Assembly (NCBI GenBank): GCA_051294905.1
Contig: CM119371.1
Coordinates: forward strand, 33,048,001 to 33,112,000
Length of the DNA stretch: 64,000 nt
Origin: Botryllus schlosseri
Taxonomy: Eukaryota
Reading direction: 5' to 3'
The translations under genes were made by a program, and so were the position numbers. Below, in pieces: positions 1 to 64,000 of the stretch. The notes under the pieces are model-generated. The model saw only the letters and a list, made by a program, of their open reading frames with translations, made no database searches and was not told the origin of the DNA. Position 1 is the first letter of the stretch. Each line of letters opens with the position of its first letter.

Positions 1-305
1 TGCAATCTTGAATTGAAATTTTTAATTTAATAATAAAAATTAAAAAAAAAAGTCGGAATTGACTCAAATTTGTTTTGCATCGTCTTTGAAGACAGCTTAA
101 CAATTTCATGGGGTTGACAAAAAAATTTGAAAAATTTTATTTTTTTATTTTTAATAATAAATTAAAAATTTCAATTCAAGATTGCACGGCCTCTACTGGT
201 TGGAATTGGGTCAAATTTGGTGTGCATCGTTTTCTCAGACAACCTGACGATTTAGTCATTAGGCGAGTGAGATTTGGAAAAAAAAGTTTTTTTTGAACAA
301 CCCTA
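1..305. mobile_element. Right arm of a palindromic TAGGG-ended MITE (same family as 43171-43787), cut by the window edge
   Basis: Ends ...TTTTTGAACAACCCTA at 305; similar by eye to the right half of 43171-43787. Confidence 0.75.
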
Positions 306-749
306 CTAGACATATGCTATTTGTCTACTTCCTAAATTTCGTTTATGACTAATGTCTATTAGTAGTGAGAGTGTGTGTGCTTGTAATCAGTACAGTGTGT
401 AATGACAAAATTAGAAAGATGCATCTTTGTATTAATTGCTGACTCATACACAAGAGCAACACTTCGATTATTTCATCTACATTTTAATCATACAGTATGG
501 GATGTATGTCGTGTACGAGTGATTCACACATATTAGGTTATTAGAGAGTTCATGTTATGAAAACTGATAAAATACGAAAAAATGAAGGGAATTTAGAAAG
601 GCAATCTTTCGTGCATAACGAATTATTCAAGCTGTGCCACAATGGAACAATTTTGCATACCATCGTTAATCATATGTTTATGGTTATATGATAGCCATGC
701 CACAGCGTCACTGTGGCATATAATTTTCGAAGCAAATTGGTAATACTGT

Positions 750-919
750 TGGAATCGAGGTTGGAATCGGAGTCGGAGTCGGTATTTTTAAAGACTCAGG
801 GGTCGGAGCCGGAGTCGGAGTCGGTACGTTTAAAGAATCGGGAGTCGGAGTCGGTCCATTGAAAATGTGTTGAGTCGGAGTTGGAGTCGGTGCTAAAATT
901 TACCGACTCCACTGCCCTG
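750..919. mobile_element. Terminal part of a hAT-type MITE with (GGAGTC)n subterminal repeats
   Basis: GGAGTC arrays ending ...TACCGACTCCACTGCCCTG; partner end not found. Confidence 0.5.
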
Positions 920-1867
920 ATATCTCGTAATCAATGCACCCCAGACGCCACTACCTCGTAGCAGGAAAATAATCACCACTCGGCCTAGTTTCAAATAGTT
1001 ACTTATGTATTGCTGTTTAGTTATAATTAGTTAAACCATGGTCGTTTACAATGACTATGGTTTAACTATGCATATGGTCAAATGCAGTTTTACCGTTGCT
1101 GATTGGCGAGCAGTAGCTCTATAATGGTACGGTATCGCAATCTTCGTTTATTCATCATGACTACAAGTGAGGCACTGCCTTACTTATCTCTCCTGATCGC
1201 ACGCTCCTGGTATGCACCAGAGATGAGCGAGAGATATTATGCAATCCAACTCCTTATCTAAGATTCAAATCAAGACCCTATCATGCCTCAATAGAGAATT
1301 ATTCCGGCAATGACACTGTAAATTCGTTTGAAAGACGAGAATCGGCGACAGTTGCGTAAGCCTTAAAGCAGGGGTCGCCAACCCCCGACACACCAAATGT
1401 CACACCAAATGATTTGCCGCACACGACACATATAATACTCAAGTTTGGTGTAAAACGAGTAACATGCTTTCAACGCGGAAAAAATCGCAGACGATCCAAT
1501 AATATCTCGTAATCAATTGATATTAAGTAAAGTGTTTTGGGGCAGGTTTTATTTTTTATGAAATTGTGTTTCGAGCCGGGACCCAATTTCTTGACCATAA
1601 TGTGGGAAACTCTCAAAATATATATACGGCAACCTAATACCGTATAAAATCGTTTGGATGCTTTAGAGCAGGGGTGTGCACTGTACAGCCTGTGGAAGCG
1701 CAACTATGTAATGAACAAGCATTTCGGCGCTGGGCATTTTTACGTTAGGAGACGCGCCTTTCGTACAACATGCGACTATGCAACCCCGTGCGCAGTGTGT
1801 GCTGCCAAAATGATAGGCGGCGATAAAACCTTAGTAGTATAGTCGATCGCTCGCGAACGGCCATTGG

Positions 1868-2212
1868 TTTCTTATGGCGGGGTCGCATGCTAACGCGAAA
1901 ACCGGGGGTGGCATGCTAACGTTTTCGTCTTATGGCGGGGTGGCATGCTAACGTTTTCGTCTTATGGCGGGGTGGCATGCTAACGTTTTCGTCTTATGGT
2001 GGGGGTGACATGCTAACGTTTTCGTCTTATGGCGGGGTGGCATGCTAACGTTTTCGTCTTATGGTGGGGGTGACATGCTAACGTTTTCGTCTTATGGCGG
2101 GGTGGCATGCTAACGTTTTCGTCTTATGGTGGGGGTGACATGCTAACGTTTTCGTCTTATGGGTGCGGTCGCATGATAACGCGAAACTCGTGGTGGCATG
2201 CTAATGTTTTTA
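1868..2212 (+). repeat. Subterminal 32/33-bp minisatellite (mirror copy ~15573-15917)
   Basis: Unit A GTTTTCGTCTTATGGCGGGGTGGCATGCTAAC and unit B GTTTTCGTCTTATGGTGGGGGTGACATGCTAAC in order AABABAB at 1921-2147, with degenerate flanking units. Confidence 0.95.
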
Positions 2213-2614
2213 GGTATACGTGCGGCGACATGTTAACGACGATAAATGTGTCTGTCTGTTGAATATGTACGAGTCACCAACAATAACCGCGCAAACGGAA
2301 ACGTGGCTTGTTGTGAGGATTACGCGTGCGACCTATATTTCGAATGACCTGCGTGCTGAATTATTTCCCGGCCAACCGCGTGCTACTATCGATTATTGCA
2401 CTAGACCAGTCAGTGTGAAATAGTTTGATCGTAAATTATGATATATGATGTCGTAGTTTAGTCGTGTCAAATGACCGATCGTGTTCTCTTTCCTCGCTAT
2501 TGATTGCTAGCTGAATAATACTTTCGGCTTATTCGCTGTTTCGCGCCTACAGAATAGTCTGCTGTTCACAGTCGCAACAAGAATCACAAGTATACACATT
2601 TACACATTCGTTTA

Positions 2615-3107
2615 TTACTCTGAAATCAAACTCTTCACAAAAACACGTACAATCGTATCATTCACTTTTTTTATCATCGCCAAAATTATCCAAGTATTCC
2701 TCGGTTGAAAACCCTTGAGCTCTTTTTATCAAGAATGCGATAGCATGATCTCCACACACATCTGAAGTTTTACTCTGTAACTGTTTCCCAGTCACTGAAA
2801 ATTCATCCGGCTCCAGGAATTCGATTATCTGAGGTTTTAGTGGTCCGAAGCCTAGCGAATCATGAAAATGAGTATCGTCATCTCTGTATATAGACACCCA
2901 GTGAGATCCAGGCAAACTCGATTCGTCGTAATTAATGGTGATAGCGAATTTTCCGCTAGTTGGTTTCTTCGGTAACTGATCTACTGGATAAGTTCGGCGA
3001 TTCGAATATCGACAATAACCGCGTTCGCATACTAACACTCTAAAAAGGTGTGAAATATTTGTAAAAATCCTACGACCACTCACAAGATAACACATCAGAA
3101 TAGTCAT
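2615..3107 (-). pseudogene. Adenain-like (Polinton PRO) cysteine protease, left-arm copy, frameshifted near the C-terminus
   Basis: Motifs NYDESSLPGSHWV (His), FHDSLG (Asp), QLQSKTSDVCG (Gln/Cys); exact mirror of 14678-15170. Confidence 0.85.
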
Positions 3108-6100
3108 CTCTCGTGGTTTGGTGTTACAAAGGTAGGAATTATAAGTAATATTTTGGACGACAATGATATATCGTTATTCTTATGGACGCGGCGACATGAT
3201 AACGTTACAGGTATAGGTTGTGGTGGTGATTCGCCATGTGTTCTTATGCGTGCGCTCGCACGTCGTACTTTCAAGTATAGGTATCTCTCGCATGTCGTAT
3301 TGGAAACTCGTGTTGGCTCGCTCACGCGGCGAAATTTTAGTAATCAGTTTGTCACAGTACTTGATATCGCTGGTAAGATTTAACAAGTAACGAATAACAG
3401 ACCGCGGTAACTTGAATAGCGACAAATTGTCACTTATTTCCGCTCTAACTCTAATCCTTTGTGAAGTGAACGCTTATTCAAAAGGGTGTGATATAATTTT
3501 AAAATCCAACGACCACTCACCGGATAATGCTTCAGACATATAGCAATCCCTCATACCCGCCTACAAGGTAATATTTCGGTAATTAGTTTGTCACAGAACC
3601 GTCGCAGGCGGTGATTGGAAAACCGACAATTTGTCACTCGCCCGCGATCGCTATATGTTTCACGCCTCCAGAATAGTGGCTGACTTTAGTTGCGTGATAA
3701 GATCCATGAAAATATTCAATCAATGTGTTAGTTTATCAACTTGAAATGAAACTCACTACACAAATCAAGTCGATTCGTATCTGAATGTTTTAAATCGGTA
3801 CAACTCTAATCCTTTGACAAAGCCCTTAACGCGTTTTTGGTGAATCGAACGTAACCCGAATATTACTGACGCCGACTTTCAGCCGCATCGAATTATTCGC
3901 ACATTCCGCGTCACTGTTTTCGCACTTATAGAATCAATACCAACTATAACTCTTCAAGAATCAAGAATCACAAGTATGTGCATTACACAGTTATTGTCTT
4001 TATTAACTTGAAATCAAACACTTAACAAAAACACACAACTAATCATTTGGCAACTCTAGCATTACCAAAAAATTCCAGTATTGTTGATTGAAAATCCTTG
4101 AGTCATTATTATCAAAAATGTTATAGTACCGCATCGGGATCCATTCGCGGGATGTACTAAAGGTAAATCCAAATAATCCACATTCGCGGGATGTACTAAA
4201 GGTAAATCCAAATAATCCACATTCGTGGGATGTACTAAAGGTAAATCCAAATAATCCAGAATGAAATATTTGGACTTTTACATAGTGTGAATTGAAATAG
4301 GATTGACAAACACGACTACCAACTTTGATCCAGCCACATTTCAAGATCATACTTTGAAACAAGTAATGTAACATTACAACTCTATTCACGATCCCGCTTT
4401 CCATTTGTCAAAGAAATATTTTAACATCTTACCATACTCAAAAGAATTATTCACAACATTAACAATTGTTAAAAATCTAGTTTTCACTTACTTGATTATA
4501 TCACTGCAACTCATAAATTTGAATTAATTCATCCTGGTTGTATTCGTATGCTCGGTCTTTTTTATTCAATTGTAAAGGTTGTTACTATTCTGAAGACAAA
4601 GTATTTACTAATCGGTGCATATACGATTTGACTTGGACATATTATATTTTGAGTATACGAGATTTGAATGTCTGAACAATAACTGAGAAATAATTTATCA
4701 CAATTAAATCCGTAATATTACAGCGTAAAAGATATTGGAATGTCAGCAACTCTGCAAGGTCATAGTTACTACCACTAATTTACCCGACCAACTCGTCATG
4801 ATCATTCCTGAAATCAACACAAACGTGACCACTGACTTGAGTTAACCACAAAACAGCATCAAGTTTTAAATCCACTTGTAGCTTACGGCTTATTTGAATG
4901 CGGGTTATGTTTTGTTGTAATTGAGTGTACGGAAATAGTATTACGTCTCGACATATCACCATGTCGGAATTTGTGGCAGAGAATTGAAACATATGCACTT
5001 TACAGAGTGTGAAAATATCACTTTGAGTATCGAGTACCGTTCGAAGCAAGCGATCAATTCTTAATCATTTCAGTAACTCCCCATTGTGTGTGCTAAATGT
5101 AAAATATCGCGAGGTTATACACTCTAAGACTTTGATTATCACAAAAGTAAATTGTGATATGTTTGTTAGATGCATCCAATTCAACTAGAAGTGTCTAGTG
5201 CCCAACACTCGTAATATCAAAAAAGTACTCGCTACACTGTTATTTGCTAAACGTGTTTTGCATTGTTGTTCATTTGTAGTATTGAATGAAATTGTTCTTG
5301 AACCCTCAAATAATAATTCCCGACATGAAACCAAGCCGCTGAAAGTCGTTACCATCACGAAGATACAATGTGTACGATGTTTGTCAAATGTGTCCTACCT
5401 GGCCAACAGAAAACAATTTTCACTAGCTTGGTAATGAAACCGAAGTCTCCATTCGATATATTGTTTGCGTCAAATACTTTACAACGAACACATTTGCGTG
5501 GTTGAGCTTTACATCATCAGACTGTCATCTGTACATCAAGAATACATCAGACTTGTAACTGGATCGTTTACCTAACCGAGTTGATATTTTTGTCATTTAG
5601 TGATTGCTGAACATACCACTTCGAAATACTGCGTTGATCTTAATTTCCATCATCGTGATAAGTGAAGTACATTTGTTTTGAATTCATAACAATAGGCTTT
5701 TCTACGACATGATAAATTATTGACAAGTTCTGCTTAGAAGATTGGTTGCATATCACGAAAAATAATATACCACACATATTATTACTGTTACTCCATTCAT
5801 CGGTATTTTTTCCGTTGTCGATTTTCAAACGAGTAAAATTTATTACTTGAGTTGCTCTGCTTAATGTAAATGTAAACTCGCCCATCTTTCAACAACAAAC
5901 AATGTTAAAATAGTATACAATCAAACACAACAAGTTTTACGATACTAATTATTATCCCACATAACCCATTTCTTACTGAAGACATATGAAATATATTCAT
6001 GTTACACGAAAATATTCGCTCATGCTACAAACCTGTACAATGATTGGTGGTGCTTTCAAACTGTTTCGATACCTCAAGAACTTTATTGTCTGAACGGTTG

Positions 6101-7089
6101 TTCATGTATCGTAATAATCAAGTAGTTAAACATAGAACTAGTATTAACAGAAACACCAGAGTTGTTTACACAAAAGTTTGTATGTGTACAGTATACGAAT
6201 ACCATTTGTAAGTCCAGCACAATTGTGGTATCCATACGAGTTTAGTTAACACAATTTACGACACCGAGGTCGCGTCATCTTTCGTAAGACAACAAACCAA
6301 GGCTTCAGGATATGTCCATGTCATAGCAATAAATCAGCTACTCCAACAACAGAGTGCATATGTTTCTAGTTACGGCGCTTACATCTTACACACAAATCAA
6401 TCTACTTTGCTAACGAAAAGTGGTGAGTCATCATATGGTTGTCCTCACAACTAAAACATACTATCACACAAAATGGTCGTTATAGTTTGCACACCAACGG
6501 TACATCGTACAAGTAACAAGTCTCGAGAATCCAGTTATTCAAAAAACGTGAAAGTATTTCTACACCAAGTCGTTATGTTGACGAAAGCGTATATTTTAAG
6601 ATCATGATCGATTTACATTCGTTGGTCACAAAATGTCACTACTCTAAATAATTATTTTTCACTCAAACACAAACGCATACTTGTCACCATTCGTTTTCAT
6701 CAAGCACGAGTTCAAGAAACTTACTTACTACGATATGAATTTTTATTTTTATGTTGTGTAAATAGGTAATAATTAATTCAAGTAACACTATATCAACATC
6801 ATCGAGTTGTGCTAATAGATTTACATGTGGTCTTGTGGTTTTCGTCGGGACATACAGCACGAACTAACTGTAGACTCCTCTCTGTTGTACAGCTACTCGG
6901 TAATCGAAATGCATTAACATGTAAACAACGATCTTGTTTCGTCACACCAAAAATATGTTCACTGTCGCGATACTCCGCACAAGACGTGCATAGCCTTTTC
7001 ACACTCGTAATAGTATACCAACGTCAAGCGATAACGTTTACCAACACCAACGACACTAAACCCACGACGTTTACCTATGTAAAATTACC

Positions 7090-7745
7090 ACTTTCACTTG
7101 TCAGTCCATCGTTTACCTGACTAAACATATTATTTTCCTTTGGAGATCTGGCGTTTACCCAGAGTAAGAAACCATTTTCACTTGTAAATATTTTTTTTTC
7201 CTCGGCTAACAAACCTTTTTTCACTTGTAAATATATTTTTTCTCTTGGTAATAAACCTTTTTCACATGGAAATATATTTTTTCTCTTGGTAATAAACCTT
7301 TTTCACATGGAAATATATTTTTTCTCTGAGTAACAAACCTTTTTCACATGGAAATATATTTTTTCTCTGAGTAACAAACCTTTTTCACTTGGAAATATAT
7401 TTTTTCTCTGGGTAACAAACCTTTTTCCCTTGGAAACATATTTTTTCCCCGGGTAACAAACCTTTTTCCCTGAGCAACAAACCTTTTTCACTTACAAATA
7501 TATTTTTTCCTGGTTAACAAACCTTTTTCACTTGGAAATATATTTTTTTTCCCTGGGTAACAAACCTTTTTCGCTTGGAAATATATTTTTCCCTGGGTTA
7601 CAAACCTTTTTCACTTGGTGATCCGTCGTTTACCTGAGTAAAAATATCATTTTCCTTTGGGGATCTGGCGTTTACCCAGTGTAACAATACATTTTCTCTT
7701 GGTCATCTAGCTTTTCCTAGAGTAACAAAACCATTTTCATTTTGA
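7090..7745 (+). repeat. AT-rich ~39-40-bp minisatellite (mirror ~10040-10695)
   Basis: Unit approximately GGTAACAAACCTTTTTCACTTGGAAATATATTTTTTCTCT, over a dozen diverged copies. Confidence 0.9.
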
Positions 7746-8482
7746 AATCTGACAACCACACCGACAATTTGATATTTTTGTATTTTCTTACAGCGAACAG
7801 CGACAAAATATACACCAACAACGACTCCGATACATTTGTCTAATCAAATATTCACTTGTGTTGGTGCATCCCATCAAAATCATCGGTTACCCACATGCAA
7901 TGCGCTCTTGTACACAGAAATGCATGTTTTGGAAACTTGGACAATAGGCTTCGATAGTTCTGTGCTGTCTGGGTTCGTGCTTTGGATTTTCCAGAGTCAA
8001 AATGTCTGAATAAAACACCTCCTCGACGATGGTTGGTATGTGGATAACGGTGTTCGGAAAACGGTTGGATTTATGTCACCCATCGCGATAACAATTCCAG
8101 GTCAAGTTTTCCCCTCGCATGTTTACTATATTGTGTCTTTATTGGTCAATGTATGCCTCGACATTCAGTTTGAAATCGGAAACCCTGATAAAGTATGCAA
8201 CCGGATCCGGATATCAACTCTGAATCGATAAACCAATGAACAATATTCAAAGTAAACATGTTACACCCTGTGTTTCCACGAAAAAATACCATCCAGACAT
8301 ACGTCGCGCTTGTTTGCCCACACCAGTATACGCGTAAATGGAGGTGTGTGACATTGCATGCAATGTGTTGGTATACAAACATCGATCCACAGACAATATC
8401 ATAGCCGGTAGTTTTGATGTAGATCGAATGTCATCACACCCGATAACAATACCAATAAGCCACATTGTAATGACTCTGAGTC

Positions 8483-9302
8483 CGCGGTATTAGTCATGAC
8501 CCTATCTCCGGACAGACGTCCCAGATCAATTGGAGACATCGATCAATATCCGTCGCGTTGTCGACACCGAACTTTTCTGCTGCAGCGTTTGACCAATGTG
8601 AACTATCGAAGTATGGGTGCTCGAAATGATTGCGATCAGTCTTTCAGTCACGATGCATCGATGTCGCTACTCCCACATAACGACTCCAGATAAATATCGT
8701 GAACAGTGATTCTGCAAATCTCGGACTGATACTGTGATCCAATAATGTGTGTTTCTGTGGAATCAAGACTGTAATCGTACACCACAATGGAAATCATAAA
8801 ACACATCATCGTAAGGATCCAGTTCGTCCTGTGACATTTCGAAACGGTCATCGCCACAATAGATCGGTATCATTTTGAAACGACATCGTCACAAGTGTAT
8901 TGACGTCGATTCTGTTGGTCATGTCAATCCATTTCACAATCCACCGTTTTTCAAGTCCCTGCACCATAGTGTTACGACACAGACAAGAAGCGACGGTGGA
9001 AATAATAAAACACGAAAAGCACACTTTGGTGTTATTTGACATGGATTTTACACGAGATGAACCTCACATTCGAGCGATGAATTGGAATGGTGATTGTATT
9101 GTTGACGTCAAAGGAAAAGAAATGTATCGATTTATCGGTTTCGTACATATCCAACAAAAATCTGGGTATATGATTGTGCATGGTTCGCATATTCGACTGT
9201 GAACGCCCAATTGGTATATGTTGTACAGTTCACTTTCACCGTCGTGCGAATAACCCATGTTAGGGTTCCATGTTTGTGTGTCTGTATGTCATGCTTCAGA
9301 TT
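8483..9302. other. 820-bp unique spacer of the palindrome; contains an unassigned 100-aa ORF (8900-9202, +)
   Basis: No mirror symmetry; the ORF shows no motif I recognise. Confidence 0.8.
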
Positions 9303-12300
9303 GACTCAGAGTCATTACAATGTGGCTTATTGGTATTGTTATCGGGTGTGATGACATTCGATCTACATCAAAACTACCGGCTATGATATTGTCTGTGGAT
9401 CGATGTTTGTATACCAACACATTGCATGCAATGTCACACACCTCCATTTACGCGTATACTGGTGTGGGCAAACAAGCGCGACGTATGTCTGGATGGTATT
9501 TTTTCGTGGAAACACAGGGTGTAACATGTTTACTTTGAATATTGTTCATTGGTTTATCGATTCAGAGTTGATATCCGGATCCGGTTGCATACTTTATCAG
9601 GGTTTCCGATTTCAAACTGAATGTCGAGGCATACATTGACCAATAAAGACACAATATAGTAAACATGCGAGGGGAAAACTTGACCTGGAATTGTTATCGC
9701 GATGGGTGACATAAATCCAACCGTTTTCCGAACACCGTTATCCACATACCAACCATCGTCGAGGAGGTGTTTTATTCAGACATTTTGACTCTGGAAAATC
9801 CAAAGCACGAACCCAGACAGCACAGAACTATCGAAGCCTATTGTCCAAGTTTCCAAAACATGCATTTCTGTGTACAAGAGCGCATTGCATGTGGGTAACC
9901 GATGATTTTGATGGGATGCACCAACACAAGTGAATATTTGATTAGACAAATGTATCGGAGTCGTTGTTGGTGTATATTTTGTCGCTGTTCGCTGTAAGAA
10001 AATACAAAAATATCAAATTGTCGGTGTGGTTGTCAGATTTCAAAATGAAAATGGTTTTGTTACTCTAGGAAAAGCTAGATGACCAAGAGAAAATGTATTG
10101 TTACACTGGGTAAACGCCAGATCCCCAAAGGAAAATGATATTTTTACTCAGGTAAACGACGGATCACCAAGTGAAAAAGGTTTGTAACCCAGGGAAAAAT
10201 ATATTTCCAAGCGAAAAAGGTTTGTTACCCAGGGAAAAAAAATATATTTCCAAGTGAAAAAGGTTTGTTAACCAGGAAAAAATATATTTGTAAGTGAAAA
10301 AGGTTTGTTGCTCAGGGAAAAAGGTTTGTTACCCGGGGAAAAAATATGTTTCCAAGGGAAAAAGGTTTGTTACCCAGAGAAAAAATATATTTCCAAGTGA
10401 AAAAGGTTTGTTACTCAGAGAAAAAATATATTTCCATGTGAAAAAGGTTTGTTACTCAGAGAAAAAATATATTTCCATGTGAAAAAGGTTTATTACCAAG
10501 AGAAAAAATATATTTCCATGTGAAAAAGGTTTATTACCAAGAGAAAAAATATATTTACAAGTGAAAAAAGGTTTGTTAGCCGAGGAAAAAAAAATATTTA
10601 CAAGTGAAAATGGTTTCTTACTCTGGGTAAACGCCAGATCTCCAAAGGAAAATAATATGTTTAGTCAGGTAAACGATGGACTGACAAGTGAAAGTGGTAA
10701 TTTTACATAGGTAAACGTCGTGGGTTTAGTGTCGTTGGTGTTGGTAAACGTTATCGCTTGACGTTGGTATACTATTACGAGTGTGAAAAGGCTATGCACG
10801 TCTTGTGCGGAGTATCGCGACAGTGAACATATTTTTGGTGTGACGAAACAAGATCGTTGTTTACATGTTAATGCATTTCGATTACCGAGTAGCTGTACAA
10901 CAGAGAGGAGTCTACAGTTAGTTCGTGCTGTATGTCCCGACGAAAACCACAAGACCACATGTAAATCTATTAGCACAACTCGATGATGTTGATATAGTGT
11001 TACTTGAATTAATTATTACCTATTTACACAACATAAAAATAAAAATTCATATCGTAGTAAGTAAGTTTCTTGAACTCGTGCTTGATGAAAACGAATGGTG
11101 ACAAGTATGCGTTTGTGTTTGAGTGAAAAATAATTATTTAGAGTAGTGACATTTTGTGACCAACGAATGTAAATCGATCATGATCTTAAAATATACGCTT
11201 TCGTCAACATAACGACTTGGTGTAGAAATACTTTCACGTTTTTTGAATAACTGGATTCTCGAGACTTGTTACTTGTACGATGTACCGTTGGTGTGCAAAC
11301 TATAACGACCATTTTGTGTGATAGTATGTTTTAGTTGTGAGGACAACCATATGATGACTCACCACTTTTCGTTAGCAAAGTAGATTGATTTGTGTGTAAG
11401 ATGTAAGCGCCGTAACTAGAAACATATGCACTCTGTTGTTGGAGTAGCTGATTTATTGCTATGACATGGACATATCCTGAAGCCTTGGTTTGTTGTCTTA
11501 CGAAAGATGACGCGACCTCGGTGTCGTAAATTGTGTTAACTAAACTCGTATGGATACCACAATTGTGCTGGACTTACAAATGGTATTCGTATACTGTACA
11601 CATACAAACTTTTGTGTAAACAACTCTGGTGTTTCTGTTAATACTAGTTCTATGTTTAACTACTTGATTATTACGATACATGAACAACCGTTCAGACAAT
11701 AAAGTTCTTGAGGTATCGAAACAGTTTGAAAGCACCACCAATCATTGTACAGGTTTGTAGCATGAGCGAATATTTTCGTGTAACATGAATATATTTCATA
11801 TGTCTTCAGTAAGAAATGGGTTATGTGGGATAATAATTAGTATCGTAAAACTTGTTGTGTTTGATTGTATACTATTTTAACATTGTTTGTTGTTGAAAGA
11901 TGGGCGAGTTTACATTTACATTAAGCAGAGCAACTCAAGTAATAAATTTTACTCGTTTGAAAATCGACAACGGAAAAAATACCGATGAATGGAGTAACAG
12001 TAATAATATGTGTGGTATATTATTTTTCGTGATATGCAACCAATCTTCTAAGCAGAACTTGTCAATAATTTATCATGTCGTAGAAAAGCCTATTGTTATG
12101 AATTCAAAACAAATGTACTTCACTTATCACGATGATGGAAATTAAGATCAACGCAGTATTTCGAAGTGGTATGTTCAGCAATCACTAAATGACAAAAATA
12201 TCAACTCGGTTAGGTAAACGATCCAGTTACAAGTCTGATGTATTCTTGATGTACAGATGACAGTCTGATGATGTAAAGCTCAACCACGCAAATGTGTTCG

Positions 12301-13380
12301 TTGTAAAGTATTTGACGCAAACAATATATCGAATGGAGACTTCGGTTTCATTACCAAGCTAGTGAAAATTGTTTTCTGTTGGCCAGGTAGGACACATTTG
12401 ACAAACATCGTACACATTGTATCTTCGTGATGGTAACGACTTTCAGCGGCTTGGTTTCATGTCGGGAATTATTATTTGAGGGTTCAAGAACAATTTCATT
12501 CAATACTACAAATGAACAACAATGCAAAACACGTTTAGCAAATAACAGTGTAGCGAGTACTTTTTTGATATTACGAGTGTTGGGCACTAGACACTTCTAG
12601 TTGAATTGGATGCATCTAACAAACATATCACAATTTACTTTTGTGATAATCAAAGTCTTAGAGTGTATAACCTCGCGATATTTTACATTTAGCACACACA
12701 ATGGGGAGTTACTGAAATGATTAAGAATTGATCGCTTGCTTCGAACGGTACTCGATACTCAAAGTGATATTTTCACACTCTGTAAAGTGCATATGTTTCA
12801 ATTCTCTGCCACAAATTCCGACATGGTGATATGTCGAGACGTAATACTATTTCCGTACACTCAATTACAACAAAACATAACCCGCATTCAAATAAGCCGT
12901 AAGCTACAAGTGGATTTAAAACTTGATGCTGTTTTGTGGTTAACTCAAGTCAGTGGTCACGTTTGTGTTGATTTCAGGAATGATCATGACGAGTTGGTCG
13001 GGTAAATTAGTGGTAGTAACTATGACCTTGCAGAGTTGCTGACATTCCAATATCTTTTACGCTGTAATATTACGGATTTAATTGTGATAAATTATTTCTC
13101 AGTTATTGTTCAGACATTCAAATCTCGTATACTCAAAATATAATATGTCCAAGTCAAATCGTATATGCACCGATTAGTAAATACTTTGTCTTCAGAATAG
13201 TAACAACCTTTACAATTGAATAAAAAAGACCGAGCATACGAATACAACCAGGATGAATTAATTCAAATTTATGAGTTGCAGTGATATAATCAAGTAAGTG
13301 AAAACTAGATTTTTAACAATTGTTAATGTTGTGAATAATTCTTTTGAGTATGGTAAGATGTTAAAATATTTCTTTGACAA

Positions 13381-13792
13381 ATGGAAAGCGGGATCGTGAA
13401 TAGAGTTGTAATGTTACATTACTTGTTTCAAAGTATGATCTTGAAATGTGGCTGGATCAAAGTTGGTAGTCGTGTTTGTCAATCCTATTTCAATTCACAC
13501 TATGTAAAAGTCCAAATATTTCATTCTGGATTATTTGGATTTACCTTTAGTACATCCCACGAATGTGGATTATTTGGATTTACCTTTAGTACATCCCGCG
13601 AATGTGGATTATTTGGATTTACCTTTAGTACATCCCGCGAATGGATCCCGATGCGGTACTATAACATTTTTGATAATAATGACTCAAGGATTTTCAATCA
13701 ACAATACTGGAATTTTTTGGTAATGCTAGAGTTGCCAAATGATTAGTTGTGTGTTTTTGTTAAGTGTTTGATTTCAAGTTAATAAAGACAAT
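13381..13792 (+). pseudogene. Decayed second protease paralog containing a 39-bp tandem triplication (mirror ~3993-4404, minus strand)
   Basis: ITFLIIMTQGFS and PND*LCVFVKCLISS* resemble IAFLIKRAQGFS and VNDTIVRVFVKSLISE* of the main copy; the 3' flanking DNA is also similar. Confidence 0.6.
13528..13643 (+). repeat. 39-bp x3 tandem repeat encoding GLFGFTFSTS(H/R)EC (mirror 4142-4257)
   Basis: GGATTATTTGGATTTACCTTTAGTACATCCC(A/G)CGAATG repeated three times. Confidence 0.95.
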
Positions 13793-14677
13793 AACTGTGT
13801 AATGCACATACTTGTGATTCTTGATTCTTGAAGAGTTATAGTTGGTATTGATTCTATAAGTGCGAAAACAGTGACGCGGAATGTGCGAATAATTCGATGC
13901 GGCTGAAAGTCGGCGTCAGTAATATTCGGGTTACGTTCGATTCACCAAAAACGCGTTAAGGGCTTTGTCAAAGGATTAGAGTTGTACCGATTTAAAACAT
14001 TCAGATACGAATCGACTTGATTTGTGTAGTGAGTTTCATTTCAAGTTGATAAACTAACACATTGATTGAATATTTTCATGGATCTTATCACGCAACTAAA
14101 GTCAGCCACTATTCTGGAGGCGTGAAACATATAGCGATCGCGGGCGAGTGACAAATTGTCGGTTTTCCAATCACCGCCTGCGACGGTTCTGTGACAAACT
14201 AATTACCGAAATATTACCTTGTAGGCGGGTATGAGGGATTGCTATATGTCTGAAGCATTATCCGGTGAGTGGTCGTTGGATTTTAAAATTATATCACACC
14301 CTTTTGAATAAGCGTTCACTTCACAAAGGATTAGAGTTAGAGCGGAAATAAGTGACAATTTGTCGCTATTCAAGTTACCGCGGTCTGTTATTCGTTACTT
14401 GTTAAATCTTACCAGCGATATCAAGTACTGTGACAAACTGATTACTAAAATTTCGCCGCGTGAGCGAGCCAACACGAGTTTCCAATACGACATGCGAGAG
14501 ATACCTATACTTGAAAGTACGACGTGCGAGCGCACGCATAAGAACACATGGCGAATCACCACCACAACCTATACCTGTAACGTTATCATGTCGCCGCGTC
14601 CATAAGAATAACGATATATCATTGTCGTCCAAAATATTACTTATAATTCCTACCTTTGTAACACCAAACCACGAGAG

Positions 14678-15170
14678 ATGACTATTCTGATGTGTTATCT
14701 TGTGAGTGGTCGTAGGATTTTTACAAATATTTCACACCTTTTTAGAGTGTTAGTATGCGAACGCGGTTATTGTCGATATTCGAATCGCCGAACTTATCCA
14801 GTAGATCAGTTACCGAAGAAACCAACTAGCGGAAAATTCGCTATCACCATTAATTACGACGAATCGAGTTTGCCTGGATCTCACTGGGTGTCTATATACA
14901 GAGATGACGATACTCATTTTCATGATTCGCTAGGCTTCGGACCACTAAAACCTCAGATAATCGAATTCCTGGAGCCGGATGAATTTTCAGTGACTGGGAA
15001 ACAGTTACAGAGTAAAACTTCAGATGTGTGTGGAGATCATGCTATCGCATTCTTGATAAAAAGAGCTCAAGGGTTTTCAACCGAGGAATACTTGGATAAT
15101 TTTGGCGATGATAAAAAAAGTGAATGATACGATTGTACGTGTTTTTGTGAAGAGTTTGATTTCAGAGTAA
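14678..15170 (+). pseudogene. Adenain-like (Polinton PRO) cysteine protease, right-arm copy, frameshifted near the C-terminus
   Basis: ORF 14678-15127 with PGSHW / FHDSLG / Q..S..CG; removing one A from the A7 run at 15113-15119 extends it as DKKVNDTIVRVFVKSLISE*. Confidence 0.85.
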
Positions 15171-15981
15171 TAAACGAATGTGTAAATGTGTATACTTGTG
15201 ATTCTTGTTGCGACTGTGAACAGCAGACTATTCTGTAGGCGCGAAACAGCGAATAAGCCGAAAGTATTATTCAGCTAGCAATCAATAGCGAGGAAAGAGA
15301 ACACGATCGGTCATTTGACACGACTAAACTACGACATCATATATCATAATTTACGATCAAACTATTTCACACTGACTGGTCTAGTGCAATAATCGATAGT
15401 AGCACGCGGTTGGCCGGGAAATAATTCAGCACGCAGGTCATTCGAAATATAGGTCGCACGCGTAATCCTCACAACAAGCCACGTTTCCGTTTGCGCGGTT
15501 ATTGTTGGTGACTCGTACATATTCAACAGACAGACACATTTATCGTCGTTAACATGTCGCCGCACGTATACCTAAAAACATTAGCATGCCACCACGAGTT
15601 TCGCGTTATCATGCGACCGCACCCATAAGACGAAAACGTTAGCATGTCACCCCCACCATAAGACGAAAACGTTAGCATGCCACCCCGCCATAAGACGAAA
15701 ACGTTAGCATGTCACCCCCACCATAAGACGAAAACGTTAGCATGCCACCCCGCCATAAGACGAAAACGTTAGCATGTCACCCCCACCATAAGACGAAAAC
15801 GTTAGCATGCCACCCCGCCATAAGACGAAAACGTTAGCATGCCACCCCGCCATAAGACGAAAACGTTAGCATGCCACCCCCGGTTTTCGCGTTAGCATGC
15901 GACCCCGCCATAAGAAACCAATGGCCGTTCGCGAGCGATCGACTATACTACTAACCTTTAAATACAATAACCGCATCTACA

Positions 15982-16672
15982 TGTGGCCCGCGAGAAGGTT
16001 TTGAGTGGCCCGCGAGGTAATTTCCGAAATTTCTAATATCATCAAAAGTGGATTGCACAGATCGTGAACTTGCAAGGCCAACCAAAAATTTGATTAGTCT
16101 GGCCGCAACACGTGAGATGTGATGACTAAAATATCAGTTTCGACTCATTGACAGATCCATCAACCATTCATATATTGGTATATCTTCGTACACTACAATA
16201 ACGCAGAATAATTTGCGATAGATTTATCAAAGATAAAAAATTTCTACAAGCTTAACGCAATATGTTGTCACTCGATTTCTTGTTCTTAATATTGTCGCCC
16301 TTTTGTGAAAATTGAAGAACACCCAATGTATCAGATTGAGTCTAACTATATTCGCGATTATGAGACAAACTGTCGTTCACCATATGCGACCATGCGTATG
16401 CGCTCGCAGTAAGACCGTCGACTATGAATCCTAGGCACAAAATGATTGACGTATGTTGGTGGCAGCTTTCGATATCAATATGTCCATCCGCCGAATAGCC
16501 CAGTCCTCGCAAACTTAGCCCAGCGATATACAGCAGGCCCGCAATATAGTCAAGTGACAATATTATTGACCTATGAACTTTAAAAAATTTTCGTGCTTCG
16601 CGCGGATAGTGGCCCGCGCAGAAGTTCGTCAATCGAATGTGGCCCTTTGGCTGAAAAGGTTCGCCAGCCCTG
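15982..16672. mobile_element. hAT-type MITE, one end truncated (family also at 38801-39484, ~47010-47342, 49746-50451, ~58935-59131)
   Basis: Ends ...AAAAGGTTCGCCAGCCCTG; GGCCCGCG subterminal motifs; inverse-similar to 49746-50451. Confidence 0.8.
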
Positions 16673-16974
16673 CATTAAACCAACTTGCATGATACAGGGG
16701 TGGGCACACTTTTCATCATCAGGTCTTATCATTGTAACATCTTTGATGGTCCTGTCACTTAAGGTTCGGTTAGACGATGAGTTGCCGCGAGGCATTCTTT
16801 GTTTATTCTAAAGACTCCCTGTACCGCGATCTGACTCGCTCTGACGCGCCCTGGCGGCGCGAGCTAACGCGAAACTCCCGCCGCGCGGTAGCGCTTGATA
16901 ACGCTCCTGTAGCGTCTTTTGAGCGTCTGCGCGATGCACTTTGTGAGTTTGTTCAGTTTGTTGGTCTTGCGAGT

Positions 16975-19152
16975 ATGGACAACGAGAGAAGACGTCAAAT
17001 TTTGCTGGCTAGGTCTGCATGCTTGGTCGGTGCATGTTATTTGGTGGAACTGAGGAAATTGAATTCAAGGAGAAAAAAACGCTCAAAATGGGTGCGGCAG
17101 TTGTACCTGCGCAGGAAGTCGCAAGGTATGTACCGGTCTAGTACACTACAAAGTGCACTCTAGTCAAGTCATATGCAAGACAGTAGGTTGATTTAGTATC
17201 ATTTAGGGTTTTAATGATCAATTGATGTCTTAAAACCGAGACTGTATATAATATAGATCAGAGGTATCAAACACGCTGCCCGCGGGCCGCATGCGGCCCG
17301 CCAGAGCATTTTGTGCGGCCCGCGACGACATTTTAGATTTTTAATAATTTGAAAATATTTTAGTGTCACACATATCTTTCAGGTTATAAAGACAAATCCC
17401 CTCTTAAATTGCCCCGAAAGCCTGAAACTATTCATCAAACTTCACTGTCACATCAATTGCAAACGCTACCGGTATACCATGCAGTGGAAGATTCACTATT
17501 TCGCCACATTTCCAATTCATGATGACAAAACCTGACCCATGGACGATTCGTGACTGAAATTTGTGAGTTGGACTTGGACACGACCTTTCTTAGAATTACT
17601 CAGACTCGGGCTAACTCAATGGCAAAATGAAAATGACTCGAGTGGACTAGGAGTGATGACTCGGAATACCGTCAATTTGTTAGAACCATGGACGCAACAA
17701 ACTAATCGCGTATCAGGGGAATAGTAATAGATCAGAAGGTCGCAGCTTAGTATTTCGCTAACTAAGCAAGTAGTTATGGCAACCATTAGCAATCTGTCAG
17801 TTACATCTTTGGTCGCTAAACCATGTTATTAAGGCCACTTACAGGTACCGAGTACCATAGTGGTACGCTCCAACGATGTAACAGCAATGGGCTACTACTA
17901 GTCTACTGCTCAACAAGCATCCCGGGCCCTGGTCTTGATAATAATGTGACCAGAGAGTTGTCATAAGATAAAAAACGCAAGACACAACTAGCTTGTTGAG
18001 ACCATTTTTCATGGTTCAGTATTTATTGCCTCATTGTTACTCACCAATTTTCATATTCAACAGGTCATTTCCACCAACTTGTTACAGAATTGGAATTGGA
18101 GGGAGAAGACATGTTCATAAACTTTTTCCGAATGAACAAGGCGCAATACCAAGCACTACTGCGACTGATTGGACCAAGTATCACCAAACAAGCCACATGT
18201 ATGAGGGAACCCATTGGTCCTTCTGAGAGGCTTGCTGTTACTTTGAGATTTCTTGCTACTGGAAATGACTACCATTCCCTTGGCTATAGTTTTCGGATAC
18301 ACCACACAACAATCTGTAAAATCGTCCCTGAAACATGTCAGGCCGTATGGAATTGCCTTCAACCTATCGTTTTACCTCGGCCTACATCTTCAAAATTGAA
18401 GGAGGTATCCATGCAATTTCAATCAAGGTGGAACTTCCCCAACTGTGTCGGCGCAATCGACGGAAAACATGTGGAAATAGAGGCTCCACCAAATTCCGGC
18501 TCTTGGTACTTCAACTACAAAAAAGACCTTCAGCATGGTGCTAATGGCAATAACGGATGTAAATTATAAATTTCTGTGGGTTTCAATCGGCTCGTATGGA
18601 CGAAATGCTGATGCTGGGATATTTAGCCATTCCGACTTCGGAAAACAAATAATAGACGGTACATTGGAATTACCTGCTGACCAGCCATTAGTACCCGGAC
18701 TACCCAGTATGCCACATGTTTTCGTTGCGGATGAGGCATTTCCGTTGTGCCGCAACTTGATGAGACCCTTCCCGGCAAAAAAGCTCACTCAGTCAAGAAA
18801 AATTTTCAATTACCGCTTATCAAAAGCCAGAAGGACAGTTGAAAATACTTTCGAAATTATGTCTGCTAAATTCCGCGTGTTTCGCAAGCCGTTGTGCTTG
18901 AAACCTGAAAATGTGGATGAAGTTGTGAAAGCGTGTGTCTGTCTGCACAATTTTCTCAGAAAAGACAATTGCTCATCTCGGCGCGAACCTAGTATTCCCA
19001 ATCACTCATCTGCAGCCTTCACATCCCTCGATCGGGTTGGAAGAGGTGTCTCGGGAGAAGCAAAAGCTATACGCGAAGCCTTCATGCAGTACTTTACCAG
19101 CGCAGCCGGTGAAATAAGTAGTCAAGTTAAATATGTCAATCGCGTACGCTGA
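16975..19152 (+). pseudogene. Harbinger DDE transposase: exon 16975-17125, GT-AG intron 17126-18063, exon 18064-19152; one +1 frameshift at A6 18519-18524
   Basis: Splicing gives in-frame RKSQG-HFHQLVTELELEGEDMFINFFRM; motifs LAVTLRFLATG, GAIDGKH, NYK(K)TFSMVL, ADEAFPL, FNYRLSKARRTVENTF, ACVCLHNF. Confidence 0.9.
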
Positions 19153-19522
19153 TTCGTTAATCGCATGTCATTATAATTCATTTTCTGTCTTGTTTGCCAT
19201 ATGCTACTGTTTGAAATTTTGAACCTGCTCGAAACTTACGCTAAAATAATGATGCACAATGTCTGCATTTTTCAATAAACGTTTATTCCTGAATAGCATG
19301 GTCATTAGGGTTGTTCAGAATTGACCGACTTTCAAAAAGTCCAGGTTTTCAGTCCGATTCCCATGCCTTATCCCTTAAAAACATATTCTGGCTACTTTTT
19401 TTGTAACTCGTCCCCTGCATCCGTGTGGACATTGAGCTGGAAGAATAGCAGCTGGAAATACGGGATTCCCCTAAAATCTGAGTTTCACGATTTTACCTAG
19501 CCTAGTTAAAGGGACATATAAC

Positions 19523-20821
19523 CAGAGGTGGTCAAAGTAGTCAAGAAATCTACTCAAGTAGAAGTAGAAGTAGCGAAGAAAAAACCTACTCAAGTACGAG
19601 TAGAAGTACTTCTTTCATAAGCAACCTGAAACTACTTGAAGTAGAAGTAGAATTGACTGACTTTAAAAGTACTCAAGTAAGTAAGTAGTTATGAAAACGA
19701 TCCTAATTCGTTCACATGGAATGTAAAAAGGTGCAAATTGAGCTATGCGATAGGTGACGAGCTTGATTCATATTGATGCTTACCAGCAGGTATCCAATTC
19801 TCGATAGCAGAAGTATTCATCGTTCACATCATGGGATGAAAATAATAGTATTGATATGGAAATGCGATGCTAATCCTCTGTTTTCTTGAACAGCACGTTT
19901 TAGAAAATAGCATGATATGGCGCCATTCTCCATATTATATGGCCCGTAGTTTAGTCGAAGAGCAATACGGAGAAGTTGTATGCGATATGGTGTAAACACT
20001 TTGCACGATTAGTAAACGTTAATAAAAAAAAAATATGGTGGACCGTAAAAATGCCATATTGTGTAGCTTTATTTCCAGAAATTAAAGTCATTACTACACT
20101 TGCTTTTATACTTCAACATGTATGTTATCCAGACAAAAGAACTGATAATAATTATAACTCAAAGTATATGATACTGGTAATTGAAAGTGAAATATAAATA
20201 CTACTTCTAAAAGCAGAACATGTATTTCATGTTTTTAATCCAGAAAGTTTCAAAGGTTGTATGCTAAAATAGCTCTAAAACTAAAAAAAAGTCAGAGTCC
20301 ACTTTTCTAGATTTGGACACGCCATGGACATGTTAGATTACGATATGACAAGTAAATGCTTGATTGCGAGACATCAGTTTCAAGCGTTATGATGAGCCAT
20401 ATATACTGTGATGAAATATTTGATATGGGCGACGGGCGACAATGTGGTGTGAACGGAACCACGCCAACCCTCTACCTAAATTATATTCACCGATACTTTC
20501 GTGAAATCATATTGAGCACTCCATATCCACTGCGCGCGAAGCGCGACGAAAATTCTGGGCTTTACTAAACTTTTATGAAAATTAAATGTTGATACTTCGT
20601 GAAAACAGCCCCGAAATTCCTTAGGCTATCTTCCTGATTGGAAGATTGAACTACTTCTACTTGACGAACTGAAAATAGCGGAAAGTAAGTAGATCACAAA
20701 ATATTACGAAGTAGAAGTACAAGTAGCCGAAATCAGATCTACTTGAGTAAGTACCAGAAGTAGAGGAAAACTACTTGAGTACTTGCGAAAAGTAGAAGTA
20801 CTTCGTTACTGACCACCTCTG
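19523..20821. mobile_element. hAT-type non-autonomous element with AAGTAG-rich ends
   Basis: TIR CAGAGGTGGTCA; TSD CATATAAC on both sides; second copy at 40545-42007. Confidence 0.9.
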
Positions 20822-21148
20822 CATATAACATGGATTTATGCAGCTGTTGCGGTTTGGAGTGCTACAAAACCCCACTATATAAGGCATTGCTAGTTCAGGA
20901 TATCATTTCCACGTCCCACACTGCCTTAGAACTGCTCAAAACTACCTAAAACTGATAGTCATTTTGTTGGATCACATATCCTACACCCCGCAAACCTACC
21001 TGGCACTGCTCATCAATTTCCTGGATCTCCTCCATGTGCAAGAATACAACTGTAAATGTAACATCCACTCACAGCCACATTATAAAAATCACAGGAAACG
21101 AAAAAATAAGGCAAAGAAAGAGATCAGCTTGGCAAAATATTACATAAA

Positions 21149-22397
21149 TCAGGTGGATGAAATGGTTGCTTTCGAGAAATCTGCATATCTGTTCCGGTTA
21201 TCTTCCACAGCTTGTAGGAGGCTCGCTCGCTGTTTTTTGTCATCCGCTATGAACGCAGCATAGTCGGTATTCAATTGTACCATACGCTCTGCTGCATCGT
21301 TAACTACTTCAACAGTATTCACAAATTCTTGAGCAGTCACGAAATCCGGATCAGTATGCCATTCCGAAACTGGAAGACTCAACCAATCATGTTCCACATG
21401 TATAGCATCAAATAGAAACCACGATTCTGGCCCAATCAAATCGACCATACTAATTGACTCAGAGACAGAGATCAGACTGAGACGCATACCTCTGCGAAAT
21501 TTTTCAGGGATTGGCATTTTCAGCAATTTAGCAGCTATCGCTTCCTTCAGTTTGTCAGGAATCTTTGGATTAGCCGAGAACATGGTAAATACCACCATTT
21601 CCTCAGTTAGATACCAATGATGTTTTTGCAATTTCTTGTATGCCACATCAGCAACAGTGAGATCACATAATGAAAGGTTTTTCATGTCATGAAGGAATTT
21701 GAGATCATTCTAAGGTGCGTCACATGCAATACCAGTTTTCAACCAAGCTGGAACATAAAACAAAGCTATGAATGTATTGATTCGTTCCAGCTTTTCAATG
21801 AACTCTTCAGAATAGTCCATTTGCTCACTCCACATGAACATTTTTTGACAGTACAGGACTTGACTCATCCATCTAGCGCTATGAGTAGCAGCAGGCTTGC
21901 GAATACGATGATCAACATTTGTCATCCAAAATCGCCAAGGTGCCTGTTGCACATTCTCTGTAGTCATCTCTTATCGAGACTTCTTTCTGCTTTCCATCAT
22001 TGGGTTTCATCAGTGGAATTATTTCTTGCTTTGCTTCATCAGCTTTCATCGCCAACCAGCTGCCTTCCATAATCTTCAGCGTATTGTAGCGTCTTGATTT
22101 ATCAATATGTTTCCACTTCTTCTTGAAGGTATTAAAATCCTGTTTTCAGGGCCTGTGGTTGTCGATCCAAACAAACACTTCCAAACCTCTCGAATGACCA
22201 GTTCATAAATATGATGGCGAGAGGCATCGTAGAAAACTTTCCTGTTAATCAATTCTTTAAGTAACGGAACCGCACCTTTGTTTTTACCAGTGTTTGAGGA
22301 TGTTGTGTCAAACACAAGAGCTCTAACAGATTTTGTTAAATTCCAAAGTTCCAGCAGTTCAATTGATGCATCAGTCTGTGCTTTCCTGCAGCACTTT
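21149..22397 (-). pseudogene. hATm-like transposase, 5'-truncated and frameshifted
   Basis: FDTTSSNTG..KGA, SRHHIYEL (CxxH region), HSARWM, HHWYLTEE, VVNDAAER across three broken ORFs. Confidence 0.8.
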
Positions 22398-22633
22398 CCG
22401 ACTATGCTGCGTTCATAACGGATGACAAAAAACAGCGAGCGAGCCTCCTACAAGCTGTGGAAGGTCACCGGAACAGATATGCAGATTTCTCGAAAGCAGC
22501 CATTTCATCCACCTGAGTTATGTAATATTTTGCCAAGTTGATCTCTTTCTTTGCCTTATTTTTTCGTTTCCTGTGATGTTTATAATGTGGCTGTGAGTGG
22601 ATGTTACATTTACAGTTGTATTCTTGCACATGG

Positions 22634-25209
22634 CAGGGTTGTAACCAAGTCACATGGTTCCGAGTCACGAGTCAATCTGACTTTTGTGGTTTTGACTCGA
22701 GTCGAGTCGAGTCATTTTCAATTCATCACAGACTCTAGTCCGAGTCCAAGTCACCGTTTTAAGGGTCAAGTCCGAGTCATAGTGTTATGACTCGAGTCAA
22801 GTCCAAGTCACAGTATTGAAGTCATGTTCAACTTATGTTTTCAATCCTGCTTGGGTGATATCGAATTCCTTGCTTGCCAAACATGCTTATTTTATCCCTA
22901 TCATAGTCTTGGCACAAGTTTATTAAGTTAGGCAGATAACAGACAGTCCTGGCCTCATATACCGATGCTACAGATAGACGAGACAGGCCGCCAATACGAT
23001 AACGTTACTAATCTTAGAACTTTAAATCAAATATCTGTCTTGTCAGTCTGATATATCACAAATAAAAGCATTCAGTTTTTATTACGAGCACATCGACGAC
23101 CGCTCACAAATGGCTTATAGAGAATTAACGAATTCACGTCTACATACTATCTGATAGAGGACCTACGAATTCACGTCTAGCTAGATACAAGCTGGTAAAG
23201 AATCAACGGATAAACGCTTATGTAGAGGTACAGCTTTGCTTTCACATCATATCAGGTGGTTGACCAGAAAAAAGGTCAACTTTCCTGCTCAGCTGCCGAA
23301 CTAGTCGACGGAGCATTACTGTAGTGCTGATTTACTGTTGTCTTAGTCGAATTTGCCCTACATTTACCAAAAAAATTCTCAAAAATGAGGACAGAATCTC
23401 AAAAAAGAGGCTACTTCTTAAAATTGTTAGATTATCTAAAAGAACTTAAATTTGGCATAATTCCAACCAGTAGAAAGCAATGCTAAGAGAAAATATTTTG
23501 GATTAATCACAAATAGAGACTTTCGAAATATACCGGCTACCTCATGATATTGTTAGATTGTGTAAAAATATGATTCATAGAAAATTTGGCTCAATTCCAA
23601 CTAGAAGAAGCGGAGTTATTAGAGTGGAATATTTTGGATATGAAAAAATAGTCGACTTACTGCTAATATGTAATTATATTATATGAAATCATTTCTCACT
23701 AAAAATACTCCATGTATTTTCAAATCCAAAATTTTCTCCTCTCATATCATTGATCTTTTTATGCAACGCAGCAATTTTATCAAGTAGCCACCCAGTAGAA
23801 TAAAAAAGAAGGTATTTTTGATCGGCCCTATTGTACAAATATCAGACAACATTAGCCATTCATTATTATCACGTGCACAATGCACATACCTAACAAAACG
23901 TCAAACGGACGGAGGGTATTGTGTGTTTTCACAGACAGCAGATCAAATCAATGAGGTACACTTGAAAAATACTAAAGTGGAAAGGAGTAGGGCTGAGCAA
24001 AATCGAGTACCTGAGTGATTCGATTCTGAATCACGTAATATGCATCGAGTCGAGTCGAGTAATCGAGTATCACTCATTATGACGTCATAACAGAATTAAT
24101 ACGTCAAAGTTCAAATATGGACCGTTTATGCCCCCACAAAGAATATAATGCCTGTTATCAATCTCATGAATGATACTTTGATATTTTTTCGACCACACCA
24201 ATTTCATTTCACTTGGAGACAATGTTGTGGGATGATCATGACTTCGGAGATGTCCTACCTCCAGTAACCTTCGTAGCTTTGTACTATATATTTCGTATGC
24301 TACGATTTCGCCAAACAAGGTTTCAGGGCTTCCTAGTAAAAATTAGTATCGAAACTATAATTCTCGCTGATAAATTAACTTTCAGTGGTAAGAAGCGTAT
24401 AATTTCAGTACTCGAAAAATCGTATTTTACTACTCGACTTGAATCATTAAAATAAATACTCGATTCAGATTCGAGTACTCGAATCATTATGCCCAGACCT
24501 AGAAAGGAGATTCTCATATATGTTGAGGCGGCATGGCCTTAGAATAATCCACATCCACTGGATACACGCTCCTCTGGTGCATTAGATGCAGGATTTGAAA
24601 AGCAATTTTGAACCACACTGAAGAGCATTAGATACTCATCCATTCTAGTCGGCCAAAAATGCAAAGAATCATCGCCTTCATATCTACACATGAGCTTATC
24701 AGTCTTTTCAAAGTAGGCTACATGATCATCTGATAGTCATTTCTTTGGCTCTAATTGGCTTTTGCTTCGATTGTTTGCTTGTATAATTGAAATGTCTAGA
24801 GTACTTGTTGGCGGAGGATCTATTACCTCTTCATCACTGGATGACTTTGTACAATGCATTGCTCTTTGCTACTATGTACCATTGTCTTTTGTTTTTACGG
24901 CGGCGCATATCTGATATCAGACGAGTGCAACGAAAGCAGTGGTGACAAATAGCGATGTCGACAGAATTCGTCACATGCGTTGATCTAACCATTGTGATTC
25001 GCAACTTTCTTCACCTTCAAGTCACATAAAATAAGCCGAGTCAATGACTAGGGTCGAGTCATGCGTCATGACTCGAGTACAAGTCGAGTCAATCCAAATA
25101 TTGACTCGAGTCGAGTCGAGTCATTTTCTTGAAATGGGAAAATGTCTCGAGTCAAGTCGAGTAACAGAAAAATCGTGACTCGAGTCTGACTCGAGTCATT
25201 ACAACCCTG
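22634..25209 (-). mobile_element. hAT deletion derivative with GAGTC/GACTC subterminal repeats
   Basis: TIR CAGGGTTGTAA; TSD GCACATGG; minus-strand remnant NPASNAPEERVSSG (~24555-24600) resembles the hAT C-terminal dimerisation domain. Confidence 0.85.
23988..24501. mobile_element. MITE nested in 22634-25209
   Basis: TAGGGCTGAGCA...TGCCCAGACCTA; TSD GAAAGGAG. Confidence 0.85.
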
Positions 25210-25369
25210 GCACATGGGTATCCAGGAAATTGATGAACAGTGCCGGGTAGGTTTGAGAGGTGTGGGATATGTGATCCAACAAAATGACTATCAGTTTTAG
25301 GTAGTTTTGAGCAGTTCTAAGGCAGTCTGGGACGTGGAAATGATATCCTGAACTAGCAATGCCTTATAT

Positions 25370-26549
25370 CAGGGGTGGGCAAACTACGGCCCGCGGGCCG
25401 CATGCGGCCCGCAACACCGTTCTGTGCGGCCCGCGAGAGTCTAAAGAAACTTATTAAAGATATTGATAAAAAGCGTACTAAAAATCGAATTAATTGAGGG
25501 ACGCGATTAATTTTTTTTCTTAGTATATTTCGCCATGATAATTCTACGGCAGTGGTTCTCAAACTTGGGTGCGCGCTCCATTCCCTTCTGAAGGTCGTCG
25601 CGAAGTTGAAATGGACTGAAATTTTTTACGCGCCTCGCGCGATTTACATTCAATTCCTAATATTTGCTCTGTTTTTAGTCTGAATTTCATATTTAAAAAT
25701 CTCTCATCCTGTCGTAACCTTCCATGACATCCAACTATCCGCTATGTTTGCTAGCATCCTGGTAGCGTTTTGTGATATGACGATAAGTGGGGCGCGAAAT
25801 CTTTCGCCATCATAAGGGGGGCGTGTCTTAAAAAGAACCACTGTTCTCTATTAAATACTTATAAATACTATATTATTTCTTATATTTAATTTCTGGCGCG
25901 ACAGCCCGATGTCAAAGCTCACGAAGTTTGAAGGGTTTCAACTGCCAAACATCACAGAAATTCTAAACGAAATTGACATAATTTGGATCACGACACGAGT
26001 GTGATTTCAGATTGACCACTCCAGTTTTAATTATTTCAGTGATGAGCTTATAAAATACGATTCGCGCGTGTCCTAATTAGGTAGATTCGTTCTCTGTGTG
26101 CGTAAAATTAGGTTATTTATATTTTATCTACACATATAGTAGAAGCGTGTTTGAAGCTAACATGGTGAAGATGCTGTGAGCATTGTGTGTCCTGGAACTA
26201 AACAAAAAGCGGAATTAGTAAATCTATGAACAGATCGCTCTTCCCAGATTTAAATTTAGTTCTAAGATTCGGGATAACCGACTTTCATCTCTATAGTTTT
26301 GATAAATTGGTTATTGAGGTCGACCAGCCTATGAATCCCGCCACTGTTTCTGGCGTGTGTACGATATCATCAAAGCAATCTTTGGTTTGTTTAAAATAGG
26401 CATATATATTATCTCCACGGCCTCACTATATAATCAAACACCATGCAATATTGCGTTTTGGTTCATAATATCAATTTTGTATAGTGCGGCCCGCGAATGG
26501 ATTCAGATGTTGAATGCGGCCCGCGAGCTCAAAAGTTTGCCCACCCCTG
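25370..26549. mobile_element. hAT-type MITE (contains a smaller CAGTGGTTCT-ended MITE at 25550-25843)
   Basis: TIR CAGGGGTGGGCAAACT; TSD CCTTATAT. Confidence 0.9.
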
Positions 26550-26822
26550 CCTTATATAGTGGGGTTTTGTAGCACTCCAAACCGCAACAGCTGCATAAAT
26601 CCATGTTATATGTCACTTTAACTAGGCTAGGTAAAATCGTGACACTAAGATTTTAGGGGAATCCCCTATTTTCAGCTGCTATTCTTCCAGCTCAATGTGC
26701 ACACGGATGCAGGGGACAAGTTACAAAAAAAAGTAGCCAGAATATGTTTTTAAGGTATAAGGCATGGGGATCGGACTGAAAACCTGGACTTTTTGAAAGT
26801 CGGTCAATTCTGAACAACCCTA

Positions 26823-27563
26823 ATGGTCATGTTCATTGAACAAAGGTAAAAGTATTCGGTGCACATCCATCTCAAATTGAAGAAGAACAGGTTGCGGCAA
26901 ATTGATAGCTCTTTTCATTAGGCCCCAAAGAACTGGTGCTTTTTCAGCAACCATATTTTGAGGGGCAGCTGGAGGACGAGGTGCAGACGTAGCTGACGCG
27001 ATAGTATTCATTGCTTTCTGGAGTTCACTGATGTTATTGTTCAACACAGTAGATGACCTTTTTCGATTTCTGGGAGTTTCCAGGTTGCCGATAGTTTCCA
27101 ACTCTCTTGGAGTTCGTAAATCATGTGGAGTCGTCTCCGAATCTCCTTCTGCTATCAAATTTAAAATGTGGAAATCTTCGTTAGAACTCGGACTCGGATC
27201 CAAACTTTCAATATCAGAGGTATCTAAATTGTTCGTATCATCGGTGTTAGTGATCGTTTTTTTGCTATCCAGGAATGGGTCCAGAAATTTCATGGTTTCA
27301 TAGTATTCCCATATCGGAGAGGTACTCGCTCCTGCTCCAGATTTGTAGTTGTCATTTATTTTCTTCCTCATTTTTCGGTACTTGTCCCTCAAGTGTTTTC
27401 ATTGACTTTTCACATCCAGAATTTGCATTGGAATTGGAAGTGAATTGGCAACTGCGCTCCATGCGTTGGCCTTTACATTCTTGCTATGGTAGTTACCGTC
27501 GCCAGGGTCGTAAAGGCAAGGATATTGCATAACACCATTGATTATTTCTTCGAAGCAGTTCAT
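26823..27563 (-). pseudogene. Harbinger MADF/Myb-like DNA-binding protein; in-frame TGA at 27399-27401; last codons displaced to 19283-19297 by an insertion
   Basis: YPCLYDP...NAWSAVA...VKSQ*KHLRDKYRK...KSGAG...WEYYETMKFL is a MADF-type pattern; the two track ORFs are in frame. Confidence 0.88.
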
Positions 27564-29738
27564 TTTCGTCAGTACGTGAGTGCAATCGGAGAAAAATACC
27601 CGCCGAAAGAGATCGAGAACCTCTTGCCATACTAGTAGTCGCCAATTTAACATAGACTGAATACAATGTGACTGTACGTATGGTTTTATTGCAGGATAAA
27701 TACCCAGAATGTCTTAACTTTACAAACAGAGCATGTTATGCACTTGTCTTATGTCTGGTGATCTCCATAACCGTGTACTAACATATTGAGTTGAGTCTAA
27801 TTAGCTGTTATCTGGCAAGACTGTATACGAGCATAGCGGAGTATTCAGGTCATAGGTCATCAAAGATCTCTTGCCATACTAATCGGTACAACATATTGTA
27901 GGCTCAAAATTGCGAAGGTACATATGGGTACAGGAATCGGAGAAGCCCTTTGGTGAACATATTGAACATTTTAAAGCACTTTTTCCATAACTCAGCTTCT
28001 CCATAACCCTGCGCTCACAAATAAACACCCGAGTACAAAAGGCTCCGATCTGATTGGCCTATTACCAGCTATGCATCACTGATTAGTCTCATACTAGCTC
28101 GTTGCGCATCGCCTCGACTCGTCTCGACCCCACATGTAACCGAACCTTTACTGTCTATGGTAGCGAACACAGTGGACTTGGAAACGACTTAAACAACCAC
28201 AGAAGATCGGTCATAACGGAACTAAAATAAAACAATGTAAATACTAAGTACATTATGCGACACGTCTATAGTGCGGTAGCGACCAAGATTTATGCCCTTC
28301 GCGATCAATACCGTACGAATCACTGGTGTAACCGACGTCGTTGCCCGCTGCAGAAAGCCGAAAGTTGAAATTCAAAGGTGGTTAATAACTGCAACCTTCG
28401 CTAATCAACAAGGCAATTTCGGCAAGCTGCACACTTCTCAGCAACCAGCTACCAAGACAATAAGCTATATATTATCCTTAAAACCGTAACTACCGCACCT
28501 CAAACCCCCCAATTAGGTGGCGAGCTCGACGGGCGCTCAAAATTATTTCATGAGTGAACATAAATTATAGGATATTTTTTGAAAATTTATGCAACTTCAT
28601 TCAATGGTTTTTATTTGGGCGTTAACCATTACCGCGCCACGACGCACCAAGATAAATGAACTCTAGGTCAACACCGGATTCCGAGAAGGCACTGCAATTG
28701 CAGCTGCTGATCAAATCAACTAAGTAAAGAGAATAAACCTCGACAGCGAGAAAACCTTGGCCGAAAAGGACTGCCCTTATGTTGACCGACAACCACAAAG
28801 TCCAATCGTCCATAGGCAATATTTGCCAGTGAAGAAACACCAATAGTGGAATCGGGGTCGTCTTTTTAGTTTGGTACGCTTCGGTGATTTCAATATCTTT
28901 TCACATAGCAGACGGGGGTCACGAAATAGCAAGATGTAACGAAGTAATTATACCAACGGGTCCTCTCGAATATTTCCAAGACAGTATCTCACTCAGCTTT
29001 AGCGGTAAAACTTAGTAGGCCACTACGTGGGATGAGAGAGGTTAAAAAATACAGCAATATATTTGCAATTACCAATATTATGGACCGATTGAATCATGAA
29101 TAATGAAAAATTTCAGCGCTTTGCGCGAACATAGGGCATGCAAGCCATCTGGTGCATCTTGATGGGGGCTTGTATTGATAAAAAACGAGGATAGTGGTTT
29201 AAAGAGAGTTCAAAATGTATCATGTTTAACATTGTTTCAAGATATGACGGAAAATATATATTTTTTGGGGTAATTAACCGTCACTGTGTCATTCCTTAAT
29301 ACCAACACACCCACTGAGCACCAATTCGTGTAATATCCTGCTTCCAATTTAGAAATATAATCAATACGCTGGATATTCTAAAATTTCTGACTCGGCCCGC
29401 CAACATATTTTTGCTCCTCATTTGGCCCGCGGAGAAAAATAATTGCCCACCCCTGACCTACCGTAATGAATTATTTTTGCATGATTTTCGGAACAATGGT
29501 TTTCACATTCAAATTCATCTTTAATTCAGATGATGAAGGGTCGATGGATGCTTGGAAAATGGTGGACAGAACATTTCATGAAGTGAGGAAGTACGAATCA
29601 ATAAACTGGGGAGGATCCCCGTATGAAAGACAACGCCTTCCATCACCCCAGAAGGAGCAGACAGATTTTTACGAAGGACTAGCGCTACTCCTACGCCCTC
29701 CACAAATCCTTATGTGTCCAAGATCGATTACCATTCAT

Positions 29739-30585
29739 CAGGGTTGGGATGTCAAGTCATGACTCGAGTCCCTTAACAAAAATGACTTGACTTGGCTCGG
29801 CGCTTCAGAAATGTGGTTTGACTCGTGACTCGGAGCAAAATTCACGAGTCAATTTCAAGTCATTAAGTGAAGGGTGTCGATTAAATCACCATATCTTATG
29901 TATGTTCGGGTTGTTCTCGATACGTCGGTGTCACTTGTGAGAACAATCGTTCATTCACTGATTGTACGTTTCACTGATCCTCCATTGTTTCATCAGAAAT
30001 ATATTGACCGCTAACGAAACGATCACAGCTCACGTTGTAGTAGTACTAAATTAATCAATTGGGAAACGTATCTTTGTTTCTTAGGCGGTGCAGTGCTTAG
30101 ATTGCGCAGTGTAGACCTTTACCAACACTCTTGTATGATTTAAATCGAAAGAATATAGTTTATGCCTTTATATTCACACGGATGTCTAGATGGGTAGTGC
30201 CTATTGCACCACATCAATTTGTTCAACTTCTTGAGGCTTCGTATTCGATCCTCTCTATTGGCTAATAAAATCAGACTGTGGCATGTAGCTATACAGTTAC
30301 TTACATATTTTATTAGCAGTTCTACATGCCTGTCTTAGGGATGCATCACCTTTTTGCATGTATATTTAACGTTATATTCGTTATTTGATTCAAGATAACT
30401 GGCCAATTAATCTGTCATTCGCCCAGTCAACCAAATGTAATGACTTTGAATCATCACTCATAACTTCAAAAATTCAATTTGACTTGAATCTTGACTTGAC
30501 TCGTGACTTGACTTGGTTCGAGTCAAGTTGTACAATGACTCGAGACGACTCGTGACTCGAAGGTAGTGACTTGACGCCAACACTG
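29739..30585. mobile_element. hAT-type MITE with GACTT/GACTC repeats
   Basis: CAGGGTTGGGA...GCCAACACTG; imperfect TSD CCATTCAT/CCATTTAC; related to 47477-48064. Confidence 0.75.
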
Positions 30586-30687
30586 CCATTTACATCGGAA
30601 AATATCGAAGGAGAACATACAACTGAATTCCATTCTGAATTGCTAATGAGTAAGGAAATGTTGGAGATGGAATGCATGCAGTGGATA

Positions 30688-31073
30688 TAGGGTTACCATA
30701 CATCCTCTTTTGCTATAAATTGAATTTGTCCTCGGAGAACGCCTGAATGTCCTGTTGTGAGAATTTGTACTCTTTTTCACTGAAAAAGATTACAATACCG
30801 TGTGAAATGCGACTCAGCAAATGTCAGTTTCGCAATAAATCGGGCAAAACGGTAGACGAGTCGAATTGATGACCTTTTTCTAGTCAACACCACACACACT
30901 GCCGTGAAAATGCGGGTAATTCGGTAGTCGAACCATAATGAAGACCTTTTTTAGTCAAAACAGTATTATCGGTCGAAGACCTTTCAAAATTCCCACTTTT
31001 CTTGTCCGCTGCTGGAGCTTTCAGCATTTTTGAAAGTATCATTATTTTAGGATCTCAAAACATGATAACCCTA
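30688..31073. mobile_element. TAGGGTTACCAT-ended MITE
   Basis: TIR TAGGGTTACCAT / ATGATAACCCTA; no clear TSD. Confidence 0.55.
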
Positions 31074-33418
31074 CTGGGGAGGAGCCCCGAAATAAAGGGT
31101 CAATTGCAAATTGCGTACATTTAGAACGCGATTGAGATATACACTCCGCGTTGGATCAGTTCTCGATATGAAGTGGCCCGTTACTGGTTTCGGTGCGCGT
31201 AACTTGAGAGTCTATAGATGTATTACAGCCGATAAATAATCATTCCTGGTAGAACGTAAATACGACTTTATGATTGTGAGCTAAAATGAGGGATTACTCT
31301 CACACACAGCTCGCAATTGAAACACCAATGGTAGGATAATGTTTCAGACTCAAGCATAAATATGATGTCGAATCAAGTAGGTGTAATTTGGTCCGATTCC
31401 AGTGTGATCGGAACAAATTAGCTCGAGATTATAGCCATCTCTCCACGACTTGTGCACTGTGCAGCCTTATTTTGCCACCCCTTGCAGCCTGCCACCCTGG
31501 CGCAGAGCCAGAATGGCCGAGTGGTTGCTACGCAACTGCGTCGATATACTATGACATATAAAATCGCAATATAATTACGATAATTTTTGGCAAGCCCCAG
31601 AAAAATCTGCGGTCAGTGAGTGGCCACGTGAAAGCTTTGAGACCCCGAATGCGAATTCAGTCGACCAATTACACCAGGAGTTCTGACGTCCCTTGTATAA
31701 CAGACCGCATTTTAACAGTAAAAGACTCTGCGGGCCTCAAAATATGGATTGCAATGCCTCGAAATATGGATTGCTGCGCTTGACACCTAGCTAGAAACGT
31801 CTTTCCAGATCAAGCGATATGTGTGACTCCAGAAGAAAGTGTCGTGGTATCATTTAATATTCTACGCTTGGTTACGACAACTGTTCTTCGACAAATATGA
31901 CACATCGGATTTCCTTTTATATCTGTAATGAGAAAGCAAATGCATTGTTCCACGCACAGTTACAAAACAAGTTTTCACCGTTTAATTTCCCGTTACTCTT
32001 TCTTGTTTCGGTTCAAACCATTCGCGCTAAGTGAAAAACGCTTTAAAAGTGTAATTCGCAGAGAGATTTTCTTAACCCTTTCTAATCGGTAGGCCTATTG
32101 ATCAAAATTTTACTGCATCCACAACAAAAACGATAAAATTTCATTCATATGGTTTAAATCGACGCCCAATATATTGCCGTAAACCTGAAGTAGCCGCCTA
32201 GCGATCTGAGATACTCTCACGGCTCAAACGCCAAAGGGAATAGCGTTATGCGATAAAATGTTCGCGATTTCCTGAAAATAAAATACAATTTTGTTCTTCT
32301 ATATCTCCTGACGTCATACCTAGGCCCTCTCTTGGTATATGACCAGTGACCACCTGATTGCCTTCTGCGTTCCAACGAGACATTACACGCCACTATAGCG
32401 CTTCATAGCCCAGCGCTACGACTTGGAAAGGGAGAGATGATAAAAGCACGCATCACGCGGCCGGCCGGCCGCCGCCGATGAGTAATCGATTACGTAAGCT
32501 CGCATTCTCGCTGTGGGCAACGCGCGTCCAGTTCTACAAACATAGTAACTGCCTTGGCAATTTTGTGTATAGTATATATCTCCATGCTATTGAAGTGTTA
32601 TCAACACCAGTTGTTTTTGATATGTAACTTGCAACCGCATAAGGCAGTGGTAGGAAACCTTTTTTGCCCGACGAGCCATATTGGCCCTACTTTTTCCATC
32701 TCAACTCCCAAAGAGCCATACATGTCAACCAACTGTTACGTCACAATTAGAAATTCGTGACGTCATGGTAGCACTAATTCTAACTAACTACATGGGATCC
32801 TCGTGTGCGCCACCTTTTCTCAGTAAAAGCTGGTATTTATTGTTCGAATATAAAGCTCGAAACGAGGGGTAAGACGCAGACGGGCCAAGCCTCCGCAAAG
32901 GATAAGGCAATTCCTTGTATAAGTAGCTTAGAATTTATTATAACTGATATTAAGCGAATGTGACTGTCACACTGATTCTAAAAATCTGGGGCGGAGATAA
33001 TAAAGTCAGCTGATCTGGGAGAATGCTAATCATGTGATTAAAAATTGCTAATTGGGACGCATCTCAGGCGGAGATAATAAAGTTAGCTGATCCGGAATAT
33101 TGCTAATCGTGTGATTAAATACTGTACTGCTAATCGCGACTCATCAAGTTGGAAAGGTTACGCCCGATGGTTAGTCGAGGTGTCCCGAGTTTTCAATCAA
33201 GTGGCGTTATCTATTGCATCATAATGCGAAAACGCGTTAAAGGCGACCATTTGTCAATTTGTTGAATGAAACAGCAGCCTGATGATAGCGAAACTGCCAC
33301 TGTAATATGTCGAATTATCATCATCGCGAAATGAAGGTCGTGTCCAATTCGTTCCTTAACGCTAAGAAATGGATTATAGAATATTGGTATCGCTCTGCAA
33401 TGGCGGGTACATAATTAC

Positions 33419-34409
33419 TAGGGATGGTGTGAACGTGAGGTTCACGTTCGCGTTCTGTGTGTGAACCTCGAAAATTTAGAGGTTCGCGTTCACAACAGAA
33501 CCTTGGTAGGTTCTGCACTGTGAACCTTTTTCATATATTACAATTTTCACGTCATTATGAAATCCTTGCTTCGAATTTATTGCAGCACAACTGCAGGCCA
33601 TTCTATGCACGGCGCTGACAGCATGAAAAATCAACACAAAACGAGCATGCACCTTGATAATCTCAAAATTTTTTCTTGTTTTGTTACAAAAGTTTGCTCA
33701 AAATATCCAGCTTTCCGTTTGTGAATATTTACTGACTCGCTGCTGTGAGCTTGACCCGCAGTCACACAACATCACGAGCGAAAGACACTACATGTAGTCA
33801 GCGAATGATGCTTATTCAACCAATCAATGAGATTGATATCGTTTTTTGATGTATCAAATGTAGCAGGCGTAAGGGGTCAATCTTAATTTCATATGTTTAC
33901 TGTATCTTCAAAACCAAATCCGTGCGATTGAGGTGTTGGCTACAGCTGTATAACTTGTGGGGTAGCCTAATATCGATAGCAAGTATAGAAACCTGTTTTC
34001 CGCTCTGCTCAATATCAATGTAGCAATACTCAGACGCCGAATACATGGTCTGGCCAAGACCGTTAAGGCGTAAGCTTAAATTCCCTGGTAAGTCATCGTG
34101 GAATTTGTGGCAAAGCGATGGATGATTTTGATTTTATGGGAGTATTATATCATTTGATTGCCTCAGTTGATACATTTAGCGACGTTTAAAACGCCAATAT
34201 GTACTTCAGCATTGTGACATTATGTGACACGAGTCGTCGCTAGGTATCGCACATTAATATAGGCTATCACTTCATTGAAAGATAGGTTCGGAATTAGCAA
34301 TATGACGTCACGTGACGTCATGAGGTTCACGTTCGCGTTCACACAGAACCTTTCAGAAAGGTTCGCGTTCACACGAACCAGAACCTTTCAGAGGTTCACA
34401 CCATCCCTA
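33419..34409. mobile_element. TIR element with GGTTCA/TGAAC subterminal repeats
   Basis: TIR TAGGGATGGTGTGAAC; flanked by a 6-bp direct repeat AATTAC. Confidence 0.8.
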
Positions 34410-34973
34410 AATTACTTATAATTAGTGAAGCTATTACCTAGGAGACTATCGGCACGGTCATTATCAGAAATATTTGTGCGTAGGAATGGTACGCAGCGTT
34501 TATCGATAACAAGTTATCTATAGTTTGTTCTGGTTTGATAAATCAAGAGATTAACACTAACTTTATGCGCTGCGATCAACCGGTTTCCTTAATCATGGTT
34601 GATAGATTCTGACGAACGCGATAATCGATTTTTATGTCTAATCCAACTTTATTATCTCCGCCCTAAATACTTCACCATTCTCAAAGTATTCGACGGTAAC
34701 ATAACGTTGCGCTACACGCATATATTTTATACTACACAGAACGTGGAGAAAACGGAACGTGGATAGCTATGGCGTTGTTTGTAATTCGAGTTTGTAATTG
34801 TGAGTGTCACATCCACAACAGTTCTTTCGCGCCGTAGATCAGGTAGACAATTCGTATTTGAAACCTGGGTTTTGAAATGGGCGGCGCCATATCTGCTGTG
34901 CTCTTCGAGTCAACGTATCGCACAATTCATGACTTCGACTCTGTTACATCGCCAGGAGGTTCGAGTCAGTAGG

Positions 34974-35013
34974 CATTTCGATGGCGTGGGTTCGAATCCC
35001 ATCGCTGCCACCA
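34974..35013 (+). pseudogene. 3' fragment of tRNA-Leu with encoded CCA
   Basis: Variable-arm hairpin CATTTCGATG, T arm GTGGGTTCGAATCCCAT, acceptor strand CGCTGCC-A-CCA; no 5' half upstream. Confidence 0.7.
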
Positions 35014-36394
35014 CGCCAGTATACAGAGCCTGTACTACCTGTTGCACCACGAAACGATGTAGCCACACGATAAACGTTTATTCCAGAAGAGATCTCTTAA
35101 CAGCACACGTAGTCGTTATGCCAAGCAACTAAATAAACGGCACAATCAGAGATCTAATCATTAGCGTGCCAGTTAACAGGTGCCGAGATTCGGCTCCAGT
35201 ATATTACAAACAATACTAGCGCATGGAATTTGCGAGTGATATTGGCGGCTGGCGTGACAGTAACTTAAATTTGATGATTTTGAAGAGAGGGGGTCCGAGC
35301 CCCTAAACCGGAAGACGGCATTGTCTTTACCTCTCAAAGACATGTTTATACTGCCACGAGAATAGTTATTTTGGCCGTGATGAAAGTTTACTAACAAGTC
35401 GCTGCGATTTTGATCAATTCAGTACAAAAATAAATATTTGGCAAAGAGCCATATCTTATACCCAAAAGAGCCATATATGGCTCGCGAGCCATAGGTTCCC
35501 GACCACTGGCATAAGGGATCCGTAAGTATACACATATTGCCTTATTCGACACTGCCCAAGTGCCCAGTGCCCATATACGCTCGAGAATTCATTTCACGTG
35601 ATACATTATTGAGTTATTTCACATCAATTTGAACTGTATTCTACACGGCTAATGTTGCCTGTATGATCAACAGTATTCATAGAAGCCAACAGTAACTTCG
35701 TGTGCCATCTAAAACAGATATATAATAACTGCTTCTATATGATGTTGTTATTACAGACTCGGGTACCAAAATAGCCTAACTCCCACGCTTATTTGTGAAG
35801 TCTGAAGTGTTAGGGCTGGTGTCGGCTTTCCTATACAAAACTAAGCTCCATGGTAGGGATATTGATGAATATGCCAGGATAATGGCTAACCATATATACA
35901 ATTTGCAATTGTCTGAAGCAATTGTACATCTGTTTGAAACCGCAACGAGTCAGGTGTTCTTACGCAGCCATGATTTTCACGTAATAAGGTATTGCTTTCA
36001 TTCACGTCAATTTTAAACATCTTCTAACGTGCTAATCTTCGATATAAGGACTTTCATAAAATAGTATGACCAACAGCAAATCATGGAAGATAACTGTGAT
36101 TGGTTATATGACGTCTAGAACGGAAGATACAATGGTTTATATTTCAGGCGTTCATTCACGCGAACATCATTACAAATTCTATTTAGCGGGAAACGTTTTT
36201 GAGTGTTCAATCTGCATTTCAAGCAGGATATACACTGATATAATATGTTGTAGGTGGTCTGAAGTACGCGTATTCATAAGAGCTATCCATATAAAACGAT
36301 TGTTACAGTGTAAAACTAATACAGGTCTAGCTATCTTAGAATAAATAACGATTCCTCTGTGTAAACAGTCGTCACGGTCCAGTATACTGGACAG

Positions 36395-37061
36395 TTGGGC
36401 TCTTCAAAAATGACTTTTTTTTCTCAAATCGTACTGGCTACTTGATAAAATTGTTAGGTTACCAAATTTAAGCCTACACAAAAAATTTGGTTCAATTCCA
36501 GCCAGTACCCGCTTTGCTACCGGAGAAGAAAGTTTCTATTTATTACATAAAATTAAATAATAAAAAATATGAAGATTTTCTGTTCACCCCATGAAAGTGT
36601 TAGGCTGTCTAGAGAAACGATGCTCACCAAATTTGATTCAATTCCAACCAGTGGAAGCGGAGTTATTGCCGTCGAAAAATTTGGATTTGAATAAAATAGT
36701 ATTTACGGTGACCGATTCTTTGTTTATTTATTAGAGTTGTGCTCACCGTAAATGCTATTTTATTCAAATCCAAATTTTTCGACGGCAATAACTCCGCTTC
36801 CACTGGTTGGAATTGAACCAAATTTGGTGAGCATCGTTTCTATAGACAGCCTAACACTTTCGTGGGGTGAACAGAAAATTTTCAAATTTTTTATTATTTA
36901 ATTTTATATAATAAATAGAAACTTTCTTTTCCTGTAGCAAAGCGGTTACTGGCTGGAATTGAACCAAATTTTGTGTGTAGGCTTAAATTAGGTAACCTAA
37001 TAATATTTTTATCAAGTAGCCAGTACGATTTGACAAAAATAGTCATTTTTGAAGAGCCCTA
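36395..37061. mobile_element. Palindromic MITE (~315-bp arms, ~33-bp loop)
   Basis: T(T/A)GGGCTCTTCAAAAATGAC...GTCATTTTTGAAGAGCCCTA; self-complementary about ~36727; no clean TSD. Confidence 0.85.
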
Positions 37062-37459
37062 CAGCCGGTCGCAGAGGGACCTGAGTCAAGCCAAATACCG
37101 ATTCAAAGCAATACCGATCTAACCCGATCATGTATCAAGAAACCAGGACACATCAAAAAATTAGTCATCATACCAAACAGGGATAAGAGAGCTAAGTACC
37201 TAAATTAATATGTAACAATACTGTGCCAGTAGTAATTGCGTTCATAATGAAAGATGTCGCGGGTTGAGGACCCGGGTGTAGTAATAGTTCATATAGTATA
37301 CTATGGGGTAGGCTACGTCATAATGGTACAAGTGATGTGGGAAGCGTGCCGCTGATGGAATCTTGCGTATGTACTTAACTGACAGTGGTGGACGCCGACC
37401 ATGCGTCTAGTCCTTGATCTGACAGCTCAACGATGCATGCGATGATAGTTTCCCCAGAT

Positions 37460-37590
37460 CAATGTTCCCTCTAAGCTATGCGTGTGCGCGCGGGGGCACA
37501 GGAAAAACACCATCACACACTGTTGTCCAGGGGACCGTGCAGTAAGTTGATGTCTTTGCGCAAACTCCTGAAAAATTATAGGGAACATTG
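37460..37590. mobile_element. Short CAATGTTCCC-ended MITE
   Basis: TIR CAATGTTCCCT; TSD CCCCAGAT/TCCCAGAT. Confidence 0.75.
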
Positions 37591-38800
37591 TCCCAGATAC
37601 ATGTATTTCAGGGGTTCTCAACCCGCGGCCCGCAAACGTTTATTTTGCGGCCCGCGACATCTTTCATAATGAACGAAATTTCTACTGGCACGGTATTGTT
37701 ACATATTACTTTAGCTACTTTGCTCTGTTATCCCCCCGTCTCTGCATCGTTTGATTACTCATTTTTTGATGTGTTCTGGTTTCTTCATATCGGCCCTGTG
37801 GATATAAAGCTGTATCAGCTGTCTCAGCTTCATCACTGGTGTATCAGCTGTATCAGCTGCATCACCGCTGTATCAGCTGTATCACTCAGGTATCAGCTGG
37901 AATAAGTTGCCACTGCTCAACAGCGGTTGCCTTTGATGGGATGAAAAGAACGTCGTAACCCAACCGCAGTGAGATCTGCTTGTGGATAGAATGGTTGGTG
38001 GCGGGTTATGGTTAAGGCTGGGGTAAGGGTTTCCCAAAATTAGGGTTGCAAGTTGTAAAGTTGGGGTGAGGGACATGATACTCTCAACCCTGATATCTGT
38101 GACCTACCTAATCTTAGGATACCTCCCGCTAATACTAGGGTTACGGGATGTACTCGCTACGGAGGATTTGTCCTCCTTTATGAGATTTTGTCCCATTTTT
38201 TGAGACTTTCGGTTAAATATAGGGCAAAATTTGACTGGGATAGAGCAAATCAGCACTGAGGTAACGCTCCAGCGGCTATTTCGGGAGCTGAGCCGGAAAG
38301 TTGACCTTTTATTTTTTTAGCCAATCGACCACTAAGTGGGAAAAATCTACCATTTTGTCGATATTTCTCTCAGGTATTCTAAGTTTAAAAATATTGAAAA
38401 AGTATCCTACCTTATACTCCGAACCCAACCCTAATATCCCCCACCCTATTATCCTCCAACCCTTATCTTGGGATACCCTTACCCCAACATTTACCTTAAC
38501 GCACCTCCAACCCTAATATATCCCACCTGCAACACTAACATCACCCTCCCCAACCCTAATAGCCCTATTCAGGAACCCTTATATCCCTTTCTTCAACCCG
38601 AATATCCCCCCACCGTAATCTTGGGATATCCTTACCAGGGCTTTGGAGCAGCCGTAAATTTAAAGCGCTCCAGCTCCGGCTCCGGAGCTCTCTTCTATCA
38701 TACATTAGCTCCGGCTCCAGCTCCGGAGCCGCATTATTACCACTGCTCCGGCTCCAGCTCCGGCTCCGGCTCTGAAATTATCGAATGGGCCTATCTATAT

Positions 38801-39484
38801 CAGGGGTGGCCAACCCGCGGGCCAAATGTGGCCCGCGGGAGGTTTTGCGTGGCCCGCGAGGTAATTTCCTATTATATTATCGTAAATGAATCGCTCAGAT
38901 TGTGAACTTGCAATGCCAGCCAAAAAATACAATTCTGGCTGCGACACTTGGGATGTTGATGACTAAAATATCAGTTCCGACGCATTGGCAGATCCAGGGT
39001 CCAGTCACATTTTTAGTAAATCGTCGTACATTACAATAAACTAAAATAATAGCGAAATTTTTCTTCACGCTTCGCGTGTTTAATTGTCACACGATTTCTT
39101 GCTTGGTAGCCTACCCCCTACTGACAGTGAAAAAAACGCCCAATTTACCCGATTGAGTCTAACTGTATTCACAATTAAGCGAGAAAGTCTTTTCGCGTTT
39201 GCGCTCGCATAATGATCGTCGACGGTGAAATGTAGGCACAACATTATTGTCGCATATTATCGGAGACCTTCGATATCGATGTGGCCTGACGCCGAATAGT
39301 CGTGTCCTTGCAAACTGAGCGTAGCGGGCGGTATACAATAGATCCGCGATACTCAAGTAATAATATTATTGACCTAGTTTATTTATAAACTTAGAAAATT
39401 ATACCCGCTTGGCGCGACTAGTGGACCGCACACTCGTTCGTCAATTGCATGTGCCTCTTTAGCCGAAAAGGTTGGCCATTCCTG
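38801..39484. mobile_element. hAT-type MITE
   Basis: CAGGGGTGGCCAACC...GGTTGGCCATTCCTG; TSD ATCTATAT/GTCTATAT. Confidence 0.8.
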
Positions 39485-40544
39485 GTCTATATAGAATACT
39501 AAGCTACCCATAGGTTCAGTGGTTCCCAAACTTTTTCGGTGTGAGGGCCAAATTTAGAATTTCAGAGTACGGTCGGGGCCGCACGAATACTACGGCTATG
39601 AAACGGACCCAAACAGTCATCATGGCTATTTCGGAGTAGATTTATTGCCCTGGCGAGATTCCAAAACTGTACACTGTTTACCGCTACTTATCTGCTGCAT
39701 TGGGTGTCCGTTGAGTGAATCAGCTTTTCTCGCCTAAACCCGCGAAGCGCGAGAAATTTCTTTAGTTTCATGACTGAATCGGTCAATATGATCGGGAATT
39801 TATGTATTGCTATCAATTTTCATCCCGTCTCTGTTCAGGTAATCTGATTTGCCGGTAGAGCTGAGTGAGGTATGTTTGAAAAGGTATAGGCCCCCTCAAT
39901 AGTAATTAAACATCTCTGGGGGTATACGCGTTGGCAGGAACGTAACAACACTTCCTCAGGACCCCGGGCTCCCATAGGGTGATAAACTGACCCTGCATCA
40001 CGTTGTTCGCTCTTGCCACGATATTAAAGTTGTACTGTTTAGTGAGACAGCTCAACGTGCGAATATTTCGATAATTCATGATAAAATTGGTGAATAAGAT
40101 CGGTAATTGCATGGTTGACCGGTAGAGCTGAGTGAGAGGTGTCTTTGAAACTGCAGACTCCGTAAAATTAAGCATCTTCGGGCGGGCGGACCCCTAGGTA
40201 TGACTTCTTTACATGATGTTATTTCGTGACCTCCTCCTGTCTGCTATATCAAAAAATGTAGAATTGCCCAAACGTACTAAACTGAAAGATCACACGATTT
40301 CAGATTGGTATTTCTTCACTGGCATATAATTTTCTTTCTTGCTGGATGGTATTTGTCTTGTGAGGTTCAGATTGCCAAGACAAGAAAATTCGGCGCCAGT
40401 CATTTAGACGCGTATATGGACAATTAAACCTATATGTATTGTAGATATATAACGAAGTTTTTGGTATTTCGAAGTATTTGGTCAGCATAAAAGTAGTCCT
40501 TTACGGCCAAGGCTTTCTCGCTGCCGATCGTTCTGACACACTTC

Positions 40545-42007
40545 CAGAGGTGGTCAGTAACGAAGTACTTCTACTTTTTTAAAGTACTCAAGTAGTTTTC
40601 CTCTACTTCTGGTACTTACTCAAGTATATCTGATTTTCGCTACTTCTACTTCTACTTCGTAATTTTTTGTGATCTACTCACTTACTTTTCGCTACTTTCA
40701 GTTTGACAAGTAGAAGTAGTTTAATCCTCCAATCAGGAAGATAGCATGACGAATTTCGGGGCTGTTTTCAAGGAGTATCAACATTTAATTTACATAAAAG
40801 TTGAGTAAAGCCCAGAATTTTTGTCGCGCTCCGCGCTCAGTGGATACGGAGTAACCAGTATGATTTTACGAAAGTTTCGGTGAATATAATTTAGGTAGGG
40901 GGTTGGTGTGGTTCCGTTCACACCGCATTGTCGCCCTTCACCCATGTGAAGTATTTCATCACAGTATACATTGCTCATCATAACGTTTGAAACTGATATT
41001 TAGCAATCTAGCATTTCTCTATCATATCGTAATCTATCAGTCCATGGCGTACCCTAATCTGGAAAAGTGGAATCTGACTTTTGTTAGCTTCAGAGCTGTT
41101 TTAGCATGCCACCATTGAAACATTCTGGACTAAAGACATATGAAATACATTTTCCGCTTTTATAATTAATATTTATATTTCACTTTCAATTCCCAGTATC
41201 ATATATTTCGACTTATAATTGATATCGGTTCTTTTGTCTGGATAACATACATGTTGAAGTATAATAGTAAGTAAATAGCTGGTTCGTGGTACAGAACTTG
41301 AATATAGCTTTCAATACAATATCCACTGTAAAATAATATTTATTGAACTCGAAGACTTTTCGGGTGCCTCTTTTCAAGAGTTAACGGCACACTGAAGGGA
41401 TTTAAACAGATTTAAAAGAAAAACCAAAAAGCAAGTGTAGTAATGCCTTTAATTTCCGGAAAGAAAGCTACACAACATGGCATTTTTACGTTGCACCATA
41501 TTTTTTATTCATGTTTACTAATCGCGCAAAGTGTTTACTCCGTATCCTATACAACTTCTTCGTGTTGCTCTTCGACTAAACTACGGGCCTTATAATATGG
41601 GGGAGTGCGCCATACCATGACATTTTCTGAAACGTGCTGTTCGATTAAACACAGGATTAGTATCGCATTTCCATGTCAATACCATCATTTTTATCCCATG
41701 ATGCGGACAAATACTTATGCTGTCGAAAATTGAATACCTCGTGGTATGCATCAATATGAATTAAGCTCGAGACCTTTTCGCATAGCTTTTAATATGCCCC
41801 TTTTGACAACCCATGCGAACGAATTACGATCGTTTTCACAACTACTTACTTACTTGAGTAGATTTAAAGTCGTTCAATTCTACTTCTACTTCAAGTACTT
41901 TTAGGTTGCTTGTGAAAGAAGTACTTCTACTCGTACTTGAGTAGATTTCTTCGTCGCTACTTCTACTTCTACTTGAATAGCTTTCTTGACTACTTTGACC
42001 ACCTCTG
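40545..42007. mobile_element. Second copy (inverted) of the CAGAGGTGGTCA element
   Basis: TSD CACACTTC; colinear with 19523-20821 plus an extra ~155-bp insert. Confidence 0.9.
41273..41426 (-). mobile_element. Penelope-like retroelement 3' fragment with degenerate hammerhead motif (41346-41382)
   Basis: Absent from the sister MITE copy; flanked by AATAGTAAGT/AAAAGCAAGT; shares the AAGTTCTGTACC...AGCTRTT tail with 47828-47863 and ~57145-57173. Confidence 0.6.
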
Positions 42008-43170
42008 CACACTTCTTGGTGTCACATGTTACATGGACTAAAACGTTAAATGTCTTGGTGCGTTGTGGTGCGATCATGGCCAACGCTGATATGCCCATTT
42101 CTATAAATCTTGCGTATTTTTTCTTGGGGAAGAGTACACAATAATCAAGATATGTGGCGAATTGAAATCGCGAATAGCGCGAAAAATGTTTGAAAAGTTG
42201 CATAAATTTTCCCAAAATACTCTATAATTCAGCTAATTCACGAAATAATTTTGAGCCCCGTTCCAGCTCGGCCCCCTTCAATTGGGGGGTTTGGGGTGCG
42301 GCAGTCACGGCCTTGACTATATAGACTACCAATTATGCTGCTTTTAGCCGGCTGAGCAGTAGGCCTATGCATCTAGTCGTATTCAACCGTGAGTCACGTG
42401 TTGCACATCTAGTCATCATAGGGTTACCATACGTCCTCTTTTAAGATGATTTGTCCTCTTTTTTATTTTTTTTAAAAGTGTCCTAGGAGGACGCCCAAAT
42501 GTCTTCTTTTTTGAGGATTTTGGTTACATAGGGCCCAATTCGACTGATATACATTAAGTCAGCACTGTAGGAACGCTATGGTGGCTATTTCGGGAGCTGG
42601 ACCGGAAAGTTGACCTTTTTTCAGTCAACCACTGTATTTTCCGTGAGTTGAGCCTCTTTTTCTTTTTTAGTCAAGCGACCACGAAGTGGGAAATATTTAC
42701 CATTGTTTCAGGATTTTCCTCCAATTTTGAAAGTTATCAATACCTATTTATATCTATAGCTACTGCTCTTTCAACTGGAAAGTTAGGGCACATTGCATTG
42801 AAATAGCAGGGTCGTCATGTTAGCAGTCTATACTCACAACTTTCCTGCAATTCTATAATTAAAAACTACAGAGGCCAAGCCAAACAAAGAGTATTCTATA
42901 AATATAAATTTCATTTTTTGTCATAAATCGATTTCCTAATATATTTTGGGGGCCGCAAAAAGGCTATCTGGGGGCCGCACTTGGGAATCACTGCATAGGC
43001 TAGTTATCTATAGTAATCTCGAGTCTGTCAGCCGTCAGTAGCATCCGATGTAGCAACGAAGACATATAGGTGACATACTACTACGAAGACATATATGTAA
43101 ATTGTCGACAACATCATAGTTGCACTAGGACGCACTTTACTCTATACCATTGCTGTGCACACGTGCACAG

Positions 43171-43787
43171 TAGGGCTGTTCAAAAATAACTTTTTCTTCC
43201 CGATTCATGCCGTTCACCTCTTAAATCGTCAGGTTGCAGTAGAAAACCTTGCTCACCAAATTTCACTCGATTCCAATCAGTAAAGGCATCCGCAGATCCA
43301 ATTAAAATTTTTAATTTATTATGGAAAATTAAAAAAAAAAAAATTCCAAATTTTTCTGCCAACTCCATGAAATTGTTGAGCCGTCTTCAAAGACGTTGCA
43401 AAACAAATTTGAGTCAATTCCGACCAGTAGAAGCGGAGTTATGTGAGTTTTTCGATGATAATCCTCGGATTATCCTTGATTGGTGGATAATCCGCGATTT
43501 ATCACCGAAAAACTCACATAACTCCGCTTCTACTGGTCGGAATTGACTCAAATTTGTTTTGCAACGTCTTTGAAGACGGCTCAACAATTTCATGGGGTTG
43601 GCAGAAAAATTTGGAATTTTTTTTTTTAATTTTCCATAATAAATTAAAAATTTTAATTGGATCTGCGGATGCCTTTACTGATCGGAATCGAGTGAAATTT
43701 GGTGAGCAAGGTTTTCTACTGCAACCTGACGATTTAAGAGGTGAACGGCTTGAATCGGGAAGAAAAAGTTATTTTTGAACAGCCCTA
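43171..43787. mobile_element. Palindromic TAGGG-ended (hATm-like) MITE
   Basis: TIR TAGGGCTGTTCAAAAATAAC extending ~290 bp; TSD GTGCACAG. Confidence 0.92.
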
Positions 43788-45759
43788 GTGCACAGTTTGC
43801 ACAGCATTAAAATTCAGGCCTGCTGTTCAATTATGATAAATCAGCAGATGCGGTTGTTGCATAATGGCATCTTATGAAATAGGTCGGAGCCGGAGCTACT
43901 CCTCAAATAACGGGCTCCAGATCCGGCTCCGGCTCCAGCTGAATTTTATGTAGATCTCCGGCTCCGGCTCCGGCTCCAGCTCCGGTAAAAATGTACGGCT
44001 CCAGGGCTCCGGCTCCGGGCTCCGGCTCCGGCTCTAAAGCCCTGATCCTTACCCCAACGTCCCAACCCACCTTCAACCCTAATATCCCCCACCTGCAACC
44101 CTAATATCCCCTCATCAGTCCTGATACAGCTGATATAGCTGTTATACAGCTGATACCTGAGTGATACAGCTGATACCTGAGTGATACAGCTGATACCCGA
44201 GTGATACAGCTGATACTCGAGTGATACATCGGATACCTGAGTGATACAGCTGATATCAGAGTGATACAGCTGATACGTGGGTGATACAGCTGACGCAACT
44301 GATACAACTGATACAGCTGTGATACAGCGCGTATATCCACAGCGCCCTTGATGTGTGCTCGAGTTTGGGTTGTTATTGCTTTGAATAGGTATTCGGTAAG
44401 GCTTTGGTTCAAGAGAGTCCGGCTGCGTAGTAATCCTTTACAAAGTGTTTCACTTAGCGTGAATGGTTTTAACAGAAACAAGATCAAGGAACGGGAATTT
44501 AAACCGTGAAAACTGGGTTTGTATCTCTGCCTGGATGAATTTGCTTTCACAGATATGAATAGAAAACCGATGTGACATATTTGTCGAAGAACTGCTGTCA
44601 TGACGAATCGTAAAAGCTTAACATGATACCACGGAAGTTTATTCTGGGGTTACACATATCGCCTGATCTAAAAAAACGTTTCTAGCTAGGTGTCAAGTCC
44701 AGCAATCCATATTTCGAGGCAGTGTTAAAATTGCCGACGACGTTACATACGCGTCGTTCCAAATTGCTTGGAATATCGCTAAACCCACGTAATCTGCTAG
44801 AGAAGGTGCGAAATCAATAAAACTTTAACATACTGTGCGTATATTTGCGGTTTCCGGAACTTAGCAGCCAGGACGAAATCACCTCACAAATTTTGAAGAT
44901 ATACAGGTATACAGTTGTCTGAATCAACCGTGGCCAGAAGAGTAACAACAATGTCCGTTGGTCTTTCATCGCTTGTTCTGAAACACGTTACCGCGTGGAC
45001 TAAAAGTTAGCCTAGCATTGTACGAATCCGCCGACTGCACAGCTAATCTGGGTACATTTTATCAGAGTAGACATATGCAGATAAAATGCTGGTAGGGCAA
45101 ACGTGAGGAAGGGCCGACGAAAAACATCAACTATTGACAAATCTGACCTCAGTAACTATTAGTGCAGGGTTACAGCCACGGAAGGAAAGGAGACGGATTG
45201 ATTGGTTTGCTCATAAATGACCCCAAACCACAGAATTCTTCTCATATCACTGAGAGCTCGACGTGATAATGGCCCCAGTATCGAAAAAGTTACCGTAGTT
45301 TTATACGTGCTCGCGCACGCATTAAACATAGTTTGGTTTTCTGGTGGAAAGGATTGATGTAAGAAATCTAGCAAGCGTACGCCGTACGGGATCTATCTCG
45401 ATTCAATGTGTTGTTTATTGTACCATAAAAACCAAATGCGTGTGATTCTGGTGTTGGCTACTGCTGTATAACTTGCTAATGGGGTAAAACCCGTGGCACA
45501 CTCTGCCAATATCAACCATAGCAATACTCGACGCCGAATATATTGTCCGGTCTGGCCTAGACCGTTAGGGCGTAAGCTTATATTCCCTTGCAAGTCCTCG
45601 TTGAAACTGTTGGCAAAGCGACGGGTCATATTTATTTTATGAGATTATTATATAATTTGATTGCTGCAGGTGATACATTTGGTGACGTTTGGAAAGTCAG
45701 TATGTACTTCAGCATTGTGGCATTATGTGGCCCGAGTCGTTGCTAGATATCGTGTACAT

Positions 45760-46112
45760 TAGGGCTGTTCAAAAATAACCTATTTTCCTTAATCTTGCGG
45801 GCTACGTGATTAAATCGTTAGGTTGCCTTAAAAAACGACGCACACCAAATTTGAATTCATTCCAACCAATATTCGCGGTTTACATAGAGTTTGAAAATTT
45901 TGAATTTGCCCAGAAAAGCAAAAAAAAAAAATTTTCAAATTTTTCTGCCAACCCCATGAAATTGTTGAACTGTCTTCAAAAACTATGCAAAACAAATTTG
46001 ACTAAATTCCAAGCCGTAGAAGTGGAGTTATATCAGTTTTTCTTTGATAATCCTGGGATTATCCTTGATCGGTGGATAACCCAAGAAGTTTCATCAAAAA
46101 ACTGGAATAACT
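45760..46112. mobile_element. Left half of the same palindromic MITE family
   Basis: Starts TAGGGCTGTTCAAAAATAAC; breaks off just past the centre. Confidence 0.75.
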
Positions 46113-46479
46113 TTTACTCGATAGATTAGACAGCTTGATGACTGCTTGCAGACGTCTGCGGTTTTGTTAATTGCCCGCGATCTGGCAATCCGCGGGTTTA
46201 GTTGTGATGTTGGTTGCCTAGTATTGCTTTCAATTACGTCAACACATTATATTAGAATCATACGCTGGATGTTTAGACGAAATAACACCGCTCAATAACA
46301 TGACTATTTGACATACTGTAGTAGCCAAAGCAAATATTTTCAAATAATGAAACGCCAGACTTTATCCTGAAGTCTTCAGGCATAAGCACAAGCTATTTAT
46401 TGGATTACTGATTACGGGTATTGGTACCGCGTTGTTGATATTCCCGCCATACACAGGAACGGACGGTTTTATCAACTCT

Positions 46480-46900
46480 ATTGAGATGATCTAACATTGC
46501 GTACATTCACACAGCGCCAGGTCATCTACCATCGTGTGTTGCATTTGTCCGCATCGCCGGGGATTCGGTTCTTGTTAGGATTGGAGGATCGCTGTTGTAG
46601 ACAACAGCTTGTGTGTGGTATATAGGTAGTGATTAAACAGAGCGTTGTGATGAATTAACCGATTTTGCGAATCCATCGGAAACCTTTCTGATGAAAAATG
46701 TCTGCCGATTTGGGAATAGCCTACGCAGCCCACATGCTCACAGCGCAATTTCCGCAATATACACGGACAAACCGTAACAAAGAGACTGAGTAAGGCGTTG
46801 AGTCTGCCCACGGCTTGACTCGAAAAGCGCTTGCTCAAACGCCGCATTTCGAGATCGACTCCAACCTCAGATCGTCATTGAAAACCATAACCACAAAAGT
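46480..46900 (-). pseudogene. Possible decayed GIY-YIG endonuclease region of a Penelope-like element
   Basis: KLRCEHVGCVGYSQIGRHFSSERF...HNALFNHYLYTTH resembles C..C...YIGQTGR...R..EH...SA...H...H; heavily degenerate. Confidence 0.4.
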
Positions 46901-47476
46901 ACAACTCGAAAGAGCGTCAAGTTCGACTCCAGTCGAACTCAAACTCGTTTTCTCGCTTCGCTTTCTGAATACCGCTTCTTACGCAATGTTGACGCAAAAT
47001 GAGTTTGAGCACTGAGTTAGGTTTCTTGAATACGGGCCAAAGTGTCATTCAACTTATGCGACCTTCGTTTGTGCTCGCAGAAAGACCGTCGACTATGATA
47101 CCACGGCACAATATGATTGACGCATGTTGGTAGAAGTTTCGATATCGATATGTCCAGGCGTTGAATAGTCCAGTCCTTGCAAACTGAGCCCAGCGATATA
47201 CGGCATGACCGCAATATAGTGAAGTGACAATATTATTGACCTATGAACTTCGAAAAATTTTCGCGCCTGGCGCGGCTAGTGGCCCGCGCAATAGCCCGTC
47301 AATCGAATGTGGCCCTTTCGCTGAAAAGGTTGGGCACCCCTGCGATAAGGTGAGTAAAATTAAAATAAATGCAAAATGAAAGAATCTCCTGATAACTACG
47401 AATTACAAAATTTTGGTTCTCATTTACATTTTCACTTGCTCGGAAACTGTTGAATTGCATTTGATGAACATTAGGG

Positions 47477-48064
47477 CAGTGTTGGGATGACTTGAGTCAC
47501 CTTTTTCGTATGACTTGACTTGATTCGAGTCACTTTGCTAAAATGACTTGACTTGAATTGACTCGGCGCATCAGAACTGTGGATTGACTCGTGACGCGGA
47601 GCAAAATTCACGAGTCAATTTCAAGTCGGTGTCGATAAAAATCACTGCATCTTCCATATGTTCGGATTGCTCGCGAAACACTGATGTAACTCGTGAGAAG
47701 AGCGACCAATCATTCAATTATCGTGTGTTTTACTGAGCCTGCATTGTTCTCTCACAAATAAATTGACCACAAACGAAGTGATCGAAGCTGACAGCTTACG
47801 TTGTCGTAAAGTAGTGGTGAAGTAATTGTACATTGAAGTTCTGTACCTCCAAGAAGCTGTTTAAAGTAATTTAACAATATATTCATTTCGGTTCTTTGTT
47901 CTTATCTTAGGCAAACCTCTTGTTTTATTGAAATTGAATTCAAATATAGTTGACTAGACTCGAGTCACCTTCGAAAATTGACTGCCTTGACTTGACTCGA
48001 GTCAAAATATGCAATTACTAGAAATGACTCGTGACTCGAAGGTAGTGACTTGATCCCAACACTG
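47477..48064. mobile_element. hAT-type MITE
   Basis: TIR CAGTGTTGGGAT; TSD CATTAGGG. Confidence 0.88.
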
Positions 48065-48729
48065 CATTAGGGTGCGAAAACTTCTGGCCCCAGTAAATTT
48101 GGCCAAGATTGGGGTAAGATTGAGATAGCATCTCTACAAATGCGTGATCAAGTTTGATGAAGCCTTAGTCTGATGGGTATGCCACATTTAGGGACCGCAA
48201 CTGGTCGTTTCGATATCTTCCTATCTGTGCATTGCATCGCATTATACATTGTTTGTCTTGAGTGGGTAAAATAATATATCCACCGATTATGCCACACTGT
48301 GAATTTGGATTCCCTAGTTTTTGGTTGCTTACTTCGACCTTGTTGAACAGATTATCTCGCGGCACCCCTGTACAGTCCAATTGGGAGACTAGTGTGCCGC
48401 GCCCCACCGCTTGAGAACCGTTTCTTTAGACTATCATACTTAGTATCTAACCCCATCGTATAGCTTACTGTAAAATTGTTGACTTGTGCTTTCGAAGAAC
48501 CACAGAGTAAAGCCGGTTTAGCACCGGTATAATTTTTCAACCATCCATGATCTATGATACTGGAAAAATAAAGTAGTTATCTAATATTAGGAATTTTCAT
48601 AATTAATAGACATAAACTACAAAGCAAGCTAACAAGTCCGTAATACAAATAGATAATATCTGCAGATGTTGTCGCAGTGGGTGAAAGGACCCCATCCGAT
48701 GGCCATCATATTACCCAGTTGAATACTGC

Positions 48730-48992
48730 TTTTCGTGGTTTGAGAGAGATATGATATTCTTTTCCGCCTGCACCACCGAGATGCTTTGACGACGGAGTTG
48801 CGATACGGCCCCATGAGGCCATCTAGTCTGCGCCCCCGTTTTTTTCTCCTCCATGCTCTCCGTGATTGCTGAGCGCCTAGCAGGATAGCTGCGGATATCA
48901 ATTTTCGAATCTTTGGTATGACCCGGCCGGGGATCGAACCCACGACCTACCGCTCGAGAAGCCGGACGCATAACCATTACACTATCTCGCTA
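48730..48992 (-). mobile_element. tRNA-derived SINE
   Basis: Minus strand A box TAGTGTAATGG and B box GGTTCGATCC, followed by non-tRNA body GGGTCATACCAAAG...; no acceptor stem; 3' limit approximate. Confidence 0.7.
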
Positions 48993-49745
48993 TGTTATAT
49001 CTGCTGCCATTTACAGGAAAATGACACCCCTGAACAATTTTGTTCGTCGAAATTACACGCACAGAGTATTATGAATATGATATATGTCCGTTTCCTATGA
49101 AATCATATCAATCGCATTTTCGATTTGTAGCATAGGCCTACTTATTTAAGATTGTTTCTATTAAATTGTTAGCATTTTTCATTTCGTTGACACCCCGAGT
49201 GAAACGAAAACCTGCTTACATACCTATCATTTTGGTATCGTATATACAGTAGATGTATAATACGGCAATCAGTAGGGGAAGCAATTGAATATTGGCGCAC
49301 TTCCTTATGTTCTCATCTTCTGTTATGAGTGCACTAGAGAGTAGGCTTTTCTAAATACACAGAAAAATGCCTCCCACCCAGGTCTTGGGAGAACCCGCAT
49401 GCTGCATTTTGAAGCGAGCCTACTAGAAACTGCATCAGTAAACTCACCATACCCTATCTCACCATAGACATTGAAATTGCCTGTTTTGTATTCGGTTGCC
49501 ACCATTCACGAACTCAAAACATCTGTGCAAGGTCATCACGTAGGATCGGAATTTTTCCTCCAGTTAGACAACCACGTGTGACGGATATGTCTTCGCTTTG
49601 TGTTGTCCTCCATATTGTTATTGCAAATAGACTATTAAATCGTTCCCAACCAGGTCAAGGCTGCAGTGCAATTCATCGGATCCTACTTAGCTCGTAGCCT
49701 TCTCCTACTACTACTCAGACTCCTACGAAACGATACTAAATAAGC

Positions 49746-50451
49746 CAGGGCTGGCCAACCTTTTCGGCCAAAAGGCCACATTCGATTGACGAACCTTTGC
49801 GCGGGCCACTATCCGCGCGAAGCAGGAAAATTTTTTTCAGTTCATAGGTCAATAATATTGTCACTTGACTATATTGCGGGCCTGGTGCATATCGCTGGGC
49901 TAAGTTTGCGAGGACTGGGCTATTCGGCGCATGAACATATCGATATCGACAGCTGTGACCAACATGCGTCAATAATTTCGTGCCCAGGTTTCACGGTGGA
50001 CGGTCTTACTGCGAGCGCAAACGCAAGGTCGCATATGTTGAACGACACTTTGTCTCGTAATCGCGAATATAGTTAGACTCAATCTGATACATTAGGTGTT
50101 CTTCCATTTTCACAAAAGGGCAACACCACTAAAAACAAGAAATCGAGTGACAACATATTGCGCTAAGCATGTAGAAAATTTTTACCTTTGATAAATCTAT
50201 CGCAAATTATTCTGCTTTATTGTAGTGTACGAAGATGTACCAATATGTGAATGGCTGATGGATCTGTCAATGCGTCGTAACTGATATTTTAGTCATCACA
50301 TCTCAAGTATTGCGGCCAGACTAATCAAATTTTTGATTGGCCTTGCAAGCTCAAAATCTGTGCAATCCATTTTTGATGATATTAGAAATTTCGGAAATTA
50401 CCTTGCGGGCCCCTCAAAACCTTCTCGCGGGCCACGGGTTGGCCGGCCCTG
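49746..50451. mobile_element. hAT-type MITE, full-length
   Basis: CAGGGCTGGCCAACC...GGTTGGCCGGCCCTG; TSD poorly conserved. Confidence 0.8.
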
Positions 50452-50487
50452 CTCTAGGCTATTCGTCGCCATATCATACGTGTATAC

Positions 50488-52294
50488 CAGTGGTTCTTAA
50501 CCTCGCCTCCAGCGCCCCACAAGGGGCGCTGGCGATTTTGAAGGGGGCAGAAACGCTCAGGGGGCGCTGAGCTCAGGGGGGCGATATGGGGGGCGCTGGA
50601 GAAAAATGGCTTCGCAGTAGATGATGTGGTAGTACTTCGTTATATATATAGCCTACAAAAGACATATAGGTTTAATTGTCCATAGGCGCCTAAATGACTG
50701 GCACCGAATATTCCTGTCTTGGCAATCTGAACCTCAGAAGACGAATTCCATCTGGCAGGGAAAAATTATATGCCAGTGAAGAAATACTAATTTGAAATCG
50801 TGTGCGTCTTTTAGTTTAGTACGATTGGGCGACAGGGATATAGAACTAGATATCCCTGTTGGTCGATTCTATAGTTTTTGATATAGTAGACAGAAGGTCA
50901 CAAAATAACATTATGCAACGAAGTCATACCAACGGGTTTGCCCGCCCGAATATGTTTAATTATTAGTTACGGGCCTTACAGTTTCCAAGACACCTCACAA
51001 TGTTTCCTCTACGTTTTGACGAGTCTGCTGCGCACACTCACCGACTTACTGCGCAGACCCTTGGACAACAGTGCGTAACGACTAAAAAAAGGTCATAACT
51101 TCGGATTTGTTGTGCGCAACGTAGATTTTCTGTGGGCAGAGACCGTGTCAGCATTGCGCACGTGCGCAGCGTAGAGGGAGCATTGCACCTCACTCAGCTC
51201 TACAGGTAAATCTGGTAACGTGAGCAGAGAGGACAAGAAATTGATAGCAATATATATGCAATTCCGGATCTTATTGACCGATTTTATCACGAATTATCGA
51301 AAATTTTCCCGCTTCGCACTGGCTCGCTAAACAGTAGGCCTACGGCCGATTTCATGGCAAAAGCGAACAACGTGATGGGGGGCGGTCGGTTTATCACCCT
51401 ATGGGAGCCCAAGACCCAAGTTTTTTCGGTGGGCCCGACAAAGTGTCGTTTCGTTCCTGCCAACGGGTATACTCACGAAGTTGTATAATTATTATTGAGG
51501 GGTCCTACCTTTTCAATCACACATCACTCAGCTCTAACGGTAAATCTGTTTACGGGGGCAGAGAGAGGATAAAAATTGATATCAATATATATGCAATTCC
51601 CGATCATATTGACCACTTCAATCAATAATTATTGAAATTTTTCGCGCTTCGTGCGTGTAGGCGAGAATAGCTGGCTCAGTGAATGGACACCCAATGTAGA
51701 TGACCAATATCAGCAAATAGCGGATAGCCGAAGGGGGTCTGGGAGCGAAGCCCCCCGGAAGTTTGGTTTATCACCCTATGGGGAGCCCAAGACCAATGTT
51801 TTTTTGGGGGGTGACGAAGTGCTGTTACGGCCCCGGTATCGAATTAATTGTACCCACGGGCACGTCCGAATATGTTTAATTATTAATTACGTGCCCTTTA
51901 TTTTCCAATACAACAGCTCACACAGCGCTAGTGGTAAATCTGATTACGTGGGCTGAGAGGATAAAAAGTATATAGCGACATATATATGTAATTTCCACCT
52001 ATTCATTCATGCATTATAGAAAATTTTGGCACCTAGGGCGACCAGGCCACACAAACTCTGCTGACCATCGAAATCACGCTACGGGGTTCTTGAGGGTGAA
52101 GCCCTCAGAAGCCTGGTTTATCACGCTATGGGTGCGCAAGGTAATCGTTTTTAAGGTGGTTGACAAAGTGCTGTTACGGCCCTCCCTCTTACTCATTGTC
52201 TTTATTATGTTCCGTACAATATGAGGTTGGGGGGCGCTGAAGCACGATAATCTTTGAAAGGGGGCGCTGGAGGAAAAAAGGTTAAGAACCACTG
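50488..52294. mobile_element. hAT-type non-autonomous element (partial inverted sister copy at 59147-60420)
   Basis: TIR CAGTGGTTCTTAACCT; TSD GTGTATAC. Confidence 0.9.
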
Positions 52295-52452
52295 GTGTAT
52301 ACGATGTCTTATTAAAAGCCTGGATGTAGGCCTTGCTACAAGTCGGCAGCTATACGGTATCAAAATGAAGAAAATTGGCCTGGTGTCAATGACCATAGTA
52401 TTCGACAAACACCATGAATACCAGAAACAACTACAACAGCAACCACAACAAC
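52295..52452 (+). mobile_element. SINE 3' part with stem-loop and (CAA)n-like tail
   Basis: GGCCTGGTGTCAATGACCATAGTATTCGACAAACACCATG shared with ~56390-56430 and ~54340-54380. Confidence 0.65.
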
Positions 52453-52628
52453 ATCTGTTTCCTCGATATAAAGTGGACGTACGACCGTACAAAGTAACTA
52501 AAGCAGGAGCTGAATGCCTATGTTTTCTTGGTTCAGAATTTTTGCTCAGGCATCACACTTTCCAGCAGCCGTAGCATTGAAAACGACACACCTCAAGTTA
52601 GCACCACAATATCGCTGTGGTTCCCAGC

Positions 52629-52820
52629 CAATGTTCCCTCTAAGCTGCGCACGTGCTCAAATGCGCAGTGCTCACACGGTCTCTGCGCACAGAAAATTTA
52701 AATTGCGCACAAGAAGTTCGAAGTGATGACCTTTTTTAGTCGGTAAACACTGTTGTTCAAGGGTCTGCGCAGTGAGTTGGTGAGTGTGCACAGACTTGTC
52801 AAAAATTAGAGGGAACATTG
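52629..52820. mobile_element. 192-bp MITE
   Basis: TIR CAATGTTCCCTCTAA; TSD TTCCCAGC. Confidence 0.9.
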
Positions 52821-54319
52821 TTCCCAGCAATGATCAACGGCATCTTATTAACAATTTGCAGAGACAACGCACTGTTCGCCGACGACTGCGTCATTTGGAA
52901 GTGTGAGCGTGAAGTACAAACTCTTGTCTTGAATACACAGAAAACAGTTATGTATCAGTGACATCAAAGATTTTGGAAAGACCTCACATACTTCAAATCT
53001 AACGATTTCAACGATCACTGTCGGATGTCGCTGTATACCAGGGGCGAGAAACTTCTCCAATCGGCGGGACGGGTCCCTGAATCGATGTATAAATCGCGTA
53101 TTTATCCACCTATGCAAGGAACAAATCATATTTAAGGTGAAATTTAGGTTTAAACTAAAGGATCAAAACCAAAAAGAGTATTTAATGAATATTTAACGCA
53201 CTCTACTTCAACAACCGTTGAAGTCAATGAGACATCTGTGGTCGATCAAAGTTGTATGCAAGTTCTTTTAACTCCGGCTCCGTGCCGGACGTGGAGACCC
53301 TTAGTAAAGACTGCACGTAAACATGAGTTAGATTGGGACGCAGCTTTTCCTTGTCAATGTACATGATCGACAATATTTGCTCGAGAATGTATGTAGTGTA
53401 CACCCAATCAGAACAAATATAGATTCAAGTTCATCCTTCTCAGGTTGGCTAATTTGGATTCATTCAGTTACGCAAAAAATTTGGCCATGTTTCAGGTTGG
53501 AATTTCTCTTTCGGGGTAGAATCTGTCTACGGGCTGCTCAAAATCCAGTCGCGGGCCGGATTCGGCCCGCGGGACGTAAGTTGCCCTCTCCTGGTGTATA
53601 CGGACGATAGTAATATCCATTTTACCGGCTGGTTCTAATATATGGGAGTAACATGCAATAGGACAACATATCTACAAAGTAGTATCGGGAGGTAGCAAGC
53701 GCGTTAATATGACAGGCTACAATTTACGTATAAAATTAGAATCTGATCACTCATTGATTCCCAGATGACGACGTATTGTTTTGCAACAAAAGGGTGTCTG
53801 ATCAAAATCCTGACAACTGAATACACTGCTCTGCGTATAATATATATGATATATGAAGTATCCTATCAATTTGAGATGTTCAAGTATCATGCAATGATAT
53901 TCCGTTATACATCGTAGGTTGACCTACACGTGATTATTTATTTTTGTGTTCGGGATGTGGATGTCACCTATGCAGATGGACCAAACTGTGAATTACCACC
54001 CAACCCAACCGTCCCGACAATCGAGGGCCCGTGACATCAGATACATAATGTATCATTAGCATTTAATGCCATCACCCGACGTCAATCTCACGGGAATACA
54101 TATATTATTAAGGACTATCCTGGCTAAACACAAGGTTATAATTATCTTAATGTTCGAGGCCTTGTTTGTTTGCATGCATGTGATACGATATGATATATTA
54201 TTCCTAATGATTTGTAACTACTTTATTTGTTCGTAAAGGTCAAGGCCCTTAGAGGCGAAAAGCAACACGTTATACCTTAATACAGTGGCTACCAACCTTT
54301 GTTCTTCATTCTCAACTTT

Positions 54320-54606
54320 GGATTTGTTTGATTGTGGAATTCATGGTGTTTGTCAACTACAACGGTTATGCACACCAGGCCGATTTTTTTCATATTATTT
54401 CGTATCTTTCCACTTGTAGCGCGACTAAATTCTCGGCTTCTTGTAAGACACCGCGTATGCGGATCACATGGCGAGGAGAAGCCTATAGATAAACCTCCAA
54501 CACATAGGTAGGAATTCTAGAGTCGACCTCGATCGGACTCGAACCGGCAACCCATTGGTGTTGCAACTGTGGATTAGGCCTACACCACTTCGCTATCTCG
54601 CCACCA
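54320..54606 (-). mobile_element. tRNA-derived SINE
   Basis: Minus strand A box TAGCGAAGTGG, B box GGTTCGAGTCC; body and tail similar to 56173-56460. Confidence 0.7.
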
Positions 54607-55091
54607 CTTCGGATATATTGCGGTTCTCCATTTCCCACAGCCTGAAATCTCTATCAACCGTTTAAAAATGCTCCTTGCAATAAAATTTAGTCGTACTTAA
54701 AAAAAGGACTTGCTATAGCTGAAAGCTGAGTCCCAGAATTAAAATAACACGGAATAACATTACCGGAGCAGTGAACTGTGAACTGTGACGTGAACTTGGT
54801 GAGGCTTCTTTGTAAATATGTATGCACTCTGGCGTGTAGCGAACAGAAAATTTGGATAGGTTTGAAAATGTTCCCAATGTAGCGAGGTAGCGTCAATTTA
54901 CAAACGTAAATGCCGATAATACAAGTAGGAGGGTATTTCAATCACTTGATTTCTAGCCTGAAAGAACAGCATCAATGTGGAAGATCGCGTGCTGTTGACC
55001 AGTTCATTGGAGGGGTTGATTTGAATTGCTAAATTACAAATGAGCTAAGAAATAATAGAGTTCTGATTGACATTTTAAAAGGACCTTTAAT

Positions 55092-56750
55092 CAGGGTTGC
55101 CATCGACATGGATCCAAAAATAAGGACTGACGAAAAATTAGACGAGCATTAAAAACCGTTTTTGTACATAGTTTGTATTTATACGAGACGTGGCAAATCA
55201 CATTCCATACTTTTCGCCAAAAACAATCTGCTCCAGCAACTCCTAGTCATTGTGCTTCATGGATCTCACGACAGCTCAGGGCTCGGTTTACCGTTACTGA
55301 GGGTTGAAACAGCACTTCGTCAGCCATCCCCAAAAACGTGTTGGTCATGACTCCCATAGGGTGACAAACAAGACGTTTTCACCCTGTGATTAGACACGTC
55401 AACCAAGATGGAAATAGCCGTGCACCAAGTTTAGAGAAAATCACTTTTGAGCGCAGGGAGCGATAAATATCAGTAACAATCCTTGTAGTCTTGGTCCTGG
55501 CCGAAGCAAACTTCTTTGCAATGTTGGAATCGGAGAATATTGCTTTGAACAATTGTGATATGAAATCGTTGGTGACGAACGATTCAGGTGTTGACAGTAT
55601 GGAATGCCCAGGTACCATCAGCAGCAGCTACCTTGTAGTCTGTGGTCGTTGTTGCGTGCTGATCGACTTGTCAAATAATTATTCATCGACTGACTCGAAT
55701 TAATCATTATGACACAATTCTTGTGTTTTGGGGTATCAATGCGAGTTGAAATAGCGGTATTTCCTATGGCCTGCAGGCTATGTCACAAATGCAGATATTG
55801 CAATGCGCGAAACACTCGCCCTTCAAGCTTCGTTAGAAACCTTTGAATTCTCTCTCATAATCGTCACCAAAAACGTTTCACGCCTGCTCATTTTAACTGA
55901 TCAGATTTAGCCTTATTACTAGCTAAAACTATATGTGTAATAATTTAAATCAATTTATCACGGACTTATAGCTTTACTACTTTTTAACCCAACTGTCGAC
56001 TTACTCGAGAGCACTGCACCTTTTTTCACTGCGTAATAAAAATGCTGCCTTCCCCACATCTTATTCTGCTGTAGACTAGACAGCATCAGGAACATGCTAA
56101 AAAGAGGTCCACCGTGATAGCTTGGTACAGCCGAAACTGCTCTACCACCACTCAGACTCACTGCCCTTGTACGTGGCGAGTAAGCGCAGTGGCTGCAATA
56201 CTAATAGGTTGCGGGTTCGAGTCCGACCGAGGTCGGCTTCAGAATTCATATAGGCCTACCTCAGCGTTGGAAGTTTATATAGACTCCTCCTCCTCGCCAC
56301 CTCATCCGTTTCAGCGGTGTCTTACAGAAAGCCTAGAAGTGGGCCGTGTTATAAGTCAGCAGTTACGAACTAAAAATGAAGAATATGGACCTGGTGTGAA
56401 TGACCATAGTATTCGACAAACACCATGGATACCTAAAAACAGTCAGACAGACACACTGCCCTAGCTATCCCACCACTTAAAAGCGAAATCATGTGGTGTG
56501 TACGTCACGAGAGCTCCTTTCATATATGATGTCATAATATCTCTACGACAATGGATAATTTTAGAATATTATGCAACACAAATACCAGAGAAAAACGATC
56601 AAATTTCTGTGATAGTTGAAAATAAGACAAAATAAGGACGCAAGTCGAAAATAAGGACATTTCTTAAAAATAAGGACAGTTAAGTTTTCTAAGACGTGGC
56701 CCTTCAAAATAAGGACAAATCTTAGAAATAAGGACGGTATGGCAACCCTG
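55092..56750 (-). mobile_element. Internally deleted hAT element with transposase remnants
   Basis: TIR CAGGGTTGCCAT; TSD CCTTTAAT; AAATAAGGAC subterminal repeats; remnant DFISQLFKAIFSDSNIAKKFASARTKTTRIV and a BED-finger-like FAHCNIC. Confidence 0.85.
56173..56460 (+). mobile_element. tRNA-derived SINE inside the hAT element
   Basis: B box GGTTCGAGTCC; same body and 3' stem-loop as 54320-54606. Confidence 0.7.
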
Positions 56751-56943
56751 CCTTTAATAAAGGTGTATACTACTGTTCAGAATTATTTTTACTAGTGCGT
56801 TTATTCCTCGCCGGTAACCCCGATTAGGAACCGCTGCCTTTGTATAATTATATGTATTGATAATATTATCAAAACCATTTGAATAGCATGTTACTCGAGG
56901 ATACCTGATCTTCGATATAAAAATACATACTTATCAAAATCAA

Positions 56944-57173
56944 TTGAATAGTATATTCATATTGAAATGAACCCGAATATTTTCGGCTGACACTCGCCGG
57001 GGGCAATCATCAGCAACTAGTAGAGAATTAAAAACAACACCGTATATATTTCGAATTCTCTACTAGTTGCTGACGATTAACCCTGACGAGTGTCAGCCCA
57101 AAATATTCGAGTTCATTTCAATATGAATATACTATTCAATTGCATATTGAAGTTCTGTACCTCCAAGAAGCTG
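56944..57173 (+). mobile_element. Penelope-like insertion with inverted 5' segment and two hammerhead-like motifs
   Basis: 13-bp TSD TTATCAAAATCAA (56931-56943, 57174-57186); ~90-bp inverted repeat; hammerhead-like cores at 56970-57004 (-) and 57079-57113 (+). Confidence 0.65.
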
Positions 57174-58579
57174 TTATCAAAATCAAGAAGAGAGATCTAT
57201 TCATTCTCACGAAGCGAAGAGTGATGTATTAGACCTGCCGTTTGCAGGATTATGCCGAGTCAAATAGACAACGATTGAAATTGTTTGTTCTGTATTTGGT
57301 TGCAATTATGAACGACCTCACAACATCTGCGCAAGTTCATCACGTGAGTTGGGAATTGTTTCCGGAGTCGGACAAACCCGTCTGGCGCGATGCAGGAGTT
57401 TTAGATTTGTTTTGTGCTCATTTCTATATTTAATATCATTTTTAATATTTGATATTGAAGTGTGCACGGCGGTTATTGTGTAAGGCGCATTTCATTGCAG
57501 TGAGCTGGTAACGCAATCGATAAAATCATATTTATTGCATGATGTCAAGAGGTTTTCAACTGTTCTGTACAACCATATAACTTCTCACGAAAGAGGTATC
57601 AGGAGATATAAAGGATAACGCAGGGATAACGAAGCATTATGAATAAAATAAAGGGAGCATAGAAATATGTTAATTAATATCGTTGTGGCGCCTATACTGG
57701 GACATTGCTTTTGTGACTTGTAACTTTGATCAATCGCTCAATCATTGTACTTTGTCCGATTACATGGTTTGCAAATAAAGATGTTACTATTACAAAGCTG
57801 ACATGGCCTGTCATTTTATAAATTACTATAGCCTTGATAATAATAAAGATAGGATATTGATTTGGAGGTAATACTCTGGTATTCGTGGACTGGACTGCCC
57901 CGCAAGCGATAAAATTGCTTGAATTAGGAGAGCAACCTAATTTATTTTCACATCCGTCCATTACGGAATATGCAATTCATAGCAATATGCTAGTGAGCTA
58001 ATTTTATAGGTATTAATTAGAAAAGTTCTGAAAAAGATCCTCTGAAATTCTGCCTGAATAATAGTAGTCGACGGAGTTTGCAAAGTGTGCATTGTCTCAT
58101 AGTTTTAAACATTAAACGAAAATTTGGAGCATTATTTAAGGGAATTGAAAACTTCGTCACAAGCGTGGACTACAACGCATGAGCAGTCTTGTCTTGGCTG
58201 GATAGGCCATCGGATACGACCTGAAAAAGGTTGGGAAGTACTGTGATGATAAAAACTACCGTTGAACTTCGTTGATATTGAATGAAGTTACGAAGTCGTC
58301 AACTGTATCGATGACTCTGGATTTTTCGCACGTAGAGAGATCTAAGTAAACGATTCTGTATAAGTGAGATGTACCTTTGCAGTGTCCCGTGTCTTGTAAG
58401 AATCTGCGTTGAATTTGATGACTGCAATTCGTATCTGACGCTGAAGGATTAATTGATTGAGGGATTGAATAACTGCTAGTGCGAATATTCATATTGTCAG
58501 ATTGCTTGTGTAACTCCCTTCATTGCAGCCCTTGCGTCTAATACACCATAGCGATTAGATTTCGGCTCGGCTGTGACAT

Positions 58580-58930
58580 TAGTGCGGAGCATGGACCGGA
58601 GGCGGATTGGATATCCGGCCGGATTTTTTCAATTTTTGCCGGACCGGATCGAAGCCGGATCAGTACTTTTTATAAGGCCAGAATCTTTATGGATAAGCAT
58701 GACGTTTGTAACTAAATAACTATACCAACCAACAACACGCAAGTAACCGCCAAGCCAGTGCGAAAAGAAACGAGTCATATTTTTAAATTCACGTAACCAC
58801 CGTACCATGTTGGAACGGATTTCCGGCAGGACTTTTTCATTTTTGGCCGGAGCCGGATCGGAGCCGGGCCAAAGGATTGGTATACCGGATCGGAGCCGGA
58901 CCAGAGAATTTGTCGATCCGCTCCTCACTA
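58580..58930. mobile_element. MITE with CCGGA subterminal repeats
   Basis: TAGTGCGGAGC...GCTCCTCACTA; no clean TSD. Confidence 0.55.
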
Positions 58931-59146
58931 CTGGCTATGGATCCGCCAATGCGTTGGAACTGATATTTTAGTCATTACATCTCAGGTGTTGCGGCCAGAC
59001 TAATCAAATTTTTGGTTGGCCTTGCCAGTTCTCAATCTGTGCAATTCGTTTTTGCATAATATTACTAATTTCAGAAATTACCTGGCGGGCATCTCAAAAC
59101 CTTCTCGAGGGCCACGGGTTGGCCGTCCCTGTTCTATCATGTACAA

Positions 59147-60420
59147 CAGTGGTTCTTAACCTTTTTTCTTCCAGCGCCCCCTTTCAAAAATTATCGTGCT
59201 CCAGCGCCCCCCAAACTTCATATTGTAAGGAATGTAATAAAGACAATGAGTAAGAGGGAGGGCCATAACAGCACTTCGTTAACCCCCCTAAAAACGATTG
59301 CCTTGCGCACCCATAGCGTGATAAAACGAACTTCTGAGGGCTTCGCCCCCACGAACCCCATATCGTGATTTTGATGGTCAGCAAAGTTTGTGTGGCCTGG
59401 TCGCCCTAGGTGCCAAAATTTTCCATGATGCATGAATGAATAGGTGGTAATTACATATATAAGTCGCTATAAACTTTTTATCCTCTCAGCCCACGTAATC
59501 AGATTTACCAGTAGCACTGAGTGAGCTGTTGTATAGGAAAATAAAGGGCACGTAATTAATAATTAAACATATTCGGGCGTGCTCGCAGGTACAATTATTC
59601 GTTACCAGGGCCGTAACAGCACTTCGTCAGCCCCCCCCCCCCCAAACAAAAAACGTTGGTACTGGGCCCCCATCGGGTGATAAACCAAACTTCCGGGGGA
59701 CTTCACTCCCAGACCGCCAGTAGGCTGTCCGCTATTTGCTGATAGCCTATTAGGTATTTACATTGGGTGTCCATTTACTGAGGCAGCTATTCTCGCCTAT
59801 TCGCGCGAAGTGCGAAAAATTTCACTAATTAATGATTGAATTGGTCAATATCATCGGGAATTGCATGTAAATTGAGATCAATTTTTATCCTCTCTCTGCT
59901 CACGTAAACACATTTACCGGTAGAGCTGAGTGAGGTGCAATGTTCCCTCTAAGCTGCGCACGCGCGCAGTGCTGACACGGTCTCTGCACACAGAAAATCT
60001 ACGTTGCGCACAACAAATCCGGAGTTATTACCTTTTTTTAGTCGTTACGCACTGTTGTCCAAGGGTCAGTGCAGTGAGTTGTTGAGTGTGCGCAGACTCA
60101 TCAAAACTTAAAGCGAACATTGTGAGGTTTCTTGGAAACTGTAGGGCCCGTTACTAGTAATTAAACATATTCGGGCGGGCGAACCCGTTGGTATGACTTC
60201 GTTGCATGATGTTATTTCGTGACCCCCTGTCTGCAATATCAAAAAATATAGAATCGCTCAACGGGGATATCGCCCAACAGCAATATCCCTGTCGCCCAAT
60301 CTTACTAAACTAAAAGACGCACACGATTTCAGATTGGTATTTCTTCACTGACATATAATTTTTCCCTGCCAGATAGAATTGGTTTTCTGGGGTTCAGATT
60401 GCCAAGACAGGAACATTCGG
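59147..60420. mobile_element. Truncated inverted copy of the 50488-52294 element
   Basis: Starts CAGTGGTTCTTAACC; colinear until ...GAACATTCGG. Confidence 0.85.
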
Positions 60421-60813
60421 TTCACATGAGTCTCGTCTTTATCACGACAAAGTTCAATGAAGCGAAGCGGCTGCCGTCTTCTCACGCTTCAGCAGTAAAA
60501 TTCGTGAGATCCGCGGAGTGATTTACAACTTTTGTTTTCACATGACGCATTGACTTGACTTGACGCGGTTAACTACGGTGATGGGGACTGTTAAGATAAT
60601 TTTCGTTAGTTATGTATAAGTGATGCTGGCGTGATTTCTGCAAAGGCAGTTGATGAGACGTATTAGAATGCTGAAGTTGAGATCTTCGATTATTTTGCTT
60701 CAACTACGGAAAAGGCACCTGCGATGACGATGCTGTTGGAAAAAAAGAAGGTGCAGACCATATGATGTTCCTGTTCGTTTCGCAAAATTAAATTCTTATG
60801 CAAATAATTTACA

Positions 60814-62972
60814 GAGTGCAAAGTTATAGGTACGGTAATGTCCCGAATTATTCTGAGTATGATTGGATTGAGAACCTCCGCATGAGAAAGGAGACGTTTT
60901 ACGAGATCACGGAATTAGTACGCGAGGAAATGAGCCCAGGTGGGAACAATTTCGAAGATTATTTAAAGCATAAATTTGTTGATGAAAATCTAAGTAGAAA
61001 AATTTCAGCGCATCAATACTTGCATAATGTCCAGCAATCAAATCCTCTTTATAATTGTGGGACGGTATACGTCTCCATATTATGTCTCTATCACATTATT
61101 GATCACTGGTTATGGAAAACACTTGTTGTGCAAATGTTTAAAAACTCTTTACTTACAGATAGTGCATCTGTTCGTCCAGCAATACCACTGGAAATGCGTG
61201 TTGCCATTGCGATCTACAAACTTGGTTCCTGTGCAGACTGCAGAGTACCGATCAGTTGCAAACCTGTTTGGAGTAGGAATTTCTACTGTACAGAAGTTTC
61301 TAAAAATGTTAGTGAGTTTTATTCCATCAAGACTTATGTAGGCTGTAGAAATATAGCTATTTGCGATGCTGATGATTGCAATTTGGGATGCTGATGATAA
61401 TTGTGACTCTGAAGTGATTGTGTACCTTTTTACCATTTAAAGACTGGTAATCAATACCCAGAGTGGAATTGGTGGCAACGTCACGCGCAACTTTTCGTTC
61501 AATTACTTGATTATTTTATGCAAGAATCCGTTCTGTCACGCGCAACTTATTGCTGAAAACAACCACTGTTTCCAGTCTGGATCAATACCACCGACCTAAT
61601 TGTCACCGAGTACAACCGCAACACTGCGGTTCGAACGTGTTCAACTATAGATTACTAACCTACGGAGGTTAGTAGTCTATAGTTCAACGTTCGATGTCTT
61701 CTGGAATTATTTATGTGAAAGTATAAAAATCTAAACTTTGTTTGGAGAGCCCTTGTTACATGAAAGAAGAACATTGCAACGCTATTTTATTTTGCTATTG
61801 TAGGTTCTGCACTACCATATGCCTCAAATTACCGGACTTCATATTCCACCATCAGATGAGGAAGCCAAGGACATAGCACGGAGAATTGAAGTCAAATATG
61901 GTTTTCCTCAGATATATATTGTGCATTGCAAATATCTCACGGAAAATACCGTGTTTATAATGGTATAAATTTCTCGACAACACCTTCTCAATAAGTTAGT
62001 TTCTTGGCATTGGCCATGCTCGGTAATGTCCATTATCGGTGGTGGCCATTCTTAGTGGTGTCCATTCTCGGTAATGGTTTGCTCGGTGTTGGTATAGAAC
62101 TATTTATATATACACGAGTCTAATTATAGCACTATGTGTCCACGAGTTGACGTGCCCACCAACGCTGCCATTTTCTAGGTTCTCTGATGCATTGATGGCA
62201 GCCATATTCAAATCACCGCTCCAGTAAATGGCAAGCGAGATTATCAGAATAGAAAAAGATGAGAGTATATTGTATTGCAAGCTGTTGTTGATGACAATTA
62301 CTGGTGAGTTCCTTGAAAATTCGACCCTTCAAAGATGTGTGATTGAAACGTGATCGTAACAATTTCTGGGATAATAATGTCACCATGCCTGGAAGTTGTC
62401 ATGACGCCTTTATTTTCAAAAACTCGCGACTCTATGAAAGTATGAATTTGTTACCAAGGGTAGGTATCATGCTTTTGTTGTCATGCTGTACTTTGTCATA
62501 CGACTGTTGTTCCCTTTATCAGGCTCCAGTGCGAATAAACAACGTAGAGGTTCCATTGCTGATTCTAGGAGATCCTGCTTATCCTCTGCTGCCGTGGCTT
62601 CTAAAACCCTACACTGGGAGAAATTTGGACCATGCCAAAGAGTCATTTAATGCACATCTGAGCAGCGTCAGGATAGTGGTGGAAAATGCATTCGGAAAGT
62701 TGAAAGAACGCGGGCGCATCATTGGCAAGAGAATTGATGCAAGAATAGACCTGGCTCCTCAGATCATTGCAACATGCTGTGTTTTACACAATATTTGTGA
62801 GCGCTCCCACACCCCTATCAGTGGGTGGTTAAGCACTAATTATATTTCCTCCCAAATGATGCCAAATCTCTGATGTGTCCTCACCCTCTCCACAACTACC
62901 TAATGCAACGGAAGTCCGTCATGTGCTGACTGAACACATTGGCACAAATCTTCCGCTAAGACGTAGTATAAG
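60814..62972 (+). pseudogene. Intron-rich Harbinger transposase pseudogene
   Basis: Ordered fragments ENLRMRKETF, RVAIAIYKLG, YRSVANLFGVG, YGFPQ, CIDGSHI, NRK..SIVLQAVVD, PGSCHDA, GDPAYPL, FNAHLSSVRIVVENAFGKLK, CCVLHNICE separated by apparent introns; contains stops and frameshifts. Confidence 0.85.
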
Positions 62973-63431
62973 ACCTACTTTGTGATATACTACCTTGACA
63001 AATTTGCCAGTGACTCGCTCGTTAGTTGCCTTGATTTTTTTGTTCTGGTAATTGTTTCATATAATAGTCTTTTTCGGATATCGTATTTCGTGAACAGCCT
63101 GTCACAAAATTGACTTATCTGATTCCTTAGTATTGTCGCTCTGGTATGAATGTAGACTCGTAGAGCGTAGGCAGGGCAATGTTAGTACGTTTAAGAGATA
63201 CAGGAGACCTAGATAGGCATATGTTCTAGACTACGTTTTTGCCTTCTTAAGTATAACGAAGTGTAAGGCATTTGGAGTGCCAGACATTAAGAACAACCTG
63301 CTGGAGTGATGGTGGACGATCCAGAATTGTAACTTTAAGCTGTCATGTTACTCATTTCTGCCAGAAATTAAAGCCAATCTGTCTCTGCTTGATCTGTATT
63401 TGAGGTATATCTAACTAAATATCTTCGGATT

Positions 63432-63487
63432 TAGGCTATACTTGTACTTAACTCAAGATAGGCTATACTTGTACTTAACTCAAGATA
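63432..63487 (+). repeat. 27-bp direct tandem duplication
   Basis: TAGGCTATACTTGTACTTAACTCAAGA twice. Confidence 0.85.
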
Positions 63488-64000
63488 TAAGTACTGTTGC
63501 TTGTGAACTTCTTCGTAACAGATATATGCAACACAAGGTTTTATACTGCTTTTATTATATAAAAGTTATCCTAACAATACAATTTAACCTAAGTAAATAG
63601 CACACATAGAAAAAAATACACAAATTCATTCATGTGATAGCTCAAATCATCGGAGTGGCACCGTCGCTGTTCACGTGAAGGCAAAATTCACTTCAGTCCG
63701 TGGCCCATGTATATAGAAGAAGACAGTCGACTGTCGCGGTAGGACAACACGTGGTTGGTCGGAATCGCCCCAAAGTATATTGCCAGATCGTTGTTTTTGA
63801 GTTGGTCGAAATCATTGCGATGACTTCACACACCATGAGTAGAGCTCGGTACGGCGGAAATGTGACGATTGCCAATTCTGTAAAATCTCCACGATAGCAT
63901 GACGTCGAAAAGGGCATCGTAGTACAACTAAGACTAGCACAATTTAATGAATAGTAAAATACAATAACAAGCCTAGCAATAGGAGCCAGCAGGGTTGTAA

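What the first reader, a model, noticed from the sequence alone, without database searches (positions are those of the whole stretch)
1833..15952. A 14-kb palindromic, single-ended Polinton: candidate copy-back/defective viral genome integrated in the chromosome
Seen: AGTAGT termini, exact 6-bp TSD, two 6,650-bp inverted arms, an 820-bp spacer, and protease remnants as the only recognisable genes. Known: Polintons/Mavericks have AG...CT termini, 6-bp TSDs, TIRs usually hundreds of bp to about 1 kb, and encode pPolB, integrase, ATPase, capsids and an adenain protease. Inference: both ends derive from one parental end by template switching, giving a non-autonomous replicon mobilised in trans by a helper Polinton, analogous to copy-back defective genomes. 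The doubling brings the element near ordinary Polinton length, which might matter if packaging is size-dependent (speculative).
Basis: partly seen in the sequence, partly recalled or inferred. Interest (0 to 1): 0.9.

Follow-up and report, generated by a model that had tools for sequence, protein, structure and literature searches.

The report
Palindromic gene-less Polinton-derived transposon family
This is one of several hundred copies of a 14-kb hairpin-shaped, practically gene-less derivative of a virus-like transposon (Polinton/Maverick) that sits beside intact relatives in the same animal genome, and the way its two halves stay identical may show how such elements copy themselves.

Summary
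The arms 1833-8482 and 9303-15952 are 6,650 nt each with 0 mismatches. The spacer is 820 bp, the termini read AGTAGT...ACTACT, the 6-bp target duplication is AACCTT, and a truncated protease gene in each arm is the only recognisable coding sequence.

It is not a one-off defective genome and not an assembly artefact. Nine other elements read end to end have the same build: 6-bp duplications that differ between elements and 5.9-6.7-kb arms that are 98.8-100% identical.

Genome-wide, the terminal motif occurs 2,016 times (control 2). Three arm-end ("axis") motifs occur 1,557 times, which gives roughly 780 palindromes.

Elements encoding protein-primed polymerase, rve integrase and ATPase, plus ORFs resembling a capsid protein and an adenain-type protease, share the same termini and subterminal repeat array. 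Their inverted ends are only 0.9-1.1 kb.

Differences between copies are mirrored in both arms (for example 207 mirrored against 7 arm-specific). A swapped terminal module sits identically on both ends of a near-identical sister copy.

Best reading: a non-autonomous snap-back Polinton derivative moved in trans. The arms are probably made symmetrical during single-strand (panhandle) replication, and arm-to-arm conversion in the chromosome is not excluded.

This scan noted the same family before, on other DNA of this genome (e1-7786796, e1-7786340).

The parts
1827..1832 (.). Left copy of the 6-bp target-site duplication (AACCTT)
1833..8482 (+). Left arm, 6,650 nt
   Evidence: 0 of 6,650 mismatches to the reverse complement of the right arm
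1833..2256 (+). Terminal module of 424 bp. It holds the 21-nt terminal motif (1833-1853) and a subterminal array of about 32-bp units (1905-2181), with 9 copies of a 14-nt core that start 80 nt from the tip.
   Evidence: The same array in the same phase is found in 2 autonomous elements (10 and 7 cores) and in 5 other palindromic copies. The module is replaced by an unrelated 506-bp module in the near-identical C2 copy.
1833..2578 (+). Stretch homologous to the terminal inverted repeat found at both ends of the autonomous Polintons
   Evidence: 77.6-85.4% identity to both ends of the C1 and C6 autonomous elements
2667..2993 (-). Protease gene remnant (residues 64-172 of 188; the N-terminal 63 residues are missing). 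Window 2579-2993 is homologous only to the protease end of the autonomous elements.
   Evidence: The full-length ORF resembles Peptidase_C5 clusters (a lead only; Pfam gave no hit).
2994..8482 (+). Non-coding, mosaic interior of the arm, with a 39-bp x3 repeat (4142-4258) and an array of about 41-bp units (7164-7739). Collinear blocks are shared with the other palindromic copies.
8483..9302 (.). Unique spacer (loop), 820 bp, at a 'type A' axis
   Evidence: The type A arm-end motif occurs 460 + 464 times in the genome.
9303..15952 (-). Right arm, the exact reverse complement of the left arm
14792..15118 (+). Mirrored protease remnant
15953..15958 (.). Right copy of the 6-bp target-site duplication (AACCTT)

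Best explanation
The element is an integrated member of a very abundant family of non-autonomous, practically gene-less derivatives of the Polinton/Maverick elements living in the same genome.

Shown here:
- It has the same AGTAGT termini, the same 6-bp target duplication and the same subterminal repeat array as elements that encode a protein-primed DNA polymerase, an rve integrase and an ATPase, plus ORFs resembling a capsid protein and an adenain-type protease.
- Its arms begin with the TIR of those elements plus, in this subfamily, 415 bp taken from their protease end.
- Hundreds of copies with different target duplications keep the palindromic build.
- Changes between copies, including a complete swap of the terminal module, are present on both arms.

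Inferred:
- The element supplies only cis sites. The helper's integrase, and probably its terminal-protein/polymerase machinery, act on it in trans.
- The palindrome arose by copy-back (snap-back).
- It stays symmetrical because a strand displaced during protein-primed replication folds on itself into a 6.6-kb stem with an 820-nt loop. Mismatches in the stem are repaired, and a non-matching end is recopied from the other arm, as in the panhandle repair of adenovirus ends (recalled, not read here).
- Arm-to-arm gene conversion in the chromosome probably adds to this.
- The narrow length range (13.4-14.4 kb in 9 copies that share only part of their sequence) suggests a length constraint such as packaging.
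For: Architecture and mobility
- Arms are identical at 6,650 of 6,650 positions, with an AACCTT duplication.
- All 12 elements read at both ends (10 palindromic, 2 autonomous-like) have AGTAGT termini and their own matching 6-bp duplication.
- Six other elements have arms of 6,190-6,712 nt at 99.54-99.95% identity. C16 has 5,881 nt at 98.8%. C10 has 6,293 nt at 100%.

Helper link
- Two elements of 15.4 and 15.8 kb with the same termini have TIRs of 1,089 and 887 nt.
- They carry rve (E = 1.1e-16), DNA_pol_B_2 (1.5e-7) and weak ATPase hits.
- They also carry ORFs that resemble double-jelly-roll and Peptidase_C5 clusters.
- Window 1833-2578 matches both of their ends. Window 2579-2993 matches only the protease end.
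- The 14-nt core array is shared in the same phase.
- A polymerase search gave 54 matches, 45 of them without a stop inside.

Abundance
- Terminal motif: 1,012 + 1,004 matches, against 0 + 2 for the control.
- Axis motifs: 460 + 464, 95 + 95 and 225 + 218, against controls of 0, 1 and 0.
- Of 36 terminal pairs on the first 25.6 Mb of contig 1, 23 enclose an axis motif. This is a hand tally.

Lock-step arms (mirrored against arm-specific substitutions)
- C11 vs C7: 207 against 7.
- Window vs C4: 176 against 0.
- Window vs C10: 46 against 0.
- C3a vs C24: 26 against 11.
- Window vs C2: 15 against 7.

End copying
- The window and C2 copies differ by 15 mirrored substitutions in about 5.7 kb.
- Their terminal modules (424 and 506 bp) are unrelated, and the C2 module is identical on both C2 ends, with 0 of 506 differences.
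- Conversion in the chromosome would need homology outside the element to do this. That step is an inference.

Recurrent or renewed axes
- There are three axis types. A and C have partly homologous spacers; the centre of B is unrelated.
Against: - No extrachromosomal, hairpin or packaged form was seen, and helper dependence is inferred only from shared ends.
- The nested-insertion test did not follow the age order expected if the arms diverge freely after insertion. The outermost, necessarily oldest, element has 1 difference in 4,405 nt; the middle one has 6 in 1,686; the innermost has 1 in 2,000. This fits conversion in the chromosome, or polishing of the assembly.
- Only 10 palindromic elements of about 780 were read. 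Seven of them were chosen because they scored highest against the window's terminus, and the other three because they scored highest against its inner arm.
- The public-run data were short contigs, and none listed bridges a flank junction or links both arms.
- The protease fragment that marks 'one parental end' is present in only 2 of the 10 palindromic elements. For the rest of the family the single-end origin is not shown.
- The arm interior (2994-8482) has no detectable relation to the autonomous elements.
Confidence: 0.6

Rival explanations
1. It is an ordinary non-autonomous DNA transposon of foldback shape. The Polinton integrase cuts and pastes it, with no replicative or viral stage. 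The arms stay identical only because inverted repeats in a chromosome convert each other, as in the large palindromes of sex chromosomes (recalled).
For: - Nested test: the oldest element has the most similar arms (1 difference in 4,405 nt, against 6 in 1,686 and 1 in 2,000).
- Arms of all 10 palindromic elements are at least 98.8% identical, whatever the subfamily.
- No extrachromosomal form was observed.
Against: - A complete 424-to-506-bp swap of the terminal module is present identically on both ends of a copy that differs from the window copy by only 15 mirrored substitutions in about 5.7 kb of the remaining arm. The chromosome offers no homology outside the termini to carry such a conversion (inference).
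- The central regions were also replaced symmetrically (type B).
- Lengths are narrowly clustered although the content is mosaic.
Confidence: 0.28
2. It is a foldback transposon of a different superfamily that merely picked up Polinton-like ends or resembles them.
For: The arm interior (2994-8482) and the spacer have no similarity to the autonomous Polintons. Foldback build is known from other superfamilies, such as FB and Galileo (listing; otherwise recalled).
Against: - 77.6-85.4% DNA identity over the terminal 0.75-1.2 kb to elements carrying pPolB, rve and ATPase.
- The same 21-nt tip motif and the same phased core array.
- A 6-bp duplication in 12 of 12 elements.
- A protease fragment 94.5% identical at the protein level.
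- No other transposase is found inside.
Confidence: 0.07
3. It is a single copy-back defective genome that integrated once at this locus, or an assembly artefact that folded one arm back.
For: The arms are perfectly identical. No contig in the public runs bridges the junctions.
Against: - Nine other elements have the same architecture and different target duplications.
- There are about 780 axis motifs paired in inverted orientation.
- Near-identical sister copies lie on contigs 2 and 7.
- Arm and spacer sequence is present in contigs of three samples from three studies.
Confidence: 0.03

Closest known systems
Autonomous Polinton/Maverick elements (polintoviruses)
   Same: AG...CT termini, a 6-bp target duplication, terminal sequence and subterminal array shared with pPolB/rve-encoding elements of the same genome, and a fragment of their adenain-like protease gene.
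   Different: It has no polymerase, integrase, ATPase or capsid gene. Its TIRs are 6.65 kb, against 0.9-1.1 kb in the relatives, and they make up 94% of the element. Most of the arm is unrelated non-coding DNA.
Foldback-type transposons (Drosophila FB; Galileo of the P superfamily): a structural class. Details are recalled; Galileo's abstract was seen in the listing.
   Same: The element is almost entirely two long inverted arms around a short loop. The arms contain internal tandem repeats. It is non-coding and abundant.
   Different: The arms are several-fold longer than the roughly 1-kb TIRs I recall for Galileo. The ends and target duplication are those of an integrase- and polymerase-encoding virus-like element, not of a P-type or FB-type transposase.
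Defective adenovirus genomes with long inverted repeats made from one genome end, and panhandle repair of adenovirus ITRs. This is recalled. Only the title of Daniell 1976 was seen, in a reference list, and the paper itself is not held.
   Same: Both are protein-primed linear replicons in which both ends of a defective genome come from one parental end. A mechanism exists that copies one end onto the other. Packaging polarity and size limits are involved.
   Different: Those are transient laboratory products. Here the form is heritable, integrated, diversified and present in hundreds of copies. No replication or packaging has been observed.
Hairpin and palindromic derivatives of the terminal-protein-primed linear killer plasmid of Kluyveromyces lactis. 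Recalled from memory only; not confirmed by searches.
   Same: A protein-primed linear replicon gives rise to a one-ended hairpin form and to its inverted dimer with the same terminus at both ends.
   Different: It is a cytoplasmic plasmid, with no integrase and no chromosomal copies.
Large chromosomal palindromes kept alike by arm-to-arm gene conversion (recalled)
   Same: Near-identical arms and mirrored evolution.
   Different: Those are not mobile and have no target duplications or transposon termini.

Membership tests
Polinton/Maverick | 6-bp target-site duplication | tested here: met
   AACCTT on both sides. 12 of 12 related elements have their own 6-bp duplication.
Polinton/Maverick | Terminal inverted repeats beginning 5'-AG and ending CT-3' (definition recalled) | tested here: met
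   AGTAGT...ACTACT. The TIR is 6.65 kb, far longer than the few hundred bp to about 1 kb that I recall as typical.
Polinton/Maverick | [quoted passage not shown] | tested here: not met
   None in this element. Present in relatives with the same termini (PF03175, E = 1.5e-7; 54 genomic matches).
Polinton/Maverick | Encodes a retroviral-type (rve) integrase | tested here: not met
   None in this element. Present in a relative with the same termini (PF00665, E = 1.1e-16).
Polinton/Maverick | Morphogenetic module: capsid proteins, packaging ATPase, adenain-like protease | tested here: not met
   Only a protease fragment (residues 64-172 of 188) in each arm. The relatives have weak ATPase hits, a DJR-like ORF and a C5-like protease by Atlas likeness only.
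Non-autonomous derivative of the resident Polintons | Shares termini and subterminal cis sequence with autonomous elements of the same genome | tested here: met
   77.6-85.4% identity over 0.75-1.2 kb, the same 21-nt motif, and the same phased 14-nt core array (9 copies here, 10 and 7 in the autonomous elements).
Non-autonomous derivative of the resident Polintons | Mobilised in trans by the helper's proteins | not testable with these tools
   Inferred from many insertions with distinct duplications and no coding capacity.
Copy-back / snap-back defective genome | Both ends derive from the same parental end | tested here: met
   Window 2579-2993, including the protease fragment, matches only the protease end of the autonomous elements and is present in both arms. 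This holds for the window/C2 subfamily only. The other 8 palindromic elements keep just the TIR part.
Copy-back / snap-back defective genome | Generated and propagated during helper-dependent replication | not testable with these tools
   Indirect only: mirrored changes, the symmetric terminal swap and several axis types. The nested test points partly the other way.
Foldback transposons (structural class) | Long inverted arms form nearly the whole element around a short loop; no coding capacity | tested here: met
   The arms are 94% of the element.

The most novel reading that the evidence does not exclude
The palindromes are true satellites (defective-interfering-like genomes) of active polintoviruses of this animal.
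- They replicate by the helper's protein-primed machinery through snap-back hairpin intermediates that remake both arms from one.
- They are size-selected for the helper's capsid.
- They change helpers by swapping the terminal module.

If so, they would be the first natural satellite of a Polinton, and the first sequence-level evidence that Polintons replicate through single-stranded panhandle intermediates.
Probability: 0.3. Interest if true: 0.85.

Novelty: new variant of a known kind. Interest (0 to 1): 0.62.

Why it matters
How Polintons/Mavericks replicate and move has, to my knowledge (recalled), not been shown by experiment.

This family offers about 780 natural "experiments". A gene-less derivative outnumbers its likely helpers. 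It keeps 6-kb arms in lock-step and copies new ends from one arm to the other. It also holds a narrow length despite mosaic content.

These patterns make concrete ideas directly testable: single-strand panhandle intermediates, end repair, a packaging size limit and helper specificity of the terminal module.

The family also puts roughly 10 Mb (about 2% of the genome, by inference from the counts) of very long near-perfect palindromes into an animal genome. That bears on genome stability and on assembly quality.

No description of a palindromic or foldback non-autonomous Polinton appeared in the full-text searches.

Tried and rejected
- **Pfam on ORFs.** Ten arm and spacer ORFs gave nothing. 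Neither the remnant ORF nor the full-length protease ORF of the C6 element got a Pfam hit. The PDB sequence search gave only a chance hit at E = 1.2. The family assignment therefore rests on Atlas likeness and on my own reading of catalytic-looking residues.
- **RNA genes.** Rfam and tRNA scans of 1500-16300 found nothing.
- **Public runs.** No RNA holder was listed.
- **Laying four runs on window 800-9800.** This gave only short contigs. The element is covered at very high summed depth in three samples of three studies, but no listed contig bridges a flank junction. The RNA run gave 57 reads, 56 of them only partly on the stretch. This is no evidence on expression or on the junctions. I laid only the left half plus the spacer, so an empty-site allele could not show as a joint.
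- **Viral and metagenome collections.** None was similar to window 1833-9302 beyond the motif. These are chance matches.
- **Whole-genome file.** Not available.
- **Tally script.** The tally of 36 pairs was done by hand from the coordinates printed.
- **Literature.** The Daniell 1976 paper is not held. Searches for the yeast hairpin plasmid gave nothing useful.
- **Not tested.**
  - Whether the C2-type terminal module belongs to a different helper lineage. One search shows it on many 12.6-14.3-kb pairs and on two 18.3-18.4-kb pairs, but no polymerase match could be tied to those.
  - Whether hairpin RNA from the arms silences the helper protease.
Full report
**1. The observation**

The window holds an inverted repeat whose arms the repeat finder places at 1826-8482 and 9303-15959. 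The outer 7 bases are only a partial match. The arms proper, 1833-8482 and 9303-15952, are 6,650 nt each and differ at 0 of 6,650 positions. Between them lies an 820-bp unique spacer (8483-9302). The element starts AGTAGT and ends ACTACT, and AACCTT stands directly outside both ends.

The arms are almost free of recognisable genes:
- Ten ORFs of 80 aa or more gave no Pfam hit better than E = 0.97.
- There is no Rfam family and no tRNA.
- The only coding remnant is a protease fragment at 2993-2667 (-), mirrored at 14792-15118 (+).

**2. The genome and the family**

The window lies in a 495.5-Mb eukaryotic assembly of 219 contigs.

All parts of the element are highly repeated, and the tool scores only about 40 candidates per search:

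| Query | First-look candidates |
|---|---|
| Terminal 568 bp | 1,741 |
| Spacer | 957 |
| Inner arm | 2,256 |
| Mid-arm | 2,793 |

The hits come in inverted pairs 13-15 kb apart for the termini, about 0.8-2 kb apart for the inner arm and mostly about 7.5-9.5 kb apart for the mid-arm. That is the spacing the same palindromic build predicts.

I read eleven further elements at both ends. All 12, including the window copy, begin AGTAGT and have their own matching 6-bp duplication:

| Element | Duplication |
|---|---|
| window | AACCTT |
| C3a | CTGGCA |
| C4 | TGCGAT |
| C24 | CCCCCA |
| C11 | ATCGTA |
| C7 | CTCGGA |
| C16 | GGCGCC |
| C10 | TAGGAC |
| C2 | AACAAC |
| C3b | CACGTT |
| C1b (autonomous-like) | CACGGG |
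| C6 (autonomous-like) | GTGGTG |

Ten of the twelve are palindromes. Their arm lengths and identities are:
- window: 6,650 nt, 100%;
- 6,712 nt, 99.54%; 6,388 nt, 99.92%; 6,515 nt, 99.95%; 6,413 nt, 99.94%; 6,190 nt, 99.90%; and 5,881 nt, 98.8%;
- C10: 6,293 nt, 100%;
- C2: 99.85% over the 1,934 nt of outer arm compared;
- C3b: a two-axis 22.9-kb form, also palindromic.

The palindrome is thus a heritable architecture that inserts as such. It is not an accident of this locus or of the assembly.

**3. Link to Polintons**

Two elements with the same termini are 15,362 and 15,830 bp long and have inverted ends of only 1,089 nt (91.5%) and 887 nt (99.2%).

Of 17 of their ORFs, 3 hit Pfam and 14 hit nothing:
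- rve integrase, E = 1.1e-16;
- DNA_pol_B_2, E = 1.5e-7;
- a small ATPase with weak AAA and Pox_A32 hits.

Two further ORFs resemble known clusters by Atlas likeness only, which is a lead and not a test:
- a 432-aa ORF resembles double-jelly-roll-domain clusters (score 0.98);
- the 188-aa ORF at the very end resembles Peptidase_C5 clusters of Preplasmiviricota (score 0.96).

A search with the polymerase found 54 matches at 70-100% identity, 45 of them without a stop inside. The genome therefore holds many gene-bearing Polintons.

The homology between the window arm and these elements has a clear pattern:
- Window 1833-2578 is 77.6-85.4% identical to both ends of these elements.
- Window 2579-2993 matches only their protease end.
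- The window fragment corresponds to residues 64-172 of the 188-aa protease at 94.5% identity.

A 14-nt core repeated every 32-33 bp, starting about 80 nt from the tip, occurs 9 times in the window terminus. It occurs 10 and 7 times in the two autonomous elements and 7-10 times in five other palindromic copies, always in the same phase. It is absent from 5 kb of arm interior.

These shared ends, the shared duplication length and the gene fragment tie the palindromes to the resident Polintons directly. Beyond 2993 the arm has no detectable relation to them.

**4. Abundance**

| Motif | Forward + reverse matches | Control |
|---|---|---|
| 21-nt terminal motif | 1,012 + 1,004 | 0 + 2 |
| Type A arm end (window, C4, C10) | 460 + 464 | 0 + 0 |
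| Type B arm end (C3a, C24) | 95 + 95 | 1 + 0 |
| Type C arm end (C11, C7) | 225 + 218 | 0 + 0 |

The arm-end motifs mostly occur as inverted pairs about 0.36-1.1 kb apart. That gives about 1,000 elements and about 780 axes.

I also made a hand tally of the first 100 listed termini (contig 1, 0-25.6 Mb), which form 36 plus/minus pairs:
- 31 pairs have the same 21-mer at both ends.
- 22 pairs are 12.8-15.5 kb long after subtracting nested members.
- 23 pairs enclose an axis motif.
- 1 pair (18.3 kb) encloses a listed polymerase match.

Palindromes therefore outnumber gene-bearing elements by roughly two or three to one. By inference they occupy about 10 Mb, or about 2% of the genome.

**5. How the arms evolve**

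The arms of different copies share collinear blocks separated by unrelated stretches, so the family is old and mosaic. Yet differences between copies are almost always present on both arms of each copy.

| Comparison | Mirrored substitutions | Arm-specific |
|---|---|---|
| C11 vs C7 | 207 | 7 |
| window vs C4 | 176 | 0 |
| window vs C10 | 46 | 0 |
| C3a vs C24 | 26 | 11 |
| window vs C2 | 15 | 7 |

The spacer, which has no partner, diverges about as much as the arms: 91.7% against 94.6%, 84.9% against 87.5%, and 88.2% against 89.0%.

The most telling case is the C2 copy. Across about 5.7 kb of arm it differs from the window copy by 15 mirrored substitutions. Its terminal module, however, is a different, unrelated 506-bp sequence in place of the window's 424 bp. 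It lacks the core array and is identical on both C2 ends, with 0 of 506 differences.

The centre also varies. Types A and C have partly homologous spacers (about 77% over 240 bp). Type B departs from A about 490 bp before the axis and has an unrelated 339-634-bp spacer. Both the ends and the centre can thus be replaced, and each time the result is symmetrical again.

**6. Mechanism**

What is shown is symmetry that is restored after point changes, after a terminal swap and after central replacement.

I infer a process in which one arm templates the other outside the chromosome. In protein-primed strand-displacement replication, the mode assumed for Polintons from their polymerase, the displaced strand of a palindrome would fold into a 6.6-kb stem with the spacer as loop. 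Repair of mismatches in that stem, and re-extension of a non-matching 3' end on the 5' arm, would give exactly these patterns. Adenovirus panhandle repair is the textbook analogue; I recall it and did not read it here.

A conversion event in the chromosome cannot easily move a terminal block, because there is no homology outside it.

One test points the other way. In a nest of three elements on contig 1, the outermost element must be the oldest. It has 1 difference in 4,405 nt between its arms. The middle one has 6 in 1,686 and the innermost 1 in 2,000. Arm-to-arm conversion in the chromosome, ectopic conversion, or assembly polishing must therefore also be considered. I put the replication-coupled model at roughly even odds and plain conversion plus cut-and-paste at about 0.28.

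Nine palindromic copies measure 13,367-14,411 bp although they share only part of their sequence. Likely autonomous elements measure 15.4-18.6 kb. A length constraint such as packaging is plausible but untested.

**7. What failed or is missing**

- Public runs gave only short contigs. The element is present at high summed depth in three samples of three studies, but nothing bridges the junctions. An RNA run gave 57 mostly partial reads.
- No relative was found in viral or metagenome contigs.
- Seven of the ten palindromes read were picked as best matches to the window's terminus and three as best matches to its inner arm, which is a bias towards the window's relatives.

**8. Comparison and novelty**

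By its ends and its target duplication the element is a non-autonomous Polinton/Maverick derivative. By shape it is a foldback transposon. By origin it resembles copy-back defective genomes of protein-primed replicons.

It fails the gene-content definition of a Polinton, having no polymerase and no integrase, so it is a derivative and not a member proper.

Full-text searches for non-autonomous, palindromic, foldback or long-TIR Polintons/Mavericks found no description of such elements. The single paper with the phrase 'non-autonomous polintons' uses it for Tlr1 elements (passages read). A review of giant transposons says nothing on this in the passages I read.

The same family was noted twice before by this scan, on other DNA of this genome (e1-7786796 and e1-7786340). 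My results agree with those notes and add:
- the direct homology to gene-bearing Polintons;
- the genome-wide counts;
- the three axis types;
- the symmetric terminal swap;
- the nested-age test.

I rate it a new variant of a known kind, with interest 0.62.

Noticed in passing
L047-L049 (contig 3: 21977423-22000338): A 22.9-kb element with the same termini and a CACGTT duplication contains two type-B axes, in the order arm-axis-arm-arm-axis-arm. This alternating-arm 'double palindrome' looks like a concatemer or the product of unequal arm recombination.
   Followed up: partly
contig 1: 16768420-16810257 (L202-L209): Three family members are nested one inside another (41.8, 28.7 and 14.7 kb). 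The outermost, which must be oldest, has the most similar arms: 1 difference in 4,405 nt, against 6 in 1,686 and 1 in 2,000.
   Followed up: partly
L053/L054 (contig 2: 34862523-34876933) against window 1833-2256: A sister copy is nearly identical inside but has an unrelated 506-bp terminal module on both ends, without the 14-nt core array. The same module type occurs on many other pairs, including two 18.3-18.4-kb pairs. It may belong to a second helper lineage.
   Followed up: partly
window 18000-19152 (+) and 26820-27398 (-): There is a PIF/Harbinger-type transposase ORF (DDE_Tnp_4, E = 6.2e-27) about 2 kb to the right of the element, and a weak MADF-like ORF further on.
   Followed up: no
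window 36447-37007, 43168-43790 and 21032-22633: Three small foldback-like inverted repeats: 265-nt arms 31 nt apart, 174-nt arms 275 nt apart, and 236-nt arms 1,130 nt apart.
   Followed up: no
window 16000-16677 and 49741-50418; window 800-1100: The right flank of the element is itself a repeat: 678 nt, 92% complementary to a copy 33 kb away. The left flank at 800-1100 is high-copy in the runs and holds a 42-bp tandem repeat at 768-854. The element therefore sits in repeat-rich DNA.
   Followed up: no
own genome: The polymerase matches fall into a 92-100% group and a 70-76% group relative to the query. Open frames reach about 1,300 aa, against 844 aa in the contig 1 element used as query, so that element's polymerase ORF is a shortened form.
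   Followed up: no

What the first reader, a model, noticed from the sequence alone, without database searches (positions are those of the whole stretch)
1833..15952. Young insertion with old, decayed cargo: identical arms, shared lesions, no nested MITEs
Seen: mirror ORFs translate identically, the same A7/T7 frameshift and the same minisatellite unit order occur in both arms, and I found no MITE or SINE in 14 kb although the rest of the window is saturated with them. The coding content is nonetheless degraded. Inference: the element has propagated for a long time without its own genes and inserted recently, with arms either recently duplicated or homogenised by panhandle replication. Either reading implies recently active Polinton machinery in this genome.
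Basis: partly seen in the sequence, partly recalled or inferred. Interest (0 to 1): 0.7.

Follow-up and report, generated by a model that had tools for sequence, protein, structure and literature searches.

The report
Mirror-image Polinton hitch-hiker, young copy
This 14-kb stretch is a probably young copy of an abundant, almost gene-free mobile element with the ends of a virus-like Polinton transposon, and its two halves stay identical even where this copy differs from its relatives, which hints at how such elements copy their DNA.

Summary
Real. 1833-15952 has two 6,650-bp arms with 0 mismatches, an 820-bp loop, AGTAGT/ACTACT ends and a 6-bp target duplication. Public contigs show a large family, spread to about 10% divergence, with arms 1.4-3.6 times deeper than the loop. 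At 16 of 21 shown arm sites at least 95% of family depth carries another letter, yet both arms agree, so arms are equalised after mutations arise. 'Old, decayed cargo' is only partly right. The one recognisable gene piece, an adenain-type protease, is 123/125 identical to an intact protein. An older remnant of about 70% identity lies 1.3 kb inward; the rest shows no coding signal. Youth is supported by other samples lacking this copy's letters and its flank, but no empty site was seen and arm identity alone does not date it. Best reading: a helper-dependent palindromic Polinton satellite whose arms are equalised during fold-back replication (0.6). Rivals are in-place gene conversion and assembly collapse. 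This scan found such palindromes many times before in this genome and in another. I recall, unchecked, a zebrafish precedent from 2006.

The parts
1827..1832 (.). Left target-site duplication AACCTT
1833..15952 (.). Whole element, 14,120 bp, 94% of it inverted repeat; ends AGTAGT...ACTACT
   Evidence: end motif and 6-bp TSD as in vertebrate Mavericks (PMC8097293 section 7; passage)
1833..8482 (+). Left arm, 6,650 bp
   Evidence: 0 mismatches to the right arm
1905..2181 (+). Subterminal array, 32/33-bp unit x 8.5 (mirror 15604-15880); candidate cis site for helper proteins (inference)
2428..3577 (.). Length-variable block that holds the near-intact protease piece; skipped in some relatives (mirror about 14208-15357). 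Limits approximate
   Evidence: joints 2427>3578, 2667>3563, 3139>3587, 3141>3563 (sides only 20-25 letters, weak); protease bin at 0.10-0.13 of arm depth in 3 of 3 contig sets
2618..2993 (-). Adenain-type (Polinton PRO) protease piece, residues 23-147 of 147; first 22 codons absent; frame broken at a T7 run (2666-2672)
   Evidence: 108/109 and 15/16 identical to P0001; 1,615 homologues; own HMM E 7e-40; motif H53/D67/Q95/C102 conserved
3901..4342 (-). Older remnant of the protease 3' part and the DNA behind it (mirror 13443-13884), about 70% nucleotide identity to the young piece; contains a 39-bp x 3 repeat (4142-4258)
   Evidence: 274/393 aligned columns; score 203, shuffle maximum 131.5; not detected by the protein HMM
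7164..7739 (+). A/T-rich 41-42-bp arrays (mirror 10043-10621)
8483..9302 (.). Unique 820-bp loop
8921..9202 (+). 93-codon open frame in the loop; candidate small gene, not established
   Evidence: P0152 and P0153 have the same length and are 83% and 82% identical; neutral chance of staying open 0.25; no family or fold found
9303..15952 (-). Right arm, 6,650 bp, exact reverse complement of the left arm
14792..15167 (+). Mirror copy of the protease piece; same break at A7 15113-15119
15953..15958 (.). Right target-site duplication AACCTT

Best explanation
A young insertion of a helper-dependent, palindromic derivative (satellite) of a Polinton/Maverick. SHOWN: Polinton ends and a 6-bp TSD; no polymerase, integrase, capsid or ATPase gene found; a large, diverse family; arms identical although the copy differs from its relatives. 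INFERRED: a co-resident autonomous Polinton supplies the protein-primed polymerase and the integrase. A single strand, looped out of the chromosome or displaced during replication, folds into a 6.65-kb stem with an 820-nt loop, which rebuilds a duplex origin. Plain copying of such a hairpin would keep arm differences, so an equalising step is needed: repair of mismatches in the stem, resection and refill of the 3' arm on the 5' arm, or fold-back of the nascent strand. Each round of mobilisation thus resets the arms to identity, and the integrase inserts the product with a 6-bp duplication. The near-intact protease piece is best read as a recent recombination with helper-like DNA at the old protease remnant, then copied into both arms. 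It is not a working gene.
For: Architecture. No core genes: six frames with stops read as X against Pfam; 22 ORFs against Pfam; 22 ORFs plus P0001 against PHROGs; 227 ORFs of 13 viral loci by tblastn, with protease hits and otherwise control-level hits. Family: 177,443 contigs of run X1 laid on the stretch (its flank repeats included), 53,437/63,592/54,264/6,150 at 99+/95-99/90-95/<90%. Summed depth is 7 in the unique flank bin, a median of 302,000 over 3310-8426 and 101,000 in the loop; arm:loop is 3.0, 3.6 and 1.4 in X1, X5 and X6. Equalisation: at 16 of the 21 shown arm sites at least 95% (at 8 of 21 at least 99%) of X1 depth has another letter, and all 21 are mirrored in the right arm. Youth: at 12 of 27 shown element sites neither X5 nor X6 has any depth beyond the other letter (19 and 17 of 27 singly; 0 of 27 in X1); flank bin 1203-1503 has depth 0 in both; no nested repeat, P about 4e-4. 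Helper-like DNA: P0001 is intact and 123/125 identical. Model precedent: ssDNA loop-out and panhandle (PMC4046053, passages); panhandles as a homology-restoring mechanism (PMC11886824, passages).
Against: No extrachromosomal form was observed, and PMC11886824 says direct evidence of panhandles is still lacking. No genome was held, so neither the helper nor the shared ends were checked here. P0001's 7,972-bp contig could not be read and may be another satellite copy. The 40 variant rows shown were the best supported of 388, a biased sample. Contigs drop rare variants, the library types of X5 and X6 are unknown, and summed depth is not a copy number. No empty site was seen. No joint from loop to right arm is among the 15 of 285 joints shown. 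The joints that delimit the protease block have sides of only 20-25 letters. X6 gives an arm:loop ratio of only 1.4.
Confidence: 0.6

Rival explanations
1. Same element, but the arms are kept identical in the chromosome after insertion by arm-to-arm gene conversion (as recalled for Y-chromosome palindromes). The insertion could then be older, and replication would not be the equalising step.
For: Mirrored near-private letters fit this equally well. At site 6128 the X1 depth left for this copy's letter (276) is small enough to come from this copy alone. An 820-bp spacer is short enough for pairing (inference).
Against: At most shown sites the residual X1 depth is in the hundreds to thousands, which suggests letters shared by a small sub-lineage and so inherited through mobilisation (the residual may include third letters). 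No nested repeat. The copy's letters and flank are not seen in two other samples.
Confidence: 0.17
2. The element is real, but the perfect identity comes from assembly: one consensus used or polished into both arms.
For: 0 of 6,650 mismatches, including homopolymer runs of 7-9. The family is very large, which makes polishing ambiguous. No long reads were seen.
Against: The flanks differ, the TSD is exact and the loop is unique, so this is not a fold-back read chimera. Polishing from a large family would tend to pull arms toward the majority letter, whereas both arms hold minority letters. Earlier notes describe other copies as almost, not wholly, identical (unchecked).
Confidence: 0.1
3. A one-off, recent snap-back of one end of a non-palindromic Polinton remnant made this copy, so the arms are identical because they were just duplicated.
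For: Perfect identity, a sharp arm/loop boundary without microhomology and a near-intact protease piece.
Against: The loop is present family-wide and the arms are deeper than the loop in 3 of 3 contig sets. Loop relatives at 82-83% protein identity exist. Earlier notes report many 13-17-kb palindromes in this genome (unchecked).
Confidence: 0.07
4. Host-retained hairpin locus: transcription gives long double-stranded RNA and small RNAs that silence Polintons.
For: A read-through transcript would fold into a 6.65-kb duplex (what the sequence shows) that includes a piece 98% like an intact Polinton gene.
Against: In raw RNA run X23, 328 of 12.9 million reads were laid, on both strands, with no place where many molecules begin or end; only 12 of 328 were at least 99% alike. 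This is one library, about 6% of it read, and small RNAs were not captured. The copy seems not to be fixed.
Confidence: 0.06

Closest known systems
Autonomous Polintons/Mavericks (vertebrate set, PMC8097293: passages and section 7 read; anole element, PMC3014272: passages)
   Same: 5'-(AGT)2//(ACT)2-3' ends, 6-bp TSD, length within 12.7-24.6 kb, adenain-type protease homology.
   Different: TIRs there are 46-1,447 bp (584 bp in anole); here they are 6,650 bp, 94% of the element. None of the core genes was found intact here.
Non-autonomous Polintons of Repbase (Polinton-1N1_DR is named in PMC9341505, one passage; a zebrafish 'Polinton-2N' of about 11 kb with roughly 5-kb TIRs and no genes is RECALLED from Kapitonov and Jurka 2006, which was not held)
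   Same: If the recollection is right: the same gene-less, almost wholly palindromic build with helper-like ends.
   Different: Recalled as a handful of copies. Here the family is far larger, mirrored near-private letters are shown, and a fresh helper-like gene piece is carried.
Palindromic derivatives of protein-primed replicons: yeast killer-plasmid hairpin forms (Kikuchi et al. 1985; only the title seen in a reference list) and adenovirus minichromosomes whose ends are repaired through inverted repeats (Wang et al. 1991; only the title seen); details recalled
   Same: One end duplicated around a short unique loop, dependence on helper replication proteins, fold-back intermediate.
   Different: Those are laboratory or extrachromosomal forms. 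This one integrates with a TSD and has spread as a germline family.
Tlr1 elements and transpovirons (PMC5499653, passages); Teratorn with long inverted repeats (PMC6431247, passages)
   Same: Linear, inverted-repeat-ended relatives or dependants of virus-like elements.
   Different: They encode a helicase, capsid or transposase genes. None was found here.

Membership tests
Autonomous Polinton/Maverick | (AGT)2//(ACT)2 or (AG)3//(CT)3 ends | tested here: met
   motif from PMC8097293 section 7
Autonomous Polinton/Maverick | 6-bp target-site duplication | tested here: met
   AACCTT on both sides
Autonomous Polinton/Maverick | Intact protein-primed PolB and retroviral-like integrase genes | tested here: not met
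   Longest stop-to-stop frame is 171 aa; no Pfam hit in six frames; no hit from the 227 ORFs of 13 viral loci
Autonomous Polinton/Maverick | Intact capsid, ATPase and protease module | tested here: not met
   Only a truncated, frame-broken protease piece and an older remnant; heavily decayed capsid remnants cannot be excluded
Autonomous Polinton/Maverick | TIRs of about 50-1,500 bp | tested here: not met
   6,650 bp against 46-1,447 bp
Non-autonomous Polinton derivative (satellite) | Polinton ends and TSD without replication or integration genes | tested here: met
Non-autonomous Polinton derivative (satellite) | Multiple dispersed related copies | tested here: met
   Depth and identity spread in 3 of 3 contig sets; insertion sites not seen
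Non-autonomous Polinton derivative (satellite) | Ends shared with an autonomous helper in the same genome | not testable with these tools
   No genome held; indirect only: intact protease P0001 at 98% and unchecked earlier notes
Copy-back / hairpin defective replicon | One end duplicated around a unique loop | tested here: met
Copy-back / hairpin defective replicon | Extrachromosomal fold-back intermediate replicated by helper proteins | not testable with these tools
   needs molecular data
Young, polymorphic insertion | Empty allele in other individuals | tested here: inconclusive
   The unique flank itself has no depth in X5 and X6, so no empty site could be seen; the copy's letters are missing at 12 of 27 shown sites in both
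Conserved loop gene | Purifying selection and expression | tested here: inconclusive
   Three full-length versions, but chance of staying open is 0.25; an ATG frame this long arises in 18-39% of Markov controls; 3 of 3 shown differences fall on second codon positions; RNA depth 0-1.4

The most novel reading that the evidence does not exclude
A true satellite of an endogenous animal polintovirus. Folding about 7.5 kb of unique sequence into a 14-kb palindrome gives a strand that snaps back into a ready duplex origin and a genome of helper-like length for packaging. The family out-replicates its helper, resets its arms at every cycle, exchanges DNA with helper genomes in the same replication compartment (the fresh protease piece) and carries one small gene of its own in the loop. 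The genome would then hold a sequence record of Polinton fold-back replication.
Probability: 0.22. Interest if true: 0.8.

Novelty: new variant of a known kind. Interest (0 to 1): 0.5.

Why it matters
How Polintons replicate is still a model; a paper on protein-primed replication read here says direct evidence for panhandle intermediates is lacking (PMC11886824). An element that is 94% stem, in a very large family, turns arm equalisation into something countable. Each copy has an internal control (arm against arm) beside between-copy divergence, so replication-coupled resetting can be told from in-place conversion with long reads alone. The family also shows that multi-kilobase perfect palindromes can spread in an animal genome, and that arm identity must not be used as an insertion clock. 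This copy adds one point: a nearly undiverged protease piece mirrored in both arms, which suggests recent exchange with helper-like DNA. The interest is limited because the scan has reported this family many times, and the build may already be in print for zebrafish (recalled, unchecked).

Tried and rejected
No whole genome was held, so copies were not counted and no helper was located.

Coding searches that gave nothing beyond the protease: Pfam on six frames (best E 0.061) and on 22 ORFs (best E 0.0018, a 9-residue repeat match below cut-off); PHROGs on 23 proteins; PDB sequences for P0001 (best E 0.4); Rfam on 1-18000; tRNA scan. An apparent excess of long frames in 4401-8482 (6 against 1.5) shrank under Markov controls (P 0.015-0.07 for 4401-7050 at 80 aa, not significant at 60 aa), so 'decayed genes throughout the arm' is not claimed. 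The 81-aa frame at 5643-5885 looked by eye like a minor-capsid start; the Atlas and a search among longer proteins gave no support.

Loop frame: Atlas blank; model pLDDT 57; Foldseek best E 0.1; best Z 5.4, rmsd 1.8 over 52 residues, tied with unrelated rows. No fold is assigned.

Related loci: none for the protease piece, P0001 or P0002 in viral or metagenome contigs (one search confirmed one stretch but returned no locus); the terminal pattern was absent from both collections. P0003 is a low-complexity false hit and was dropped. The HMM used 139 of 151 proteins, those of 120-200 aa. The older protease remnant scored above shuffles with P0001 (43 against a maximum of 32) but not with P0002 (43 against 45).

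Runs: no RNA holder listed. Only 4 of 24 listed runs were laid; X1 may be the source sample and is not independent support. Dividing summed depth by 31 gives about 1,400 arms and 470 loops; the tool warns that this is no copy number, so it is used only as 'hundreds or more'. The fold of 8440-9345 (z -10) reflects the included arm ends and says nothing about the loop.

Literature: ten searches listed no paper on wholly palindromic Polintons. The library lacks most subscription papers and Kapitonov and Jurka 2006. No supplements were opened; the TIR-size supplement of PMC8097293 could bear on the range quoted. Earlier-note look-ups by sequence and place found no look-alike, so it is not shown that this copy and its loop frame belong to the same subfamily as the copies in those notes.
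Full report
Observation. The element spans 1833-15952 (14,120 bp). Its arms, 1833-8482 and 9303-15952, are exact reverse complements over 6,650 of 6,650 positions, around a unique 820-bp loop. It starts AGTAGT, ends ACTACT and has AACCTT on both sides. These match the commonest end motif and the 6-bp duplication of vertebrate Mavericks, whose TIRs are only 46-1,447 bp (PMC8097293; passages and section 7 read). Identical mirror ORFs, the same minisatellite order and the T7/A7 pair (2666-2672, 15113-15119) all follow from this identity. The arm plus loop has no significant hit to the rest of the window, whereas dispersed repeats cover 35% of the other 49.9 kb and touch 39 of 48 one-kb tiles; the Poisson chance of so long a repeat-free stretch is about 4e-4. 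Only repeats with a second copy in the window were testable.

Cargo. One gene piece is recognisable: an adenain-type protease at 2618-2993 (minus strand; mirror 14792-15167). It has 1,615 homologues, scores E 7e-40 with an HMM of 139 natural homologues and keeps the conserved H, D, Q and C columns. Two of six proteins checked hit the adenovirus endoprotease family weakly (E 0.02-0.04). An intact 147-aa protein from a 7,972-bp ENA contig, P0001, matches 108/109 and 15/16 residues on the two sides of the break; its first 22 residues have no match in the window. So this piece is truncated and frame-broken but hardly diverged. About 1.3 kb inward lies an older copy of the same 3' region (3901-4342; 274/393 columns identical; score 203 against a shuffle maximum of 131.5), which the protein HMM does not see. 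For the rest of the arm, Pfam, PHROGs, 227 ORFs of 13 viral loci, the Atlas and Markov controls give nothing that can be called a gene remnant. The loop holds a 93-codon frame with two full-length relatives at 83% and 82%. I looked for it because earlier notes mention a small loop gene. The evidence here is weak: a neutral frame would stay open a quarter of the time, frames this long are common in Markov controls, and no family or fold was found.

Family. No genome was held. Twenty listed runs from 8 studies of one coded organism hold part of the stretch; 4 of 24 listed runs were laid on 300-9302. In X1, perhaps the source sample, summed depth is 7 in the unique flank bin, a median of 302,000 over 3310-8426 and 101,000 in the loop. 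Arm:loop ratios are 3.0, 3.6 and 1.4 in the three contig sets, as expected if relatives also have two arms per loop. Summed depth is no copy number, but the contrast means hundreds of copies or more (inference). Laid contigs spread from over 99% to about 90% identity. The bin with the young protease piece has only 0.10-0.13 of arm depth in 3 of 3 sets, while the bins with the old remnant are at full depth, and some weak joints skip about 2430-3580. I read the young piece as a recent addition in a minority of copies. Earlier AI notes report several hundred such palindromes and some 54-60 polymerase-bearing elements in this genome, and a similar family in another genome. These are unchecked, and sequence look-ups found no look-alike of this copy among them.

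Arm identity against between-copy identity. Of 40 variant rows shown (the best supported of 388), 21 lie in the arm. At 16 of these at least 95% of X1 depth carries another letter, and all 21 window letters are mirrored in the right arm. A mutation arises in one arm, so something has made the arms alike after these letters arose. Zero differences in 6,650 sites bounds arm divergence below 4.5e-4 (95%). This dates the last equalisation, not the insertion.

Age. At 12 of 27 shown element sites neither X5 nor X6 has depth beyond the other letter (19 and 17 singly; 0 in X1), and the unique flank bin 1203-1503 has no depth in either. With the exact TSD and the lack of nested repeats, this favours a young, unfixed copy. 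I put that at about 0.75. Against it: contigs drop rare variants, the two libraries are of unknown type, the rows shown are selected, and no empty site could be seen because the flank itself is missing.

Expression. In RNA run X23, 328 of 12.9 million reads were laid, on both strands and without a start or end hotspot; 12 were at least 99% alike, and loop depth was 0-1.4. There is no abundant long transcript in that one library.

Mechanism. The model for self-synthesising transposons has a single strand looping out through its TIRs and forming a panhandle origin (PMC4046053, passages). Panhandles are also invoked for restoring end homology in adenovirus and PRD1, though direct evidence is said to be lacking (PMC11886824, passages). 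An element that is 94% stem fits this well, but plain copying of a hairpin keeps arm differences, so stem repair, resection and refill, or nascent-strand fold-back must be added; that step is inferred. I give 0.6 to a helper-dependent satellite reset at mobilisation, 0.17 to in-place conversion, 0.10 to assembly collapse, 0.07 to a one-off snap-back and 0.06 to a host hairpin-RNA locus. A fold-back read chimera is unlikely, since the flanks differ and the TSD and loop are clean.

Comparison and novelty. It is not an autonomous Polinton: the core genes and the TIR size fail the test. It meets the testable features of a non-autonomous Polinton derivative; shared ends with a helper could not be tested. 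Ten library searches listed no paper on wholly palindromic Polintons. I read passages of PMC3014272, PMC6431247, bioRxiv 10.1101/2024.01.15.575659 (744-bp TIRs), PMC4443254, PMC5499653 and PMC9341505, and no supplements. I recall that Kapitonov and Jurka 2006 described a gene-less zebrafish derivative with roughly 5-kb TIRs; the paper was not held. If that is right, the build is known, and what is added is the family size, the mirrored near-private letters and the fresh helper-like gene piece. Yeast hairpin plasmids and adenovirus minichromosomes are the functional analogues (titles seen; details recalled).

Verdict. Observation confirmed; interpretation partly supported; new variant of a known kind; interest 0.5.

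Noticed in passing
window 18000-19152 (+): Harbinger-type transposase in two overlapping frames; the second piece hits DDE_Tnp_4 at E 6e-27. A possible left end lies near 16761, not verified.
   Followed up: partly
window 26820-27713 (-) and 62343-62873 (+): MADF/Myb-SANT pieces (E 3e-7 and 6e-4) and a second DDE_Tnp_4 piece (E 4e-22): further Harbinger remnants.
   Followed up: partly
window 21032-22633: 236-bp inverted repeats at 97% enclose frames of 186 and 123 aa that look transposase-like by eye but have no Pfam hit at E 0.001.
   Followed up: partly
window 1203-1503: Unique host DNA just left of the insertion has depth 7 in X1 but none in X5 or X6: the local host haplotype itself may be polymorphic, or the libraries are incomplete.
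   Followed up: partly
window 15981-16673: The insertion sits about 30 bp from a 690-bp MITE-like repeat with copies at 49746-50435 (92%), 47038-47343 (86%) and 38826-39484 (70%).
   Followed up: partly
window 3042-3112 vs 3480-3552; 3334-3360 vs 3573-3599; 7065-7189 vs 7624-7748: Short old direct duplications inside the arm (72-85% identity), which suggest a patchwork history of the modules near 2.4-4.4 kb and 7.1-7.75 kb.
   Followed up: partly
window 5643-5885 (-), mirror 11900-12142 (+): 81-aa ATG frame of unknown nature; no family, Atlas or longer-protein match.
   Followed up: yes
window 44122-44328 and 37808-37899: Host 20-bp minisatellite, with a related 9/20/29-bp array on the other strand 6 kb away.
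   Followed up: no
window 9038-9157 (-): Weak tblastn match (E 1e-4, 40 residues) to an ORF of L009, antisense to the loop frame; best control hits reach E 1e-3, so probably chance.
   Followed up: no
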